NCBI GenBank assembly: GCA_965216755.1
Contig: CBDCGL010000011.1
Location: 1,088,001 to 1,152,000 of the forward strand
Length of the DNA: 64,000 nucleotides
DNA from: Alphaproteobacteria bacterium
GTDB taxonomy: Bacteria; Pseudomonadota; Alphaproteobacteria; UBA7887
Direction: 5' to 3'
Shown here: positions 1 through 64,000 of the stretch, in pieces
Layout of the letters: each line of letters begins with the position of its first letter
Numbering within the stretch: position 1 is the stretch's first letter
The notes under the pieces: generated by a model
Seen by the model: the letters and a program-made list of their open reading frames with translations, nothing else
What the model was told of the DNA's origin: nothing
The model's database searches: none
Translations under genes and position numbers: made by a program

Positions 1-2
1 AT

Positions 3-524
3 GGGGATATCAAACTGTTGGTGGCGACCGATGTCGCCGGACGCGGAATTGATGTTCAAGACCTGAGTCATGTTTTCAATTTCGACGTGCCGATCCACGC
101 TGAGGACTACGTCCACCGCATCGGACGCACCGGGCGGGCCGGGCGCGAAGGTCGGTCGTTCACGTTGGCGGCGCCCGAGGACGGAAAGTTTGTCCAGGCG
201 ATCACGTCTTTGATCGGCAAAGACATTGAATCCATCTCCATTGCCGGAATCGACGTCGCCGAACTGGAAGAAGGCGACGGACGGCGGCGCAGCGGGCGGA
301 CCCGACGAAGCAGCGCAAAGTCATCCACCGCAAAAAAAGATGGTAGTTCTACCGGTCGGAACCGAGATCGAACCGCGTCGAAACCGGCCAAGGGTGACGA
401 CAAGCCCCCGCGCCGCGCGACGAAAAAGAAGCCAGAAACGCGCAAGGAGCGGGACGAACCCGTCGTCGGCTTGGGCGATCACGTGCCTGCTTTCCTGCTG
501 ACACCGAGTCGACAGCCGCGCTAA
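3..524 (+). CDS. DEAD-box RNA helicase, RhlE-like (5'-truncated by window edge)
   Basis: Helicase motifs V/VI ([24 protein letters not shown]), basic tail, C-terminal [11 protein letters not shown]; frame is open to the window start. Confidence 0.93.
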
Positions 525-560
525 CAGTCGCGCCGGCGCGAGGCAAAAAGGAACGCGCTC

Positions 561-803
561 ATGCAGACAATCTTTGTGTTTGTTAAGTGCGAACTCGGCC
601 GGGCCTACGAAACTGCCGACGATCTGGTTCAAAATGTCGAGGAAGTTTCCGAGGTCTATTCCGTTTCAGGCCAATATGATCTTATGATTAAGGCCTATTT
701 GGATGACGAAACCGATATCGGACATTTCGTCAATGAACGCGTGCATGGCTGCCGCGGAATTAAGGACACCTTCACGGTGATTACCTTCAAGGCGTTCAGG
801 TAG
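561..803 (+). CDS. Stand-alone Lrp/AsnC ligand-binding (RAM) domain protein
   Basis: 80 aa, EVYSVSGQYDLMIK motif, no HTH. Confidence 0.85.
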   Translation: MQTIFVFVKCELGRAYETADDLVQNVEEVSEVYSVSGQYDLMIKAYLDDETDIGHFVNERVHGCRGIKDTFTVITFKAFR

Positions 804-830
804 CACCGCGGGTGGCGCCACAGGTGCGAT

Positions 831-2180
831 GTGGCTGAGAGATCGTTCGACCTGTTGATCAAAGGCGGAACCTTGGTTCTGCCGGATGGGATTCGTCCTG
901 GCGACGTTGGGGTTGTCGCCGGCCGTATCGCGGCGATCGGCGCTTTGGCAGAATGGCCGCGCAAGAACGTGTTTCAAGCCGACGGGCTGCATGTGCTGCC
1001 AGGCGTCATCGACAGCCAGGTCCATTTTCGCGAACCCGGATCGGAGCACAAGGAAGACCTGGCCAGCGGCACTGCCGCGGCGGCCATGGGCGGCGTGACC
1101 GCAATTTTCGAAATGCCGAACACGACACCACCAACCACAACGACGGCTGCCCTTGACGACAAACTGCGGCGCGCGCGTGGCCGTGCGTGGGTCGACCATG
1201 CGTTTTTCGTTGGGGCAGCGGCCGACAATGTCGATCAACTGGGCCAGCTCGAAACACATCCGGGTTGCTGCGGCGTCAAGATATTCATGGGTTCGTCCAC
1301 CGGGTCCCTGTTGCTCGCCGACGACGAAACGTTGGAGAAAGTCTTAAGGTCGGGCCAATGCCGGGTTGCCGTGCATGCTGAGGATGAAGCCCGGCTGGTG
1401 GCGCGCCACGAGATCGCAGTCAACGCAGCAGACCCGGCCGCACATCCGGAATGGCGTGACGTTGAAAGTGCAGCCATGGCGACCCGGCGCATCATTGCGC
1501 TCTCCGCGCGGACGGGGCGGCCGGTCCACGTGCTGCACATCACGACGGCCGACGAAATGGCGCTATTGCGCCAGGCCCCGCCGCAGGTCTCCGTCGAATG
1601 CACGCCCCAGCACTTAACCTTGGTCGCGCCCGACTGCTACGATCAGCTCGGAACCCTGGCACAAATGAATCCACCAATTCGTACAACCGCACATCGCGAT
1701 GGCTTGTGGGACGCCATCCGCGATGGCACGGTCGACATGGTTGGATCCGATCACGCGCCTCATACGCGCGACGAAAAGTCCCGCCCCTATCCCGAAAGCC
1801 CGTCGGGCATGCCCGGTGTACAGACGCTGTTGCCGATCATGCTCGACCATGTGCACGCTGGTCGGCTGACGCTTGAACGATTGGTCGATTTGATCGCCGG
1901 CGCACCGGCACGGCTGTACGATGCGCGCGGCAAGGGTAGCCTGCGGGTCGGCAATGATGCCGACTTCTCGATCGTCGACTTAGGTGCCAAGCGAACGATC
2001 GAAGAGAGGTGGATCGTGAGCAAGTGTGGCTGGACACCGTTTGCCGGACGCGCCGTGACGGGTTGGCCGATCGCGACGATCGTTCGCGGCATCGTCGTCA
2101 TGCGCGACGATGGATTGGTCGGTACCCCACAAGGCCAGCCCATCAGCTTTGGTCATACCAGTCACGTGCAGGTCCACTAG
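831..2180 (+). CDS. pyrC: Dihydroorotase (cyclic amidohydrolase family)
   Basis: PGVIDSQVHFREPG, EMPNT, HAEDE, MNPPIR, GSDHAPH motifs. Confidence 0.85.
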   Translation: MAERSFDLLIKGGTLVLPDGIRPGDVGVVAGRIAAIGALAEWPRKNVFQADGLHVLPGVIDSQVHFREPGSEHKEDLASGTAAAAMGGVTAIFEMPNTTPPTTTTAALDDKLRRARGRAWVDHAFFVGAAADNVDQLGQLETHPGCCGVKIFMGSSTGSLLLADDETLEKVLRSGQCRVAVHAEDEARLVARHEIAVNAADPAAHPEWRDVESAAMATRRIIALSARTGRPVHVLHITTADEMALLRQAPPQVSVECTPQHLTLVAPDCYDQLGTLAQMNPPIRTTAHRDGLWDAIRDGTVDMVGSDHAPHTRDEKSRPYPESPSGMPGVQTLLPIMLDHVHAGRLTLERLVDLIAGAPARLYDARGKGSLRVGNDADFSIVDLGAKRTIEERWIVSKCGWTPFAGRAVTGWPIATIVRGIVVMRDDGLVGTPQGQPISFGHTSHVQVH

Positions 2181-2183
2181 CAG

Positions 2184-2846
2184 ATGAACGCCGTGCGCAA
2201 GCAACGTGCAAGCGACTCGCCGGGAGTTCGGTCACCGGCACTGGTGGGCTGGATTGCAATTGGCATTTTTGCCGCTCTCGGCCCCGTCATGGCCCGGGCG
2301 CAGACCTTCGATACGCCAGAGGGATTTGCCATGACCATCGAACGGACGACTAGGTTGGGTGACGCGCATACGATCCTGAGAGTTCAGCCGAGTGACGGCG
2401 CATTTGCCCGCCTTAGTTCAATCGAAATGCAGCCATTGCCCGATGCAATCGAAGATCCGGACAGCTGGCTAACCGATCGCATGCGTATTGATTTTGGCGA
2501 TCCGATTGACGAAGATGGCCTCGATGAGTTATTCGACAGCCCGGATACGCCATTTTACGGCGATGATTTCGAAACCCTTCGTGAGGTCTTGCGGGACTTG
2601 ACGCGTAAGTTTGAAGACTTGGGCGAATGGCCGTTGTCGTTTTGCGATGATCCCGACGATGCCCGCACCCAGGCGGGCACAGCGCGCCAACTTTCTTGCG
2701 TCTACGCCCTCGGCCCGCTTCAGCAATTCGTTGTGCTCCGCCTACAGGTCGTTGATGACATCTGGTACTACACCGTCATCAAGTCGATGAACGAACGGCG
2801 CCTGCGTCACCTGACGGCCATCGCGAATTCGTTTCAGGTGGAGTGA
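2184..2846 (+). CDS. Hypothetical exported acidic protein
   Basis: Hydrophobic N-terminal segment ending ARA-Q; starts 3 bp after the pyrC stop. Confidence 0.65.
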   Translation: MNAVRKQRASDSPGVRSPALVGWIAIGIFAALGPVMARAQTFDTPEGFAMTIERTTRLGDAHTILRVQPSDGAFARLSSIEMQPLPDAIEDPDSWLTDRMRIDFGDPIDEDGLDELFDSPDTPFYGDDFETLREVLRDLTRKFEDLGEWPLSFCDDPDDARTQAGTARQLSCVYALGPLQQFVVLRLQVVDDIWYYTVIKSMNERRLRHLTAIANSFQVE

Positions 2847-3638
2847 GACAACACAACACCACGACCATCCAGCGTCTTTGATCCGGGCGTCACGCGACCC
2901 TTCGAATAGCGTCTACTTGGTCCACGACGTCATGCAGCGCCCAATTCACATGCTGCGGCGAAACCGGCCGGACAACAGCAATACCAAGTGCGACATCGGT
3001 CTCCGCTGGCCAAACGATCGCCAACTCCGCGCCGCATGCGCGGGATAGCAACGTACAGCGCATGGCTGCGCAAAGACGAGCCAAATTATTGCCCCATCAA
3101 CTATACCCGACAACTATCATGGAAACGTGCAAAATGGCTCACTGTTTCGGTGGGCTTTTTTTATTGCTTATCAGTGGACCTCCCGGCGTTCAAGTCAAAT
3201 ATCCATCAGGCTTGATACAAGTACCCATTTAGATGCTCAAACATTTCACATCTAAGTGATCAAGATAACGAATAAATCACTACTATTCGTTGCTCATAAG
3301 ACAGCAATCACCCGGAGTGGTCGTATGTTACCGTTTGCGCCTCCAAGCCGGAACCCGCAGACCATGGGATCCCCGATTTGTGACCGCCAACCGGTCCACA
3401 ATAGCCATCAAACTTGGACCAACGCATCGTCATTTTTTGTGTTCCAACAACTTGCGCACAGCAGGACGATCCCTTTCTCAATCGACTGCCTTCCCATGCC
3501 GTTAACAAAGCCAACCGGCCGTAATCATCCGTCGTGCGCCGAACACAGTGTCATTCGGTAAATGTCATCATGGCTCGGCAGTCGCCTGCACAAGCAAAAC
3601 GAAAACAAACGTGCATTTCATTTTTTGGGTAGATTAAC

Positions 3639-5999
3639 ATGCCCCGTAGTTCCCTCTGGCGACTATATTTATTTCTCTTCGTGTGTTCGCTGGCACTTCT
3701 GTACGGAATCGGGCGCAAAACAACAACTCACCTTGAAGATATGGCAGTTGAAGAACTCACCCATTACCACCAACTGATTCACAGCGCCGCGATTGCCAAG
3801 CTCACTCAGCAATCAGCGATGCTGAGGATACTCAGCCGCCGCTTGGTGAATATCGGCATAGACAACGTTGACTCCGTAAAGGACGCAATGGATGAGGTTT
3901 TATTAGACTACCCTGCTTTCGTGGCCTGTAGTCTGTCCACGACTGAGGGGCAAGTAATATTTAGCTCTCTAAGCCTTGACAACACAACGCTGCCCAATCT
4001 GCTTCAAAGCTCAAACGCTCGCGAAACTTTCCAAGAAATGCTCAAAAAAGACGGCATGGTAATTGGCCGCACTCATTTCTTTTCGCCCATCAACCAATGG
4101 ATTATTCCGTTACATCATGCAATTCGCGACGACACTGGCAACGCAATTGGTGTCGTTTCAGCTGCCATTTCCGTCGATAGCCAATTCAATCCGTGGAAAA
4201 TTGGTGGGTTGCCAGAAGGTCTTGCGATTTCTATTACTAAAGACAAAAATAGCGCCAATGAATATTACCCACAATACAATTATCCACCTATTGGAAAAAA
4301 CGAATTAGAGAAAACTGCATATTATGCCACACCTATCCCTGACGACGTGGTTGTTCAAGCCAAGCAACGAATAGCAGCTGCGGCCAATACTGACTTCGCA
4401 ACATTCCAAGAACGGGAGATTGCCGTTCACTGGATCTTCGAAGACCCTTGGAAAGGTACGGACGATCTCGATGTCATCGCCTACAATAAGGAATTTGAGA
4501 TCTTCATCGCTGTTAATCGAAACCATGAACTTGTCAACAAGGCAGTCTGGGCAAAATGGGTCCAATATGCCAGCGTATTTCTAATATTCAATCTAGCCCT
4601 TTACCATATAATTCGCCGTTTCGAACAAGTTCAGAAGAGGTCGAAGGCGTTATTAGAGCACCAAGCTGTTCATGACCAATTGACCAACTTGCCGAATCGC
4701 TATTATTTGGAACAGCAATTCCCAAACTGGAAGAATCAAATCGCAGGGGGTTACGCCGTTGTCTTTCTCGACATGGACAACTTCAAGGCCATTAACGACT
4801 ATTACGGCCACGCAACCGGTGACAAAATCCTTAAAGTATTGGCGGCACGATTGGAGAAAAACGCCCCAAATCATGCTTTGGCGATTAGACAGGGCGGCGA
4901 TGAGTTTATTATACTAATACCTGATGACAACGCGCAGCGCATTGAATGTTATGTTAGATCCCTTTGCGATGAACTGCGGGAGAGTATCCATGTCGACGGG
5001 TTAGTCTTCATTCTAACCGGAAGCATCGGCATAGCAATATCGCAACTGCCGAACGATCCACTCGGTGAGCTCTTGAAGAACGCCGATATGGCTATGTATG
5101 AAGCAAAACGGCACTGTAGTGAGTATGCATTTTTCAGCGGCGCTTTAAAAGAAATCAGCAATGAGAGGACACAGATAGAAGAAGCACTTCACTACGCATT
5201 GGACAACGGTCAGATGTTCATGGTGTATCAACCCCAGATTCAGGCGAATACCAGGAGACTTCACGGAGTTGAGGCCCTGATACGATGGGCACACCCCACT
5301 ATGGGCCTCATCCCTCCAGACAAGTTCATTCCTTTGGCTGAGTCATCCGGCAAAATCAATGAGATAGGTGACTTTATTGTCGATACCGCGCTTAGAGAAA
5401 TGAGTGAAATCCGGTCCGGCGTCTCGCCATTTAGCGTGTCCATTAATGTCTCAGTTCGTCAACTTCATAATTTTGGTTTCTGTAAACTTATTAGGAACAA
5501 ATCAATTGAATATGGCATTTGTCCAACGAACATAACGATTGAGATTACCGAAAGCCTTTTCATTGATGACTTTGAGCAGATCAAAGACATACTGACAGAA
5601 ATAAAAAGTTACGGTTTTAGGATTTCTCTGGACGATTTTGGAACTGGGTACTCCTCATTGAGCGTCTTGCGAGAATTACCAATAGATGAAATCAAAATTG
5701 ACAAGAGCTTTGTACAAGGCGTTCAGGCGGATCAGCGTGGCCTCGCCTTCATTGACAGCATTATCGGCATTGGCCACAGTCTTGGCATTCCTTCCGTGGC
5801 CGAGGGTTTAGAGAACATGGCGGACGTTGTTTCGCTAAGTGCTTGTGGTTGCGATTTGTTTCAGGGCTATTTCTTTGCCAGGCCGATGAAAAAACAGAGA
5901 CTCATTTCATACATGGATGATTTTACGCCTTGCGACATACCTACGTCCGGGCGCTCGAAATCGCTGTCGCTTCCAGTAAAAGAGTCGGTCAATGGCTAG
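3639..5999 (+). CDS. Membrane-bound diguanylate cyclase/phosphodiesterase (Cache-like sensor, GGDEF, EAL)
   Basis: Two TM segments flanking a periplasmic domain; HDQLTNLPNR, RQGGDEF, VEALIRW, DDFGTGYSS, KIDKSFV, QGYFF. Confidence 0.93.
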   Translation: MPRSSLWRLYLFLFVCSLALLYGIGRKTTTHLEDMAVEELTHYHQLIHSAAIAKLTQQSAMLRILSRRLVNIGIDNVDSVKDAMDEVLLDYPAFVACSLSTTEGQVIFSSLSLDNTTLPNLLQSSNARETFQEMLKKDGMVIGRTHFFSPINQWIIPLHHAIRDDTGNAIGVVSAAISVDSQFNPWKIGGLPEGLAISITKDKNSANEYYPQYNYPPIGKNELEKTAYYATPIPDDVVVQAKQRIAAAANTDFATFQEREIAVHWIFEDPWKGTDDLDVIAYNKEFEIFIAVNRNHELVNKAVWAKWVQYASVFLIFNLALYHIIRRFEQVQKRSKALLEHQAVHDQLTNLPNRYYLEQQFPNWKNQIAGGYAVVFLDMDNFKAINDYYGHATGDKILKVLAARLEKNAPNHALAIRQGGDEFIILIPDDNAQRIECYVRSLCDELRESIHVDGLVFILTGSIGIAISQLPNDPLGELLKNADMAMYEAKRHCSEYAFFSGALKEISNERTQIEEALHYALDNGQMFMVYQPQIQANTRRLHGVEALIRWAHPTMGLIPPDKFIPLAESSGKINEIGDFIVDTALREMSEIRSGVSPFSVSINVSVRQLHNFGFCKLIRNKSIEYGICPTNITIEITESLFIDDFEQIKDILTEIKSYGFRISLDDFGTGYSSLSVLRELPIDEIKIDKSFVQGVQADQRGLAFIDSIIGIGHSLGIPSVAEGLENMADVVSLSACGCDLFQGYFFARPMKKQRLISYMDDFTPCDIPTSGRSKSLSLPVKESVNG

Positions 6000-6147
6000 A
6001 AAGGCAAGCCGCATGGACGGGCCGGTCGGCGGTTGGAGTACGATGTCCGTTGGCCTTTACGCCATATCTGAAATTCGCATCGCGCTTGGTATGCATAAGC
6101 CGTTGCGGTAATCTTAGGAAATGAGTCCCTGAGAGGTACGCATGATA

Positions 6148-7002
6148 TCACTCCCCTCGTAACCTCTCTGCCCCCGACAGGCGGTCGCTGAAGGTGCGTT
6201 TGTCAGGCGGCAAAACTTGTAGAGCCTCGTGTTCGATGTCCATCTCGGCCCACAACAGACGGCGGCAACCGGCGAGCATCAAAGTGCCGTCGTAAAGCTG
6301 AAATAATTTGCTTTCAAACTGCCCGGGGTCGTGCATGGCATCGATGTCGTTGTCGGCAATCTGAAACACCGGAAACAAATCGGCGCGCACGAACAACGCG
6401 TTGATCTCGGTGGTTGCGACCAACTCATAACCTTTGTCCTTACCGAGCGCGATGAGCGCGCGCAACGACGAACCTTGGCGAACGGCCGGATCGGGATCCT
6501 GAACAAAATAGATGTCGTTTGGGATCGTCGGGTTAAATTCCACCACGATCGCACGTGGCTGGTAGCGCGATAACGACCGCCAAATATGCCAGTCCAGGCC
6601 ATCGACATCGATGCTGAGCAAATCGAAGTCGACGGGGATGCGAGTCGCGGCCAATATACTGTCGAGATCGTCGGGCGGCGCCAGGCCGACAAAACGCTCA
6701 ACTAATTCGACCGCATCACGTTTGCCGTGGGTCGCCTGAAGATCGCGAAACTTTTCCGGATCCCCTTCGATCAGAACACCGCGCCACCCATGGCTGGTGA
6801 TCAAATTCCAGGTATTGGAAAAATGTCGCCCGTCCCAAGCGCCAAATTCAACACACCATTTGTTCTCTGCGCCGGCCATCGAGAAAATGCGCTCAATAAT
6901 GCCGTCCTCGCCGGCTTGAGAGGTGACGTTTCGACGTACGATGTCTAAATACGTGCTTTCCGACTTCACGCGCGACCGCGGTTCGTAACGAAGATTCGGC
7001 AT
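6148..7002 (-). CDS. FkbM-like SAM-dependent methyltransferase family protein
   Basis: SQAGEDGII, CVEFGAWDG, DLLSIDVDGLD, VVEFNP motifs. Confidence 0.7.
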   Translation of the reverse strand: MPNLRYEPRSRVKSESTYLDIVRRNVTSQAGEDGIIERIFSMAGAENKWCVEFGAWDGRHFSNTWNLITSHGWRGVLIEGDPEKFRDLQATHGKRDAVELVERFVGLAPPDDLDSILAATRIPVDFDLLSIDVDGLDWHIWRSLSRYQPRAIVVEFNPTIPNDIYFVQDPDPAVRQGSSLRALIALGKDKGYELVATTEINALFVRADLFPVFQIADNDIDAMHDPGQFESKLFQLYDGTLMLAGCRRLLWAEMDIEHEALQVLPPDKRTFSDRLSGAERLRGE

Positions 7003-7239
7003 CGATGGTTTCTGATGATTTTACAGACGCGTTAGGTTACAAAATACTCGTGCCTCAATCACGGTGCAAGACAATGATTGCGACGACTTCGACAACATGG
7101 CTAACCACATTCGACGCAGCCCGAGACATGCGACCTGAGAACTCCACAAGATCTGGTCGCCGTATCACATTGTAGAATAACGATATGCTCGCATCTGTCG
7201 CAGTTCAGACGACCTCGGCGTGCACCGCGGCAACAGAGC

Positions 7240-7767
7240 TTAATTGATGTCGTAATCCTCGAACTTTTCTGCCGCCAGAACGTACCCGGTGTCTGCCAGG
7301 GCTGTTGCCATCGTCAACACACCGAAGGCCCCAGTGACAGCGACCGGGTCAAACAGCGCCTCAAGTTGGTAGGGTTTCTCCGTCGTCACAAAGACAATTT
7401 GGTTGGGTGGCGGCGGCGGCACGTGAATACACGCGCCATAGTAGGGCACGAGGAGGAATTCGGTGCCCCCTTCGGACGTCAAATCCAGAGGAACCAGGTA
7501 GCCGGCCAGGCGTATCGTCTTACCGTTGTAATCCGTGACCACGTCGGCATCTCCTGGCCCGGAGTCCTTAAGCTTTGAGATCTGTTCATGTTCGACAATG
7601 CCAAACATGCCTTGGATATCAGCATTCGTGCTGCCAGCCTGGGCCGGAACCAGGTCCTGCCAATTGATCTCGACTACCTCGCCGGCGGCAGCCATCGCCG
7701 ACGCCCAAAGCATCGCGGCCATGGTCAAGCCAACTACAACAATTTCGATGCCAAAACGTTTCATCAC
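7240..7767 (-). CDS. DUF3299 family exported protein (ZrgD-like)
   Basis: Signal peptide; INWQDLVP, GYLVPLD, EFLLVPYYGACIHVPPPPPNQIV signature. Confidence 0.9.
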   Translation of the reverse strand: MMKRFGIEIVVVGLTMAAMLWASAMAAAGEVVEINWQDLVPAQAGSTNADIQGMFGIVEHEQISKLKDSGPGDADVVTDYNGKTIRLAGYLVPLDLTSEGGTEFLLVPYYGACIHVPPPPPNQIVFVTTEKPYQLEALFDPVAVTGAFGVLTMATALADTGYVLAAEKFEDYDIN

Positions 7768-7815
7768 TCAGTCTCCCTCGCCCCATTTCTTACCGCGCGC
7801 CGCCGCCCCGTTTGG

Positions 7816-8400
7816 CTAGATCAACCCGCCCAGATCGAGATTTCTGCTGTCGCGGTCGATCGCGTGCGCGGACTGGCCCTTGTCCGTGATAAGACTGACC
7901 GTGAGTTCCTCAGCCGCCGGGAACTGATCGAAATACGCAAAGTCTATCGAAGAAATTTTTTCCGGATCCGAACAAGACAACGCATATTCCGCGTGAAACT
8001 CGTTGTGGTTCGCCTCGCCCGCGGCGCCGTGCTCATCATGTTGGTTATGTTCGTCTTCCGCCGCGTGATCATCGGCCTCGTCGCCGACGATCGCCACCTG
8101 GCTCGACTCCACGGCGCAACCCGCCGCGTCCGGGAAAACCATAATATCCAGCGGCCGGGCCAGAACAGATCTTGCGACTTCGACCGACGCTTTGTCGTCA
8201 TCGCTCACCGCGGCGTGCTCAAATCCGACAATGTCGGCGCCCGGCACTTCGAGCTCCATCCATACGGAACCACCCTCAATCGCGATGTTCAGCGCCCCAT
8301 GACCATGTTCGTGGGCGTCAAGTTCGCGCCGGTCCTCGTCTGCAATCGCCGGCCCGATCCAAAGTACGGTCGCCAAGCCCGCCCAAGTAAGATTGCGCAT
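7816..8400 (-). CDS. zrgA: DUF2796 periplasmic zinc-binding protein (ZrgA-like)
   Basis: Signal peptide; AHEHGHG, PGADIVGFEH, His/Asp/Glu-rich loop, HNEFHAEYALSC. Confidence 0.88.
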   Translation of the reverse strand: MRNLTWAGLATVLWIGPAIADEDRRELDAHEHGHGALNIAIEGGSVWMELEVPGADIVGFEHAAVSDDDKASVEVARSVLARPLDIMVFPDAAGCAVESSQVAIVGDEADDHAAEDEHNQHDEHGAAGEANHNEFHAEYALSCSDPEKISSIDFAYFDQFPAAEELTVSLITDKGQSAHAIDRDSRNLDLGGLI

Positions 8401-8413
8401 TTGGTAAAATCCT

Positions 8414-8501
8414 CATCTGATTGTCTGTTCCAAGCGCGCCAACCGGGCGTTGTTCGCGCGAACAACCCCGAGAGACCCGCGATCAAAAAATCAATCAGAT
8501 G
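8414..8501 (-). promoter_or_regulatory. Nested stem-loop linking the leader-ORF stop to the zrgA SD (putative translational attenuator)
   Basis: Perfect 10-bp inverted repeat CATCTGATTG (8414-8423) / CAATCAGATG (8492-8501) enclosing an 18-bp palindrome GTTGTTCGCGCGAACAAC (8449-8466); the 3' arm abuts and overlaps GAGGA. Confidence 0.7.
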
Positions 8502-8803
8502 TGTGGCGGCGCGCGAATGCGGACACGGAGGGAGCGGTCATATTCCGGCGCCGCTAGCGCCGTGCGCACACTGCGGACTCGCCAAGCGCGAGGCAGCGGA
8601 CAATTTGGCGCCGCCGCCAATAGGCTTGGCGGGAACACCGCCAATTGACAGGCCTCCGAGGCTTCCGAATCAAAATGATCGTCGGCGTGCGCCGCCACGT
8701 CATGCAGCCACGCATGTAACCAGCCAGCAACGAGGCAGGCCGCCGCAAACCAAACGAGTCCACGGCCTTGGTGGCGGATAGGCTGAATCACACCATGGCG
8801 CAT
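8495..8803 (-). CDS. Leader protein with TM/signal segment, His/Cys motif and C-terminal RAPP (DUF2946/DUF2607-like putative arrest peptide)
   Basis: LVWFAAACLVAGWL, HAWLHDVAAHADDH...ACQL, ends RIRAPPHI-stop directly upstream of zrgA. Confidence 0.75.
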   Translation of the reverse strand: MRHGVIQPIRHQGRGLVWFAAACLVAGWLHAWLHDVAAHADDHFDSEASEACQLAVFPPSLLAAAPNCPLPRAWRVRSVRTALAAPEYDRSLRVRIRAPPHI

Positions 8804-8876
8804 AACGCCCTGATCCTAACAGACCTCTCCGCGCGATGCTCCAGAATGTTACGCGCGACGTTGTCCGATTGGCCGA

Positions 8877-9542
8877 TCAGCCACCGGCGCCGTGCGTGCC
8901 GCGAAATGGCGCGATCAAGGCCTTCAAGTCGTTGATACGGGCTGTCGGTAACACGACGACGGCAAAACTGCCGAACTCCATGGCATATCGGCCAGCATCA
9001 TCCGGGGCCTCATCACCAACGAAATAACGTATCAGCGGTCGTGGCGACGCTACATCGTCATAGAAGGAAATCGTCATTTCCGGCCGCAGCACGCCATAGT
9101 CCTGCACGGCGCCACCAGCATCGATATCCCGTATGACTGTGGCGCCGGCAAACGCGCTCAATGAAATGCCGATCGTCGCCGCGCGACCTCGACCAACGCC
9201 TTCGGTTACTGCGCTCTGACGGCCAGTCGTGTTGCCTTGAGATCCAGAAGCGACGTAAGACCAGTGCCCCCTGCTCGCCCGTACGAAACGATACGTCGTG
9301 CCATCGACGTCGATCTCCGCGGCCGCAATCTTATCGAACGACGCCGGAACCAACGGCCGCCCCGTATCTGCTTTTGGCCGTAGATGAAGGTGGGCGCTCG
9401 GCAAGATATCGATAACGCCATACAATTGCAGCCCAACACCCACGCCCAACAGCCCAACGGCCAACACACCGATCCACCGAGCGCCAATCGCCACGTCATT
9501 TACCCCGAATTTGCATCCAAGCCAAACACACCATCGGCGCAA
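8877..9542 (-). CDS. Membrane-anchored hypothetical protein (DUF4340-like)
   Basis: N-terminal TM, QDYGVLRP and VGDEAPD motifs; start uncertain. Confidence 0.55.
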   Translation of the reverse strand: MRRWCVWLGCKFGVNDVAIGARWIGVLAVGLLGVGVGLQLYGVIDILPSAHLHLRPKADTGRPLVPASFDKIAAAEIDVDGTTYRFVRASRGHWSYVASGSQGNTTGRQSAVTEGVGRGRAATIGISLSAFAGATVIRDIDAGGAVQDYGVLRPEMTISFYDDVASPRPLIRYFVGDEAPDDAGRYAMEFGSFAVVVLPTARINDLKALIAPFRGTHGAGG

Positions 9543-9899
9543 AGTGTCACATGCGTTCTGATATTTCCATGGTCGCGACCGATTCTGTTATCGCATCAAT
9601 TTGCGCCATATCACAGACACCACAAGGCAGATTGCCTGGCGAAGCCCTACCGCGCATGGCTCCACAGCCAACGTCGCACCAATGATGCTCGCACCCGCTG
9701 CGACAAACCGCGATCGATACTATCCGATGATATCATGTCCGGCTTTTATTTAGTTACCTTAGTTTTACGCTACTCATTATCCTGCATAAGTTATATGCGG
9801 CAATTGGAGCAGTGTCCGACAATATTGAACCAAGCGTATAACCTTCCGGGATGCGAAAAATCTCGAGTGCCACACCGCTTGCAGCCGCGACCGAAATCA

Positions 9900-10043
9900 A
9901 CGCTCAAAGCCCAAATTGCTGAACAAGACCAGTTGGGTGACGCCGCACACCAGGACTTCGACGCCTCCGGCGCCCTTAAAGTCAAATCCGCTGCATTGCG
10001 CGACGAAGTCGTGAAATTCCTGGGTAAGGTTCGGGCGGCCTGA
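9900..10043 (+). pseudogene. C-terminal remnant of a methyl-accepting chemotaxis protein
   Basis: GDAAHQDFDASGALKVKSAALRDEVVKFLGKVRAA-stop resembles the typical alphaproteobacterial MCP C-terminus; the upstream frame shows no MCP similarity. Confidence 0.65.
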
Positions 10044-10045
10044 TC

Positions 10046-10537
10046 TCAGGCAATGAGCTTTTCAATCGTCCGCAAGACCCGCGGGGCCCGCGGGGATGTG
10101 ATGGTCGAAAACCAGCCAGCAAAGCGGCCCTCACCATCAATCAGGTATTTGTGAAAATTCCAGCGGGGCCGGCGCATAACGCCGGCGCATTCGCCCGCCC
10201 ACCGATAAAACGGGTGGGCGTCGGCGCCGGTGACCTTCACCTTTTCGGTCAGGGGAAATGTAATTCCGTATCGGACACTGCAATAGTCTTTGATCTCTCT
10301 CCCGTTGCGCGGTTCTTGTTCCAAGAAGTCGTTCGAAGGCACGCCGATCAGCACAAAGGGATCGTCTTGCAAACGCTCCCACAGCGCCTGCAAATCTTCA
10401 AATTGGCGCGCAAACCCACATTCGGTGGCTGTATTCACCACAAGCATCGCGCGCCCCCGATAGGCGTCCAGAGGTAAGCTGTTACCATCCAATCCCTCAA
10501 AAGTGAATTCATGAGCCGTGGTTTCCGACATCGACAT
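10046..10537 (-). CDS. Glutathione peroxidase (Cys type)
   Basis: VVNTATECGF, GVPSNDFLEQEP, PRWNFHKYLID. Confidence 0.93.
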   Translation of the reverse strand: MSMSETTAHEFTFEGLDGNSLPLDAYRGRAMLVVNTATECGFARQFEDLQALWERLQDDPFVLIGVPSNDFLEQEPRNGREIKDYCSVRYGITFPLTEKVKVTGADAHPFYRWAGECAGVMRRPRWNFHKYLIDGEGRFAGWFSTITSPRAPRVLRTIEKLIA

Positions 10538-10758
10538 TCAAGCAACGATCCTCTACCAATCCGAACACAGCTGGCCAGGCCCCGAAAAACAGCGTTTCGA
10601 TGTGCGGTTCGCGCGGCGCGGCCACCGTATTATACAGTACGGCGCGCGCAAGCGGATGGACGCAGGGGCATGGGTTGCCGTTGCCGGTACGGTGGCCTGG
10701 CGCCGACACAGTCGACGGTGTGCGTTGCCGGCGCTGACTTCTTGATCAGGAGCTTGTC

Positions 10759-11520
10759 ATGGATCTGGGGCTTACGGGAAAACGCGCGATTGTAACTGGA
10801 GGCACAAGGGGGATCGGACGGGCCATTGCGCAGCACCTGGCAGCGGACGGGTGCAACGTGGCCGTCTGCGCGCGAACGGAAGCAGCAATCCCGGGCGTCG
10901 TAGCCCATCTCCAATCCATGGGTGTTACGGCGACCGGCGGCGCGGTCGACGTGCGTGACGGCGCCGCGCTACGCACCTGGATCGGGTCGGCTGCGGAGAC
11001 ACTGGGTGGACTCGACATTCTCGTTGCGAATGTCAGCGGATTTGGCACTACGCTAGACGAAGATGGCTGGCGCAGCGGGTTTGACTCCGACATCTTGGGC
11101 ACGTTCCATGCAGTGGAAGCGGCCCTGCCTATTATCGAGAACTCGGGCGCGGGTGCGCTCGTCGCGATCGCCAGTACCGCGGCTTTGGAATTCTTCGGTG
11201 GTGTCCGTCCCTACAACGCGATCAAGGCCGCGGTTATTAACTATATGTCCAATCTTGCCGTCGAATTGGCACCCAAAGGCATACGTGCGAATACGGTTTC
11301 GCCCGGAACCATCTATTTTGAAGGCGGCGTTTGGCATCAACGCGAACAGAATTCGCCGGAGATCTTTCAACGCGCGCTTGCCCACAATCCCAGCGGCCGG
11401 ATGGGGCGTCCCGACGAAGTTGCCAAAGCAGCGGTATTCTTGGCTAGTCCAGCCGCAAGTTTTGTCACCGGGGCCAATTTGGTTGTGGACGGCGCGCTGA
11501 CGCGGCGTGTGCAATATTGA
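10759..11520 (+). CDS. Short-chain dehydrogenase/reductase
   Basis: TGGTRGIG, YNAIK (YxxxK), NTVSPG, VDGA. Confidence 0.92.
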   Translation: MDLGLTGKRAIVTGGTRGIGRAIAQHLAADGCNVAVCARTEAAIPGVVAHLQSMGVTATGGAVDVRDGAALRTWIGSAAETLGGLDILVANVSGFGTTLDEDGWRSGFDSDILGTFHAVEAALPIIENSGAGALVAIASTAALEFFGGVRPYNAIKAAVINYMSNLAVELAPKGIRANTVSPGTIYFEGGVWHQREQNSPEIFQRALAHNPSGRMGRPDEVAKAAVFLASPAASFVTGANLVVDGALTRRVQY

Positions 11521-11922
11521 GCTTTGGTCTGAGTCGCGCAATCGAACATGTCGAGCACCCTGCGGTTCGTCGGGGAGTCACACTCGCAACCCTCATATGG
11601 TGTGGGCCGGTCAACACTGCTGACAGTGATCCGGCCAATGCATATCGTGCATGTGCGCGTTGATGTCTGCCGCTCGCCATGAAGCAATTGCGCCTTGTGC
11701 GTGCCGAGGACGCGGCGCGCGTGGTCACCGAAACTTGCCGACAGAACTGTCGTGCCACGGCCGATGAAGCCGACGTCTCAACGGACACCTAGAGTTCGCT
11801 GCTCGCCGAAACACTGGACAAAATACCCAAACCGCCTTATTGGGGCTTGCCCAGCAAACAAGAGACGATTGACTGAACGACCGTCGGCAACGGCGCGCGT
11901 GTTATGGAGTGTGGGACCCATC

Positions 11923-14100
11923 ATGGATTATGTGAAATCCGGCCAAATCTCGGTAGCAAAAGAGCTTTTTGACTTCATCAATGACGAAGCCTTGCCGGGT
12001 ACGGGCGTTTCTGCGGAGCAGTTCTGGTCTGGTCTTACCGGCGTGATCGAGGACCTGGCACCCACCAATCGAGCACTGCTGGCAACCAGAGAGGAGTTCC
12101 AAGCCAAGATCGACGCTTGGCACAAGGAACGCCGGGGCCAAGCCCACGACTTGGAGGCTTATAAACAGTTCTTGCGCGAAATCGGCTATCTGCACGACGA
12201 AGGCGGCGCGTTTTCCGTCACAACAACCAACGTCGACCCAGAAATCGCTACCGTCGCAGGACCACAGCTCGTGGTGCCAGTGATGAACGCGCGTTACGCG
12301 CTCAATGCTGCGAATGCCCGTTGGGGAAGTTTATACGACGCCCTCTACGGAACCGACGCCATCGCGGAAGATAACGGCGCGGAACGCGGTGGCGCGTACA
12401 ATCCGGTTCGCGGCGAGCGGGTCATCGAATTCGCTCGAAATTTCCTGGATGACGCGGCGCCGCTTGCCGGGGCCAGTCATAGTGATGTCGCGCAATACAC
12501 CGTCGCTGACGGCGGGTTACAGGTAACATTAGTTAATGGCCAATCAACCGGACTAGAGCAACCAGAGAAGCTTGCAGGCTATCACGGCAACGCCGATGCG
12601 CCGTCCGCGGTGCTGCTGCGCAATAACGATTTGCACATAGAGATCGCGATCGACCGCAACCACCCTATCGGCGGGTCGGATAGAGCTGGCGTTAGCGACG
12701 TAATCTTAGAGGCCGCCGTCACGACAATCATGGACTGCGAGGATTCGGTCGCCGCGGTCGACGCCGCCGATAAAGTGACCGTCTATCGCAACTGGCTCGG
12801 GCTGATGAGAGGCGACCTGGCGGCGACCTTCGCCAAGGGCGGCCAAACCATTGAGAGACGTCTAAACCCAGATCGAACCTACACCAACCCGGACGGCGCG
12901 GGGACAGTAACGTTTCACGGCCGCAGCTTGATGTTGGTCCGCAATGTCGGCCATCTGATGATGATCGATGCGGTACGGGACAAAAACGGCGCGCCGGTGC
13001 CGGAAGGCATACTGGACGGAATGGTCACGGCCATGATCGCCATGCACGATCTTGCTGGCGGCGGTCCGCTGCGCAACAGCCGCGCCGGTTCGGTCTACAT
13101 CGTTAAGCCCAAAATGCATGGCCCAGAGGAGGTCGCATTTACCAGCGAACTTTTTGGCCGCGTAGAAGATGCGTTGGGGCTGCCGAAGTTCACCATGAAA
13201 GTCGGCATCATGGACGAGGAACGGCGTACCACCGTAAACCTCAAGGAATGCATTCGTGCCGCGAAAGACAGGGTTGCCTTCATCAACACCGGATTCTTGG
13301 ACCGTACTGGCGACGAGATTCACACCTCGATGGAAGCGGGTCCGATGATCCGCAAGGGCGATATGAAATCGGCCCACTGGATCCAGGCGTACGAGGACTG
13401 GAATGTCGATGTCGGCCTGGAATGCGGGCTCAAAGGCCACGCGCAAATTGGCAAAGGCATGTGGGCGATGCCGGATCTGATGGCCGACATGCTAAAAATC
13501 AAGATCGGACACCCACGGGCCGGCGCGAACACGGCTTGGGTGCCCTCGCCCACGGCCGCCACCCTGCATGCAACGCACTATCACCAAATCGATGTCGCCA
13601 CGCGCCAAGCCGAAATCAAATCACGCCCACGCGCCAGCCTTGACCACATCCTGACAATACCGCTGGCGGAACGCCCGAACTGGCCACCGGAAGCCATCCG
13701 AGAAGAGCTCGATAACAATGCCCAAGGAATCCTTGGCTACGTGGTTCGATGGGTCGAACTGGGTGTCGGTTGTTCGAAGGTGCCCGACATCAATGACATC
13801 GGGCTGATGGAAGACCGCGCGACACTGCGTATTTCAAGCCAGCACATTGCCAATTGGCTGCATCACGACATTTGTACCAAGGCGCAGGTCCAGGAAACAT
13901 TGGAACGCATGGCGGCGGTTGTGGATGACCAGAATGCGGGCGACCCCGCATATCGCGCCATGGCGCCAAACTTCGACGACAGCGTCGCGTTTCAGGCCGC
14001 CCGCGATCTTGTCTTTGGGGGGCGTGCCCAGCCGAGCGGCTATACGGAACCGATCCTTCATGCCCGGCGCGCAGAGGCCAAAGCGAAATTCGGCTTATAG
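11923..14100 (+). CDS. glcB: Malate synthase G
   Basis: [65 protein letters not shown]; start trimmed to ATG 11923. Confidence 0.97.
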
Positions 14101-14341
14101 CCACACGGGTTTTCCAAGTTCGACATGGGTCGTCGGCCATAGACCCGAATTTCGCCACAACCACACAAGCCCTTCAAACGGGTCTAAACGCACTTGAATT
14201 CATAGTTCCCTCACCAAGACATGTGACGAGTGCGTATCGTCGATTTGTCACAACGGAACATCACTAGTCACCGGGCCTCGGCCGAAGCACACACTATGCT
14301 TTCCCATACATGGAAACCGCAAACGATGGGAAAGCAAGAAA

Positions 14342-14731
14342 ATGAAATTAGGTACCTTTATCGCGGTTATGCTCTTCGCTTGTTCCGCCATGCTGGGTTA
14401 TCAAACCGCTTCGGCAGACGAGACAAAACTCGGAATCGCTTTGGATGCGGATGATCTGAGCACGGTCCGCGGCCTAGGGAAAACGCCGACGGCAACTGCG
14501 CTCCATGGTTTGCCGGGCAACAATCCGGCAAATGGCGGCAATTCGGCGAATCCCAATGGCGTCGGCGCGGACGGAAACGCAAACGTCAATGGCGGCATTC
14601 ACAATATTGGCGGCGGCGCCCCTGGTATTGTCGGGTTGCATCCGGTCAGAGATGGTCACGACCCCGCCGGTACCATGCATGGTGGGTTAAACGCCACGAC
14701 GGGGCGAAGTACGCCGGCCGTTCTGCAATAG
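14342..14731 (+). CDS. Small secreted Gly/Asn-rich protein
   Basis: Sec signal ending ASA-D, LDADDLSTVRG segment, low-complexity G/N/P core. Confidence 0.7.
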   Translation: MKLGTFIAVMLFACSAMLGYQTASADETKLGIALDADDLSTVRGLGKTPTATALHGLPGNNPANGGNSANPNGVGADGNANVNGGIHNIGGGAPGIVGLHPVRDGHDPAGTMHGGLNATTGRSTPAVLQ

Positions 14732-14746
14732 CCGCTTGCGGCCAAC

Positions 14747-15661
14747 TTACTCCGGCGCCTGCTTGACATTGGTTCGCGCCCACGCCGCAATATCGGCATG
14801 GGTCGCGAACCAGACATCGCCTCGGGCGCGGGCATGACGAATCAGCTCTTCCACAATCCAGATGCGTGACCGATAACCGATGATGTGGGGATGAAACGTT
14901 AATTGGCAGATGCCGCCGTCATCGAACGCCATATCGAATTCACGACGAAATATATCGAAGACCGCCATCGGCGGCGTATGTGGTCGCAATCCTTGAAACC
15001 GATGCATCATGAGGTAGACAGCGTCGTCACGAACCCATTCCACGGGAAGCTCGACAACACCGGTGGGCGCACCATCCAGGAGTAATTCGTAGCAATCCTC
15101 GTCGGCCATCAGCGACGAGTCATATTCAAGCCCCATTTCTTGCGCGATCTTCAACGTGTGCGGACTGAAGTCCCATGACGGCGTCCGCATACCCACCGGA
15201 CGTATCCCCGTAATTTCGGTCAGCGTTTCGGACGACCGCATCATGAGCTCGCGCTCCGCCTCGTAAGACAGCACCGAGTTCAGCTCGTGGATCCAGCCAT
15301 GCATACCGATCTCATGTCCGTCGTCGACAATGCGGCGCTGCTCGTCTGGATACAGCAACGCGGTCACGGCCGGAACGTAGAATGTTGCCTGTACGTCATG
15401 TTTCTTGAGCAATTTCTGGATTCGCGGCACGCCAACTCGGTGCCCATATTGTCCCCATGACAAGCGACCGATGGAGCCACCGCCGTCCCGCAGCTCGTTG
15501 GTCTCGTGATCGGAGTCAAAGGACAACGCCACCGCGCAACGTGCGCCGTCCTTCCATGATGCCGGCCGAAGCCGGCGACCGGCGCGCACGTGATCCACAA
15601 TTTTTCGCCATTGCGCCTCGGGCCACTGCCAGGGCTCAAGCGTTGTCTTGTCTTTGGGCAT
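14747..15661 (-). CDS. Polysaccharide deacetylase (CE4/PuuE-like) family protein
   Basis: ALSFDSD, ATFYVP, HEIGMHGWIHE, GMRTPSWD, YDSSLM, HPHIIG. Confidence 0.88.
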   Translation of the reverse strand: MPKDKTTLEPWQWPEAQWRKIVDHVRAGRRLRPASWKDGARCAVALSFDSDHETNELRDGGGSIGRLSWGQYGHRVGVPRIQKLLKKHDVQATFYVPAVTALLYPDEQRRIVDDGHEIGMHGWIHELNSVLSYEAERELMMRSSETLTEITGIRPVGMRTPSWDFSPHTLKIAQEMGLEYDSSLMADEDCYELLLDGAPTGVVELPVEWVRDDAVYLMMHRFQGLRPHTPPMAVFDIFRREFDMAFDDGGICQLTFHPHIIGYRSRIWIVEELIRHARARGDVWFATHADIAAWARTNVKQAPE

Positions 15662-15680
15662 CCCAATTCCTCGCGCACGT

Positions 15681-16976
15681 TTATGGCAACGGCCGATGGG
15701 CGGACTCTCGCAATCTCAAAATAACCAAGCTGCTGACTATTGCCGCAGCAATAACATAGAACACGGGCGAAATTGGTGATCCAGTGGAGCTGATTAGCCA
15801 AGTTGCAATGAACGGCGCGAAGCCCCCGAATATGGCCACCGCGAAGCTGTAACCAATCGACATCCATGTCGTACGGCCGTGGGTCGGAAATAACTCAGCT
15901 ATGGCAGCAGGACCAGGGCCGGAAAAAGTCGCGATCAACAGCGCAAACAAGACTTGGACGGCGATCACGGTGGCAAACGAAACGCCGCCCAGAAGTAGGC
16001 TGAATAATGGGTAGGGCAACAGGATAAAACCGATGCAGCAGGCCAGCAACAAAGGCTTGCGTCCCACCCGGTCTGACCAATAGCCGAACAAGGGTACGGC
16101 TGCGACCAATACGAAAAGCCCGATGGTGTTCGACCACAACGCTTGTTCGCGGGACAAATCAAGTTGGCGTTGTGCAAATGTCGGCATGTATGACAAGAAT
16201 ATGTAGTAAGAGACCGTCCACAAAATCGTAAATCCGAATGCACGCGCGGCCAACTTGGGCCCCGACAGGTCTTGGAGGGCGCCTGCCTGCGGTAGCTCGG
16301 TGGCGCGCTCGCGGTAAACTGGCGTCTCGTCAATGTGGCGACGGATATATATGCCAACCGGCCCGATGATGCCGCCCAGCAAGAATGGAATCCGCCAGCC
16401 CCAAGATTCCATGGCTTCGACGGACAACATTGTGCTGATCAAGGCCGCGACCCCCGACCCGAGCAACAGGCCGGCGGCAACGCTGCACTGCTGAAAGCTG
16501 CCCACAAAACCACGCCGCCCCTCGCCCGCCCATTCAACGATAAACGCCGTCGACCCGCCCCATTCGCCGCCGGCGGAGAACCCTTGAACGAGGCGAGCGA
16601 AGACGATCAAGGCGGGTGCAAAAACCCCGATGGTTTCAAAGTTCGGCACCAACCCGACGAGCACCGTGCCGAAGGCCATCAGATAGATCGTCGTCATCAA
16701 AGCGACCTTGCGGCCGCGCAGATCGCCCAAACGGCCGATGATGATGCCGCCCAGCGGCCGCGCCACGAAACCAACACCGAACGCGGCGAATGCGGCCAAG
16801 AGCGACGTTGCCTCGTTGTCTGACGGGAAGATCTGAGTCGCGATGACTCCAGCCATAAAGCCGTATACAGCAAAGTCGTACCATTCCAAGACGTTGCCGA
16901 TCACAGCCGCAACCACAGCGCGGCGCGCCCCTTTGGATACGTCGCCCACATCATGCATGCGCGGCTGGTCAATCAT
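15681..16976 (-). CDS. MFS transporter, MHS (ProP/KgtP-like) family
   Basis: GNVLEWYDF, RPLGG, RLVQGFSAGGEWGG, WGWRIPF; about 12 TM segments. Confidence 0.93.
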   Translation of the reverse strand: MIDQPRMHDVGDVSKGARRAVVAAVIGNVLEWYDFAVYGFMAGVIATQIFPSDNEATSLLAAFAAFGVGFVARPLGGIIIGRLGDLRGRKVALMTTIYLMAFGTVLVGLVPNFETIGVFAPALIVFARLVQGFSAGGEWGGSTAFIVEWAGEGRRGFVGSFQQCSVAAGLLLGSGVAALISTMLSVEAMESWGWRIPFLLGGIIGPVGIYIRRHIDETPVYRERATELPQAGALQDLSGPKLAARAFGFTILWTVSYYIFLSYMPTFAQRQLDLSREQALWSNTIGLFVLVAAVPLFGYWSDRVGRKPLLLACCIGFILLPYPLFSLLLGGVSFATVIAVQVLFALLIATFSGPGPAAIAELFPTHGRTTWMSIGYSFAVAIFGGFAPFIATWLISSTGSPISPVFYVIAAAIVSSLVILRLRESAHRPLP

Positions 16977-17134
16977 TGTGGAAATCGTATCGCTGGCGCC
17001 CGACCGGGGCGGCGTTTGAACACATTTGGGTCGCTGTGACTATAGCACGGCTTTCGCACTTGACATTGCTAGCCTTTCCGCGTTTGTCGTCAAACAAGGT
17101 CAGCAAAAAATCGTGCTTTTTGATCGATTGAACC

Positions 17135-18286
17135 ATGACAAATTCCGACTCAGACGCCTTGGAAACCAAGCTTGTTCATGCTGGGGAAACCCGCGTTGAC
17201 GGCGCCGTGCGCCTGCCGATATTCCAAAGCGCCATGTTCGAGTATGCCGGCAACGACCCCAGGGGCGCGCGCTATATTCGTTACTTCAACACCCCCAATC
17301 AAACGGCCCTGAGTGACAAACTGGCCACTCTGGAAGGTGCCGAGGCGGGTCTCGTGACGGCCAGCGGCATGGGCGCCATTTCGTCCGTATTGTTGACCTT
17401 GCTCCAATCTGATGACCATTTTCTCGCCCTGGAGTCACTTTATGGCGGTACGCACGAGTTAATTCACAAAGTGTTGCCGCGTTTCGGCGTGACGCACTCA
17501 GTGATCGATGGCAATCGCCCGGAAAGTTGGGCCCAACATGTGCGTCCCAACACCAAGGCCGTCTACGTTGAAACGATCACAAACCCACTTTTGCGCGTTC
17601 CGGATCACACGGAAATCGTGCGTTTCTGCAAACATCACGGGCTTACTTCCATCATCGACAATACGTTCGCGTCGCCGGTACTTTTTCGCCCGCCCCAACA
17701 CGGTTATGACATCTCATTGCACAGTGCCACCAAGTACCTCAATGGCCATTCGGATGTCGTCGCCGGTGCGATTTTGTCGACGGCATCACTTATCGCCACG
17801 GTTCGGTCCACGCTCCACAGCCTCGGCAGTGCGCTGGATCCGCATGCCGCCTTCTTGGTTAACCGCGGCGTCAACACGCTGGCTGTGCGCATCCAATATC
17901 AATGCGATAGCGCCTTGAAAGTGGCGCAATTTCTGGAAAGCCACGAACAGGTTCGAGCGGTGAGCTACCCCGGTCTTGAGAGTCACCCGGACTACGACCG
18001 GGCCCGCGATCTGCTTGATGGATTTGGTGGGATGGTGAGTTTCGAGCTCAAAGACGGCCTTGATGCGGCCGAACGGTTTTTGTCGCGCGTGCGAATTCCA
18101 ATCATCGCACCCAGCCTGGGCGGCCCAGAGACGGTCATGACGCGGCCCGCCATCACCTCCCATGTCGGCCTTTCGGCCGATGCCAGACAGCAGCTCGGCA
18201 TCGGTGATGGCCTTATTCGCTGCTCGATCGGGCTTGAATCTCCCGACGATTTGATTAGTGACTTTCAGAATGCACTTAGTACATAG
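17135..18286 (+). CDS. PLP-dependent trans-sulfuration enzyme (cystathionine/methionine gamma-lyase family)
   Basis: ASGMGAI, YGGT, ETITNP, DNTFASP, HSATKYLNGHSD, SLGG. Confidence 0.92.
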   Translation: MTNSDSDALETKLVHAGETRVDGAVRLPIFQSAMFEYAGNDPRGARYIRYFNTPNQTALSDKLATLEGAEAGLVTASGMGAISSVLLTLLQSDDHFLALESLYGGTHELIHKVLPRFGVTHSVIDGNRPESWAQHVRPNTKAVYVETITNPLLRVPDHTEIVRFCKHHGLTSIIDNTFASPVLFRPPQHGYDISLHSATKYLNGHSDVVAGAILSTASLIATVRSTLHSLGSALDPHAAFLVNRGVNTLAVRIQYQCDSALKVAQFLESHEQVRAVSYPGLESHPDYDRARDLLDGFGGMVSFELKDGLDAAERFLSRVRIPIIAPSLGGPETVMTRPAITSHVGLSADARQQLGIGDGLIRCSIGLESPDDLISDFQNALST

Positions 18287-18400
18287 CCGAGGTTCCCCTA
18301 TGGCCACGATTTGGCCTGGTCTTTGCGTCGGCCGCAATTTGCACGCGACGTCCGCGCACTGTGATAGTATTTGGCACGCAATGGTGAGGACTGCTACAGC

Positions 18401-19210
18401 ATGTTGAGGCGCGTTTGTCCGGTTACGCGCACGCGGGTTCCCATACCGTGCCGTATGTGTCCGGTTCGAAATTGGACGGTGTGCGAAGCGCTGCCGCGCG
18501 ACCAATTGGCGACCGTTGAAACGTTCAAGGCTGGCGATCGCATTCTTGACGCAGGCGCCGATGTTTATCGCGAAGGCGAGCCGTGGCGCGAACTCTACAC
18601 CGTCATGTCCGGCTGGATGTATTTGTATAAGCTGTTGCCGGACGGGCGACGCCAAATCACAATGGTCGCCCTTCCCGGCGATTTCATCGGATTTTCCGCC
18701 GACCTTGATGGCCATATGGACCACTCCGCGCACACCTTGACCCCCGTGCGCTTATGCGCGTTCCCGCGCGCGAATTTCCTGAACTTGGTCCGCGATCACC
18801 CCGAGTTGGCCATTCGCCTGACCTGGATCATCGCGCACAATGCGGAACTTGGTCGCGACCATCTGACTAGCGTCGGCCGCCGATCGGCGCGCGAGCGCGT
18901 CGCGCATTTTCTTCTCGAACTCTTTTATCGGGTTCGGCTGCGGGAATCGGAGGCGATCGGGAGCACGATCGAACTTCCCTTGACCCAAGAGCATATCGCG
19001 GACGCCTTAGGCTTGACCGCCGTGCACGTCAATCGCATGCTGCGCGGATTGCGCGAAGACGGGTTGATCGAGGTTGAGCGCCACAAGCTACATGTTGTGG
19101 ATCCGGACCGTCTCGCCGATATTGCCGGGTTCGATGACGACATGTTTGATCGGCTTATGGACCCGGGTCCCCACCAAGAGTGTCCCCAACAGCCCCGCCG
19201 CGCCAGCTAA
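18401..19210 (+). CDS. Crp/Fnr-family regulator with N-terminal Cys cluster
   Basis: CRMCPVRNWTVC (Cx2Cx7C), PGDFIG, VRLCAF, LTQEHIADALGLTAVHVNR HTH; start could be 18371 or 18401. Confidence 0.9.
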   Translation: MLRRVCPVTRTRVPIPCRMCPVRNWTVCEALPRDQLATVETFKAGDRILDAGADVYREGEPWRELYTVMSGWMYLYKLLPDGRRQITMVALPGDFIGFSADLDGHMDHSAHTLTPVRLCAFPRANFLNLVRDHPELAIRLTWIIAHNAELGRDHLTSVGRRSARERVAHFLLELFYRVRLRESEAIGSTIELPLTQEHIADALGLTAVHVNRMLRGLREDGLIEVERHKLHVVDPDRLADIAGFDDDMFDRLMDPGPHQECPQQPRRAS

Positions 19211-19299
19211 CAACGTTGGTCGCCTGACATATAGCGGTTCAAGAATATGGTTCGGCTCTTTGCAGGACCGGCCATTTTGTCCGGCCAGGTGAACGGAGC

Positions 19300-19623
19300 C
19301 TACGTCGTGGTTGAGTCGTAGAACGGCGCGGCCGTCAAGATCTTATTTTCTTGATGTTGCACAAAGGACGCCGCCTTTTCGAGATAGGCTAACCAAGCCG
19401 GGTCTTTCAAGAGGCCGCCACGGCGCGCGGCACGATCAGCTAGATCCTTGTACCGCCACATATGCACCACTTGATTGAGCTGCCCGATATCCATGGATAC
19501 GTACCAACCGACGCAATCGCCCAAATGCTTTTGCTGCAAAGGCCACCCCTCTTCCCCGTAAGCTTTCAGGAATGCGGGCATCTTGCCTGGATAAATCGTG
19601 TAAGTCCGATGGTCGACGATCAT
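19300..19623 (-). CDS. NIPSNAP family protein
   Basis: RTYTIYPG, IGQLNQVVHMWRY, QENKIL. Confidence 0.9.
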   Translation of the reverse strand: MIVDHRTYTIYPGKMPAFLKAYGEEGWPLQQKHLGDCVGWYVSMDIGQLNQVVHMWRYKDLADRAARRGGLLKDPAWLAYLEKAASFVQHQENKILTAAPFYDSTTT

Positions 19624-19644
19624 GAAATCCTCCAGTTACGCGAA

Positions 19645-20277
19645 TTATGCCGATGCGCTCGGACGCGCGGTCATGGCGGCATACCAACGCGCGACATTTG
19701 AGCAAGCATCCGGCATAGCAATCTCTGCCCGAGCCGCAAATCCAATCGCACAGGTCAAAGTTATGTCCGCGATGGAGAAGCGGGCGCCTGCCAAAAACTC
19801 ATTTTCCGCCAAGTGCGGGTCGATCTTATGCAAGAATCGATCAACCACGGCCTTGCCACGTTCCACAAGCGCCGGTATCTGCGGCACGCCGCTGGGTTCG
19901 CCGGCAAGCGCACGATCTTCAAACATCGGCGCCGAATTGCGCACGGCGTCGCCGGCTGCCATGAAACCGTGGATCTCCGCCCGACGATCCCACATTTCCA
20001 CGATCGCTTTATCCTTTGCATCCACGCCCATCAATGGCGGCGCGGGCTGTATCTCCTCGAAATAGCGGCAAATCGCCGCAGATTCACCGATCCTCGTCCC
20101 ATCATCGAGTTCGAGAACCGGCACGACAGAGAAAGGGTTCACGGCCCGAAACTCGTCGGAGAATTGCTCACGTTCGCGCGTGTTGACTTGCACCATCGGG
20201 ACTTCGATCGATTTCTCGGCAAGAAACATCCGCACCCGACGTGGATTTGGTGCCAGGCCAAAATCATAGAGCTTCAT
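19645..20277 (-). CDS. Glutathione S-transferase
   Basis: APNPRRVRMFLAEK, VPVLELDDG, ESAAICRY, FSIADIT; GGAGG RBS before ATG 20277. Confidence 0.92.
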   Translation of the reverse strand: MKLYDFGLAPNPRRVRMFLAEKSIEVPMVQVNTREREQFSDEFRAVNPFSVVPVLELDDGTRIGESAAICRYFEEIQPAPPLMGVDAKDKAIVEMWDRRAEIHGFMAAGDAVRNSAPMFEDRALAGEPSGVPQIPALVERGKAVVDRFLHKIDPHLAENEFLAGARFSIADITLTCAIGFAARAEIAMPDACSNVARWYAAMTARPSASA

Positions 20278-20299
20278 ACGGGCCTCCGTTACATATTCT

Positions 20300-21001
20300 T
20301 CAAGTCTCATCCCAATGGAACGTACTGAACGCAGAAACCGGTACGCGTTCAGTCTTCAACGCGTTAGCCGGCGCGGTCTCATCGATAAATCCGATCGACA
20401 TGCCACAAATGACGATCTGGTCATCTGGAATGCCCAAATGCTCGCGCAGCACCTTGTGATAGCGCGCAAAGGCAACTTGCGGACAACTGTGTAGCCCGGC
20501 GCCACGCGCCGCGATCATGATGTTCTCGATGAACATGCCGTAGTCTAGCCAACTGCCGACTTCAAGAACCCGATCCATCGTAAAAATAAGCCCGACTGGG
20601 GCATCAAAAAATTGGTAGTTGCGGGCGACTTGAACCGCCATTTTCTCGCTATCGCCCTTTTTAATCCCGACCAAGCCATACAGATCCCAACCAACTTTGC
20701 GGCGACGGCTTTTGTAAGGTTCGGGAAAATGTGCTGGGTAATACTCAAACTCGGCGTCATGTTCATCGCCATGACGATAGTGGGCCGCAACCAGCGCTTC
20801 GGTTAACTTCCGTTGGGCCGCACCAGAGACAACATGGACTTGCCAAGGCTGCATGTTTGTGCCGCTTGGCGCGCGGCTAGCGACTTCCAGTAAATGCTCA
20901 ACTTGCTCACGGGATACGGGCGTGGGCAAAAACCCACGCACGGAGCGCCGGCTGGTGATGGCCGCATCGACGATCGCGGTCGCGTCTAGAGTGTCAGTCA
21001 T
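20300..21001 (-). CDS. Nitroreductase family protein
   Basis: RRSVRGF, RAPSGTNMQPW, FFDAPVG, GLHSCPQ. Confidence 0.92.
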   Translation of the reverse strand: MTDTLDATAIVDAAITSRRSVRGFLPTPVSREQVEHLLEVASRAPSGTNMQPWQVHVVSGAAQRKLTEALVAAHYRHGDEHDAEFEYYPAHFPEPYKSRRRKVGWDLYGLVGIKKGDSEKMAVQVARNYQFFDAPVGLIFTMDRVLEVGSWLDYGMFIENIMIAARGAGLHSCPQVAFARYHKVLREHLGIPDDQIVICGMSIGFIDETAPANALKTERVPVSAFSTFHWDET

Positions 21002-21060
21002 AGTGGCTCTTCAAAATCAATGTGAAACAACGACGCTTCTGGTCATACGTTCGCAAACCA

Positions 21061-21459
21061 TTAGCTAACCATAAAAACGTCATCGACCGGGACTTTCATT
21101 CCGGTCACCAAGGCATTGGTTTGGTGCGCCATTGCAACAATGGACAACAACTCTTGATATTGTCGTTCGGTCATGCCCTTCGCGCGCGCCGCAGCGGTAT
21201 GGGAATGAATGCAATAGTCGCAACTGTTGGCGATCGACACGGCGATGTAAACAAGCTCCTTGGCCAAGGGATCGATCTCACCCGGCCCCATAACCTGTTT
21301 CAGACGCTGCCAAGTTGCTTCCAACAAGTCCGGCTGGTTCGCCAAGGCCTTCCAAAAATTGTTGATAAAATCCGTGCCGCGCAGTGCACGAATGTCATCA
21401 TAGACTGCGCGCACGCGCAGCGATGCGTCATCGTATTCAATTAGCCCAACAGTCGCCAT
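21061..21459 (-). CDS. Carboxymuconolactone decarboxylase/AhpD-like protein
   Basis: KELVYIAVSIANSCDYCIHSH (CxxC..H). Confidence 0.9.
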   Translation of the reverse strand: MATVGLIEYDDASLRVRAVYDDIRALRGTDFINNFWKALANQPDLLEATWQRLKQVMGPGEIDPLAKELVYIAVSIANSCDYCIHSHTAAARAKGMTERQYQELLSIVAMAHQTNALVTGMKVPVDDVFMVS

Positions 21460-21494
21460 CGCGAGTCCTTTCGTAGTGGAAAACGGGATTGTGC

Positions 21495-22301
21495 TTAACG
21501 GTTGCCGTAACTCTTGCCAAGCCCGGCGGCAGCATCGCTTTGAATGCCGTATTGCGGGATCGGATAACGCAAGCCGTTCGCCGCGAGCCGGGCCATGCCA
21601 TCAATAGCGCCCGCCAGATAGCGTGGCGGCAGCGCCATCAGCAATTCATCTTCTAGAACGCCGCCATAGCGGCGCTCAGCGAAGCAGGGGATCGACAGAC
21701 TGGGTTCGCCCGTGGCCAACGCGCGTCCCCAGGAATCCGCGCAAGAAGACTCGCCGACGCAACCCCATTCCAACTTGCGATACCCGGACCATTGCAGGCC
21801 ATTGACGAGAATAATCATTTGCGCCGGAGTCGCGTAGATCAAGCATATATCCGGGGGGTCGAGCCGGCCCGAAACAAGAGGCGAGACGGCCATCGAACGG
21901 TAACGGCCGTGCGGTACCACGGTCATGGCGGCTTGATGCGCCGCAGAATCCTCATCAGTCGCATACCAGACGCCGGTCATGTGCGCGCCGGATCGCCAGG
22001 TTTCGTCCTGTGGTCGCAAACCCAGGACCGCGCCGCACTGCGCGCTGACCAAATCGTCGGCCGTGATCCCGACTGTCCAACCAAGCCGGCACGCCTGGGC
22101 GACAATCTGATCGGCCGTATGACTCGCACTCGGCCGCCGGATGCGTGGTATCGCCTCCATCTCGGCGACGGTCGCAAACAGTTTCATACCGATGGGCGTT
22201 GTGCGCAGGCGTAAATAGCGGTTGAGACCGTCGACCAAACAGCCCCAATCGTAGGTTGGGTCGCTTTGTGCGTCGGGTCCGTCCAAGTCCGCCGAGACCA
22301 T
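21495..22301 (-). CDS. DUF169 family protein
   Basis: LRTTPIGMK, PDICLIYATPAQM, GESSCAD, SIPCFAERRYG. Confidence 0.8.
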   Translation of the reverse strand: MVSADLDGPDAQSDPTYDWGCLVDGLNRYLRLRTTPIGMKLFATVAEMEAIPRIRRPSASHTADQIVAQACRLGWTVGITADDLVSAQCGAVLGLRPQDETWRSGAHMTGVWYATDEDSAAHQAAMTVVPHGRYRSMAVSPLVSGRLDPPDICLIYATPAQMIILVNGLQWSGYRKLEWGCVGESSCADSWGRALATGEPSLSIPCFAERRYGGVLEDELLMALPPRYLAGAIDGMARLAANGLRYPIPQYGIQSDAAAGLGKSYGNR

Positions 22302-22468
22302 AGTTTCCTCCCACCAAAGCGCTTACCTGCCATGCCTTTACCATGCGTAGGCAAAAAGCGAGAATGCGAATTACGCTTGGCGGACCCGTTGAAACCTCGG
22401 CATGCGCGCCATGTCATACTTCCACAGACGCACTGTCGAGCCTGCCGGTACATGAAGAGGTCCTGACA

Positions 22469-23512
22469 ATGTCGACGCGCCGACCGCTCCCGTTACTGCC
22501 GACGACCGTGGTCGGCAGTTATCCGCAGCCGGATTGGTTGATCGACCGGACCGCGCTGGCCGGTCGCACACCGCCGCGCGTGCGCGCTCACGACCTATGG
22601 CGCATCGACCCGCGTTGGCGGAATGCGGCCCAGGACGATGCCACGCGCCTTGCCATTCACGACATGGAAAACGCCGGCATCGACATCGTGACCGATGGCG
22701 AAATACGGCGTGAAAGCTACTCCAACCCCTTCGCCAATGCGCTCGATGGGATCGACCGCAAGCAAACCGGTATGGGGATCTCGCGACGCGGCGAACCCGA
22801 CCCGGTGCCGCGGGTGATCGCGCCTCTCAAACGTTCACAGCCGTTTTCAACCGACGACATAAAATTCCTGCGCGCGCAGACGGACCGCGTTATCAAAGCG
22901 ACTCTCCCCGGCCCGTTCACCATGTCGCAACAAGCACAAGACAACTATTACAGCGATCCGGCCGCGCTTGCGATGGCATACGCGGCGGTCGTCAACGAAG
23001 AAATCGGTGATATGTTCGCGGCCGGAGCCGATGTCGTGCAACTCGACGAGCCGTTCCTGCAGGCCCGTCCCGAGGCGGCACGCGACTATGGCGTCGAAGC
23101 GGTCAACCGCGCCCTTGACGGGATCACAGGCACAACAGCTTTGCATTTGTGCCTTGGCTATGCGGCTTTGATCAAGAACAAGCCAAACGCCTACGCTTTC
23201 TTGGCAGAACTCGCCAATTGCAGCGTCGACCAGGTTTCCGTTGAGGCCGCACAACCGAAGTTGGATCTTTCGGTATTGCGCGCCCTCGACGGGAAAACGA
23301 TCATCTTGGGTGTTCTCGATCTTAGCGATGCGGCAATCGAAACGCCTGAAAGCGTTGCCAACCGGATCGCTGCGGCGCTCGATCACGTTTCGGCCGATCA
23401 TCTGGTCCCCGCACCGGATTGCGGCATGAAATACCTGCCCCGCAACGTTGCGTTCGGCAAACTCAAAGCCCTGGCCGACGGTGCGGCCATCGTTCGGCGG
23501 AACCTTAGTTAA
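22469..23512 (+). CDS. Cobalamin-independent methionine synthase, catalytic-domain-only (core/MetE-like) Zn enzyme
   Basis: PTTVVGSYP, TDGEIRRE, PGPFT, QLDEP, Zn ligands HLC...E...PDCG; lacks the N-terminal folate barrel. Confidence 0.85.
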   Translation: MSTRRPLPLLPTTVVGSYPQPDWLIDRTALAGRTPPRVRAHDLWRIDPRWRNAAQDDATRLAIHDMENAGIDIVTDGEIRRESYSNPFANALDGIDRKQTGMGISRRGEPDPVPRVIAPLKRSQPFSTDDIKFLRAQTDRVIKATLPGPFTMSQQAQDNYYSDPAALAMAYAAVVNEEIGDMFAAGADVVQLDEPFLQARPEAARDYGVEAVNRALDGITGTTALHLCLGYAALIKNKPNAYAFLAELANCSVDQVSVEAAQPKLDLSVLRALDGKTIILGVLDLSDAAIETPESVANRIAAALDHVSADHLVPAPDCGMKYLPRNVAFGKLKALADGAAIVRRNLS

Positions 23513-23539
23513 CTGCTCGCCCGCCACGCTCGCTTCATC

Positions 23540-23553
23540 TTGATCTGTGTCAA
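23540..23553 (+). promoter_or_regulatory. FNR/FixK-type binding site
   Basis: TTGAT-CTGT-GTCAA (9/10 match to TTGAT-N4-ATCAA), intergenic, 76 bp upstream of the DUF3775 gene. Confidence 0.65.
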
Positions 23554-23629
23554 GGTGCGCCACCGGGCCGCGAGATAAGCGGTCAATTTAGATTGGGTTA
23601 AAGACCCTCGGCAGGGAGTCATTTGGCGC

Positions 23630-24058
23630 ATGGAAATCAAACCTGAGGCCGTGAGTCGCGTCATATTTGCCGCGCGGCAGCTCAACGTCGATGAGGAGGT
23701 TCGTGAGAGCCTCAGTGACGAAGATGATGTCACAAAGGAACCTGAAGAAGTCCTGGATGAGGCTCTCGTTGGCAGTGTCCATCAGGAGCACGAAAAGGAC
23801 CCGGTTTGGTGGGACCTCAAAGCGTTTATTGATGATATGCCCGCCGACGAGCAGTGCGAATTGATCGCGCTTGCTTGGATCGGACGCGGTGACGGCGGCA
23901 AAGTCGACTGGGAGGACATGGTCCGTTTGGCCAGTGAGCGGCGCAGCGATCACACAGCCGAATATCTGATCGGCATGCCGCTATTGGCGGAGTATCTGCA
24001 AAGCGCTCTCGATACATTTGATATTTCGATTGAGGATTTCGAAGAGAATCACATTTAG
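23630..24058 (+). CDS. DUF3775 domain protein
   Basis: ELIALAWIGRGD, YLIGMPLLAEYL. Confidence 0.88.
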   Translation: MEIKPEAVSRVIFAARQLNVDEEVRESLSDEDDVTKEPEEVLDEALVGSVHQEHEKDPVWWDLKAFIDDMPADEQCELIALAWIGRGDGGKVDWEDMVRLASERRSDHTAEYLIGMPLLAEYLQSALDTFDISIEDFEENHI

Positions 24059-24085
24059 TCGTTCACCGTTCCAACAAACAAGGTC

Positions 24086-25018
24086 ATGACCCTGATGCCG
24101 CAAGAGACGGTGCCCGAACCAGGGGCCGCTTTTACTGGTTTGTCGTCTCTCTTCAGCGACTTTTCGCTCGAGGTCACACCGTCCGGCGTCGCCGCATTGT
24201 TGGCCGCACCACCGCTGCCGGCCGAGACCAGGGTCTTCATCACCCATTTGGAGCGAAACAGAGACGCCGATACAATTGAAGCGGCCCGGCGACTACGCCA
24301 AGCGGGTTTGAGGCCCGTTCCCCACTTGGCCGCCCGGCGCATCGCGAATGTCGGCGAACTGCGTGCTCTACTGGACGGCCTCGTCACGGAAGCCGATGTT
24401 GACGAAGTTTTGGTCATAGCGGGGGACACGCCGCCGATCGCCGATCAGTTTCCTTCGACTATCGATTTGTTGCGAACAGGTTTGCTTGAACGCTATGGCG
24501 TTCGTCGAATTAACGTCGCCGGTCACCCAGAAGGCGCGCCGTCTATCCCAGAGATTGAGCTGCAGCGTGCGTTGGACGAAAAGAACGCCTACGCCCGCCA
24601 GAGCGACGCCGAAATGCGGATAATTACCCAGTTCGTCTTCGAAGCGGCACCGCTGATTACCTGGGAGCAACGTATCCGCGCCCGCGGCAATGCGTTACCG
24701 GTTTGTGTTGGCCTTGCTGGATTGGCCGGCATCAAGTCACTCGTACGGCATGCGCGGGCTTGTGGCGTCGGTGCGTCGGTGCGAACGCTCATGCGTCAAG
24801 GGGCGCGTTTGTCGCGGCTTGTCCGGCCTTATGATCCAGGGCCAATTGTGTCGGATCTCTCGGAAGCTCGTCGGAGTGATCCAGAGTCACTGATAGACGG
24901 CATTCACTTTTTCCCATTCAGTGGGATCTCGCGGACGGTCGCATGGGCGACAGGGATCAGCGATGGCTCAATTGCGCTGGACGGTTCATTGACTCCTATC
25001 GGGAATATCCGCACCTAA
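24086..25018 (+). CDS. metF: Methylenetetrahydrofolate reductase (MetF-like)
   Basis: SLEVTP, PVPHLAARR, VAGHPEG, IITQFVF, GIHFFPF. Confidence 0.85.
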   Translation: MTLMPQETVPEPGAAFTGLSSLFSDFSLEVTPSGVAALLAAPPLPAETRVFITHLERNRDADTIEAARRLRQAGLRPVPHLAARRIANVGELRALLDGLVTEADVDEVLVIAGDTPPIADQFPSTIDLLRTGLLERYGVRRINVAGHPEGAPSIPEIELQRALDEKNAYARQSDAEMRIITQFVFEAAPLITWEQRIRARGNALPVCVGLAGLAGIKSLVRHARACGVGASVRTLMRQGARLSRLVRPYDPGPIVSDLSEARRSDPESLIDGIHFFPFSGISRTVAWATGISDGSIALDGSLTPIGNIRT

Positions 25019-25115
25019 TCGACGTTCCGGATGGCACCGCGAAGCTCCGATTTCAATTGGTCCGGTGCGCCGCTACACTGGCGCCCAAGCGACCACGAAA
25101 GCGGAGCATGAAGCG

Positions 25116-26369
25116 ATGCCTGGACCACTCACGGGGATAAAGATCATCGACCTGACCTCGATGTTATCGGGGCCTTGGGCGACGACCATATTGGCCGACC
25201 AGGGTGCGGACGTGGTCAAGGTCGAGGTCCCGGGCAAAGGCGACCACACGCGCTCTCTGGGAAACCGGCGCGCTGGGATGTCTTCAAGTTTCCTCCATAT
25301 CAACCGTAACAAGCGGTCTCTCACGTTGAACCTGAAAGCCGATCAGGGCCGCGCAGTATTCCTTGACCTGGTGCGTGACGCGGACGTTGTGGTGCAGAAC
25401 TTCCGCCCCGGTGTGGTTGATCGGCTAAGGGTCGGCTATGACGATGCGCGTGCCGCAAATCCAAGCATCGTCTACCTATCGCTCAATGGCTTCGGCGAAT
25501 CCGGACCCTATGCCCAGAAGCCCGTATACGATCCCGTCATCCAAGCGATATCGGGCCTCACCACAATCCAGGCGGGATCCGATGACGAGCGGCCACGGCT
25601 GGTGCGCACCGTGTTGCCGGACAAACTCTCCGCGGTGACGGCCTCGCAAGCCATTACCGCGGCACTGTTCGCGCGCGAACGAACCGGCCGGGGCCAACAT
25701 GTGAAACTCTCCATGCTCGACGCCGTGATGTCGTTCTTATGGGCTTCAGACTACGGCGCGCAAACCTATCCGGATCAGCCGACCACCAATCAAGCTGCGG
25801 CGAGTTTCATCGACCTGATTTACGAGACCAAGGACGGCCATATGACAGTCGCCGTCATGAGCGACAAGGAATGGACCGGTCTGACGCAAGCATTCAACAA
25901 ACCCGAATGGTTGACGGATGAGCGCTTTGCCACGCCCGAGGCGCGCGATCGCAATGTCAATGCGCGCTTGCAATTGACCCAGGAGGTGTTGCGGACGAAG
26001 ACGACTGCTGAATGGCTGACCGTGCTGGAACGCGCCGGCGTTCCCTGCGCGCCAGCCCTCACCCGAAACCAAGCCATACAGCATCCACAAATCGTGGCAA
26101 GCGAGATTGTGCAGGAATACAGCCACCACGCGGCCGGAAAACTGCGTCAAACGCGGAACGCGGCACGATTTGAAGGCACGCCGACCGAGCTACGTTTCGG
26201 CGCACCTCTCCTGGGCGAGCACACCGATGAGATCATGCGGGAACTTGGATATGATGAGGACGCGATTTGCGCGCTCCGTCGGGATGGCGTAATCGGCGGC
26301 GAATCCGCGTCTCAGAGGGGTTCGGCCGACAGTGATCAGACGCCAACTTTGCGATCGGCCAGAACCTGA
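25116..26369 (+). CDS. Class III CoA-transferase (CaiB/BaiF family)
   Basis: GPLTGIKIIDL, LADQGADVVKVE, NRNKRS, QNFRPGV, YDPVIQAISG, PLLGEHT. Confidence 0.93.
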   Translation: MPGPLTGIKIIDLTSMLSGPWATTILADQGADVVKVEVPGKGDHTRSLGNRRAGMSSSFLHINRNKRSLTLNLKADQGRAVFLDLVRDADVVVQNFRPGVVDRLRVGYDDARAANPSIVYLSLNGFGESGPYAQKPVYDPVIQAISGLTTIQAGSDDERPRLVRTVLPDKLSAVTASQAITAALFARERTGRGQHVKLSMLDAVMSFLWASDYGAQTYPDQPTTNQAAASFIDLIYETKDGHMTVAVMSDKEWTGLTQAFNKPEWLTDERFATPEARDRNVNARLQLTQEVLRTKTTAEWLTVLERAGVPCAPALTRNQAIQHPQIVASEIVQEYSHHAAGKLRQTRNAARFEGTPTELRFGAPLLGEHTDEIMRELGYDEDAICALRRDGVIGGESASQRGSADSDQTPTLRSART

Positions 26370-26478
26370 CATACATCTAGCATACTAGAACATTGCCTCG
26401 GTCGCTGGCTTTCTGGTACGATAAAATTGGGTAGGTTGTTCGACCGCATTTGGCGCATTGGGGAAGGAAGCTCGTGCG

Positions 26479-27120
26479 ATGAGCCACATAGTGGACCTTG
26501 GGCGACGCGTCGAACTGGTTCCGATCGATTCGCATTTTCACGACATCACGATCGGCCTCTATCTTGAGCGACAAGACGCTGAACAAGGCGTCTATTCGGT
26601 GCACAGTTACAGTCAGTTGGATGGAACGGATGGGCGCCTCAACCATGTGGCGCAGGCCATGGTCGCGCTCGGCGGCATGCAACGGTGCGACGGTGTTCGC
26701 CCGTCGCTGGTGTTTCCCTGCAAAAAGTTGCACCTGGCAGCGGCGAAACGGGTTTTTCTGGAGGCGTGTAAGGTCCCGTTCGATGCCAAGCCCACGGCAA
26801 GAAGTTCTTCCATTTTCGACAAAAAAGCGGACGGAACGATGCATGTCCGATCGGAAGGCGCCGGCGCCTATCGTGTTACTTGCGACCAGGACGATGAAAA
26901 GGCGTCCAAGCGCATCGCCGCGATTGCCGGCGGATTTGCCAAGTTGCTGGAAATGGAACGCGTCGGCGATGACGCCATCTGTTTCGGCTGTGGCCAGCCC
27001 CATGACGTATTGGTCAACCTATTGTTGCCGCGCGCGCTGAATGTGCGGGCGGCAATGCGCGAACAGGAACAACAAGCCGCCCGCGGTGTGCTCGCGGCGC
27101 CCAGCGCGCAAAGTCTTTGA
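26479..27120 (+). CDS. Hypothetical protein with two internal repeats ending FxCxxxH
   Basis: Clean ORF immediately before the methyltransferase genes; FPCKKLH and FGCGQPH. Confidence 0.7.
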   Translation: MSHIVDLGRRVELVPIDSHFHDITIGLYLERQDAEQGVYSVHSYSQLDGTDGRLNHVAQAMVALGGMQRCDGVRPSLVFPCKKLHLAAAKRVFLEACKVPFDAKPTARSSSIFDKKADGTMHVRSEGAGAYRVTCDQDDEKASKRIAAIAGGFAKLLEMERVGDDAICFGCGQPHDVLVNLLLPRALNVRAAMREQEQQAARGVLAAPSAQSL

Positions 27121-27157
27121 ATCTCTGGTGAGTGGCACCGATTAGGGAACAACCATC

Positions 27158-28207
27158 ATGACCACCGCAGCTGTACCATCGATGACAAGCCGTGAACGCG
27201 TTCTTGCCGCGCTCAACCGAGAACCGGTCGATCGGACGCCGGTCTGCAATCCGACATCCGTGGCAACCATTGAGCTGATGGACCTTGTCAATGCGCCGTT
27301 TCCGATGGCCAATCGGGATCCCGAAATGATGGCTCGATTGGCGGCGACGAGCTACACCGAGCTGGGCTTTGATTCGGTCATGCCGGTGTTCTCGATCATT
27401 CAAGAATCGTCGGCGATGGGCTGCAAAATGCAGTGGGAACAAAAAGACAATTGGCCGACCGTACGCATGAGCGAACCAATCTTCCACGATGTCGACGACA
27501 TCGTCATCCCGAATGACTTCTTGATGCATCCGGACATCACATGCGTCCTGGACGCCATCAAGATCCTTCGCCGGGAACTGGGCGACGAGGTGGCCATTAT
27601 CGGCAAAACGATGGGCCCATGGACAATGGCCTACCACTGTTTTGGCGTCGAGCCGTTCTTGTTGATGACCCTCGACGATCCCGGGAAGACCAAGCAGGTG
27701 CTGGATCGGTTGAAGGAGATGACCGTGCTGTTTGGGCAAGCGCAAATTGACGCCGGCGCCGACGCATTGACCCTACCCGACCATGCCACGGGCGACCTGG
27801 TCAGCGGCGAATATTACGCGCGCTTTCTCAAGGATCTTCATATCGAAATGGTTGAACGGATCCCGATCCCACTCATTCTTCACATTTGCGGGCGTACGGT
27901 TGATCGAATGGGTTACATTGCCGAAACCGGTATGGCGGCGTTCCATTTCGATTCCAAGAACAAGCCCAAGGAATCCATGGACGCGGTGCATGGCGATATT
28001 GCCCTGGTCGGGAATATCAACAACCCGGAGACGCTGTTCGTCAAAGATCCGGAAGCGGTCCACGAAGAGGTTTTGCGGAATCTTGAAGCCGGCGTGCACC
28101 TGATCGGTCCCGAATGTGCGATCCCATTGCAGACCCCGATCGAGAATTTGCTGGAAATCCAGCGCACGATCAGAGAATGGCATGCAGCACATCCATCAGT
28201 ACACTAA
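27158..28207 (+). CDS. MtaA/CmuA-family Zn-dependent corrinoid methyltransferase (UroD fold)
   Basis: MTSRERVLAAL..EPVDRTPV, GPWT, AQIDAGAD, ILHICG and GPECAIP (HxC...C Zn ligands), GNINN. Confidence 0.88.
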   Translation: MTTAAVPSMTSRERVLAALNREPVDRTPVCNPTSVATIELMDLVNAPFPMANRDPEMMARLAATSYTELGFDSVMPVFSIIQESSAMGCKMQWEQKDNWPTVRMSEPIFHDVDDIVIPNDFLMHPDITCVLDAIKILRRELGDEVAIIGKTMGPWTMAYHCFGVEPFLLMTLDDPGKTKQVLDRLKEMTVLFGQAQIDAGADALTLPDHATGDLVSGEYYARFLKDLHIEMVERIPIPLILHICGRTVDRMGYIAETGMAAFHFDSKNKPKESMDAVHGDIALVGNINNPETLFVKDPEAVHEEVLRNLEAGVHLIGPECAIPLQTPIENLLEIQRTIREWHAAHPSVH

Positions 28208-28239
28208 CCACCTTTCGCAAATCCAGCATGTAGATAATC

Positions 28240-28989
28240 ATGGCGGAACTTAACGATATCGCCAACGAGGTAATTCGCGACGAGATTGCGGAATACCTTG
28301 AACGGCCAGAAGAAATTGAACGCAATATTGAGTTGTTCGCCCGTGCGAAGCCACTCATGCAGGACATCGCAGCGGCGATCGTCGAAGGCGATGACGACGT
28401 GGTCGATCAATTGACGGCGAAGGCCCTGGGCGAAGGCATCGACGCGATCGAAGTGATGGATGACGGTTTGATCGCCGGCATGGGCATCGTCGGAATCAAG
28501 TTTCGGGAAATGTTCATTTTTGTGCCCGAAGTACTTGCATGTGCGCGTGCCATGAAGGCGGGCATGACCCATATCGAACCTATTCTTTCGGCGTCGGGGG
28601 TCGAGCCGCTGGGTAAGGTCATCATGGGCACGGTCAAGGGCGACCTGCACGACATTGGCAAGAATTTGTGCATCATGATGTTGCGCGGGGCAGGATTTGT
28701 GGTCGTCGATTTGGGTGTTGATCAATCGGATGACAATTTCATCGATGCGATTGAAGAGCACGAGGCACCGTTGGTCGGCATGTCGGCCCTGCTCAGCACG
28801 ACCATGCCCAATATGGGCAAGATCATCGAAGCCTTCATCGATGCCGGTATACGTGATGACGTGCAGGTCATGGTCGGCGGTGCGCCGGTAACGCAAGAAT
28901 TCGCTGACGATATGGGCGCCGACGGATACGCAAAAGATGCATTGGCGTGTGTCGACCTTGCGAAATCCCTCGTTAGTGCGAACGCCTAG
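28240..28989 (+). CDS. Corrinoid (B12-binding) methyl-carrier protein, MtaC/MttC-like
   Basis: Cap domain (GLIAGM..VG..F, FVPEVL), GTVKGDLHDIGKN (DxHxxG), SALLSTT, VGGAP. Confidence 0.95.
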   Translation: MAELNDIANEVIRDEIAEYLERPEEIERNIELFARAKPLMQDIAAAIVEGDDDVVDQLTAKALGEGIDAIEVMDDGLIAGMGIVGIKFREMFIFVPEVLACARAMKAGMTHIEPILSASGVEPLGKVIMGTVKGDLHDIGKNLCIMMLRGAGFVVVDLGVDQSDDNFIDAIEEHEAPLVGMSALLSTTMPNMGKIIEAFIDAGIRDDVQVMVGGAPVTQEFADDMGADGYAKDALACVDLAKSLVSANA

Positions 28990-29004
28990 AGCGGCAGCGC
29001 GGTC

Positions 29005-29319
29005 GTGGCAAAGATCGACAAAGACGCATATCAGAGACGCTTGGAAAAGATTAGCGAGCTGTTTACCGACATGGTCGCCCATGCCGAAAAGGTGTCGCAG
29101 TTTCGCTGTCCGTACCGCAATAAGGCCGATCGCTGTACTGCCGAATTCCGCTGTCGAAACCAGAAAGATCCGGGTTCGCCAGACGAGCCTTTCATTTGTA
29201 GCCATGACGGCACGTTCGACCACCGCACGGCGTGGGAAACCAAGCCCAGCAGCCGTCGTCGCGCAAAACAAAGAATTCGTGACATAAAATCCGCCGCGGC
29301 GCAAAAGCGTCAGAAATAG
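29005..29319 (+). CDS. Small Cys-rich hypothetical protein
   Basis: RCPYRNKADRCTAEFRCRNQ...ICSHDG; tightly packed between the corrinoid and activator genes. Confidence 0.65.
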   Translation: MAKIDKDAYQRRLEKISELFTDMVAHAEKVSQFRCPYRNKADRCTAEFRCRNQKDPGSPDEPFICSHDGTFDHRTAWETKPSSRRRAKQRIRDIKSAAAQKRQK

Positions 29320-29332
29320 CGGATAGAGTGAC

Positions 29333-30970
29333 GTGAGCACGGTTAGCCACGACCGTTGCGAAGCCGCGCCCGCCCCTGGCAGGACTCTGTTCGATTATGC
29401 GGATGAACTGGCGCTTGAGGTACCAACCTCGTGCCATCGCACCGGCCGGTGCCACGAATGTGTCGTGGAAGTGACCCGCGGTATGGATGCGCTAAGCGCG
29501 CCGACGGCATCGGAATCGTTTCTGCGGGATAACTACCGGCTGGCGTGCCAAGCGATCATCGAGAATATCCAAAGCGACATTGCCTTCACGCCTTTGCGTC
29601 GAAGACCACGCGTCTTGACGATTGGTGCTGACGCGCCGGATGGGACACTGGCGCCCCTCGTCACGCGGGCGAATGACCAAGTCCTCTATGACGGTAAAGT
29701 CATCGACCAATATCGCGGTCATATCTGTGGCCTGGCTGTCGACGTCGGAACAACAACAGTTGTCGTTGACTTGGTTGATTTGGAAACTGGAAGGAGTATC
29801 CAGACACGGGGATTTGAGAACCCGCAACGTTTCGCCGGCAGCGATATCATGCAGCGGATCGTCTATGACGGCGGACCCAATCGCGGTCGCCTCCAAGAAT
29901 CGGTGATCGCGGCGATCAACCGCGAACTGCGCACGATCGCGCGCGATCTGCATATTCCACGGCGCGCGATCTACGAAATCGTTGTCGCCGGGAACTCCAC
30001 CATGCGCGACATATTGTTTGGCCTCGATGTGCAGAGCATCGGTCAGAAGCCCTATAAGTCGGTGGTTGAGAGCGAATATCTCTCCGGACAGCGCGCGCAC
30101 ACGGCTTTATGTGGCAATGCCTGGCAATTGGGCGTGCGCGCCAATCGGCATGCAACTGTGTATGGTTTGCCCTTAATCGCTAGTCACGTGGGTGCCGACG
30201 CAGCCGCGGCGTTGGTTACCGCCGGGATGACCGAACCGACGGGTGAAACCGCGATGCTTATTGACATGGGCACCAATAGTGAAGTCGTGTTGCGCCATCG
30301 TGGAAAGCTGTTCGCTGCCTCATGCCCGGCCGGCCCGGCGTTCGAGGGGGGGTTGGTGAAATATGGCATGCCAGCCTGCGACGGGGCGATTGAAGCTATT
30401 TCCGTCGCCAATGGCGGACAGGGCTTTGCCTACCACACTATTGGCGATGTACCGCCAGAAGGGCTATGCGGATCGGGCCTGATTGACCTATTGGCCGAAC
30501 TGCGCCAGCACGAACGCCTCACTGCCAAAGGGGTGTTCGCCGAGGATCGCAAGAAGTTTGAAATAACGGTTGTACCTGACCGTGGCATCACGTTTTCAAA
30601 GGAGGACGCCAGTAACTTGGCGCAGGCGAAAGCGGCCAGCTATTGCGGCCAGCGCGTTTTGATGCAAACGGCCGGTGTCACACCGGCCGATATCGATCGA
30701 ATGTATCTCGCGGGTGGTTTCGCGAACTATGTTGACGTCAGCAATGCGATTGCCATCGGCCTTTTGGCTCCAGTACCAGAGGAACGCATCATCAAGGTCG
30801 GCAATGCCGCCATTCGCGGTACGCGCGCCGTCCTGTTGTCGAAAATAGCGCGCCGAAACCTTGAGCTCAGCGTCCAGGCGATCGCTCATGTTGAACTTGA
30901 AACGTCGCCTTCATTTTTCGACATGTTCGTCGAAGGTTGCCAATTCAAACCGATGCCCACCGCGAAATAG
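29333..30970 (+). CDS. ATP-dependent reductive activator of corrinoid proteins (RACE; [2Fe-2S] + ASKHA)
   Basis: CHRTGRCHEC...RLACQ, AVDVGTTT, IDMGTNSE, AGPAFEG, GLCGSG, LAGGF. Confidence 0.92.
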   Translation: MSTVSHDRCEAAPAPGRTLFDYADELALEVPTSCHRTGRCHECVVEVTRGMDALSAPTASESFLRDNYRLACQAIIENIQSDIAFTPLRRRPRVLTIGADAPDGTLAPLVTRANDQVLYDGKVIDQYRGHICGLAVDVGTTTVVVDLVDLETGRSIQTRGFENPQRFAGSDIMQRIVYDGGPNRGRLQESVIAAINRELRTIARDLHIPRRAIYEIVVAGNSTMRDILFGLDVQSIGQKPYKSVVESEYLSGQRAHTALCGNAWQLGVRANRHATVYGLPLIASHVGADAAAALVTAGMTEPTGETAMLIDMGTNSEVVLRHRGKLFAASCPAGPAFEGGLVKYGMPACDGAIEAISVANGGQGFAYHTIGDVPPEGLCGSGLIDLLAELRQHERLTAKGVFAEDRKKFEITVVPDRGITFSKEDASNLAQAKAASYCGQRVLMQTAGVTPADIDRMYLAGGFANYVDVSNAIAIGLLAPVPEERIIKVGNAAIRGTRAVLLSKIARRNLELSVQAIAHVELETSPSFFDMFVEGCQFKPMPTAK

Positions 30971-30983
30971 CGAGGAAAAACTG

Positions 30984-32039
30984 ATGTCCGCGTCAGCTCA
31001 TTCAGATAGCCCACTTATTGTTATTGGTGAAAATATTCATACGACACGCGTGGTCCTGCGTCGCAGCAAGCGGTTTCACGAGGACAACGGTTTCGAGGCG
31101 ATTCGATATCAAACCGTCGACGGTGAGGAACGATTGTTGCCGGTCCCCGATACTATGAAGAACACGCAGGACTATGCTGAAGGACGGATGAAGCATGTCG
31201 CCATCGCGGTCAATACGGCCATGGGCAAAACGGATACGGATCCTGAAGAAGGCATGCTGTATTTGCGCCGTCTGGTTCACGATCAGGAACAGGCTTGCGC
31301 CGATTTCCTCGATGTCAATGTTGACGAAATTGCGATCAAAGACGAAGAACGTCTGGCCGCCATGCAGTGGCTCGCGCGTACAGTCGAGGCAATGACGGAT
31401 CTGCCGCTTGCCATCGATTCATCAAGCATTGAAGTGATCGAAGCAGGTTTGGACGTGCTCGACCGCCATGGCGGCCGGCCGATGCTGAATTCGGCATCGT
31501 TGGAGCGTTTGGACGCCTTGGATATCGCCCGGAAATGGGATACGCAGGTCGTGGTGACGGCTGCGGGTGAAGCCGGCATGCCCGACGGTACCGCACAACG
31601 TGTGGAGAACGCTTCGCGCATGGTTGACGCCGCACAAGACAAAGGCATTGCCCTGTCAGATATTTATATCGACCCGCTCATCTTCCCGATTTCGGTGGAC
31701 CAAGAAAGCGGCAATCATTGCCTCGATGCAATCCGAGCCTTGCGCGAAAAATACGGCCCAGAGATTCACATCACCGGCGGTATGAGCAATGTCTCCTTCG
31801 GCATCCCGGCCAGGCTGATTATCAACGATGTTTTTTTGCTGCTGGTCATGGATGCCGGCGCCGATAGCGGCATCATCGATCCTGTGTTGACCCCGCCGGC
31901 CAAACTGCGGCAAGTCGATCGTGAAACGCAAGCGTACAAACTTGCCGAAGATCTTTTGCTAGGGCGCGACAAGGACTGTCGCACTTTCATTCGCGCCTGG
32001 CGGAAGAAAACCCTCGGCTCGCTTCATGGCCAGCCCTGA
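30984..32039 (+). CDS. Methylcorrinoid:tetrahydrofolate methyltransferase (AcsE/MetH pterin-binding family)
   Basis: VIGENIH, DFLDVN, LAIDSS, LNSAS, YIDPL, GMSNVSFG; GAGGA RBS. Confidence 0.88.
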   Translation: MSASAHSDSPLIVIGENIHTTRVVLRRSKRFHEDNGFEAIRYQTVDGEERLLPVPDTMKNTQDYAEGRMKHVAIAVNTAMGKTDTDPEEGMLYLRRLVHDQEQACADFLDVNVDEIAIKDEERLAAMQWLARTVEAMTDLPLAIDSSSIEVIEAGLDVLDRHGGRPMLNSASLERLDALDIARKWDTQVVVTAAGEAGMPDGTAQRVENASRMVDAAQDKGIALSDIYIDPLIFPISVDQESGNHCLDAIRALREKYGPEIHITGGMSNVSFGIPARLIINDVFLLLVMDAGADSGIIDPVLTPPAKLRQVDRETQAYKLAEDLLLGRDKDCRTFIRAWRKKTLGSLHGQP

Positions 32040-32069
32040 CGGACCGTACCACGACGTCGATAGCCAATG

Positions 32070-32912
32070 TCATGACTGTTGCATCAGTGCCTTGTCAGCG
32101 GTTGACAGGCACACGCGGTTGCGACCGCCACCTTTGGCCTCGTAAAGCGCCGCATCGGCACGCCGCAGCGGCCCAGTAATCTCCGTGTCTCGATTCGATA
32201 TCGTGGCGACGCCAATACTGACGGTCAGGGACAAGACCCGGTCGCCAACCACCAGCGGCTCTGCCGCAATTTCAGTCCGCAGCAGCTCAGCAATCTCATA
32301 CGCCTCGCGCCTGTCGGCTCGCTCCAGAAGGATAACAAATTCCTCACCGCCATATCGGGCCAGAACATCGCTTTCTCGCAAAGTACGTGTGCAGATTTGC
32401 GCGATGTGGCGAAGCGCCGCATCGCCAACACCGTGACCATGGGTGTCGTTGACCGCCTTGAAGTGATCGGCGTCCAGAAATGCGAAAGATAACGGCGTCC
32501 GGAACCGCCGCGCGGCCCGAAAGGCATGGTTCGCAATTTCCATAAAATGTCGCCGATTATAGAGACCCGTGAGTTCGTCGCGTGTCGTCAATTCCTTGAG
32601 TGCAACCTCGGATTGCTCTCGGCGTTCGATTTCCTTCTTTAGCTGGAGCGCTCGGTGGAGCAGTTCCGAACGCTCGGATGCGAGGTCTCGGCCAAACACC
32701 AGGAAATAGTAGACGATCGGTGGGGTTAGCAGGACTGGAATGAAGATCGGCAGCAGAATGGCGGTCGACTGGGTGAAGGATATGGGTTCCCATATCCAAT
32801 AGGCCAAATAGCAGACCGTCACGGACACAATGACGCAGATGATCGAGAAGATCAGCGCGCCTTGAACCGGGCTCAGTCGCTCTACACATCCGCGAAAGAA
32901 CAACGCCATCAC
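32070..32912 (-). CDS. Membrane-anchored diguanylate cyclase
   Basis: Two TM helices, coiled coil, DELTGLYNRR, RESD I-site, GGEEF. Confidence 0.93.
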   Translation of the reverse strand: MMALFFRGCVERLSPVQGALIFSIICVIVSVTVCYLAYWIWEPISFTQSTAILLPIFIPVLLTPPIVYYFLVFGRDLASERSELLHRALQLKKEIERREQSEVALKELTTRDELTGLYNRRHFMEIANHAFRAARRFRTPLSFAFLDADHFKAVNDTHGHGVGDAALRHIAQICTRTLRESDVLARYGGEEFVILLERADRREAYEIAELLRTEIAAEPLVVGDRVLSLTVSIGVATISNRDTEITGPLRRADAALYEAKGGGRNRVCLSTADKALMQQS

Positions 32913-33163
32913 ACTGAGATAGCGCGAGGTCCTTAGCTTCCAACCCGGATTGGTACTGTTCCAAACGCCACCTTTCTCTTCCGTTGCGGCGAAAGCTCAC
33001 GGAATTCAGATTAGTTGTGCAAAGTTCGTTGAAATTTTTGCGATAATGACTGCGCAACCAACCCTTTTTGGTGCGTTTCGGAAAATCGAAGACCACCCGA
33101 GCGCCAGAGAGCCGCGACCAGTACCGGTCGAAATTTCGGTTTTTGGCGGATTCCGTGGATTCC

Positions 33164-33244
33164 GTGACAGTTTACCAAATTAACAAAATAATGTGCCCAC
33201 AAGATATTAACACACCAAATATTGTGTATTAAGTAAACTGTCAC
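33164..33244. repeat. AT-rich 81-bp element bounded by inverted repeats
   Basis: GTGACAGTTTAC (33164-33175) / GTAAACTGTCAC (33233-33244); the TG...CA core is flanked by CCG on both sides. Confidence 0.7.
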
Positions 33245-33488
33245 CGTAATAGAAAAGATAATACGAGATCGGCGGCGTTATCAGCGCGGGCACAAGAATG
33301 GGCAACATCATTGCAAGCGGCTCGGAGAACGATCTGTGCAACCATAACGCGTACATTGGGAAACACATGGCCACCGAGCCGGTCACTGAAATCACCGTGA
33401 ATAGCAACGCTCCCCGTATCGGGGTCAAACGTTGTATCGATTGCCGGGATCTTGGGGTCATCAAGATGAGATAGTGCACAAATCGCAC
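33207..33488 (-). pseudogene. Truncated paralog of the TM region of the adjacent diguanylate cyclase
   Basis: RLTPIRGALLF...LPILVPALITPPISYY aligns by eye with RLSPVQGALIF...LPIFIPVLLTPPIVYY of 32070-32912; no GGDEF domain follows. Confidence 0.7.
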
Positions 33489-33514
33489 TAACCCATCAGA
33501 ACTAGGCTGAACGG

Positions 33515-34084
33515 CTAAGCGCTGCCCGACTGGCCAGCCGCCAACTCGTAGCCGCGCGCAAGCGCCGCTAGATTCAATTTGTGGAGTTTCTCGGGCAAAT
33601 CACCGCGAACCGCGTCTGCCAACGCGTCACGCGGGCACAGTTCCGTGTGTCCCGCTAGTGCGCCCAGCGCAACGATGTTCGTCGCACGAACAGAGCCCAG
33701 TGAGATTGCCGTCGCACGCAAAGGCAGTGGGTACACCTTGAATTGTCCGTTGGGTGGCGATGTTACGCACTCGCTGTCGACAAAGACGACCGCGTTCTCT
33801 TTGATCAGCCCTTCCGAAGCGGCGACCGCGACCTGATCCAGCACCAGCAGCGCATCGAGACCCGTAACCAACGGCCAATCGATCGGCTTGTCGTCGATGA
33901 CCAGGTCGGCCCGGCTAAGGCCCCCGCGCGACGTGGGCTCATAACTCTGCGATTGCGCGACATAGCGTCCGTTTACCGCCAAAGCCTGAGCAATGATGCG
34001 TGCCACCAACTGCAGGCCCTGGCCACCCGCACCGCTGAGCCGCAACTGGATCAGTCCGGCTTGTCCGTTACTGGGATTTATCAC
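33515..34084 (-). CDS. 2-oxoacid:ferredoxin oxidoreductase gamma subunit
   Basis: RLSGAGGQG, QSYEPTSRGG, NIVALGAL, NLAAL..GY; start trimmed to GTG 34084. Confidence 0.88.
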   Translation of the reverse strand: MINPSNGQAGLIQLRLSGAGGQGLQLVARIIAQALAVNGRYVAQSQSYEPTSRGGLSRADLVIDDKPIDWPLVTGLDALLVLDQVAVAASEGLIKENAVVFVDSECVTSPPNGQFKVYPLPLRATAISLGSVRATNIVALGALAGHTELCPRDALADAVRGDLPEKLHKLNLAALARGYELAAGQSGSA

Positions 34085-34919
34085 GTCGCTCCTGCTTGTC
34101 GCGCATGGCATGCCGATAGCTGGCGCCGTATTCGGGGCGGTTGTTGCGAGCCAAAACGCCGGTCCGCCCAGGGTTGGGCCGAAAAGGCTGATCGACTGTG
34201 TTGTCATAAACGTCTGGACGCATTGCGCTTTTTTGGCTGAGAACCATTTCCGCCGACGAGCCCAACTCGTTCTTTCGCCCATATATCTCGGTGCAGTCTG
34301 AGATGATCTCGATAAACGAGAAGCCGGGATGGGCGAAGCCCTCTTTGATCAGGTTTTTGAGAGCCGGCGTTTCCAGCGTGACACCGCGGCCGACAAAGCC
34401 CGCGCCGGCCGCCTCGGCCAGACCACAGGCATCAAACGATGGCTCGTGGTTGCCAGTTGGCGTCGTGGTCGTGAGCCGGCTATCCGCGGTCGTGGGCGAG
34501 ACTTGCCCCCCGGTCATACCGTAGACCTCGTTGTTCAACATCAGGCAGGTGAGATCGAGATTACGCCGACAAGCGTGAATCAAGTGATTGCCGCCGATCG
34601 CGAGGCAGTCGCCATCTCCCGTGATCACGGCGACCCTTAGGTCAGAACGTGCCAAGGCCAGCCCGGTCGCGAACGCAAGTGGCCGGCCATGGGTCACATG
34701 GAACGTATTGGCATCGATATAGGCCCCAAGCCGGCCCGAGCAGCCGATTCCCGATACCACCGCAAGGCGATCTTTGGTAATTCCGAGCTCGTGGACGGCC
34801 CAAAGCATCGCCCGCAATGCAATACCGTGACCGCAGCCCGGACACAGAAAGTGCGGCATCATGTCGTGACGCAGATAGGACCGAATGTCGAATTGGTCGG
34901 GCTGCTTGCTGCGCATCAC
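34068..34919 (-). CDS. 2-oxoacid:ferredoxin oxidoreductase beta (TPP-binding) subunit
   Basis: CPGCGHG, SGIGCS, GDGD..IGGNH, NNEVYGMTGGQ. Confidence 0.93.
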   Translation of the reverse strand: MMRSKQPDQFDIRSYLRHDMMPHFLCPGCGHGIALRAMLWAVHELGITKDRLAVVSGIGCSGRLGAYIDANTFHVTHGRPLAFATGLALARSDLRVAVITGDGDCLAIGGNHLIHACRRNLDLTCLMLNNEVYGMTGGQVSPTTADSRLTTTTPTGNHEPSFDACGLAEAAGAGFVGRGVTLETPALKNLIKEGFAHPGFSFIEIISDCTEIYGRKNELGSSAEMVLSQKSAMRPDVYDNTVDQPFRPNPGRTGVLARNNRPEYGASYRHAMRDKQERRDKSQ

Positions 34920-36064
34920 CGACCGCCTTCCAACGCGGTTTCACGGATTGTATCCAAGATCGCAGCGGGCTCGATCGGTGCCCCATCCATACGATTGAGC
35001 CCACGAACCACGACACCGTCGCGGCTCAAGCGTTCGATTTCCAGCCGCAGCTGACCGGCGTTCATTTCCGGTACAACGATCGTTCGCGCGTTCCGCGTCG
35101 CCGCTGCGAACGCCGCTTCCGGAAATGGCCATAGCGTGATCGGCCGAAAAAGCCCCACCCGAACCCCAGATTGCCGACCGCCGGAAACCGCACGCTGTGC
35201 GGCGCGCGCAGAAATCCCATAAGCGATGAGAACGATCTCTGCGTCATCGCATGCCGTCACGTCGTAGGCCGCAATCTCGTTCTGGTGCAGCTCCATCTTT
35301 CTCAAGAGCCGCGTAACGGCGCGTTCGACCGCCGCCGGATCCTGGGTCGGAAATCCGTCTTCGCCGTGGGTCAACCCGGTGGTATGGGATCGGTAGCCAT
35401 CGCCAGGACGCGCCATCGCGGGAATCAGATCCTCCGTCTCGACATACGGCCTAAAGTCTTCTGGTGGCGTGGTTGCCCACGGCCGCGTTTCCAGACAATC
35501 GACCCGATGATGGGTCAAGTCGACTGTTTCCGTGAGGTGGCCAAGTGTTTCGTCGTAAAGGACCACGACGGGCACGCGCAGCCGTTCGGAAAGATTGAAA
35601 GCGCGCATGGTCTGGGCATGGATTTCACTCACCGAGTGTGGCGTCAACACGACGATCGGGTGATCCCCGTGTGTCCCCCAGCGTGCCTGCATCACGTCGC
35701 CCTGGGCGGGACGCGTTGGCAGCCCGGTACTCGGACCGCCGCGCATGACATTAACAATCACGCACGGCACCTCGGTTGCCGCCGCATAGCCCAAATTCTC
35801 TTGCTTGAGCGAAAACCCCGGCCCACTGGTCGCGGTCATCGCTTTGCTGCCACCCAAAGAAGCCCCGATCACGGCCGCCATCGATGCAATTTCGTCTTCC
35901 ATTTGTATGAAGACACCGCCGACTTCCGGCAATGCCGCGGACATGTGCTCCGCTATTTCCGATGACGGGGTAATCGGGTAACCCGCAAAAAACCGGCATC
36001 CCGCAGCAATGGCTCCCAACGCACAAGCCTCGTTGCCTTGCAAATTGCGGACGTGAGCGGCCAC
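34916..36064 (-). CDS. 2-oxoacid:ferredoxin oxidoreductase alpha subunit
   Basis: GNEA, GYPITPSSE, QMEDEIA, ATSGPG, RGGPSTG, EMNAGQ. Confidence 0.93.
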   Translation of the reverse strand: MAAHVRNLQGNEACALGAIAAGCRFFAGYPITPSSEIAEHMSAALPEVGGVFIQMEDEIASMAAVIGASLGGSKAMTATSGPGFSLKQENLGYAAATEVPCVIVNVMRGGPSTGLPTRPAQGDVMQARWGTHGDHPIVVLTPHSVSEIHAQTMRAFNLSERLRVPVVVLYDETLGHLTETVDLTHHRVDCLETRPWATTPPEDFRPYVETEDLIPAMARPGDGYRSHTTGLTHGEDGFPTQDPAAVERAVTRLLRKMELHQNEIAAYDVTACDDAEIVLIAYGISARAAQRAVSGGRQSGVRVGLFRPITLWPFPEAAFAAATRNARTIVVPEMNAGQLRLEIERLSRDGVVVRGLNRMDGAPIEPAAILDTIRETALEGGR

Positions 36065-36067
36065 GGC

Positions 36068-36985
36068 CTAGACCACCGATGGTGCCATCGCCGGGACCGT
36101 ATGCACGGTGATCGCGAAATCCGGACACAACCATTCGCAGATCCGACAACCGGTGCATGCCTCAGGATCGGTCAGAACGACTATTTGCTTGCGATTGAGG
36201 GCCAAGCACCGCTCGGGACAGAGTTTGACGCAGATGTCGCACCCTTTGCACCATCTCTCGATGATCTCTAATCGCACGTGGTCGGCGTCGTTCACCACTG
36301 GTGGTACCGATTTGCGCGCCGGGCTCGGCCCCGCGGCCGGCCGCACGCCGCGCTGCGCCTCACCCACCCACGCACGCCCGGCGTCGAACGCGCGCAGATT
36401 GACTTCGACAGTCTTCGGTGGAACGTAGAGCCCGATAACCTGTCGCCAGTCGTCCTCCGTAAAGTCTAAGGCCGTGGACAAGGCGCCAAGAAGCACACTG
36501 TTGCCGGCGCGCACATTGCCAAGGTCCCGGGCAATATTGGCGGCGTCAAGCGCGTAACCATCGCCGACGTGGGCTAGTACCTCGCGCGGCGTTTCAACCG
36601 CATAGTCGGGTGCCGCACCCCGACGACGATTTCGACACGCGAACGGCGGCACAATCGTCTGCGTATCGGCGATGAAAGTACCTGATCCCGAACGCAAATA
36701 AGGCAACCACCGCAACCCCTCAGCCCATTCGAGCGCGACCAAAATGTCGGCTTCGCCCTGCGGGATGGTTGGCGACCAGACCCTCGCGCCGAAACGAACA
36801 TGGCTAAACACGGCACCACCACGCTTGGCCATGCCATGAACTTCGCTTTGTTTGACCTCAAAGCCTTGGGCCTGACAAAGATGTGCCAGCACTTTGGACA
36901 CCATAATAACGCCCTGGCCGCCGACGCCGACGATCAAAACGCTTTTTGTCGCAGCATCGCTTTCAGGCTTGGCCATCTTCGGCAC
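36068..36985 (-). CDS. iorB: Indolepyruvate oxidoreductase beta subunit fused to a C-terminal 2x[4Fe-4S] ferredoxin
   Basis: GVGGQG, SEVHGMAKRGG, N.RAFDAG; then CKGCDICVKLCP and CTGCRICEWLCP. Confidence 0.85.
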   Translation of the reverse strand: MPKMAKPESDAATKSVLIVGVGGQGVIMVSKVLAHLCQAQGFEVKQSEVHGMAKRGGAVFSHVRFGARVWSPTIPQGEADILVALEWAEGLRWLPYLRSGSGTFIADTQTIVPPFACRNRRRGAAPDYAVETPREVLAHVGDGYALDAANIARDLGNVRAGNSVLLGALSTALDFTEDDWRQVIGLYVPPKTVEVNLRAFDAGRAWVGEAQRGVRPAAGPSPARKSVPPVVNDADHVRLEIIERWCKGCDICVKLCPERCLALNRKQIVVLTDPEACTGCRICEWLCPDFAITVHTVPAMAPSVV

Positions 36986-36988
36986 CGT

Positions 36989-38845
36989 CTAATGGGCGTC
37001 TGCGCCGTCGGTTTTCGAATGATCAGGCGCGGTGATGCCACCGGCCGGACACAACTGGGCACAAATCGCGCACCCGATACAGCTGGCCGGGTCGATGGTG
37101 ACACGATGATGCCCGTCATACAGTTCATCGCTCCATGAGATGGCCGGGCACCCCAGGTTCATGCACGACTGACATGCGGTGCAATTCTCGCTTTGGATAG
37201 TCAAGGCCGGCCCCTTGATCCGGACTGGATCGAGGACACAGGGTCGGTCGACAATAACCACGGCAACGCCCTGATAGTTGGCGGCTTCGCGGCACGTACG
37301 CAACGTCGCGCCGATGTCATAGGGGTCCGCTTTCTTGACCCACTTGACACCAACCGCACGGATCAGGGCTTCATAGTCTACGGTGTGGGTTTCCTCGCCA
37401 CGCAAGGTTCGTCCGGTGCCCGGATGATCCTGGCCACCCGTCATCGCCGTAATATGATTGTCGAGCAAGACGACGACTATGTTGGCCTTGTTGTATACGG
37501 CATCGATCAAGGGTGGGATGCCCGAATGCAAGAATGTCGAATCACCGATCGTCGCCACAATTGGTTTGGTTTCCGTGCCGGATTTGGCAATCCCGACCGC
37601 GTTCGCAATGCTGGAACCCATGGCGACCGTGGTATCGATCGACTTGAGCGGCTCGATCGCCGCCAGTGTGTAGCAACCGATATCGCCGGTGACCCGCGCG
37701 CCGAGGCCGCGTAGGGCCATGTATGCGCCCGTATGCGGACAACCCGCACACAACAGGGGTGGCCGCGCAACCGTACCCGGTGCCCAGGCCGCCTGAACTT
37801 CAGTTGCCGGCATCAAGCCGGCTTTTTCGAGCCCCTCCCGGACACGCTCTACCGACAGTTCCCCGGCGCGCGGGAAAAACTCTTTGCCCGCCACGTCGAT
37901 GCACATGGCCCGGATTTCGGTCTCGAGCAGAGGCTCCAGTTCTTCGACCACCAGAACTCGTTCGACCGAGGCGCAAAAACGCTGCACCTGTTCCCTCGGC
38001 AGGGGATAAGACGCGCCCAATTTCAAAACATGAGCGTGGGGCACGACTTCTTTGACATAGGTGTAGGCAATGCCGTGAGTAATAATCCCCAAGTTACCGG
38101 TTCCCACCTCCCACCGCGTGAACTCTTCTCCGGCCAAATGGGTTTCCAGCGCAGCTTCACGTTCCAACACCAGCGGATGGCGAAGTCGGGCATGCGCCGG
38201 AATGATGACGTTCTTGACTCGATCTTCAACGAATTGACCGGGCGTGATGTCCTCGCGCGGTCCGACCCGAACTGGGCTTCGCGTATGTGATAATCGCGTC
38301 GTACTTCGCACGATAACCGGCGTGTCAAATTCTTCGCTCAGAGCAAACGCGCGTTTCGTGAAGTTCAATGCCTCTTGGGCATCGCACGGTTCCAAAACCG
38401 GCACATTCGCAAAGCGCGCGAACAGACGCGTATCTTGTTCGTTTTGTGAACTGTGAATCCCCGGATCATCACAGACGACCAACACCAGCCCGCCATTGAC
38501 GCCGATATAGGTCTGCGACATCAATGCGTCGGCGGCGACATTTAGCCCGACATGCTTCATCGCCGCCAATGACCGAACACCCGAAAATGAACCACCGATC
38601 GCCACATCCACGGAGACTTTCTCGTTGGTCGCCCATTGCGCGCAAACATCATCTTCGGGATAGGTGCCGAGGCTTTCCAAAATCTCGGTACTCGGCGTGC
38701 CTGGATAGGCGGCTGCCAGCCTGACGCCCGCCTCCCAGGCGCCACGTGCGATGGCCTCATTACCGGTCAACGGCCTGACATCTGTCACCGCCTGGCCAAC
38801 CGCGTCAATCGTATCTTGGATGGCGATCGTTTGTTGCTCGTTCAT
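36989..38845 (-). CDS. iorA: Indolepyruvate:ferredoxin oxidoreductase alpha subunit
   Basis: GNEAIARG, YPGTPSTE, MKHVGLNVAAD, DDPG..SSQNEQD, CAGCPH, GDSTFLHSG, two C-terminal CxxCxxC motifs. Confidence 0.93.
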   Translation of the reverse strand: MNEQQTIAIQDTIDAVGQAVTDVRPLTGNEAIARGAWEAGVRLAAAYPGTPSTEILESLGTYPEDDVCAQWATNEKVSVDVAIGGSFSGVRSLAAMKHVGLNVAADALMSQTYIGVNGGLVLVVCDDPGIHSSQNEQDTRLFARFANVPVLEPCDAQEALNFTKRAFALSEEFDTPVIVRSTTRLSHTRSPVRVGPREDITPGQFVEDRVKNVIIPAHARLRHPLVLEREAALETHLAGEEFTRWEVGTGNLGIITHGIAYTYVKEVVPHAHVLKLGASYPLPREQVQRFCASVERVLVVEELEPLLETEIRAMCIDVAGKEFFPRAGELSVERVREGLEKAGLMPATEVQAAWAPGTVARPPLLCAGCPHTGAYMALRGLGARVTGDIGCYTLAAIEPLKSIDTTVAMGSSIANAVGIAKSGTETKPIVATIGDSTFLHSGIPPLIDAVYNKANIVVVLLDNHITAMTGGQDHPGTGRTLRGEETHTVDYEALIRAVGVKWVKKADPYDIGATLRTCREAANYQGVAVVIVDRPCVLDPVRIKGPALTIQSENCTACQSCMNLGCPAISWSDELYDGHHRVTIDPASCIGCAICAQLCPAGGITAPDHSKTDGADAH

Positions 38846-39297
38846 GTCAAAGCCCTGGCCCAGCTCATTTCCTCAAGCTCCGCTGCTTGGCGAGGACCAG
38901 ATGCAGAACGGCTGGCGATGGGATTGATTCGACCGCACGTCGTGTATCCCATAAGTCGCTGCCAAATCACCGCACCCCAATTTCGATGTCCGCTAAAAGA
39001 ACTCAAAAATAGACACAAAATTCACCTCGCTGGAGCATTGTCGCGTCAATCGCAGGCACCACTTTGACCTAGGTTAGGCTGCCGTAGGGCGGCCGCGCCG
39101 AACCAGCGAATCGGAACAGGAATAAAGTGCGGGAAACGGCGCTGAACAAGGGATTTGAAACCCGTCTCCTCGGTCGCCCTAATTGGCAGAGTGTCGCCGC
39201 TTTTTTGCCGCGTTGATGGATTATTCTTGTGTTTGTCAATGAACGTAACATGCTCGGAATCGACAAACGAGCGGCCTTGAGAGGGTTACATTGCGCC

Positions 39298-39900
39298 ATG
39301 AGCCGACGCAGAGATTTCACTATCGTATTGACGTTACTCGCTTGTTTGACGGTGTCGACGGGCGCCCGCATAGCCGGCGCCACCGCCGAAACCGCAAGCC
39401 AGTTCATTGAATCAGTTGGTCAACAAGTCGTTGATGTGCTGCAAACGACGCAGCCGACCGACCAAGAACGGCACATGCGCTTTCGCAGCATATTCACGGA
39501 AGCTTTTGATGTAGAACTTATTTCTAGATTTGTTCTAGGCCGACATTGGCAAAAAATGACACCCGAGCAAGAAACTGAATACAGCGCCCTGTTCGCCGAC
39601 TATGTCGTGGAGATTTACGCGCATCAATTTGATAAATATTCTGGGCAAACTTTTGAGATTGTGTCGAAAACTGAACTATCCGAAACGGATACTTTGGTTA
39701 CCCTTCAAATTCTGCGAGAAGGGGGTCCGCCGCTGCCAATCGACTTCCGCGTCAAAGACAATGGCAGCGCGCTCAAGATTGTAGATACCGCGGTGGAGGG
39801 CGTGAGCTTGATCGTGACAAAACGGTCTGAATTCAGCGCGGTCGTCGGGCGCGAGGGAATAGAAGGTCTTTTGGGTCGCCTGCGCCAAGCTCTCAGTTAG
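39298..39900 (+). CDS. mlaC: MlaC/Ttg2D phospholipid-binding periplasmic protein
   Basis: Signal peptide, RFVLGRHW, IVDTAVEGVSLIVTKRSEF. Confidence 0.85.
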   Translation: MSRRRDFTIVLTLLACLTVSTGARIAGATAETASQFIESVGQQVVDVLQTTQPTDQERHMRFRSIFTEAFDVELISRFVLGRHWQKMTPEQETEYSALFADYVVEIYAHQFDKYSGQTFEIVSKTELSETDTLVTLQILREGGPPLPIDFRVKDNGSALKIVDTAVEGVSLIVTKRSEFSAVVGREGIEGLLGRLRQALS

Positions 39901-39945
39901 GTCGCCGCATCCGCCGCGGCGCGATGATGGCGGCGGTTGGACCGG

Positions 39946-40524
39946 TCACCAGCGCAAGGTCATAACTTCATTTTCGACCTCATAACCGCGTAGGCGGCCG
40001 AGAAAACTCATTCCAAGCAGAGAGACCGACATAGGGCCCTCGTTGACGGTTGCATCGACGTTGTTGACCCGAAGTCGATTGAGACGGACTTGTCGTAACG
40101 TGACCGGCGCCATTTTGACGACCCCGTTCGCCGTTCGGGCACGCATGCTGTAGTCGAGCTCGTTGGGACCATATCCGATCCGCCTGGCATCCGCCCGCGA
40201 GAGCACCACCATACTCGCACCGGTGTCCACCAGAAATGGTATCGTGACACCGTTTACGCGCGCTTCGACCATGTAGTGACCGCGCGAATCCGCATGAATG
40301 CGCAATTTGCGGCCCCACCCCTCGTCATCCGCCGCATCTTCCGAATCGTCCCGCACGACCCGTCGCATGCTGGCGTTCAAAGGGCTCGAACGCTCCACCG
40401 CCGAATCTCGCGCCATGTTGTCGATGTCAGTGCGCTGGTCGGCGATTATTGCGCCCATCACACCGATTACCGCAACTAAGAATACCGTGCGTAGTGCCCA
40501 CCCAAGCATGTGCGAGACCCTCAA
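39946..40524 (-). CDS. Clan AA aspartic protease (TIGR02281-like)
   Basis: GHY, FLVDTGAS, TANG, SLLGMSFL. Confidence 0.9.
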   Translation of the reverse strand: MRVSHMLGWALRTVFLVAVIGVMGAIIADQRTDIDNMARDSAVERSSPLNASMRRVVRDDSEDAADDEGWGRKLRIHADSRGHYMVEARVNGVTIPFLVDTGASMVVLSRADARRIGYGPNELDYSMRARTANGVVKMAPVTLRQVRLNRLRVNNVDATVNEGPMSVSLLGMSFLGRLRGYEVENEVMTLRW

Positions 40525-40851
40525 CAGTTCAGGGTACGCGCAGTGTCAGATTTGCGCGTAATGGCCGTGATTTGGCCAGTTGGCTTGCCACCACAATATG
40601 GGCCAGCGGTTTAGGGTTCGCTAAACGGGCCGACGAAGCAGTCACCGGGCACACAAATCGTTCAACTTTTCGCGAACGATGTCAGCGCGATGTCAGAAAT
40701 TTGCGAGTCCCGACAAAGAAACGCATGGATCCGCGAGTGCGGCGGGCAGCTATAGGAAATAGCGATGCTCGCTATTAATGTTTCATTGGGTGCCGGATCG
40801 ATATGTTGGAGCAATTCTAAAAACCAGCGAAAATGCGCTCTGGGGATGGAA

Positions 40852-41070
40852 ATGGCGACGATGCACACGGGGACGGTCAAGTCATACGACAGCAAGCACG
40901 GCTATGCGGTCGTTATTACTGACGGCAGCGGATTCGAAGTTCTCGTCTCGTTTGTCGACCTGATCCGATCCGGCGTCGGCCCCCTTGCTTCGGGCCAGCG
41001 CCTGCGTTTTCGCATGGATTCACAAAGACGACTGCCGAAAGCGCGAGATCTGGTGCTTTTGCAGGCCTAA
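40852..41070 (+). CDS. Divergent cold-shock domain protein
   Basis: HTGTVKSYDSKHGY...L.SGQRLRF...A.DL resembles the CspA fold pattern. Confidence 0.65.
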   Translation: MATMHTGTVKSYDSKHGYAVVITDGSGFEVLVSFVDLIRSGVGPLASGQRLRFRMDSQRRLPKARDLVLLQA

Positions 41071-41156
41071 TACGCCAAAGTCCAACGTCACCACTACCAG
41101 CGACAGCACCCGGACCAATTGGCCCGAGCGCTTGGTCGCATCAGAAAGTGACCAGT

Positions 41157-42440
41157 CTACTCGGCGGCAGTCTTGAATTGAGCCGCCTCGGTCGAATCGC
41201 TTAACGCGGTCGTGGACGCCTTGCCCGCGCTCACGGCCATTGAAACGGCATCGAAATAGCCGGTGCCAACCTCGCGCTGGTGACGGACGGCCGTATAGCC
41301 CCGCTCCTGGGCCGCGAACTCAGCATTTTGAAGCTCGCAATAGGCGGCCATGCCACGTTCACTGTATCCTGAGGCCAACTCGAACATGGCGTGATTGATG
41401 CTGTGAAATCCAGCCAGTGTCACGAACTGGAACTTGTATCCCATGGCCCCGATTTCGCGTTGGAACCGGGCAATGTCGTCGGCGTCCAAATTTGCCGACC
41501 AATTAAATGACGGCGAGCAATTATAGGCCATCATCTTACCCGGATAGACTTTGTGCATCGCTTCGGCAAAGCGCTTGGCTTGCGCCAAATCTGGCGTTGA
41601 AGTCTCCATCCAGATCAAGTCGGCATAGGGCGCAAATGCCAAGCCACGGGCGACGCAACGCTCAAAACTCGTGCCGTCACGCAGTCGATAAAACCCTTCG
41701 GGCGTGCGTTCGCCGCTCAGGAAGGGCTGGTCACGTTCGTCGACATCGCTGGTAATCAACTTGGCGCTTTCGGCGTCGGTTCGCGCAACGATCAGGCTCG
41801 GCACGCCGCACACGTCGGCGGCCAGGCGCGCCGCAGTCAAGTTGGCGATGTGCTGCTGGGTGGGAATCAGGACTTTGCCGCCCATATGGCCGCATTTCTT
41901 CTCCGACGCTAGCTGATCCTCAAAATGGACGCCCGCCGCGCCCGCTTCGACGTAGGCTTTCATCAGTTCAAAGGCATTTAGGGTACCGCCAAAGCCTGCT
42001 TCCGCATCGGCGACGATCGGCGCGTACCATTCCCGCTGGGCGCCACCTTCCAGGTGCTCCACCTGATCCGCGCGTTGTAGGGCTTTGTTGATGCGCCGAA
42101 CCAACTCAGGACCGCTGTTGACGGGATACAGGCTTTGATCCGGATAAACAGAGCCAGAAACATTGTTGTCGGCCGCGACCTGCCAACCGGAGAGGTAAAT
42201 ACCCTTCAAGCCCGCGCGGACCATTTGCATCGCTTGGTTGCCGGTCACCGCGCCTAATGCATTGACGTACGGCTCCTCATGCAAAAGCGCCCAAAGTCGC
42301 TCGGCGCCGCGGCGCGCAAGCGTGTATTCGATGGCTACGGAACCGCGCAATTTCAGCACGTCTTCGACCGTGTACGGTCGCTCAATACCGTCGAACCGCT
42401 CAGCGCGCACATTGGTCAGATCAGCGAATCCGTTTGCCAT
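41157..42440 (-). CDS. aceA: Isocitrate lyase
   Basis: [46 protein letters not shown]; AAGGAGA RBS. Confidence 0.97.
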
Positions 42441-42504
42441 GGGGTATCTCCTTATGATTGCCGATGGGACTATAACGCACCGCAGCATGAATCCCAACTG
42501 AAGA

Positions 42505-42572
42505 TAACTGTAAAAATGTAACTGAGTAAAACTTGAAAATATTATGGCTCCATCTTTGTCAATTTTGTAAAA
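42505..42572. promoter_or_regulatory. AT-rich aceA/ramB divergent promoter with repeated TGT(C/A)AA boxes (probable RamB operator)
   Basis: TTTGTCAA (42555-42562), TTTGTAAA (42564-42571), TGTAAA/TGTAAC near 42509-42522. Confidence 0.45.
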
Positions 42573-42579
42573 TATTCGG

Positions 42580-44013
42580 ATGGAGAAGAAAGTCATGATG
42601 GGTCATAAGCTGCGCCGATTTCGGCAACAGCTGGGCCTTAGCCAGACCGAAATGGCAGAGCAAATTGGCATCTCGCCCAGCTACTTCAACTTGATCGAGC
42701 ACAATCAGCGGCCGCTCACGGTGCAGCTTTTGTTTCGCATGGGCCAATCCTTCGATATCGACTTAAAGGAATTCGCCGAAGACGACGACGCCCGCCTTGC
42801 GGCAACGCTGGGCGAAGTCTTTGGCGATCCGCTTTTTGATGGGCAAAGCATCGGTGCACAAGAATTGCGAGAAATGGCGGCCGCAAGCCCCCAGGCGTGC
42901 GAGGCCGTTTTGTCACTTTATCGGGCCTATCGCGGCCTTTGGGAGGATACGCAAGCGCTCGCGGACCGAATGAGCGGTGGCAGCCGCCCCACCGGACAAG
43001 ATGGTCAAGCCGCACCCGCGGACGAAGTGAGGGATGTTCAACAGTCCCATAGCAACTATTTCCCGAGCTTGGAGGCCGCCGCAGAGGAGTTATGGGACAC
43101 GGCCAAATTGGCGCCCGACCAACTGGATCGCGGCATTAGTCAACACCTACAGGCTCAGCACGACATTCGCGTCAAGATTCTGCCCGTCGACGTCATGGGC
43201 AGCACGTTGCGTCGTTTCGATCATCACGGTCGTAGGATCCTGCTCTCGGAGATCTTGCCACCGTCGGGTCGGGCCTTTCAGCTCATCAGCCAAGTCGCGC
43301 TCTTATCCTGGCGCGAGACGCTCGACCGGATCATCGACGAGTCCGATCTCAGTACAGACCTGGCGAGCCGCTTGATGCGTGTTGCGCTGGCCAACTACTT
43401 CGCCGCCGCCGTGATGATGCCGTATGAACTGTTCTTGGCCGCCGCGCGCGATCTGCGGTACGACATCGACGTGCTCGGGTGCCGTTTTGGCGCCAGCTTC
43501 GAACAGGTGTGCCATCGCTTGACGACCCTGCAGCGCCCTGGTGCGCGTGGTGTATCGTTCTTCTTTATGCGCGCCGACAATGCCGGCAATGTTTCAAAAA
43601 GGCTTTCCGCGGGCGGTCTTCGCTTTGCCCGGTTTGGCGGGACCTGCCCAAGATGGATCGTCCACGACGCGTTTCGCACGCCGGGACGCATACATAGACA
43701 ACTTGCCGAAATGCCTGATGGAACACGGTTTTTTGCCCTCGCCAAGACGGTCGAACCGATCGAAGCCTGGCCCGAATCCGCTCAACCACGCTTGGCCGTT
43801 GCCCTCGGCTGTGACGTCCGCGATGCCGAGCACCTCGTCTACGCCGACGGCCTTGTCTTGCAGGACAGTGCGCGCGCAACACCGGTTGGCGTAAATTGTC
43901 GTGTCTGCGAACACCTCGATTGCGTCCAACGCGCGTATCCGCCGCTCAATCACCGCTGGCGGGTCGATGAAAATGTCCGCCGAAACGCGCCGTTTACGAT
44001 TGTGACGACGTAA
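42580..44013 (+). CDS. ramB: ScfR/RamB-family XRE transcriptional regulator
   Basis: [53 protein letters not shown]; divergent from aceA. Confidence 0.9.
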
Positions 44014-45268
44014 ACCGTGTGTTGAATGCCGCGCTATCAGATACTATGGACGATGTCTTGCTTTCGGCGATCAGCGACAGCGCTCGGTGCCAGCGCTGCA
44101 GCGCCAGCTTCTTATCGTACCGCCGCAATATCAGCGCGCGCGCCCGCGCGCCCATACGACGGCAAGTCTCGGGCTCTGCCATCCAGTGTCGGATCTGTCT
44201 GGCCAGACCGGCCCCATCATCAGGATCAAAAACCATCCCTATCTTCTCTTCGCGCAGCAAGTGCGCGATCTCGCCATTTACATCGCCAACGAACAAAATC
44301 GGCCGCCCCGCCGCCATAATGCCGTAGATCTTGCTGGGAACGATCAGACCTTCCATCGACGGTTCGAGTGAGACCAAGTGCACATCGGGAACCGAAAGGC
44401 TCTCGGCCAAGGCCTCCCGCTTCTGATATGGCTTGAAGACAATATTGTTAAGCTGGCGCGCCTGTTGCGCCCGCACAATCTCTGATTGCCGTGGGCCGGC
44501 GCCAATGAACAAGAACGTCGCTCGTTGGTCAGAGATAAGCTCGGTCGCCGCATCAAGAATAGCGCCGAAACTATGTGCACGACCCATATTTCCCGAATAT
44601 CCGATGACAAATTTTTCGTCCAGCCCCCAGGCCGAACGCAAGCGGTTTTGCGCGGCGTCAAGCGGGGTGATTGCGCTCGCATCCGCCCAGTTCTCAATGA
44701 CGACGGGCTGGATCTTGTTGACCTCACGCATACGCTGCGCCATGGCCTGGCCGAGCACGACGTTCGACGCCCGCCGAAGCGAGTGGTTGCGCAAAAGAGT
44801 CAAAGCCCGTCCTGTCAACCAGCCGCCAGGCAAAACCTTTAGTGCCATGGCAACATCAGGAAATAAGTCTTGCAACCAATTGACCAATTTACCGCCACGC
44901 AGCCAAACAGTCGGCGCCGCGAAAACCGATATGAGCGGCGGATCGGTTTTCGCCACGACAATGTCGCCGCGCCGGACGAGACGCCACAAATGCCAGGTCG
45001 ACGATATGTAGTAGCCAAGATAATCAATTGCCCGGCCAACCAACCGACCACGACCAAACTGCGTTGTCGCCACGCGATAAACATCGACCCCTCGCACCCT
45101 TTCGCGGGCTGGAAATCTGGTGGCGCCATCGGAATATGATGTGCGCCCGGCGATGACCGTCACGTCCCAACCACGCGCCACCAGGTCAAAAGCGAGATCG
45201 CTGAGCAGCTGACTGGTCGCCGCATGATCAGGATAAAAAAACCTATTCAGAAACAAGACGCGCGGCAC
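43994..45268 (-). CDS. Glycosyltransferase family 4 (WbuB-like)
   Basis: NRFFYPD, KTDPP, WLQDLFP, YSGNMG, VPSKIY. Confidence 0.9.
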   Translation of the reverse strand: MPRVLFLNRFFYPDHAATSQLLSDLAFDLVARGWDVTVIAGRTSYSDGATRFPARERVRGVDVYRVATTQFGRGRLVGRAIDYLGYYISSTWHLWRLVRRGDIVVAKTDPPLISVFAAPTVWLRGGKLVNWLQDLFPDVAMALKVLPGGWLTGRALTLLRNHSLRRASNVVLGQAMAQRMREVNKIQPVVIENWADASAITPLDAAQNRLRSAWGLDEKFVIGYSGNMGRAHSFGAILDAATELISDQRATFLFIGAGPRQSEIVRAQQARQLNNIVFKPYQKREALAESLSVPDVHLVSLEPSMEGLIVPSKIYGIMAAGRPILFVGDVNGEIAHLLREEKIGMVFDPDDGAGLARQIRHWMAEPETCRRMGARARALILRRYDKKLALQRWHRALSLIAESKTSSIVSDSAAFNTRFTSSQS

Positions 45269-45271
45269 AGA

Positions 45272-45943
45272 TCACCTTTTTGACACGTCATTCGACGTGG
45301 TCATGATCCTTTGTTTCAGTTCCTTGGCCGGGTTGCCTGCGACTATCGTCCAGGCCGGAACATCGCGGGTTACGCAGGCCCGCGCACCGACCACGGCCCC
45401 GTCGCCGATGTTGACCCCCATACCCACGAACGCGCCGGCGCACAACCAAGCCTGCGCCCCGATGACGATCGGCGCCATGGTTAAGGGCATGCTTGGGTCA
45501 GAATAGTCATGCGACGCAGCGCACAAATAGGTGTATTGCGAAATGATGCTGTTCGGGCCGATACGTATGGGTGCGACGCAGTAGCACTCTACACCTGGCC
45601 CAACAACGCTGTTGTCATCGACAATCAAGTTCCAGGGTGCCCAGACCTGTGCGGATGGGTAGACCCTGACACGAGATCCGATCTTTGCCCCAAAAGCGCG
45701 CAACAAAAGCCGTCGCCAACCGTAGAACAGCCGTGGCGAGGTGCGGAACGCAACGGTATGGACCACGCCCCAAACCGCCCGTCGAACCTTGTGACCAAAA
45801 CCAAACTCACTGTGAAATCGCGTCAAATCGACGCCATCCGAAGCCGTCGCACCCGCCAGGTGCTGCGCTGGCGTGCGTGGTTCACGAAACTCAAACGATG
45901 CCGTGCGCACACTACCCCCTTCGTGGATTTTCTCGCCTAACAT
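45272..45943 (-). CDS. WcaF-like hexapeptide-repeat O-acetyltransferase
   Basis: LLRAFGAKIG, WAPWNL, SQYTYLCAASHDY, VAGNPA; start uncertain. Confidence 0.88.
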   Translation of the reverse strand: MLGEKIHEGGSVRTASFEFREPRTPAQHLAGATASDGVDLTRFHSEFGFGHKVRRAVWGVVHTVAFRTSPRLFYGWRRLLLRAFGAKIGSRVRVYPSAQVWAPWNLIVDDNSVVGPGVECYCVAPIRIGPNSIISQYTYLCAASHDYSDPSMPLTMAPIVIGAQAWLCAGAFVGMGVNIGDGAVVGARACVTRDVPAWTIVAGNPAKELKQRIMTTSNDVSKR

Positions 45944-47097
45944 CGGCTGATCAACTCGCGATAGACTGTGCGAAACCGTCGGCCGATGGCACCCCAATCA
46001 AATTGCTCAGCGACCAGCGCGGCACCCCGCCCACCCATCGCAAAACGGCATTCCGATGGCGTCGTTGTCGCGGCACGCAACCCCTTCACAACGCCGTCAA
46101 GATTTGGCGGCACCCACCACCCGCATTTGTGCTCTTCCAAAATTCCCCAGGGCGTGCCCTGGGTCGTCAAAACAGGAACGCCATATGCAAGCGCCTCGGC
46201 GACCACATTGCCAAAGTTTTCAGAGTATGACGGAAGCACGAACAGGTCGGCGTCGCGATAGAGGTCAACCTTGGCCGCCCCATAGACCGGACCGAGAAAG
46301 CTCACGACCTCCGACAAACCGAATCTCTGGGTCAACCTTTCCAACTTGGCCCTGTGCGCCCCTTCGTCAGGGCCAGCTACTTGCAACCGCCACTCCGCCG
46401 GCCGTACATGAGCCCACGCCTCCAAGAGCATTGGCAGGCCCTTTTTCGGATGAAGTCGACTCAAGAACAAAGCGGTTTTTGCATCTTTGTGCGTCGCGAA
46501 CGACTTGCGATCGGCCGAACGATCGGGTTTGTCAACACCGTTCGGTACAACCTGCACATCCACATCAAGCCCATATGTTCGGGCGTAATCGGCCTCGGAT
46601 TTGGCCGTCGCGTGCAACGACTGTGCGGTGGCTAAGTCGCGGCGTTGGTAAGTCGACCATGCCACTCGCTTCTTGAGTCGTCGGTGTCGAAAGGCCCATG
46701 GCTCCAACATGCCCCGCAGGCTAACGATCCGAGGGATCGCCTTCCGCCCGGCCAGTCGCGCGAGCGCATGGTGGTGCGCCAGCCAAATACCGTTGTCGTG
46801 CACGACATCCGCATGCCCAAACGCGCCCAACGCGCTCGCCGCGTCCCCTGCCAACGCCTGCAAATTAGGATGAGTCCCAACCAAACGGGAAGACGGCGCA
46901 GATCCGTCGGACGCCCACAACGCCACCTGCACACCCAAGTCTGCGAGCGCCAGCCCAAGCCGGGACACTGACACAGCGGGACCGCCATGCTCTGGCTCAA
47001 GACTCGTGACTGACAAAAAAACTCGCAACTGTTCTTTCCTTCCTATGCCTGCCATTGCCCATAGCCAAAGAAAACAAGCGGCCTCGACACATGCCAA
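45937..47097 (-). CDS. Glycosyltransferase family 4
   Basis: HGGPA, RGMLEPW, LSRLHPKKG, PSYSENFGNVVAEALA. Confidence 0.92.
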   Translation of the reverse strand: MACVEAACFLWLWAMAGIGRKEQLRVFLSVTSLEPEHGGPAVSVSRLGLALADLGVQVALWASDGSAPSSRLVGTHPNLQALAGDAASALGAFGHADVVHDNGIWLAHHHALARLAGRKAIPRIVSLRGMLEPWAFRHRRLKKRVAWSTYQRRDLATAQSLHATAKSEADYARTYGLDVDVQVVPNGVDKPDRSADRKSFATHKDAKTALFLSRLHPKKGLPMLLEAWAHVRPAEWRLQVAGPDEGAHRAKLERLTQRFGLSEVVSFLGPVYGAAKVDLYRDADLFVLPSYSENFGNVVAEALAYGVPVLTTQGTPWGILEEHKCGWWVPPNLDGVVKGLRAATTTPSECRFAMGGRGAALVAEQFDWGAIGRRFRTVYRELISRC

Positions 47098-47098
47098 T

Positions 47099-48298
47099 TC
47101 ACCGCCAAGCGAGGACAGGCCATACCACCGTGGTCAACAGACGTCGCGGCCGACGTCTTGGAGCTTCCATTGCCGCGTCCGCCGCCTTGATCATATTCTC
47201 AGCAAAAATTATCGGGCTCCAAGCCTTGATCATTTCACGACTCGCCGCCCCCATTCCTTTGCGATCGCATCGCGGATCGGCCAATGCCGCGAAACTTCCT
47301 ATCAGTTCTTCGACATTATAGGGATCGAACACAAAACCGTTTCGTCCGTGGCACACCAAATCATCGGCGCATCCACACCTATTGGAGACAATAACCGGCA
47401 AGCTCGCGGCCATCGCCTCGTTCACAACCAACCCCCACGTGTCGGACGTGCTCGCATGAACAAGTCCCCCCGCCAAGCCGTAGTAGGTTGGCAATACTTC
47501 GTATTGCGCAAAACCCGGCAAGTGGACCGCCCCCACAAGATTATGTTTTTCGATAGTCGCTTCCAATGCCGGTTTCAGGGGCCCTTCGCCAAGCAAAACC
47601 AGATCCCACGCGTGAGCCGGAAAACGGTCTCGATATTGGGCAAAAGCCTCCAACAATCGAAACAAGTTTTTTTCTTCGATGAAACGGCACACGGCAAGAA
47701 AGAAATTGTTTGGCAATTTCGCCGACCGCCTCTGCGAATCACGTTGCGTACGGACTGACCGCGCTTGTGTCTCAAAGTATCTGTTGTCGACCACATCATA
47801 GCCAACGAATATTCTGGATTTCGGAATTCCGAGCCTGTGCACATAATCGATATGTTCCGTGCCGGCGACGAGGCCCGCCGAGAACTGTGAAACTATGGTT
47901 TTCTTGATAATTTCTTTGAGACTACGCCGCGGCGCATCCTGGTACCGGCTGTCGGACATGACGACAGTCGGAACGTCATTTCGTCGACACCATCTCAGCG
48001 CCATCAACGCGCCACGATGCGACCAACCTGGAATAGCAACAACATCGGGATCAAATTTTGCCAGAACACGGGATAACTTCTGCCATACTTCACTGTATGT
48101 AAGGCCTTCAAACGCTTTGCCGCGGAAAAGCGTTTCTCGTCTCACCCCAGAGACCTCGCCAATGTCATTCCAATAGTATGTGGCGTCAACGTTCGAGAAC
48201 TCGACAACTAATAAATCACAGAACCGCGACAGCGCCTCCATACGCGCACAATGATACGGCCCGACACGCCGAACGATGACGCACAAACGCACTGCCAT
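47099..48298 (-). CDS. Glycosyltransferase family 4
   Basis: GPYH.AR, VVDN, RFIEEKN, WGLVVNEAMA. Confidence 0.9.
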   Translation of the reverse strand: MAVRLCVIVRRVGPYHCARMEALSRFCDLLVVEFSNVDATYYWNDIGEVSGVRRETLFRGKAFEGLTYSEVWQKLSRVLAKFDPDVVAIPGWSHRGALMALRWCRRNDVPTVVMSDSRYQDAPRRSLKEIIKKTIVSQFSAGLVAGTEHIDYVHRLGIPKSRIFVGYDVVDNRYFETQARSVRTQRDSQRRSAKLPNNFFLAVCRFIEEKNLFRLLEAFAQYRDRFPAHAWDLVLLGEGPLKPALEATIEKHNLVGAVHLPGFAQYEVLPTYYGLAGGLVHASTSDTWGLVVNEAMAASLPVIVSNRCGCADDLVCHGRNGFVFDPYNVEELIGSFAALADPRCDRKGMGAASREMIKAWSPIIFAENMIKAADAAMEAPRRRPRRLLTTVVWPVLAWR

Positions 48299-49663
48299 TC
48301 ACCTCGTCATTTGCCCCGCCGACAACGGCAATTTATCCCTTACTTCCTGCGGATATCTTCGATGGACCGACCCCACCGGCTGCGCGGTACTCAAAACCCT
48401 GCCCGCGAGTGGCCTGTAAAAAGACATGAAATGGACCGCCAATAGAGCAAAAAAGAACGCCCAGGTGTAGGTTGGGTAAATTATGAACGGCCCAGCGAAG
48501 CCCTGCAATATCATCGCCGCAAAGAACGCGGCGAGCATGTAAGTGGATACCGGTTCATAGCGTTCGTCACGCCGTGCACGGCCGCAACATCTCACCGCAT
48601 GAGCCGCACTTGCCAAGATAACCAATAACATCGGCAGGAAATATGAAAAACCACCAATGTAAAGCAAAAGCAGATAGGCATTGTGTGGATGGTGATCCAG
48701 GCCCCGTTGGCCGGCCGACAATTCGCCCGGACTACCGAGAATCCCAAAAAACGGCCTTCGCTCAACAACATCCAAATACTCGGCCGCCGTGCGCCAACGT
48801 TCGGACTCCAAACTTGCCAAACGAACCAAAGCATTGCGTGGTGCCTCACGCACTAGCACAACCGCACACAACGCGACGACACTGGCAGCAATGATAACCA
48901 CACCTGGTCGCCGTAGAAAGATCATTGCGACAGGCGCAATTGCGATAACAATTATCATCAAAGTTTGACGACTTGCCGTGAGAAGAGCCAATCCAAACGA
49001 GATAGCGCCAATCGCAATAAACAACCACCGCACATACCGCATAGGCGTTCGAAATGCCAAATATATCACCAGCGGCGTCGCCATCGCGTATACGACACCG
49101 ACTTGATTGGCATTCGCGCCATACGGGAAAAACCGCCAGTTACCCAAATGAAACGCCGCTTGGGAATCGAGCACCAGCGACGACAGCGTAATCAGGACAG
49201 CCGCCGACAACCCCACGGACAAGGATACCAAGACATAGCGCAGTGAGGAATCGTCGTAAATGACCCTTGCCACCATCAGTGCAGCCACAATCAGCATGAA
49301 CCATTGTGCCCGTATGGCCAACGCGACACTTCGATCAGACGCGTGTACCATATAAATGAAGCCCATAGACGCGACCAAGACCAAAACAAAAGCCAGCGGT
49401 GCCAACTGCCTGCGCGGTCCCGGATGGGTCGCCGCCGCCAACGCAATCAACATGAACGCGCCGATACTTGTTGCTTTTGCCACAACTTGGATCGCGCCAA
49501 AATCCACCAATCGGCCAAGCAGTAGCCATATGGGCAAGATCCCCAAGGCCAATCCAAGCCTATAATGCGCAGGGGTCAGCAAAACGACGATCGAAACAAC
49601 GATCACACCCAACATCGTGGGCATCAGCGGCAAAACGGTTATGTAATAGTCAAAACGACTCAC
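48299..49663 (-). CDS. Wzy polymerase / O-antigen ligase-like membrane protein
   Basis: About 12 TM segments, NANQVG, LTASR, HPHNAYL; lies within the glycosyltransferase operon. Confidence 0.75.
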   Translation of the reverse strand: MSRFDYYITVLPLMPTMLGVIVVSIVVLLTPAHYRLGLALGILPIWLLLGRLVDFGAIQVVAKATSIGAFMLIALAAATHPGPRRQLAPLAFVLVLVASMGFIYMVHASDRSVALAIRAQWFMLIVAALMVARVIYDDSSLRYVLVSLSVGLSAAVLITLSSLVLDSQAAFHLGNWRFFPYGANANQVGVVYAMATPLVIYLAFRTPMRYVRWLFIAIGAISFGLALLTASRQTLMIIVIAIAPVAMIFLRRPGVVIIAASVVALCAVVLVREAPRNALVRLASLESERWRTAAEYLDVVERRPFFGILGSPGELSAGQRGLDHHPHNAYLLLLYIGGFSYFLPMLLVILASAAHAVRCCGRARRDERYEPVSTYMLAAFFAAMILQGFAGPFIIYPTYTWAFFFALLAVHFMSFYRPLAGRVLSTAQPVGSVHRRYPQEVRDKLPLSAGQMTR

Positions 49664-49789
49664 GAACTCACGACCCGCGACAGCTTCGCCAAACGAGCGT
49701 ACGCCAAAGCAACATCATCATACGCGATTTTCCACCGCTGGTGATGGCCTGGTCAAATCCATTGCTATCGTAGGCAAGAACTTGGCTCA

Positions 49790-51097
49790 TCAACTCAGTT
49801 CTGTTCGCTGTTGAATGACGGTTGTATCCAGACGCGCATCGACCGACGTTTTGTTTGCTGCAAATTGCCGCGCTAGACACTTGTCGTATATGTCCATGTA
49901 TGCCTTCGCAACAACATTCGGATTGAAACATTCCAACGCGCGCGCTCGCGATCTTCGCGCAAGTTCCTGCTGCCGATCAAGATCACGCAGGATCCAATCG
50001 GCACCATTCGCCAGATCATCGGGACAAAATGGTTTGGCAAGATATCCTGTTTTCTTGTTGACCACGATGTCACGCGGCCCGGTCGAATCGAATGCGACAA
50101 CTGGCGTTGCGCAGGCCATCGCCTCAACCAACATTTTCCCAAACGCCTCGGCCCTGGACGCGGTCAGAAAGATATCGGCAGCCGAATAGGCCAAACGCAT
50201 AGAGACATTGTCCCGTAATGTTCCAAAATGATGCACGACCCCAGGAATATCGAGGTCGTTCCGGCCACCCACCGAAAGAACCTGAACTTTCGAGTTCCTT
50301 TCAGTCAATCGTTTCAAAGCCGAAATCGCCAGGTCCGCACCCTTGTACGTATCATGCGAAATATTGCCAAACATCACGATTTGCGACTCATTGGGCAATC
50401 CGAGCGCCAATCGCGCTGCAGATTTCGGCACTGGAAAGAATTCCTGCCCATCCACGCAATTTGGAACAGTCTTGATACTACGCCCGCCAAATACGAAGCT
50501 TTCTGCTGCGCAGGTTGCAAGCCACTGGCTGATGGCCACCGCCTGAAAGTTCGCCGGCAGCTTTTTCCGCTTACGCCTGGCCAAAAACCGAGACAAGTCT
50601 TGCCGAGCTTTACTCCCCAGTTGCGGACACGCCCCGCAACCGGTTTTGTACCCATCACAATCGATCGCATAATGACACACGCCGGTCATCGGCCACATGT
50701 CACGCAGAGTCCACACGATCGGTTTCGGACAGTCGTGCAACGCAGCAACGTTGAATGCACCTTGGTTAATCCAATGCAGGTGCAAAATCTCTGCCCAATC
50801 ATAGTGTTCCGACCTCATGACGTTGTAGCCGAACAACCCGGCACTGACGCCGCGGCCCTTGGCCTCGCGATACAGCGTTCCAATTGCCAAACGATCTAAC
50901 TCTGTTCGCAGCATCCTTTTGAGTTTTCCACGACCACCGGACTCCAGAGTGAATATCGTCGGGTCATCGACCGGCGGCCCGCTCGTCAGAATCCGAGACT
51001 CAACCCCCTGCGCCAACAGTCCGTTATGCAACCAAGCTGCGCCCCGGGCTGCGCCGCCCCCAAGCGATCCGGCCACCAGGTGAAGGATCTTTGTCAT
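49790..51097 (-). CDS. Glycosyltransferase family 4 (WcaC-like)
   Basis: GGAARGA, HLHW, VWTLRDMWPMTGVCHY, CGACP, EAFG...EAMAC. Confidence 0.9.
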   Translation of the reverse strand: MTKILHLVAGSLGGGAARGAAWLHNGLLAQGVESRILTSGPPVDDPTIFTLESGGRGKLKRMLRTELDRLAIGTLYREAKGRGVSAGLFGYNVMRSEHYDWAEILHLHWINQGAFNVAALHDCPKPIVWTLRDMWPMTGVCHYAIDCDGYKTGCGACPQLGSKARQDLSRFLARRKRKKLPANFQAVAISQWLATCAAESFVFGGRSIKTVPNCVDGQEFFPVPKSAARLALGLPNESQIVMFGNISHDTYKGADLAISALKRLTERNSKVQVLSVGGRNDLDIPGVVHHFGTLRDNVSMRLAYSAADIFLTASRAEAFGKMLVEAMACATPVVAFDSTGPRDIVVNKKTGYLAKPFCPDDLANGADWILRDLDRQQELARRSRARALECFNPNVVAKAYMDIYDKCLARQFAANKTSVDARLDTTVIQQRTELS

Positions 51098-51165
51098 CGC
51101 GTCACCACCTCGCCCCAAGATTCGCAACGCAACAGCAATAATTCTCCCAACATCCGTTGGTTAGG

Positions 51166-52347
51166 CTAGGCCGCGCGCGCATACATTCGCCGCTCAAGCA
51201 ATGCGGCAACCTCATCCCACATGGTCGCTTTTTCCTCCAGCATGCTGCGGCCCTTTTTCTCGATGCTATGGCGCAACGCCTGGTTCGATGACCTCTCCAA
51301 TAGCGAAGACAGCAGTGCGCGGTATTTGTTATCTTCGTCAAATTTGTACTCGTATCGTTCTACATCGAAATTTCTCATCATTTCAGAATATTTGTGAGAC
51401 CACCCCATTGCCAACACGGGTACACCGCGGCATAACGCCCCCAGCAATGCGTGATATCGTGACCCCACAACCGCATATGCGGAACCGAGAATATCCTTCG
51501 CTCGCACCGGGTCTTCGGCTATTACCACGTTCATGCGCCCTTCCACTCTTGTACGAATTTTCTCCCCCAACTTGGCATCATCGCCGGTCCGATCATGAAC
51601 CAATACTTTCGGCGTCAGCCCCGCCGCCCACGCCATGTTCGCGGCAACAACGAGACAATCCAAATAGCTTTCCTCATCGATCCCGCCCCGATCACAGATT
51701 CTGATATTCGGCACGATGAAGACAGGTCGTTCCGCCCCCCCTTGCACCGCGCTTGTACCATCCACCCCGCGCAATCCGTCAACCGTCAGGTCAGGCGCAA
51801 TTTTTATCAATGCATTTGATTGCCCACAACTGGTCAAGTGTTCAAACGACGTCCGATCACGCGCATAAATAAGATCGCCATACTCGCAAATCTCACGCAT
51901 GTACTCTCTCGAACTTTCGAGTGCAAAGGGACCAAAGGCCTGAGGTAGCATGACAATCGGCGCACCACGCGCGGCGTAATACCGCGCAATTGCCGAAAAT
52001 CCCCGCATTGGCGCAACTCCCCACTGGTCGGTATATGCGAAACCTGAGATATCAACCAAAGCATCGATGCAGTTTATCGGCACACCAATTCTTGACACAT
52101 GCCAACCCATCTTCGCCACAATTCGTTGACCCAAGAACCTTTGATCAAAATGTCGCGCCGAAGTCCAACCCCGCTTCACCAGGATGGGACTGATCCCCAA
52201 CGTTTCCAATTGCGCGCGCGTCCCTGTCGCCAGGTCTGTCACCAGTTCCACGTTCGGAATTCGGCGTCGTAATTCAGTTGAGGCGACCGTCAACATTTGT
52301 AAGGCGCCAATATTCGAGAATTGTCCCCCGTGCAATTCGACCCGCAT
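51166..52347 (-). CDS. Polysaccharide pyruvyltransferase family protein
   Basis: N.GA, DISGF, LPQAFGPF, ARD..S, APDL, GSRYHA, WSHKY. Confidence 0.88.
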   Translation of the reverse strand: MRVELHGGQFSNIGALQMLTVASTELRRRIPNVELVTDLATGTRAQLETLGISPILVKRGWTSARHFDQRFLGQRIVAKMGWHVSRIGVPINCIDALVDISGFAYTDQWGVAPMRGFSAIARYYAARGAPIVMLPQAFGPFALESSREYMREICEYGDLIYARDRTSFEHLTSCGQSNALIKIAPDLTVDGLRGVDGTSAVQGGAERPVFIVPNIRICDRGGIDEESYLDCLVVAANMAWAAGLTPKVLVHDRTGDDAKLGEKIRTRVEGRMNVVIAEDPVRAKDILGSAYAVVGSRYHALLGALCRGVPVLAMGWSHKYSEMMRNFDVERYEYKFDEDNKYRALLSSLLERSSNQALRHSIEKKGRSMLEEKATMWDEVAALLERRMYARAA

Positions 52348-52356
52348 TGCGGCCTC

Positions 52357-53745
52357 CTACGCTACTCGTGAACCGGTTGCCGTATTCCACAAATAAATGG
52401 GCGGCATTGTCATTGCTTTCGCCATTAACAGTCCAACAGCTCTCGTATGGCGCCACGCGAAGAAACACAACCACCCCGAGGCCATGTATGACACGAGTGT
52501 GGCGTATGCCGCGCCGACCGCGCCAAATTCAGGTATCAACAAAAAATTCAATACGATGTTCACGGCCGCCCCAATGCCATGGGAGATTATCGAGAACTTC
52601 GTCAAATGCTCGGCGATCAACCATCGACTGGCCAACACCCGCATGGACATGAATATGCCGCCCCAAACATGTATCGTCAAAACAGTTGCAGATGCGGCAT
52701 AAGCCGGCCCAAACAACGCTGGCAGCAAACTTGTGGCAAATACCTGACAAATCAATGCGACGAGAACCCCCAGCCACGCCAAAAGCGTGAACAAGCGCAG
52801 AAGGTGACCTTGATATCGCCGCCAATCTCGCCCTCTCGCCTCAACCAACATTGGAAACAAAACGGTGACCAAAGTCGCCGGCACAAAATACCAAAATTCC
52901 GATAGTCGGGCAGCCACCGCATATACACCCACTGTCTGGCTGCCATGCATATGGCCTAGCATAACTTGATCCAAATGAAGGTTAGCAACCGCCCCGATCG
53001 TCGACAGCGTCAGTGGAAGCGACTGACTCAATAAAGATTTGGCATAATTCAGAGTTGGGCTCAACATATTGAGGCTTACCGGTCTGAGCGCACAAAACCG
53101 TCCAACAACAAGAAAGGCGTACACAAGCCCTTCGCCAGCATATACGACGACGAACCAAACAAGTGGCGCATCGAGAATAACGAAAACGAGCTTTGCAATC
53201 ACGCCTGCGCTCGTCGCACAAAGCGAAATGACTGCATTGCTAACAAACCGTCTTTCCGACTCTAACCAATACGAAAATACCTGCGTCGAACGAAACACCT
53301 CAGCTGCAAGTATTATGACGACAAATGTCCGCAGGTTGGGCTCATTCGTATCAAGAATACCGAGGAGCCAGAATGCCAATATGACGATCGCACAACTTCC
53401 CAAAAGTCGCAGCAGGAGACTTGTGGCAAGGATACCTCCGGCCTCGCCGGGCTTTTCTACCAGATCGCGGGTTATGATAGCGTTCAGTCCCAAATGCCCG
53501 ATTGGCCCAATCAGGCTCGCCGCCGCAACGGCGTAGCTTAGCGAACCAAACATGTAGGGGCCCAAATGCCGCGCGACAATCAACATCGTTACGCCGCGCG
53601 CCACCATTGCCACGGACCGTGACAACGTCAACCACGTCGCACCGGACGCAATGCCCCTTCCTTCGGTCCGCGACCAACTTCGCAAGCGCTGAAACTGCAG
53701 CAATAACGCGCCGGGTGTTAACTTGGCAGCTTGCATATACGTCAT
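52357..53745 (-). CDS. wzx: Wzx flippase
   Basis: ARHLGP..FG, DQVMLG, VGVYAVAARLSE, LIPEFGAVGAA; many TM segments. Confidence 0.9.
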   Translation of the reverse strand: MTYMQAAKLTPGALLLQFQRLRSWSRTEGRGIASGATWLTLSRSVAMVARGVTMLIVARHLGPYMFGSLSYAVAAASLIGPIGHLGLNAIITRDLVEKPGEAGGILATSLLLRLLGSCAIVILAFWLLGILDTNEPNLRTFVVIILAAEVFRSTQVFSYWLESERRFVSNAVISLCATSAGVIAKLVFVILDAPLVWFVVVYAGEGLVYAFLVVGRFCALRPVSLNMLSPTLNYAKSLLSQSLPLTLSTIGAVANLHLDQVMLGHMHGSQTVGVYAVAARLSEFWYFVPATLVTVLFPMLVEARGRDWRRYQGHLLRLFTLLAWLGVLVALICQVFATSLLPALFGPAYAASATVLTIHVWGGIFMSMRVLASRWLIAEHLTKFSIISHGIGAAVNIVLNFLLIPEFGAVGAAYATLVSYMASGWLCFFAWRHTRAVGLLMAKAMTMPPIYLWNTATGSRVA

Positions 53746-54851
53746 GCGGAGACGCGTTCACCCACGTCAACAGCATTGTATTCGCGTAAGGTTTCAAGCG
53801 GGATCTTTTCCGAATACGGAATAAGGCCGTCAGGATCCGCGTAGCCGACGCCAATACACATGATCGTCCTCTCGTCAGCGCTCAGCCCCAAGAGCGCGGA
53901 CATCGCTTTGTCGCGTGACGCGATATCCGGCCAATTTATGGGACAGGATGATAACCCAACGGTCTCAAGCGCTAACATGAAACTCATTGCCGCAAGACCG
54001 CCGTCGATATAGATCAAATGGCGATCCCTCTCATGAAAATAGGCGCGAAGTTGCCCAATAAGTACAACCAGGACAGGGATATTGTGACCGAACCCGGACA
54101 CACCTGGTGGCAAACTTGCCACAACGTCAACCAAATCCCTTTGGTCGAATACCCGGAATCTATAGGGCTGCCGATTACACGCCGACGGCGAAAGTGCGGC
54201 AATCTCTATCGATTTATCAATTAGCTCCCTTGGGACATGCTGTGGCCTGAACCAACGCACGGAACGTCTTCTGCTCGCAAGACCGTGCAGCATCTCAATC
54301 CGTATGTTTGTCTCCGGAACGGTATGCCGTCGATACGGAACACGGCGCGACATGTCGGGTTCAAATTCCGGAACGTCAGTATTTCGTCTAGCCAGGTAAC
54401 GGCTGCGCGCGGCCTCAACGATTGGGTGTTCATCCACATTCTCGAAATAATTCGCCAAAACATCCGACGCCCACCGCCGTTCTTCCGGATTGAGCGATTC
54501 ATTCCTCTCGAATGCCGATACAGCTTCGCCGATATAGTCCAATCCGAATGTCCGCCGTCGCGGCGCCATACTCAGTCCTTTTTCCAGTCGATGAATGGCG
54601 CGGCGCAAACAGTAGTTCGTCTGCTCTCCTCCCAACTGATTGTCGACATGGCGAATTCGACCTTCGATGACGGCCAGCGCCTCGCGATCGAAGGCGTCCG
54701 AGAGCAACACCAAATAGACTTTCGACAGCAAACGGCTCCTTGCAATCAACCGCAATCCGCGACCGCTCAGATCAAGTTTCATTTTTTTGAGTAACGCGAT
54801 CTGTGTCTTTGAGAGCACTTTTCTGACACAAGCCCTAATCCATCGCATCAC
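53742..54851 (-). CDS. Nitroreductase-family protein with N-terminal extension
   Basis: HRLEKGLS, RRSVRWF, SPSACNRQP, IDGGL, GLSSCPINW. Confidence 0.85.
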   Translation of the reverse strand: MMRWIRACVRKVLSKTQIALLKKMKLDLSGRGLRLIARSRLLSKVYLVLLSDAFDREALAVIEGRIRHVDNQLGGEQTNYCLRRAIHRLEKGLSMAPRRRTFGLDYIGEAVSAFERNESLNPEERRWASDVLANYFENVDEHPIVEAARSRYLARRNTDVPEFEPDMSRRVPYRRHTVPETNIRIEMLHGLASRRRSVRWFRPQHVPRELIDKSIEIAALSPSACNRQPYRFRVFDQRDLVDVVASLPPGVSGFGHNIPVLVVLIGQLRAYFHERDRHLIYIDGGLAAMSFMLALETVGLSSCPINWPDIASRDKAMSALLGLSADERTIMCIGVGYADPDGLIPYSEKIPLETLREYNAVDVGERVSA

Positions 54852-54942
54852 GGCAGGAAGTCCCCCAGTTCAACGCCCAGACCGACCAGGTAGGTCGCGG
54901 CACAACTCGTTCGAGCCAACGTTCTTGCGACAAAGCACGCGC

Positions 54943-56244
54943 CTAGGGAAGCTCACCTCCGGCAATGGGCGCGACGTCCGACGATGACAGCTTCAATTCC
55001 TTGTCAACAACGCCGGCGCTGCCTTGATAAGAAACTGCGGCGCGCCTGGGCGATCTTCCTCGTCCACGACTGCGAACTAAATCTACCCACCGCGCCCGAT
55101 AGTTTTCGACTGAATTATAGGTAACAAATCGTTGCGATGACACGTCGGGCATAAAGGTCGACGAATTCTCTATCGAGCTCGTGATCGCCTTCGCAAATAT
55201 CTGATGGTTTCTCACGTCGCACACATCGCCCAGGTTGTATTGGCGCACCATCTCACCTATCCAACCAAATTCCGAACCCAGAACCGGACGCTGCGCCGCG
55301 GCCGCCAAAATAACGACACTCGCGGACCCGATATGGCGCGGGTACGGCGCACACACAACATTGACGCTTTGCAATGCAAGCTCCAAAACCCGATCGTCAA
55401 CGAAATCATCGATCACCACGATACGGCCCTCGCGGATCCGTTCTCGGTATTCACCTTCCAGTAAGCACCTCACTTCTTGGTCGGCTCGACCGACGAGCAA
55501 CAACCGATCATCTTCCCTTAAGTCCGCGTCACAGAACGCCGAAAGCAAAAGGTCAATCCCTTTCCTTTTCGTCAACGTGCCGACGCACCCTACATATCGC
55601 CCCCCGATTGGAATACCTAGAGCGCGGCGCGCGGTGATTGTGTCCCGAGGTTGCATTGCATCAACTGGATCGGGCATGAGCGAAAGCTTGTTGGACAGTT
55701 TAGGCATATGCTCATTGATGTAGCGAAAGACAATTGGGTCCAAATGATGAACACGCGACCAAGGCCCACAGGCGACTGCCAAACGCATATAGTTTTTCGA
55801 CAACCAAGCGGCAGCGTCCCCCTGTTCGTACGCAAAACGGCCGCCAAGTATTAGGCACTCCCCATCCACTGCGCGCGGCAACGCGCGCCAGCCGAAAGCA
55901 CCCATCATGCCGGCTAACTGCGCAACACCGTCGGCATCAACGACAAAAACATAATCCGGGCGGAGGTTTATCACAGCACGCCGCAACGAGACCAACCGAA
56001 CCACAGCTCGAAAATATTTCCGTTTGGCGCCACTCGCCATGATCGGGTGGATGTTCAGCTCACCCGCATATCTCGACAGCTGTGTCTCAAATTCCCTCGA
56101 GCTCAAGGCACCTTGCGGAATTGCAACATCAACACCGAACCCGAGGTCGCGAACGGCAGGAATAAGTCGTCGCACGAAGGCTAAACCATGCCCATGAGCC
56201 GAAAACGCCGCGATCAGAATGCGCAACTTTTCAGCGTTCCACAT
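54943..56244 (-). CDS. Glycosyltransferase (GT-B/GT4-like)
   Basis: PDPV, ARRALGIP, G.LTKRKGIDLL, PY..HIGSA. Confidence 0.8.
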   Translation of the reverse strand: MWNAEKLRILIAAFSAHGHGLAFVRRLIPAVRDLGFGVDVAIPQGALSSREFETQLSRYAGELNIHPIMASGAKRKYFRAVVRLVSLRRAVINLRPDYVFVVDADGVAQLAGMMGAFGWRALPRAVDGECLILGGRFAYEQGDAAAWLSKNYMRLAVACGPWSRVHHLDPIVFRYINEHMPKLSNKLSLMPDPVDAMQPRDTITARRALGIPIGGRYVGCVGTLTKRKGIDLLLSAFCDADLREDDRLLLVGRADQEVRCLLEGEYRERIREGRIVVIDDFVDDRVLELALQSVNVVCAPYPRHIGSASVVILAAAAQRPVLGSEFGWIGEMVRQYNLGDVCDVRNHQIFAKAITSSIENSSTFMPDVSSQRFVTYNSVENYRARWVDLVRSRGRGRSPRRAAVSYQGSAGVVDKELKLSSSDVAPIAGGELP

Positions 56245-56625
56245 TTCGCCAAATATTCCTCAACTACTTACCGTACGCGCGCTTGCGGAAATATCACATT
56301 GTGGCGCCATCGCCACGACTTCACCGCATGCCCGCAAAGACAGCTGATAGCATACCACATCATCACCGTCAGGCACGCGCCAAAATCGCATAAATATCAG
56401 GTTATCGGCATGTCAACAATTTGTTACGCAACCGCCAAGATTAGCGCAAAATCGACCCAGAATTGTTCCCGATTCCCGAAACTTTCTCAAAACTTTCAAC
56501 AACTTGTAGACTTCTGTACGGCGCTGTCCGTAAGCTTGCTTAAAATTGTCACTGGCTCCTATCTCCGCTTTGGCCCTAGCATGAGAGCCAGAAGTCGGAA
56601 GAGTGATTGAGGCTGAACGAAGCTA

Positions 56626-58059
56626 ATGAAACCGATAGCAACCGAGCAAATGGCAGCAACACTGCCCCTTCCGAAGGTCATTCTGCCGGCCCTCACAGAG
56701 GCTATGGCTGGACGTTTGATTTTTGTTCTCGATGTGCTGACAATTATCGCGGTTTTCTACGCCACTTTTCGGTTTCGCGGCGCCCTAGGGAGCCCCAGCA
56801 TAAACTTCCTCGCATCCGCCGGGTTTTCGGTCGCCGTCGTGTGGATGGCGTTTTATGCCATCGACGCTTACCGAACTGTACACCGGTTCGCGGCACTGGA
56901 TTACGCCGTCAGCCACGTGGTCGCCGGCATAATCGCTTTTACCCTTGCCTTTTTGGTCATTTATGTGTTCGCGCGCAATGGCTCGGTCTTTTATCAAAGC
57001 CGGGGCAGCTACTTGGTCGCAGCGGTTATTTTTCTTCCTCTGTCGCTCTACTATCGGCGCATGTTCGCAACCTGGCTGTCCCAACATGTTGGTCAACGTT
57101 GCGTCATTTTCGTCGGGCCAAACGACGAGGCACAACAATTTCGCCGCGACCTTTCGGTCAGCAGCCCCCGTCAATCGGTTCATGTGGTACCACTGGACCA
57201 CGGCACACCAAATACAGAGTCTGATTCCGGACTGCGCCTGCGCGCTCGGTTGGAAAACATTTTCGCGGCTGAAGCCCAAAACTGCGACACGATCGTCGTC
57301 GGGTCGCGGATCCAGGATTTGGCCAGTGATTTGATGTCCGCGCTTGTTGAGCTGAATGTCATGGGCGTACAAATCCTACCTATTGACAAATTTTATCAAC
57401 ATCGCTTGCATAAAGTCTGCAAGTCAATCGTGAGCGAACACTGGCTACTGTGCGGCGGCTTCTCCGGCCGACAGGCGTTGGTCACGTCGAACGTCAAACG
57501 TGGCGTCGACATTGCTTTCGTAGTTCTGGCTTCCGCCTTGGTGCTGCCGATCCTCGGTCTGATTGCCTTAGCAATCAAGATCGAGGGCGGCGGCCCGATT
57601 TTGTTCTGCCAAACGCGAGTCGGCATTGGAGGGAGCGCGTTTAAGTTGTATAAATTTCGAACCATGCGCACAGACACTTCGTTTCAAGATTTGTACACTC
57701 GCGAGAACGACCCGCGCATCACGCGGGTGGGCAATTTCCTGAGGAGATTTCGATTTGACGAGTTGCCGCAGCTGTGGAACGTCCTGCGCGGCGAAATGAG
57801 CTTGATCGGCCCTCGTGCCGAGTGGGATATCTTGGTCAACCAATATGAGCGCGCCATTCCTTATTACAATTTCCGACATCTGGTGCGCCCGGGCATCACC
57901 GGCATGGCCCAAGTTTTCTTTCGCTACGGCGCCAGTGTGGACGATGCGGAACAAAAGCTTGAATATGATCTTTACTATGTGCAGAACTATTCATTGCTGC
58001 TCGATTTCAAGATCTTGTTGAAAACAGTATATGTCGTGTTCAGTTCCAAAGGACTGTGA
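56626..58059 (+). CDS. Priming polyprenyl-phosphate sugar-1-phosphate transferase (WcaJ/WbaP family)
   Basis: N-terminal TM segments, KRGVDI, KFRTM, DPRITRVG, DELPQLWNVLRGEMSLIGPR, PGITGMAQV, YDLYY. Confidence 0.93.
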   Translation: MKPIATEQMAATLPLPKVILPALTEAMAGRLIFVLDVLTIIAVFYATFRFRGALGSPSINFLASAGFSVAVVWMAFYAIDAYRTVHRFAALDYAVSHVVAGIIAFTLAFLVIYVFARNGSVFYQSRGSYLVAAVIFLPLSLYYRRMFATWLSQHVGQRCVIFVGPNDEAQQFRRDLSVSSPRQSVHVVPLDHGTPNTESDSGLRLRARLENIFAAEAQNCDTIVVGSRIQDLASDLMSALVELNVMGVQILPIDKFYQHRLHKVCKSIVSEHWLLCGGFSGRQALVTSNVKRGVDIAFVVLASALVLPILGLIALAIKIEGGGPILFCQTRVGIGGSAFKLYKFRTMRTDTSFQDLYTRENDPRITRVGNFLRRFRFDELPQLWNVLRGEMSLIGPRAEWDILVNQYERAIPYYNFRHLVRPGITGMAQVFFRYGASVDDAEQKLEYDLYYVQNYSLLLDFKILLKTVYVVFSSKGL

Positions 58060-58093
58060 CGACTCCGAGACCGGCACAAACGGACGAGACCGT

Positions 58094-59539
58094 ATGGCAT
58101 CGATGGGCGACCTATCCGCCACTCTTGCGGCGGCGCCGGCGGCAGGTACACGCACGCGTATCGACGCGCGGACGGCTGAAATACCACACGGGTTTTATTG
58201 TCTGCTGCTTTTGGTTCTATTATTGCCACTTCCGATTGGCTCGGTCTCCGAACTTGCATCGGCTTTCGTCGGCCTTTGCACCGCGGGGCTGCTGATCCAT
58301 TGGTGCGTACGCGCGGCGACGAATCGCGCGCCAATTGCATTGCCACCGGACGCCATGGTCACAGTCATCGTCCCATTCGCACTAATTGCGACCTGGGGCT
58401 ACGTTCAAACGATACCAGTTTCGCCAACATCATGGCACCATCCCCTGTGGCAAGAAGCGGCCAAGGCGTTGGGGCAACCGGTGACCAGCGCCATAGCTCT
58501 CACGCCGGACGACGCCTTGACATCGTTGATGCGTTTGCTGAGCTACGGAGCTATCTTTTGGCTCGCGCTTCAGTACGGACGCGACGCCAGAGTGGCCAAA
58601 CGTGCGCTTCAGGGTCTGGTTTTGGCCGGCCTTGCCTACGCTGCGTATGGCTTGTTCATCTTTCTCGGCGGGAATGATCTGGTGCTTTGGTACGACCGAC
58701 CACAGCACGGTGTCCTGTCGAGTACATTCGTCAATCGAAACAACTATGCAACGTATGCCGGTCTCGGCCTGCTCGCCGCCACAGCCGTTCTTATTCGCCT
58801 TTTCAGCCGGGTCCGCATTGAAACGGGCGGCCCCCGCGAACAGCTGAAGCGGTTGGTCGAGGCTTTGACGGCGCGCGGCTGGATCGTGCTTCTGGCATGG
58901 CTTTTCATTGCGACCGCCCTGCTGTTGACGAAGTCGCGCGGCGGGTTTGTTAGCACGCTGCTTGGCTTGGCCACGCTGGTCGGAGTTGCAGCTTTCGCAC
59001 CGGCCCTGAACATTCGGGCGGGCGGGCGGGCGATGTTGCCGATCGCCGCCGCGGGGCTGTTCCTGTTTATATTCAGCGGCGACCAAACGGCAGAACGTTT
59101 GGCGGCAACAACATTGGAAAATGAAGACCGCCTTGAAACCTATGCCACGACAGTCCAAGCAATCCGAGCAAACCCCTGGTTCGGATATGGCTTGGGCAGT
59201 TTTGAGGATATTTTCAGACACTATCGCCCCAGCACGTTCTTGTTGCCGATAGACAAGGCCCATAGTGATGTTCTTGAAACCATGCTTGATGTGGGCATTG
59301 TCGGTATCATCATGTTTGCGGCCTTGTTTGCCGCACTATTCACCAGATGCTTGATCGGCGCGTATCGGCGTCAACGCGACGCGATCTATCCCTGCCTAGG
59401 CGCCGCGGCCACGGTACTGGTCGTTACGCATGCCGCAGTCGACTTCAGCCTTCAAATTCCAGCCGTCGCCGGCACTTACGCATTTCTCATGGGAATAACT
59501 TGCGCGCAATCTTGGAGTCATCGGCGGCCGGCCAGATAG
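58094..59539 (+). CDS. O-antigen ligase / O-oligosaccharyltransferase-like membrane protein
   Basis: STFVNRNNYA, TKSRGG, PWFGYGLGSF, AHSD.LE, H..VDFSLQIPA. Confidence 0.85.
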   Translation: MASMGDLSATLAAAPAAGTRTRIDARTAEIPHGFYCLLLLVLLLPLPIGSVSELASAFVGLCTAGLLIHWCVRAATNRAPIALPPDAMVTVIVPFALIATWGYVQTIPVSPTSWHHPLWQEAAKALGQPVTSAIALTPDDALTSLMRLLSYGAIFWLALQYGRDARVAKRALQGLVLAGLAYAAYGLFIFLGGNDLVLWYDRPQHGVLSSTFVNRNNYATYAGLGLLAATAVLIRLFSRVRIETGGPREQLKRLVEALTARGWIVLLAWLFIATALLLTKSRGGFVSTLLGLATLVGVAAFAPALNIRAGGRAMLPIAAAGLFLFIFSGDQTAERLAATTLENEDRLETYATTVQAIRANPWFGYGLGSFEDIFRHYRPSTFLLPIDKAHSDVLETMLDVGIVGIIMFAALFAALFTRCLIGAYRRQRDAIYPCLGAAATVLVVTHAAVDFSLQIPAVAGTYAFLMGITCAQSWSHRRPAR

Positions 59540-59661
59540 CATGTCCGTTAGGTTTCGGGCCACCCATCGGCACCAAGATCTTCGTGCAATGACACCGCAG
59601 TCCAATTGTTTCGTGCACCCTCCGAACATGCGGAACCAATTCTATGTCGTCGGAAAATTCT

Positions 59662-60378
59662 CTAGCTCTCATTGATTTCGTACTGTGTCTGGATGTCGTT
59701 CCAAATAAGTTCAAACGCCACAAGATCTTCCGAAGACGTGGCAAACGCCGCACGGATCACATCAGGGCGATTTAGATCGTACGCCAGCGCGGCCACCGCC
59801 TCGCGCGACAATGACCATGCGATCCAAATGTCTTCATGACTCAATTGTTGAGCTTCAACAGATAGATGGTCCCAGGTCGCCAAAGCAAGTTCCAGACGAA
59901 TATCGCACAGATAGGGTTCGTGCGGTCCTGTCCTGATCGACATTTCCAGTGCGCGCCCGACCGCGTCCGATGGACCATCCGCAACATAGCGTGCAAATGC
60001 CAAGCGGGCCCAAGCAAACGGACGACTTGGCGCCAACGCCAATCCTTGATGCAACAAGTCAATCGCGCGCAGCAAGTGTTCCCGATCCAGCGCCCCATAT
60101 CCGGCCTTGGTTTCAGCAAGAACCAAATGCGCCAGCGCCAAATCCGTGTAAGTCCGGCCACTATCGACCCATTTGAGTGCATGATTGCGGGTCTCGATGA
60201 GAAGTTCCAGCGGTGACTCGGCGACGGCATCTCCGTTTTGCAAGTCAACTAGAGGGCTCTCTCCGGGCAGCGACACGAACTCCGCCACCAGTCGGGGAAT
60301 AGCCAATGCGGCAACCACCAAACCAAGACCCGCGGTTAACGCGACGACAGAAAAGTCACGATATGTTGCAGAGCGCAT
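59662..60378 (-). CDS. Membrane-anchored TPR-like helical protein
   Basis: N-terminal TM; GLALAPSRPFAWARLA and ALEMS...GP.EP TPR-like motifs. Confidence 0.65.
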   Translation of the reverse strand: MRSATYRDFSVVALTAGLGLVVAALAIPRLVAEFVSLPGESPLVDLQNGDAVAESPLELLIETRNHALKWVDSGRTYTDLALAHLVLAETKAGYGALDREHLLRAIDLLHQGLALAPSRPFAWARLAFARYVADGPSDAVGRALEMSIRTGPHEPYLCDIRLELALATWDHLSVEAQQLSHEDIWIAWSLSREAVAALAYDLNRPDVIRAAFATSSEDLVAFELIWNDIQTQYEINES

Positions 60379-60593
60379 ATTTGGGCAAACAGTCTGTTAT
60401 CGGATCTATGCTGTCTCAAGGTGACACAAGTCGCCCGCGAAGGCTTACCGCGCACGTGGGGCATTGCAGCCGATCTCGCCGCCGACAGTCGCACAAGCCG
60501 CAGCGGGCCCGGCTGCAAGTGATTACCGGGCCCGCCTACGGTTCGAGTCATGAGTCGATTTGTCGGTGCTATCGTGCGGCCAATACCACCCGT

Positions 60594-61028
60594 TTACCAG
60601 GGGTTCGGTTTTGACCACACTGCGCCACCCCAAGCGGCTTTCTTGCCATGCACATTGTGCTTCGGCGGGAATTTCTGCTTGATGTCCTTTTTGAGCTGTT
60701 TGATTTCGGTTTTGATTTGACGAAGCAAAACCGTAATCGTCTTCAAACGCTGTTGGACCTTTCTCAGCAGACCAGGTTTAACCGGGCTCTTGACATGATG
60801 CTTGGCGTGCTCGGCCGTTTTCTTGGATGACCCGCGCAAGTATTTCGGTATGGACGAGTAACCCTTGGCCGACGACCATTTGCCCATGTTGTGAGCACCC
60901 GCAGCAGCCGCAGAATCGATACTGGTTGGCGCAACGAGCAACGACAATGCCACCAATGGCACGACCCATATCGGGAACAGCATGCCAAAGTATCGTGTCA
61001 AAGCTCTCAATTCGTCCTCCAGATTCAT
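60594..61028 (-). CDS. Small secreted Lys-rich basic protein
   Basis: Hydrophobic signal-like segment then a K/H-rich region with heptad coiled coil; co-oriented downstream of wzc. Confidence 0.55.
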   Translation of the reverse strand: MNLEDELRALTRYFGMLFPIWVVPLVALSLLVAPTSIDSAAAAGAHNMGKWSSAKGYSSIPKYLRGSSKKTAEHAKHHVKSPVKPGLLRKVQQRLKTITVLLRQIKTEIKQLKKDIKQKFPPKHNVHGKKAAWGGAVWSKPNPW

Positions 61029-61252
61029 GGCGTCGTTCCGTTGTACTAAGAACTATAGCTGCGCTAATCGACCTTATCCAGGGCCAAACATGGTCTTGCC
61101 TGTGACAATTCCAAGCCCAAGCCAGACACTGTATGTAGTATCCGCGTTTGGCCCTAATCCCAAGACCTGTGAATGCTTCGGCGTTTCATCCACAACCAAG
61201 TGTCGCGGCCGATAGGGCGTCGCCGTCCCTATCAAACCGCTTCGTTCGTATT

Positions 61253-63529
61253 TCACTCAGTGTAATATTTGTATGCTGACCCGTAGTAACTCGATGAATC
61301 GCCGTAGCCATATTGTGCATGCTTTTTAACATCCACCAACGACAGCACCGCGCCGGCCACGTCGCCGCCGGCATCAATTAGCCGTTTCACCGCCGTGTTT
61401 GCTGTTTCGCGTCTTGTTTCCGCCCAACGCACGACGAAAACAATCTTGTCGACCAAACGGGCCATGGCGACAGTATCAGCGACAGCCATCACCGGGGATG
61501 TGTCGATAATCACCATGTCGAACATGTCCGATAATTGGCTCATAAGTTCCTTCATCTGCTCGGAACTCAGGACGTCCGGCGGGTTGGGCGCCGGTGCTCC
61601 GGCCGATATGAACCGCAACCCCGTGGCCGTATCGGTTTGCATTACATCCTCTAGCGAGGCGCCGCGCGAAAGGTGCTCCACCAGCCCGGGCCGTGGTTGC
61701 AATTTCAGCAAAGTGTGCGCGGAAGGTTTGCGCAGGTCGCAATCGATCAGAACCACACGCCGTCCAAAGCGGGCCAACATACGACCCAATGACACCGCAA
61801 CCGACGTTTTCCCCTCGTTAGATACAGCGGATCCGATCAGCACGACCTTCGGCGGGCGATCCACGTCCGAAAGCATCAGATTTGTATGCAAACTTCGTAT
61901 CGCTTCACCGAATACCGACGCGGGTTTCTTGAGAATATAGGCCTCTGGCGTGCCCCGCAGCCGGCCCAATTTGGTCAAGGCCGGGATAAGCCCCAAAGGT
62001 GCCACCCCCATTGACTCCTCAACTTGTTCGGAACTCCGGTATCCCTGATCAAGATTTTCAACAACATAGGCAAGTCCAACGCCCAGCGCACTCGACCCGA
62101 CAAGGACAAACAACAAGAGCAACTTCTTGTTGGGATATGACGCACCTCGCGGAATCGAAGATTCTGATATGATATACGCATCGGGCTGCTCAAACCCTTC
62201 TTGTGCGCCCGTCTCTTTGGACCTGAGCAGGAATGTCTCGAACAACGTTCGATTTGCATCGGCCTCGCGCTGCAGACCGCGCAACTTCACTTCTGCATTG
62301 TTGAGTCGAGCAACGTCCTGTTTCAGCGCGGCCACGCTGGTGCCCAACGAGTTCTCCCGCGCGCGCGCAACCGCCACTTCGTTCCGAAGACGTTCGACAA
62401 TTTTGTCGACTTCAATGGCAAGCTGAGACCGCATATCGTCTATCTCCGCCCGCACATGCATCATTCGTGGATGGCGTTCCCCAAACTCTTCCGAAAGTTC
62501 GGCCTGCTTTCGTGTGAGTGCGGCCTGTTCTTGTCGCAACCGTTGGATCAAGGGTGAGTCGAGAACCTCACCTACAGCGCCGATTGCGCGCACGGTACCG
62601 CCGCCCGCAAGCAAAACTTCGACCTGCTGCAAACGCGCTTCCGCTTCCGCGCGCGCCGTGCGCGCGACGACCAACTGAGAAGCAAATTCCGAAACCTCCT
62701 GGGCCGTCAATACGACATCTTTGCCTGCAATCAGTCCCGCCTTCTTGCGGTAGGTTTCGACCGCGGCTTCGGAAACTTCGACCTTAGCGCGCAGCTCTTC
62801 GAGCCGCTCGGTTAGCCAGAGGTTTGCCCGTTCGGTCGCGTCGAATTTTGCTTCCAATTGCGAAACGATGTAGAAATCCGCAACAGTATTCGCAACATTT
62901 GCGGCGACAACAGGGTCCGTCGATTCAAACGATATTCGGATCACGCGTGATCGCCCGACCGGCCCAACGCGAAGTTTGCCTAGAAATCCGTCGACAATGT
63001 TGTCCCAATTCCGTTGGGCCAGTTCCTCCGCCGACAACGTTGGCCCCACTGGATCGGAAACGACAAACGCCGACAGCCACGCTTCAGGTAAATATGTCGC
63101 CGGGTCCGTGTAGATATCGAAGCTGCTCGGCTTGCGGAGCGTCGGATTGAATTCTGCCATTTTCTCCAACCCGAGTTTTTGTATGGTGCGAGTCGCCAAA
63201 TCGCGTGACCGAATGACTTGGACCTCGCTCTCAATCGTTTCGATATCGGCTGGCAATCCCGACAACACGGCATCAACATCAACCACGCGCTCGCGATCAG
63301 AATCGATACGCACAAGCGTGTGCGCCGTATACCGAGGCGTGAGTTGAGAAATAATCAAAATCGCAAACCCGACCATGACGCAAACCGTACCCACGATTAT
63401 TGCCTTGCGCCGCCACAGCTTTCGCAATGTTTCGCGCAAATCCATGGTCGTATGTTCGAATCGCGACGTGACGAACAGGCTACCGTCACGCGCGTCGCGC
63501 TGATGGGCGTAATCCGGCGGACCTTTCAT
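61253..63529 (-). CDS. wzc: Wzc/GumC polysaccharide co-polymerase, BY-kinase
   Basis: Wzz-like N-terminus (PRYTA), HP.., Walker A SAVSNEGKT, IDCDLRKP, IIDTSP, Tyr-rich tail YGYGDSSSYYGSAYKYY; GAGGTG RBS. Confidence 0.93.
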   Translation of the reverse strand: MKGPPDYAHQRDARDGSLFVTSRFEHTTMDLRETLRKLWRRKAIIVGTVCVMVGFAILIISQLTPRYTAHTLVRIDSDRERVVDVDAVLSGLPADIETIESEVQVIRSRDLATRTIQKLGLEKMAEFNPTLRKPSSFDIYTDPATYLPEAWLSAFVVSDPVGPTLSAEELAQRNWDNIVDGFLGKLRVGPVGRSRVIRISFESTDPVVAANVANTVADFYIVSQLEAKFDATERANLWLTERLEELRAKVEVSEAAVETYRKKAGLIAGKDVVLTAQEVSEFASQLVVARTARAEAEARLQQVEVLLAGGGTVRAIGAVGEVLDSPLIQRLRQEQAALTRKQAELSEEFGERHPRMMHVRAEIDDMRSQLAIEVDKIVERLRNEVAVARARENSLGTSVAALKQDVARLNNAEVKLRGLQREADANRTLFETFLLRSKETGAQEGFEQPDAYIISESSIPRGASYPNKKLLLLFVLVGSSALGVGLAYVVENLDQGYRSSEQVEESMGVAPLGLIPALTKLGRLRGTPEAYILKKPASVFGEAIRSLHTNLMLSDVDRPPKVVLIGSAVSNEGKTSVAVSLGRMLARFGRRVVLIDCDLRKPSAHTLLKLQPRPGLVEHLSRGASLEDVMQTDTATGLRFISAGAPAPNPPDVLSSEQMKELMSQLSDMFDMVIIDTSPVMAVADTVAMARLVDKIVFVVRWAETRRETANTAVKRLIDAGGDVAGAVLSLVDVKKHAQYGYGDSSSYYGSAYKYYTE

Positions 63530-63627
63530 CGCACCTCACGTCGCTTTAGGTAAGAACAGGCATTGGCACTACACATCGGCACGAATTCGGCGTGTTTTTT
63601 TAGAGCCATACGAAAAACATACCCTAT

Positions 63628-63667
63628 CTAATTGTTAACTAACCATCTGTACTCACTCTAATGAGTA
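63628..63667. promoter_or_regulatory. AT-rich putative wzc regulatory region with an inverted repeat
   Basis: TACTCA-N6-TGAGTA (63650-63667) next to CTAA-N7-CTAACC (63628-63644). Confidence 0.35.
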
Positions 63668-64000
63668 TTAGGCTGCGGTTCTGTCATCAAAATCCAGCCC
63701 GGAATTGGGGCCACACCGCAATTCGTGCGGTGCCCATGGCACTACCGGTTTCGCCACGCGATTGACATTGTGCGCGGCGACGACCCGCGTGATACCCATG
63801 CGGCAACCACCATCACGAACATGATGATCCGCGGGACCACGCACAATCCCGCGGGGAAACAAGCAGTCGGCACACCGTTGGCTACTCGCCGGCGCAACAT
63901 GTGACGACACGAATCTGCAGCTGATGGCCGGGCGGGCGCATGCATCCATTCAATCCATCGGGGCCCACGTTGCCGCGAGAGCACAATTCGTGTCCACTGC

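Follow-up and report, generated by a model that had tools for sequence, protein, structure and literature searches.

Does the small open reading frame (ORF) that ends in RAPP just upstream of zrgA control the zinc-binding protein encoded behind it, and what would such a leader sense? The question arose from a locus in the window, by which we mean the whole 64,000-nt stretch of alphaproteobacterial DNA that was analysed. An earlier note on this DNA had described a 102-aa ORF ending in RAPP-H-I-stop 94 nt upstream of zrgA, and had proposed that a ribosome stalled at RAPP would open an mRNA stem that masks zrgA's Shine-Dalgarno (SD) sequence. Overall, we give a probability of roughly 0.6 to the reading that the RAPP leader and the anti-SD stem form a zinc-uptake switch, in which a leader stalled at low zinc would free the zrgA SD.

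Layout of the leader-zrgA locus

The leader ORF was confirmed at 8803-8495, and the spacer from its stop codon to the zrgA ATG (8400) is 94 nt long. The features of the locus are listed below, with the basis of each in brackets.

8814..8817, minus strand: SD-like AGGA of the leader, 10 nt 5' of the leader ATG (read from the sequence)
8803-8495, minus strand: leader uORF, 102 aa, ZrgD-like, C-terminal RIRAPPHI-stop (ORF, profile search, alignment)
8705..8761, minus strand: hydrophobic helix, residues 15-33, signal peptide or N-in anchor (hydropathy, AlphaFold)
8648..8716, minus strand: candidate metal site, H30/H34/H43/C52 (family alignment)
8504..8515, minus strand: RAPP codons, with the predicted P-site Pro99 at 8509-8507 (sequence and the assignment in PMC10951233)
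8492..8501, minus strand: 5' arm CAUCUGAUUG, made up of the last codons, the stop and +3, mostly under the predicted footprint of a stalled ribosome (folding)
8444..8470, minus strand: inner hairpin, -15.1 kcal/mol (folding)
8414..8423, minus strand: 3' arm CAAUCAGAUG, adjoining the SD (folding)
8410..8414, minus strand: zrgA SD GAGGA, 9 nt 5' of the AUG (read from the sequence)
7816..8400, minus strand: zrgA, ZrgA-family zinc-binding periplasmic protein, 194 aa (PF10986)
7240..7767, minus strand: zrgE (DUF3299), likely co-transcribed with zrgA (domain match; name per Table 1 of PMC9817125)

The zrgA product matched PF10986 with 169.8 bits (E 6e-50) and NF047873 with 166.7 bits, the latter under the family cut-off of 185. 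Between the upstream gene and zrgA, the counts of promoter-like and terminator-like signals stayed at shuffle level and no promoter or terminator was found; Rfam gave no match in 7000-10100 at E<=1. DNA contigs from three of four runs covered the stretch with zero differences, all from a single study that may be the source of the sequence. A 397-aa ORF on the plus strand (7588-8781) was treated as a shadow frame. Upstream of the leader lies a DUF4340-like gene (8877-9542, minus strand, below cut-off), and a similar gene precedes the leader in L034, L037 and L039. On the other side, 237 nt 3' of zrgE, an FkbM-family methyltransferase (6148-7002, minus strand) is probably unrelated.

A leader family with conserved His, Cys and RAPP

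The leader carries a hydrophobic stretch with a mean hydropathy of 1.64 over 19 residues (15-33), and its AlphaFold model shows a single confident helix from 13 to 44 (pLDDT 71, pTM 0.34) that is uninformative on the metal site. Hydropathy and model both place a hydrophobic helix near the N-terminus, a candidate for the export signal or TM segment of DUF2946 proteins. A lipoprotein reading of AAAC23 was ruled out under the lipobox rule, since the -3 residue and its context are unconserved.

No family in Pfam or NCBIfam matched the leader. A word-indexed search returned three relatives, and a profile of eight sequences, run against 1.84 billion representative proteins, retrieved 28 at E<=1e-3. 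We aligned 25 of the 28, leaving P0014, P0022 and P0026 unaligned. H30, H34, C52, P99 and P100 are invariant in all 25 relatives; H43 is kept in at least 90% of them, and L54, P58 and R97 are nearly invariant too. In every aligned relative a Cys stands 44-46 residues before the first residue of the motif (C52 is 45 before R97). By contrast with this fixed distance, the His region tolerates insertions of up to 58 aa, with the first HxxxH at -66 to -125.

The earlier note had read the His patch as a replacement for the CxxC of copper leaders. This turned out to be too simple, as the family keeps a Cys at the CxxC-equivalent distance in addition to three His. The window leader has the single Cys52, and CxxC occurs in three of the 25 family members. 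Among the 35 cluster representatives of zrgA leaders described below, however, the full CxxC is present in 18, and every one carries a Cys at -44 to -50; because of these counts, His enrichment, as judged from the sequences, accompanies the Cys motif rather than replacing it. The His-only CutF-like leaders in print precede Ni/Co genes (PMC9973294).

We also filtered the whole 5.0-Mb genome for ORFs with the motif 1-6 codons before the stop, a Cys at -42 to -50 and a hydrophobic N-terminus. The filter returned two RAPP ORFs and one RGPP ORF, against none for the AAPP and AGPP controls. The RGPP leader, near G000:C11 4816241 on the minus strand, has a CxxCxxxC motif and lies 132 nt before a His-containing, exported-looking protein; it looks like a copper leader of the CruR/DUF2946 type.

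Relation to ZrgD and to known arrest peptides

The leader is the positional, and probably also a distant sequence, counterpart of Vibrio ZrgD (DUF2607, PF10795), a relation that the earlier note had missed. ZrgD is the product of the first gene of zrgDACBE (PMC9817125, Table 1); PMC9820375 calls it a hypothetical protein with a single TM and assigns it no part in regulation. Like the leader, it has about 100 aa, one hydrophobic helix, a His-rich patch, a Cys at -45 and a RAPP-type end, and it sits directly upstream of zrgA. We compared the leader family with the leaders of f242, a gammaproteobacterial family that appears Vibrionaceae-like. With hhalign the two aligned at a probability of 90% (pairwise E 1.7e-6, 89 columns), a score partly due to helix and motif, and the similarity ran over the whole length from helix through His, Cys and linker to RAPP. 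The Atlas cluster nearest to the leader among those bearing a Pfam family is DUF2607 at 0.93, which we take as a lead only. PF10795 itself matched neither the leader nor any of the 25 family members, and it matched 14 of 28 aligned f242 leaders at E<=0.1. Unlike the ZrgD operon, the window locus has neither a Zur box before the leader nor zrgCB in the same operon.

The Pfam test for DUF2946 (PF11162) was negative for the leader as well; five of the 25 family members gave weak matches below the cut-off (best E 0.052). The single Cys52 departs from the CxxC of DUF2946, and the genes behind the leaders (zrgA, a porin with a ZnuA-family ABC importer, a ZrgC-related ABC gene) depart from its copper-gene context. 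The spacing is shared: 44 residues lie between C52 and R97, compared with 45 between CxxC and RAPP in CruR, where the spacing is functionally required (PMC9426467). We conclude that the leader is real and conserved, and that it is ZrgD-like within a wider CutF/CruR-type class, while failing the Pfam tests for both DUF2607 and DUF2946.

Three characterised systems invite comparison. CutF of Rhodobacter capsulatus (DUF2946-like) shares the exported leader, a metal motif, a Pro-rich stall and an SD-shielding stem. It differs in sensing copper, in its CxxxC and in a PPP-type, EF-P-sensitive stall, and metal turns its gene on for detoxification; the window leader has His3-Cys and RAPP, the metal is likely zinc, and it would turn the gene off. 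CruR of Bordetella pertussis (DUF2946) shares the RAPP end, the fixed Cys-RAPP spacing and the place at the head of an uptake operon, and metal relieves its stall (PMC9426467); it differs in its CxxC, in copper, in an output through Rho-dependent termination and in a dispensable signal peptide. The arrest peptides ApdA and ApdP share the placement of the RAPP core, close to the C-terminal end of a small exported protein (PMC10951233). They differ in lying upstream of sec/yidC genes and in sensing export with no metal site, whereas the target of our leader is zrgA.

RAPP by itself is reported to be insufficient for arrest (PMC12992588). In 28 zrgA leaders of f242 the motif occurs as RAPP, RSPP, RDPP or RGPP, with R, P and P invariant. 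RDPP and RSPP are common natural variants in the f242 loci L170-L239, and they match substitutions described as partly arrest-permissive (PMC12992588).

An anti-SD stem anchored at the RAPP codons

The mRNA folded into a long nested hairpin, and the complementarity that the earlier note had seen between the last codons and stop of the leader and the flank of the zrgA SD held good: CAUCUGAUUG (8501-8492) pairs perfectly with CAAUCAGAUG (8423-8414). The inner hairpin (8470-8444) is real too, although it had been quoted in plus-strand orientation, and relatives retain it with unrelated sequence. The perfect 10-bp helix covers just one base of the SD (GAGGA, 8414-8410); in the ensemble two further SD Gs pair with Cs of the Pro codons (probability of being unpaired 0.04 and 0.06). 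For the 161-nt region 8380-8540 the folding energy was modestly low (z -1.15; 27/200 shuffles), and for the RAPP-to-AUG stretch, a narrower one chosen afterwards, z was -2.68 (2/200 shuffles). The pairing of the two arms beat 200 of 200 composition-kept shuffles of either arm.

We then quantified the pairing across relatives. Clustering at 45% identity reduced the 80 leader loci to 35 clusters. For cognate and for swapped partners we computed the duplex that a 24-nt segment at the predicted P-site forms with the 22 nt preceding the start codon. Cognate duplexes averaged -9.7 kcal/mol, compared with -7.4 (sd 0.35) for swapped ones. Since Pro codons pair with any G-rich SD, additional controls were included. 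The cognate excess persisted in GC-binned swaps (p up to 0.02 at high GC, <0.001 at low GC; all p-values here overstate the case, given the relatedness of the clusters and the single family that supplies many of them). When the Pro codons or the SD were held fixed in shuffles, the mean z was -1.25 and -1.06, with 25 of the 35 clusters below zero in each case; the window locus reached -4.5 and -4.7. No excess pairing appeared in ten of the 35 clusters. Within the leader family the duplex was -15.2 against -10.9 kcal/mol for swaps (p 5e-5, 24 loci; p 0.03 for the seven zrgA loci taken by themselves). Across the family loci several base-pair types occur at each stem position, a descriptive result drawn from each sequence's own fold. 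Three of the 24 family loci showed no stem at P>0.5.

Where along the leader the pairing lies bears on its function. A positional scan placed the maximum at 0 to +18 from the P-site. In the loci whose stop comes at least seven codons past the motif, the pairing went with the RAPP region, and not with the stop, in 11 of the 12 clusters that are informative, with the reservation that in such loci the stop region is close to the SD and geometry itself limits pairing there. The distance from P-site to AUG was also steadier (57-72 nt, sd 4.5) than that from stop to AUG (3-54 nt, sd 12.3) over 55 loci in 20 clusters. Together, the pairing at RAPP and the steady P-site-to-AUG distance favour stalling over simple termination coupling. 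They also bear on the idea that the leader monitors export, like SecM or ApdP, or merely couples zrgA translation to its own, with no metal input. The hydrophobic N-terminus followed by RAPP is indeed the ApdA/ApdP layout, and the 5' arm of the window locus takes in the stop codon, so that a terminating ribosome would briefly open the arm as well. The invariant His, His and Cys at a fixed distance, and targets that are metal-uptake rather than sec genes, nevertheless argue against a leader blind to metal, and we regard this idea as unlikely.

The edge of the footprint of a stalled ribosome lies at +15 from the P-site, and the mRNA was blocked up to that position in the folding predictions. With RAP placed in the P-site following PMC10951233, the footprint lowered the predicted cost of opening the SD (-18..-5) at the window locus from 9.7 to 4.6 kcal/mol, with a residual stem of 6 bp persisting immediately 5' of the SD. 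The footprint helped by more than 1 kcal in 16 of the 24 family loci and made opening worse in none. In the first 20 zrgA-leader loci, a calculation without a matched control, opening became easier by at least 1 kcal in 12, harder by more than 1 kcal in four and little different in four.

On this comparative evidence, pairing between the stem and the SD region is under selection, and the stem is anchored at the predicted RAPP stall site. Leader and stem are both kept across relatives, the stem with changed sequence, and the comparison supports this part of the earlier note's reading: a RAPP uORF that is conserved, and a stem against the SD that falls within the predicted footprint if the ribosome stalls at RAP/P. 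Selection for SD-region pairing also counts against control of the CruR type, in which the stalled ribosome would block Rho-dependent termination in the spacer and the stem would be secondary. Such control has been shown for CruR, which likewise heads an uptake operon (PMC9426467). It fits less well here, where no intrinsic terminator was found in the leader-zrgA spacer, and in V. parahaemolyticus the zrgD and zrgA mRNAs rise nearly equally under zinc limitation (147- and 206-fold; PMC9817125, Table 1). We consider it very unlikely.

Distribution and targets of the leaders

Matches to the leader profile occurred in 12 of the order's 23 genomes and in 8 of the 401 from the class. In the family, 24 loci combine an intact motif with a clear downstream gene. 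Seven of these leaders precede zrgA and 14 precede porin-like genes; the rest precede a ZrgC-related ABC ATPase, a TonB receptor and an unclear target, one each. A ZnuA-family binding protein lies 3' of the porin in the window genome and in 11 of 11 further loci fetched, two porin loci being left out of this downstream extension. The window genome itself has a paralogous leader locus (G000:C11:3613812-3618150, L245; L247:5768-10151), where a leader with a long His-rich insertion heads an uncharacterised 483-aa porin-like gene, followed by a ZnuA-family ABC importer (PF01297 binding protein, ABC ATPase and ABC-3 permease). The spacer there is again 94 nt and holds the same kind of anti-SD stem in another sequence.

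Scans by class, order, phylum and pattern gave a broad sample of 158 zrgA loci. An upstream R[AGS]PP ORF marked out 26 of them, and 20 were kept after three spurious and three duplicate rows had been removed. Rows with the motif in unrelated frames were L060, L114 and L145; L029, L041, L140 and L156 were removed as duplicates, and L263 is a degenerate duplicate of L034. L256, L273 and one L266 copy were removed for having no motif, and the second L266 copy for having no clear downstream gene. With 20 distinct leaders among the 158 loci, the leader is, by its distribution, dispensable in evolution. Degenerate leaders, with truncation, frameshift or a duplicated RAPP end, were seen in L031, L034, L256, L266 and L273, suggesting repeated loss of control.

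A contig scan with ZrgA alone as the query found no relative, and one with a tight alignment returned mostly leaderless alphaproteobacterial loci. A metagenome scan yielded one locus out of 132 pattern matches. In f242, zrgA is present in 103 of 121 genomes, and 59 of the 70 newly fetched loci carry a leader with RAPP, RSPP, RDPP or RGPP.

The nature of these targets matters for polarity. In an opposite, CutF-like arrangement, metal would cause the stall and ZrgA would be made in zinc excess as a buffer. CutF works in this manner with an SD-shielding stem, a zinc-excess sensor role has been suggested for a Pseudomonas ZrgA homologue (PMC9820375), and zrgA stands apart from zrgCB in the window genome. 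That the same leader family heads porin-ZnuA-type importers, and that related leaders sit in Zur-repressed operons induced by zinc starvation (PMC9817125), makes this polarity highly improbable in our view.

Zur boxes, and zinc as the proposed signal

A position weight matrix for Zur boxes was built from 25 boxes at leaderless zrgA genes, one of them a mis-cut seed (score -26.9) that stayed in the matrix, with a threshold of 14 of our choosing. Boxes at or above this score were found upstream of 64 of 80 leaders, and for f242 taken separately upstream of 63 of its 64 leaders. Of 143 leaderless zrgA genes, 61 had such a box no more than 250 nt away, a count that is partly circular. The window locus has no Zur-like box upstream (best score 6.8), and neither do the other six zrgA-linked loci of the family; of 17 other family loci one, the porin-linked L264, has a strong box (score 21). 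The genome does encode a Zur-like repressor, in a znuA/znuCB-zur cluster (G000:C11:1637670-1641160; L248:3670-7160) with the genome's best box (20.9) in the divergent promoter.

Eleven zrgA loci belong to the window's family. Six have an intact leader without a box, three a box without a leader, and two (L031, L034) a degenerate leader and no box. This leader-or-box pattern, though the numbers are small, suggests from sequence that the leader stands in for Zur at the window locus.

Several other boxes were recorded. At the paralogous locus there is a weak Zur-like box (score 9.2). The zrgC and zrgB genes, apart from zrgA-zrgE at G000:C11:3481262-3479269, lie behind another weak one (score 12.4); in their region (G000:C11:3478592-3483942) they neighbour another related ABC pair, as well as two small genes that look exported and are DUF3299-like by eye. 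At L097 a RAPP leader is combined with a strong box (22.5) inside the 187-nt spacer, an arrangement that would decouple the leader.

The missing box at the window locus is one reason to ask whether the same stall-and-stem switch answers to a signal other than zinc, such as a different metal (Ni, Co, Mn or Cu) or the Cys redox state. The porin-linked binding proteins score similarly against Zn, Mn and Fe proteins, ZnuA-family proteins bind Mn or Fe as well, the Cys spacing matches that of copper-sensing DUF2946, and the Ni/Co genes preceded by His-only CutF-like leaders are of the HupE/UreJ kind (PMC9973294). What speaks for zinc is that V. cholerae ZrgA binds it (PMC9820375), together with the Zur-like boxes before related leaders in f242 and at L264. 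We see a non-zinc signal as improbable, though the most serious of the alternatives.

A proposed zinc-uptake switch

We therefore return to the low-zinc-on switch and set out how it might work. The ribosome would pause at RAP/P with the hydrophobic helix inside the translocon. With zinc absent, the pause would persist, the 5' arm would stay covered and zrgA could initiate. With zinc bound by H30/H34/H43/C52, the chain would be folded or pulled, the ribosome would finish and the stem would close. We infer stalling, zinc as the ligand, the polarity and the compartment alike. The polarity follows from the consideration that uptake genes must be on in low zinc. As for the compartment, the ribosome tunnel holds about 30-35 residues. 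Counted back from the P-site Pro, H34 is at 65 residues and H43 at 56, and both would thus be past the tunnel, which would put sensing at the outer face of the translocon. By analogy, the switch would combine a CruR-like input with a CutF/SecM-like output. The earlier note had proposed zinc-responsive sensing in the periplasm; the gene context is what points to zinc, and a sensing site in the periplasm is putative.

Published data on V. parahaemolyticus are of interest here. Under zinc limitation a promoter-only fusion changes about 2-fold, compared with 147- to 288-fold for the mRNAs (PMC9817125). The gap may leave room for a post-transcriptional layer, an ambiguous sign given a possible plasmid effect.

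Relation to published work and significance

The pairing of leader and zrgA is already catalogued. In the source data of Fig 4B of PMC12992588 (EMBO J 2025), DUF2796 lies downstream of 137 RAPP compared with 2 AAPP small uORFs (268-fold) and is one of 30 enriched downstream classes. The source data also give the sequences of such leaders, many annotated DUF2607, with 31 leader rows among the matches listed. In the main text of that paper the terms 'zinc', 'zrg', 'DUF', 'stem-loop' and 'Shine' are absent, and it gives no mechanism or test for the DUF2796 loci, while proposing His/Cys metal sensors in Streptomyces. DUF2796 was not found in the supplements of PMC9426467 or in the examined part of those of PMC9973294, whose neighbour table may list ZrgA.

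The 137-to-2 ratio also weighs against the ORF being a small secreted accessory protein or a relic beside an incidental stem, as do the conserved RAPP-type motif, Cys spacing and cognate stem. Such an accessory or relic would account for the degenerate copies in relatives and for V. cholerae zrgD knockouts, which, as cited second-hand in PMC9820375, show no growth effect under chelators. A null knockout is equally compatible with a cis element, because the deletion would remove the 5' arm too. We give this explanation hardly any credence.

A literature search that covered few subscription journals found no paper on ZrgD as a regulator or on a zinc-responsive arrest leader. Four points appear to be new: the proposed anti-SD switch, a role for ZrgD, targets of the porin-ZnuA kind and the leader-or-Zur pattern. 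More broadly, and at slightly less than even odds, ZrgD-type leaders could be widespread, unrecognised zinc-sensing arrest peptides, in which a His3-Cys site at the translocon outer face gates uptake via an anti-SD stem. In Vibrionaceae-like genomes they would act alongside Zur, and in the alphaproteobacterial family they would take its place.

In the literature searched, metal-sensing arrest peptides have been shown for copper only, in CruR and CutF. If true, ours would be the first zinc-responsive ribosome-stalling switch found there and would extend the principle to a second metal. It would bear on the question, raised by PMC12992588, of whether and how RAPP leaders outside sec operons regulate their downstream genes. 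It would also supplement Zur control with a translational layer that possibly faces the periplasm, and would assign a role to ZrgD, an orphan encoded at the head of the zrg operon.

Follow-up and report, generated by a model that had tools for sequence, protein, structure and literature searches.

Which compound might donate methyl groups to a corrinoid-dependent system encoded in an alphaproteobacterial genome, and which of the neighboring genes belong to this system? The original prediction, made from a DNA stretch of 64,000 nucleotides (the window), listed ten co-oriented genes at positions 22469-32039. Using Pfam and NCBIfam, we found all ten on the + strand, and the best matches fit an alphaproteobacterial host. 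The proposed four-component design, comprising a methyltransferase, a corrinoid protein, a second methyltransferase, and an ATP-dependent activase, is real; the extent of the unit, however, had to be revised.

A conserved cassette of six genes

Set against 27 orthologous loci of named MAGs and further loci of three alphaproteobacterial families, the conserved unit shrinks to six genes (26479-32039, + strand). In order, they encode an orphan protein of 213 aa, a Zn methyltransferase of the MtaA/CmuA family, a corrinoid protein, a second orphan of 104 aa with four Cys, a RACo activase, and a methyltransferase that binds pterin. The genes are tightly packed, with intergenic gaps of 13-37 bp; two starts were reset by reading the sequence, to ATG 26479 for the first gene and to ATG 30984 for the last. 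The block is conserved across 28 named loci of several phyla, the hosts being Alphaproteobacteria, Acidimicrobiia, Gemmatimonadota, Latescibacterota, Dehalococcoidia/Chloroflexota, and unclassified bacteria, and, according to MAG titles, they originate from sea water, lakes, groundwater, and sponges. It is kept in all 12 loci of the window's own family and in all five loci of two further alphaproteobacterial families (one truncated by a contig end). Within the window's family, 20 of 22 further genomes contain the gene for the 213-aa protein, compared to none of 18 genomes from 18 other families; it also occurs in seven of 400 other alphaproteobacterial genomes. It is absent from loci L008 and L009, the latter consisting of the methyltransferase and corrinoid protein only. 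The genes flanking the cassette vary by lineage and indicate no substrate. We found no description of the cassette in the literature searched, and no named ortholog of its proteins.

The methyltransferase and the corrinoid protein

The second gene (27158-28207, + strand) encodes a UroD-fold Zn methyltransferase (URO-D, 230.8 bits), a predicted substrate:corrinoid methyltransferase (MT1). It exceeds the cut-offs of the family models TIGR01463 (mtaA_cmuA; 256 bits, cut-off 235.4) and PRK06252 (260, cut-off 244), but falls below the equivalog cut-offs of the MtaA (236 of 400) and MtbA (197 of 600) models. Its nearest solved structure is methanogen MtaA (4ay7, 186.9 bits), whereas it shares only 25% identity and 38 bits with CmuA; the system is thus not cmu itself. 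Orthologs across phyla are 64-84% identical, and none of the 13 aligned departs from the predicted HxC...C zinc ligands, H242-x-C244...C320. Kountz & Balskus describe a His-Cys-Cys site as the mark of S/Se-methyltransferases in this superfamily, the O-demethylases having carboxylates. Both this site and the higher score with MtaA than with CmuA argue for sulfur or selenium chemistry, as judged from sequence comparison. In the alignment CmuA has the same H-x-C...C motif, so the zinc site leaves room for halides.

The corrinoid methyl carrier (28240-28989, + strand; PF02607 B12-binding_2 and PF02310 B12-binding) contains DLHDIG, the D-x-H-x-x-G motif noted originally, and is 61-83% identical in related loci. 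Fusions of the methyltransferase and the corrinoid protein among metagenome proteins (P0402-P0404, 619-634 aa and 74-75% identity; also P0116) suggest that the two are physical partners.

Two orphan proteins and the activase

The two genes of no recognizable family had been regarded as extra; instead, few parts of the cassette are conserved as faithfully. The 213-aa protein ('unk220'; 26479-27120, + strand), encoded directly 5' of the methyltransferase, adjoins it in 25 of 27 orthologous loci (frameshifted in one) and matches nothing in Pfam or NCBIfam. Those of its 768 homologs that are named are all 'hypothetical', and none of the 120 listed has a Pfam domain; a profile search of 1.84 billion representatives yielded only 319 clusters, with none longer than 359 aa among the 150 listed. 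Its AF2 model (pLDDT 89.6, pTM 0.85) is a tandem beta3-alpha-beta2-alpha repeat with a near-invariant F-x-C-x3-H in each of the two repeats. Foldseek gave no match at E <= 0.001, and the best VIA hit (Z = 7.4) covers half of the model, which is no clear fold match.

The 104-aa protein (29005-29319, + strand), present in 26 of 27 loci, is predicted to assist the activase as a metal or Fe-S protein. Pfam, NCBIfam, and further family searches assigned it to no family, and the Atlas contains only its own 'hypothetical' clusters. Its Cys-rich character is borne out by four residues, C35, C44, C50, and C65, which lie between two long helices and are retained by all 19 sequences compared; AF2 modeled the protein poorly (pLDDT 67.7). 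In five of 27 loci (L006, L019, L023, L024, and L025) this protein and RACo share one open frame, and such in-frame fusion points to a physical partnership. RACo itself (29333-30970, + strand), one of two in the genome, belongs to the ATP-dependent enzymes that reductively activate corrinoid proteins. It has a [2Fe-2S] Fer2 domain at its N terminus as well as Raco_middle and RACo_C_ter; PF00111, PF17651, and PF14574 all score over their cut-offs.

Variation of the predicted exit enzyme

The last gene (30984-32039, + strand; PF00809, 78.4 bits; PRK07535, 205 bits, under the cut-off of 259) encodes a pterin-binding methylcorrinoid:tetrahydrofolate (THF) methyltransferase of the AcsE/CmuB/MtgD kind, the predicted exit enzyme. 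It is the sole free-standing pterin methyltransferase of the genome, the other two Pterin_bind matches being a FolP-like gene and MetH. Among the 27 named loci, 13 encode such an enzyme no more than 100 bp from RACo. A PF02574 homocysteine methyltransferase is encoded within 500 bp in 11 of 27 (two of these have both types), and in nine loci it is the only neighboring second methyltransferase. Four MAGs of the homocysteine type (G225, G426, G428, and G429), which may be incomplete, showed FolP and full-length MetH as their only pterin modules, and therefore the MtaA-like enzyme is the sole candidate to load the corrinoid there. Thus, most likely, the MtaA-like enzyme loads the corrinoid protein. 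The comparative data speak best for its role as MT1 on the substrate side, since this partner stays the same when the exit enzyme changes. The lack of MttB noted for the window extends to the whole genome (99.8% completeness), where PF06253 was not found.

Upstream neighbors and genome background

The four genes preceding the cassette are a core-MetE-like Zn methyltransferase (22469-23512; Meth_synt_2 PF01717, 113 bits; nearest PDB entry 3rpd, 198 bits), a DUF3775 protein (23630-24058; PF12616, 87.9 bits), a MetF2-like methylenetetrahydrofolate reductase (MTHFR) paralog (24086-25018; PF02219), and a class III (CaiB/Frc-type) CoA-transferase (25065-26369; PF02515 CoA_transf_3, 381 bits, every equivalog model under its cut-off), all on the + strand. 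No other locus examined has any of the first three beside its cassette. The genome contains five Meth_synt_2 genes in all, and the core-MetE-like one has at most a putative link to the cassette. The CoA-transferase is set 109 bp apart, and L045 is the one other locus with a homolog (32% identity) near the cassette; therefore its suggested role in handling a residual acid has no comparative support.

With a match of only 35.9 bits, the MetF-like protein is a divergent paralog that would interconvert methyl- and methylene-THF. Two further MTHFR genes occur in the genome, a canonical metF (307 bits) beside metH (a 1213-aa ORF) and a third paralog. The idea that it oxidizes the methyl groups fits in kind, since its homologs (29-45% identity, in 36 of 200 other alphaproteobacterial genomes) adjoin RACo-like, pterin methyltransferase, or corrinoid genes in six of 11 loci fetched. 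A divergently oriented metV-metF pair lies 90-620 bp from the cassette in L006, L051, and L052. Mausz et al. 2025 found that corrinoid-dependent betaine demethylation induces MetF2 more than any other protein. Together, these observations support a folate link of the cassette.

Direction of transfer and candidate substrates

The reading we favor, at a little less than an even chance, is that the cassette transfers methyl groups of a methylated small molecule containing sulfur (or selenium) to Co(I) corrinoid via the MtaA-like enzyme and then to THF via the pterin enzyme. As the donor, a methyl thioether or thiol (DMS, MMPA, and methanethiol are examples) is a tentative candidate; a methyl halide is rather doubtful, and a sulfonium such as DMSP or a methyl selenide are both improbable.

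The same parts could work in the opposite direction, as an unlikely alternative: the pterin enzyme would load the corrinoid from methyl-THF supplied by MetF-like enzymes, and the MtaA-like enzyme, much as MtaA does with coenzyme M, would pass the methyl group in a B12-dependent, MetH-like reaction to some thiol or selenol that is not homocysteine; sulfide, methanethiol, and thiol metabolites are examples. The characterized close relatives named by the models, MtaA and MtbA, are all methylcobamide:thiol methyltransferases, and the adjoining pterin enzymes and the MetF2-like or metV-metF genes near some loci would fit a methyl-THF supply. A thiol that takes over the methyl group of a methyl-pterin, the Mtr reaction being an example, makes the transfer exergonic by about 30 kJ/mol; transfer from a thioether or thiol to THF is therefore uphill, which favors either an activated donor (halide or sulfonium) or this opposite direction in loci of the THF type. 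For this direction, His-Cys-Cys is the classic thiolate-activating zinc site (Kountz & Balskus) and the homologous pterin enzyme MtgD is argued, from mutant growth, to be bidirectional (Mausz et al. 2025), but relatives of the MtsA and MtpA type are reported as thioether demethylases (bioRxiv 10.1101/548461). Against methylation of a thiol, the loci with a homocysteine methyltransferase only, in four of whose genomes no free pterin methyltransferase was found, would have two acceptor-side enzymes and no donor, and ATP-consuming, oxygen-sensitive machinery would be costly for this purpose.

An unfused, RACo-equipped counterpart of the chloromethane system, passing methyl from CH3Cl, CH3Br, or CH3I through the MtaA-like enzyme and the corrinoid to THF, also appears unlikely. 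Its parts list equals that of cmu (a methyltransferase of the MtaA/CmuA family, a corrinoid domain, a pterin-binding methyltransferase, and a paralog of MetF), fused orthologs have the CmuA architecture, transfer from a halide to THF is thermodynamically easy, and both the shared zinc motif and the aquatic and sponge origin of the carriers agree with it. However, apart from the low similarity to CmuA, cmuC, folD, and purU are absent beside the cassette, and trace levels of halomethanes would be hard to square with a constitutive six-gene family trait. Moreover, Cdm, an enzyme with which anaerobes use chloromethane, is presented in the abstract of its study as closely related to O-demethylases, with hydrophobic channelling of haloalkanes.

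We consider it very improbable that the cassette is a split methionine synthase, in which the corrinoid protein, pterin methyltransferase, and activase would serve the neighboring core-MetE on the homocysteine side, with the MtaA-like protein as a second homocysteine- or thiol-side module. Such a system has a precedent in the split MetH of Ruegeria and Phaeobacter (Mausz et al. 2025), the core-MetE gene lies 3 kb upstream on the same strand, and a homocysteine methyltransferase adjoins 11 loci. In the three small Dehalococcoidia genomes the pterin search revealed no MetH-length ORF, and there the corrinoid protein may well serve methionine synthesis; they have a free pterin methyltransferase elsewhere, so that their corrinoid protein could belong to a split MetH, which also speaks against the favored direction of transfer. 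Yet the core-MetE paralog accompanies no other cassette, and the three most conserved specific genes, those of the MtaA-like enzyme and both orphan proteins, would be left without a role. Full-length MetH is present in G226 as well as in the four genomes of the homocysteine type. The studied genome has its own metF-metH pair and four heme-copper oxidases (COX1 genes), the latter fitting the predicted O2-exposed host; therefore its cassette is not a housekeeping split MetH, an outcome that the original prediction had named as refuting it.

Proposed mechanism

Under the favored transfer from a methylated sulfur or selenium compound, the MtaA-like enzyme would move the methyl group of the substrate to the cobalt of the corrinoid protein, possibly assisted by the 213-aa protein in substrate delivery, gating, or zinc handling. 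The methyl group would leave CH3-Co for THF here, and for homocysteine in phyla where a homocysteine S-methyltransferase replaces the pterin enzyme; the MetF2-like paralog may then convert methyl-THF to methylene-THF for assimilation or energy. After oxidative inactivation, expected to be frequent in an oxygen-respiring cell, RACo would reduce Co(II) to Co(I) with ATP, and the four-Cys protein might aid it as an extra metal or electron-entry module. The cassette is common to oxygen-respiring water bacteria of several phyla.

Gene organization of the methyltransferase locus

Searches against Pfam and NCBIfam bore out the ten co-oriented plus-strand genes that the original prediction had listed at 22469-32039. 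The first four encode a core-MetE-like protein with a Meth_synt_2 domain (22469-23512), a DUF3775 protein (23630-24058), a divergent MTHFR of MetF2-like type recognized by a weak PF02219 match of 35.9 bits (24086-25018), and a class III CoA-transferase (25065-26369). They are followed by genes for a 213-aa orphan protein without a family (26479-27120), an MtaA/CmuA-family methyltransferase of the UroD fold (27158-28207; TIGR01463, 256 bits against a cut-off of 235.4), a corrinoid protein with a B12-binding domain and the motif DLHDIG (28240-28989), a 104-aa protein with four cysteines, likewise without a family (29005-29319), a RACo-type activase with Fer2, Raco_middle and RACo_C_ter domains (29333-30970), and a pterin-binding methyltransferase of the PF00809 family (30984-32039). 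The starts of the orphan gene and of the pterin methyltransferase gene were set by reading the sequence. Intergenic gaps within 26479-32039 measure 13-37 bp, the pterin methyltransferase starting 13 bp past RACo; the CoA-transferase and 213-aa genes stand 109 bp apart, and core-MetE is followed by a gap of 117 bp.

The RACo domains all score above their cut-offs (PF00111, 35.1 bits; PF17651, 137.1; PF14574, 231). The protein reaches 288 bits with the AcsV exception model, for which the cut-off is 800, and therefore is not an AcsV equivalog. Between positions 20000 and 34000 no riboswitch or other Rfam element was found, the two matches obtained being sub-threshold and at chance level. Promoter-like sites are not enriched (4, compared with a shuffle mean of 6.5), and terminator-like sites number 20 (shuffle mean 13.9, sd 4.1).

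The conserved unit and its phylogenetic distribution

A scan with one genome per species yielded 28 loci with a relative of the methyltransferase, 27 of them at 64-83% identity; the remaining one, L032, holds a 43% paralog and was left out of the ortholog set. The titles of the source MAGs name Alphaproteobacteria, Rhodospirillaceae, Dongiaceae, Acidimicrobiia, Gemmatimonadota, Latescibacterota, Dehalococcoidia/Chloroflexota or simply 'bacterium'. Gene counts in the 27 orthologous loci were obtained by tblastn of all window genes and by searching six-frame translations with profiles. All 27 encode the corrinoid protein, 26 the four-Cys protein and 25 RACo, L009 being without RACo and L015 stopping at a contig edge. 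The 213-aa gene lies immediately 5' of the methyltransferase gene in 25 of the 27 loci (frameshifted in L014) and is absent from L008 and L009; L009 consists of the methyltransferase and the corrinoid protein alone.

The core-MetE, DUF3775, MTHFR-like and CoA-transferase genes occur in none of the 27 loci, so that the originally proposed single ten-gene system was not borne out. Within the window's own alphaproteobacterial family, the last six genes were found in the same order in 12 of 12 fetched loci, at least three of which are the same contigs as loci already named, and none contains the upstream four. The same gene order, again without the upstream four, was seen in five loci of two further alphaproteobacterial families (one cut at a contig end, two duplicating named loci). 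Since these four are missing from the compared loci, the conserved unit is the six genes at 26479-32039, hereafter the cassette, and the upstream four are lineage-specific neighbors.

Within the family, 20 of 22 other genomes contain the 213-aa gene. It was not detected in 18 genomes representing 18 other families, and 7 of 400 other alphaproteobacterial genomes, spread over three families, have it. The methyltransferase and the corrinoid protein retain 61-84% identity across at least five phyla, and the carriers are MAGs of sea-water, deep-lake, groundwater and sponge origin. Family membership of the cassette proteins and their conservation are direct observations. The cassette is a compact module that has spread horizontally and is carried by nearly all genomes of one alphaproteobacterial family.

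Upstream genes and genomic context

The host genome (5.0 Mb, 99.8% complete) carries four heme-copper oxidase (COX1) genes, five Meth_synt_2 (core-MetE-like) paralogs besides MetH, and a canonical metF adjoining a 1213-aa metH; no MttB was found in it. Homologs of the MTHFR-like gene occur in 36 of 200 other alphaproteobacterial genomes and in 6 of 11 fetched loci adjoin RACo-like, pterin methyltransferase or corrinoid genes. This adjacency places the window MTHFR-like gene in the MetF2-like set associated with corrinoid methyl transfer. Divergent metV-metF genes lie beside the cassette in L006, L051 and L052. For the core-MetE protein, identification as MesD was considered; in the accessible text of Price et al. 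2021 (PMC7857596) MesD is recognized by at least 390 bits in BLASTp and an adjacent DUF1852 (MesX) gene. The window protein scores 198 bits in phmmer against the structure of MesD, 3rpd; its scanned neighbors are DUF169 and DUF3775 genes with no DUF1852 among them, and it was not assigned to MesD.

Flanking genes differ by lineage and also include enolase-superfamily members; none points to a substrate. A CobW/COG0523 GTPase gene (PF02492 and PF07683), a candidate metallochaperone for the zinc enzyme or for cobalamin, is located beyond the pterin methyltransferase, at about 1.1 kb from the cassette, in six loci of the family (L006, L046, L047, L049, L051, L052). Genes for D-2-hydroxyacid dehydrogenases or LarA-like proteins (lactate racemase family) adjoin the cassette in several unrelated lineages (L007, L028-L030, L049, L069, L071), and an IlvD/Edd-family dehydratase together with a PF01596 O-methyltransferase flanks it in the marine alphaproteobacterial loci L010, L012, L013 and L031.

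In the window itself, two 2-oxoacid:ferredoxin oxidoreductase sets (POR/IOR-like, with 4Fe-4S domains) are encoded just downstream on the minus strand (33515-38845). Divergent minus-strand genes upstream of core-MetE (19645-22301) encode GST, nitroreductase, carboxymuconolactone-decarboxylase-family and DUF169 proteins. Glyoxylate-shunt genes for malate synthase G and isocitrate lyase are located at 11695-14100 and 41157-44013, the isocitrate lyase gene adjoining a divergent regulator of the ScfR type (HTH and M78 peptidase). The interval 4001-6000 has a G+C content of 0.453, compared with 0.53-0.61 elsewhere, and a 786-aa ORF is present at 3639-5999.

Outside the window, the host genome has a second corrinoid cluster (L003:297-3609 and L004:1-3153). 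It encodes a 212-aa corrinoid protein, two divergent UroD-family proteins of 385 and 379 aa, an uncharacterized 207-aa protein, RACo (in a 662-aa frame) and a homocysteine S-methyltransferase of BHMT-like type, which scores 421 bits with PRK07534 (cut-off 338), and has no pterin methyltransferase of its own. The 207-aa protein was considered as a relative of the 213-aa protein and found to be unrelated (hhalign probability 0.2).

The zinc methyltransferase

The kinship of the MtaA-like enzyme was judged by pairwise values to CmuA and MtaA together with HMM scores. Besides TIGR01463, it passes the subfamily model NF004889 (PRK06252; 260 bits, cut-off 244). It does not reach the methanol-specific MtaA equivalog NF040654 (236.3 bits, cut-off 400) or the MtbA equivalog NF041608 (197.2 bits, cut-off 600). 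The closest solved structure is the methanogen MtaA 4ay7, with 186.9 bits over residues 8-335. The zinc ligands H242-x-C244...C320 are invariant in all 13 aligned orthologs and stand in register with 4ay7, the H-x-C falling on LHICG and the distal Cys on P-x-C. A tblastn search of plasmids with this enzyme returned only distant UroD/HemE genes of at most 27% identity.

Fusions and the two orphan proteins

In several metagenome proteins of 619-634 aa, a methyltransferase part with 74-75% identity is continued by B12-binding_2 and B12-binding domains, and the homolog P0116 is likewise a methyltransferase-corrinoid fusion. In five loci (L006, L019, L023, L024, L025) the four-Cys protein and RACo lie in one stop-free frame, as confirmed by checking of frame offsets, which places the four-Cys protein, in all probability, with the activation machinery and not with the substrate. 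For the 213-aa protein, a profile search of 1.84 billion representatives gave no credible fusion. One candidate, P0341, which seemed to combine it with a URO-D domain, is a probable frameshift (a 345-aa fragment with an unmatched middle part) and was discarded.

The 213-aa protein has 768 homologs, every named one of which is 'hypothetical', and no Pfam domain was found among the best 120 of them. Its profile retrieved just 319 clusters from the same 1.84 billion representatives, with no tie to another family, and a protein atlas search gave no usable match. The AF2 model (pLDDT 89.6, pTM 0.85) contains an internal repeat, 2x beta3-alpha-beta2-alpha. Foldseek against the PDB returned nothing at E <= 0.001; in VIA the best row was urea carboxylase (Z 7.4), covering residues 2-103, half of the model, followed by HIT, BMC-shell and ACT-like rows. 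As all these scores are within the range common for unmatched models, the 213-aa protein was given no fold. Each repeat carries a near-invariant F-x-C-x3-H motif, C81, H85 and C171 being at least 90% conserved and H175 invariant; among the sequences listed, the first motif is missing from those of Dehalococcoidia.

In the 104-aa protein the four cysteines are invariant; most lineages have a strongly basic C-terminal tail, which the Dehalococcoidia lack. Its AF2 model is poor (pLDDT 67.7). The profile had no match among PDB sequences at E <= 10, Pfam gave scattered chance-level rows only at the same threshold, and the protein atlas contained only 'hypothetical' clusters of its own family.

Exit enzymes, methyl flow and substrate

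The enzyme that would take the methyl group from the corrinoid carrier differs between lineages. A pterin methyltransferase lies within 100 bp of RACo in 13 of the 27 loci (Alphaproteobacteria, Acidimicrobiia), and a PF02574 homocysteine S-methyltransferase lies within 500 bp in 11 (Gemmatimonadota, Latescibacterota, Dehalococcoidia and unclassified); two of these 11 have both enzymes, and two of the 27 loci are cut by contig ends. This alternation of THF and homocysteine exit enzymes around one corrinoid carrier shows a plug-and-play logic. A PF13769 'Virulence_fact' protein of about 90-140 aa is encoded near the homocysteine S-methyltransferase in all 11 such loci (L019-L026, L028-L030).

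Whole-genome searches of four homocysteine-type genomes of unstated completeness (G225, G426, G428, G429) found no free pterin methyltransferase, their pterin modules being FolP-like proteins and full-length MetH only. If these genomes are representative, the MtaA-like enzyme would be their sole candidate for methylating the corrinoid, and it is mainly on this basis that we read it as the substrate-side methyltransferase (MT1). The small Dehalococcoidia genomes G222-G224 have a free pterin methyltransferase on another contig, and no ORF of MetH length was seen in whole-genome searches of them.

For the direction of methyl flow and the functions of both orphan proteins we infer, as the scheme with the best support, three steps. 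The MtaA-like enzyme, perhaps together with the 213-aa protein, would transfer the methyl group of the substrate to Co(I), giving CH3-Co(III). The pterin methyltransferase would then pass it to THF, forming methyl-THF, or in other phyla homocysteine would be converted to methionine. Co(II) would be re-reduced with ATP by RACo and the four-Cys protein.

Sequence kinship and the zinc site of the MtaA-like enzyme point to methyl-S or methyl-Se compounds as the candidate substrate class. Transfer from a methyl-pterin to a thiol releases about 30 kJ/mol, and transfer from a thiol or thioether to THF is hence uphill. For this reason methyl halides and sulfonium compounds as donors, and an opposite flow in which a thiol would be methylated, compete as explanations with a methyl-S or methyl-Se donor.

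Comparison with known systems

The cassette enzyme resembles the soluble methylcobamide:coenzyme M methyltransferases of methanogens (the MtaA/MtbA/MtsA/MtpA kind) in its UroD fold, His-Cys-Cys zinc site and separate DxHxxG corrinoid protein. In contrast to MtaA and MtbA, it belongs to an oxygen-respiring bacterial host, is partnered by a THF or homocysteine methyltransferase instead of an MtaB/MttB-type MT1, and would work on the donor side. The cmu system (CmuA/CmuB/MetF2, pCMU01 of Methylorubrum extorquens CM4) shares with it an MtaA/CmuA-family methyltransferase, a corrinoid domain, a pterin methyltransferase, a paralog of MetF and an aerobic alphaproteobacterial host; by family match, the cmu-like neighbors here are the PF00809 gene at 30984-32039 and the weak PF02219 gene at 24086-25018. 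The layout nevertheless differs from cmu, as had been predicted: the methyltransferase and the corrinoid protein are two separate genes, RACo and two orphan genes are present, and cmuC, folD and purU are not alongside. With CmuA of pCMU01 the MtaA-like enzyme shares 25% identity (38 bits), with the H-x-C and distal Cys aligned, so the cassette is not cmu; the corrinoid protein shares 31.5% with CmuA (tblastn), and even the fused ortholog P0403 just 26%.

The cassette has the four-component design of the aryl O-demethylases of anaerobes and of Cdm: an MT I of the UroD superfamily, a corrinoid protein, a pterin-binding MT II and an activating enzyme (AE) of RACo type, here encoded side by side. 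According to the accessible text of Kountz & Balskus (bioRxiv 2023), a carboxylate or non-coordinating residues replace one or both Cys in O-demethylase MT I sites, and His-Cys-Cys is the mark of S/Se-methyltransferases within the superfamily. By this description the cassette differs from O-demethylases in its His-Cys-Cys site, and also in its aerobic hosts and two extra conserved orphan genes. The Cdm chloromethane system is described, in the available part of the report (Nat Commun 2026), as O-demethylase-like and anaerobic, with homologs mainly in Bacillota and Asgardarchaeota. Type 1 mlp clusters share the proposed methyl-S/Se chemistry; in the same accessible text of Kountz & Balskus (bioRxiv 2023) they comprise at least Mlp2 and Mlp3, are without THF methyltransferase and occur in obligate anaerobes only. 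The cassette, with one UroD-family gene, a THF or homocysteine methyltransferase, two orphans and aerobic hosts, is not such a cluster.

The closest functional analogue is the MtgBCD(E)/split-MetH hub of Ruegeria pomeroyi. As far as the accessible text of Mausz et al. (PNAS 2025) describes it, this hub is made up of a corrinoid protein, a pterin methyltransferase working in both directions, RamA, MetF2 and a homocysteine enzyme; its genes are scattered, and a betaine methyltransferase of the MttB family is the entry enzyme. On that description both systems have aerobic alphaproteobacterial hosts, a free corrinoid protein, a THF pterin methyltransferase, an ATP-dependent activase, a MetF2 paralog and an optional homocysteine exit; the cassette is distinguished by a UroD-family zinc entry enzyme with two orphan partners, clustered genes and a retained full MetH. 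Several parts of a split MetH are encoded in the window (free corrinoid protein, pterin methyltransferase, activase); no PF02574 gene, adjacent in 11 of the 27 other loci, is found in the window's cassette. Because the host genome has a full MetH, a need for the cassette in methionine synthesis seems unlikely.

Significance

Textbooks treat demethylation by corrinoid-dependent enzymes as chemistry of strict anaerobes. Aerobic examples in the literature searched, as far as its accessible text goes, are limited to cmu and the MtgBCD hub. No description of the cassette was found in the full-text literature open to searching, and we place it among the multi-component methyltransferases that depend on a corrinoid, as a new variant in which two conserved components belong to protein families without any annotation. 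The in-frame fusion of one of them, the four-Cys protein, to RACo offers a concrete way into the question how aerobes keep Co(I) enzymes active.

A cobalamin-dependent 'DMS methyltransferase' of aerobes was proposed in 1993, and its gene was still missing according to the accessible text of a 2019 Methylophaga paper (PMC6548844); the cassette bears on this gap. A further reading, which we hold to be rather unlikely, is that the cassette constitutes the missing aerobic cobalamin route for demethylation of DMS/methanethiol-type compounds or methyl halides. Both orphans would then be obligatory new subunits, the 213-aa protein acting with the zinc methyltransferase on the substrate and the four-Cys protein serving as an electron-entry module of RACo that keeps the Co(I) enzyme alive in air. 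Identification of the substrate would extend the C1 cycle of oxic waters, together with their sulfur, selenium or halogen cycle, by one pathway; if the DMS/methanethiol or methyl halide reading is true, oceans, lakes and sponge microbiomes would contain, in this cassette, a widespread and unrecognized sink for volatile methyl compounds.
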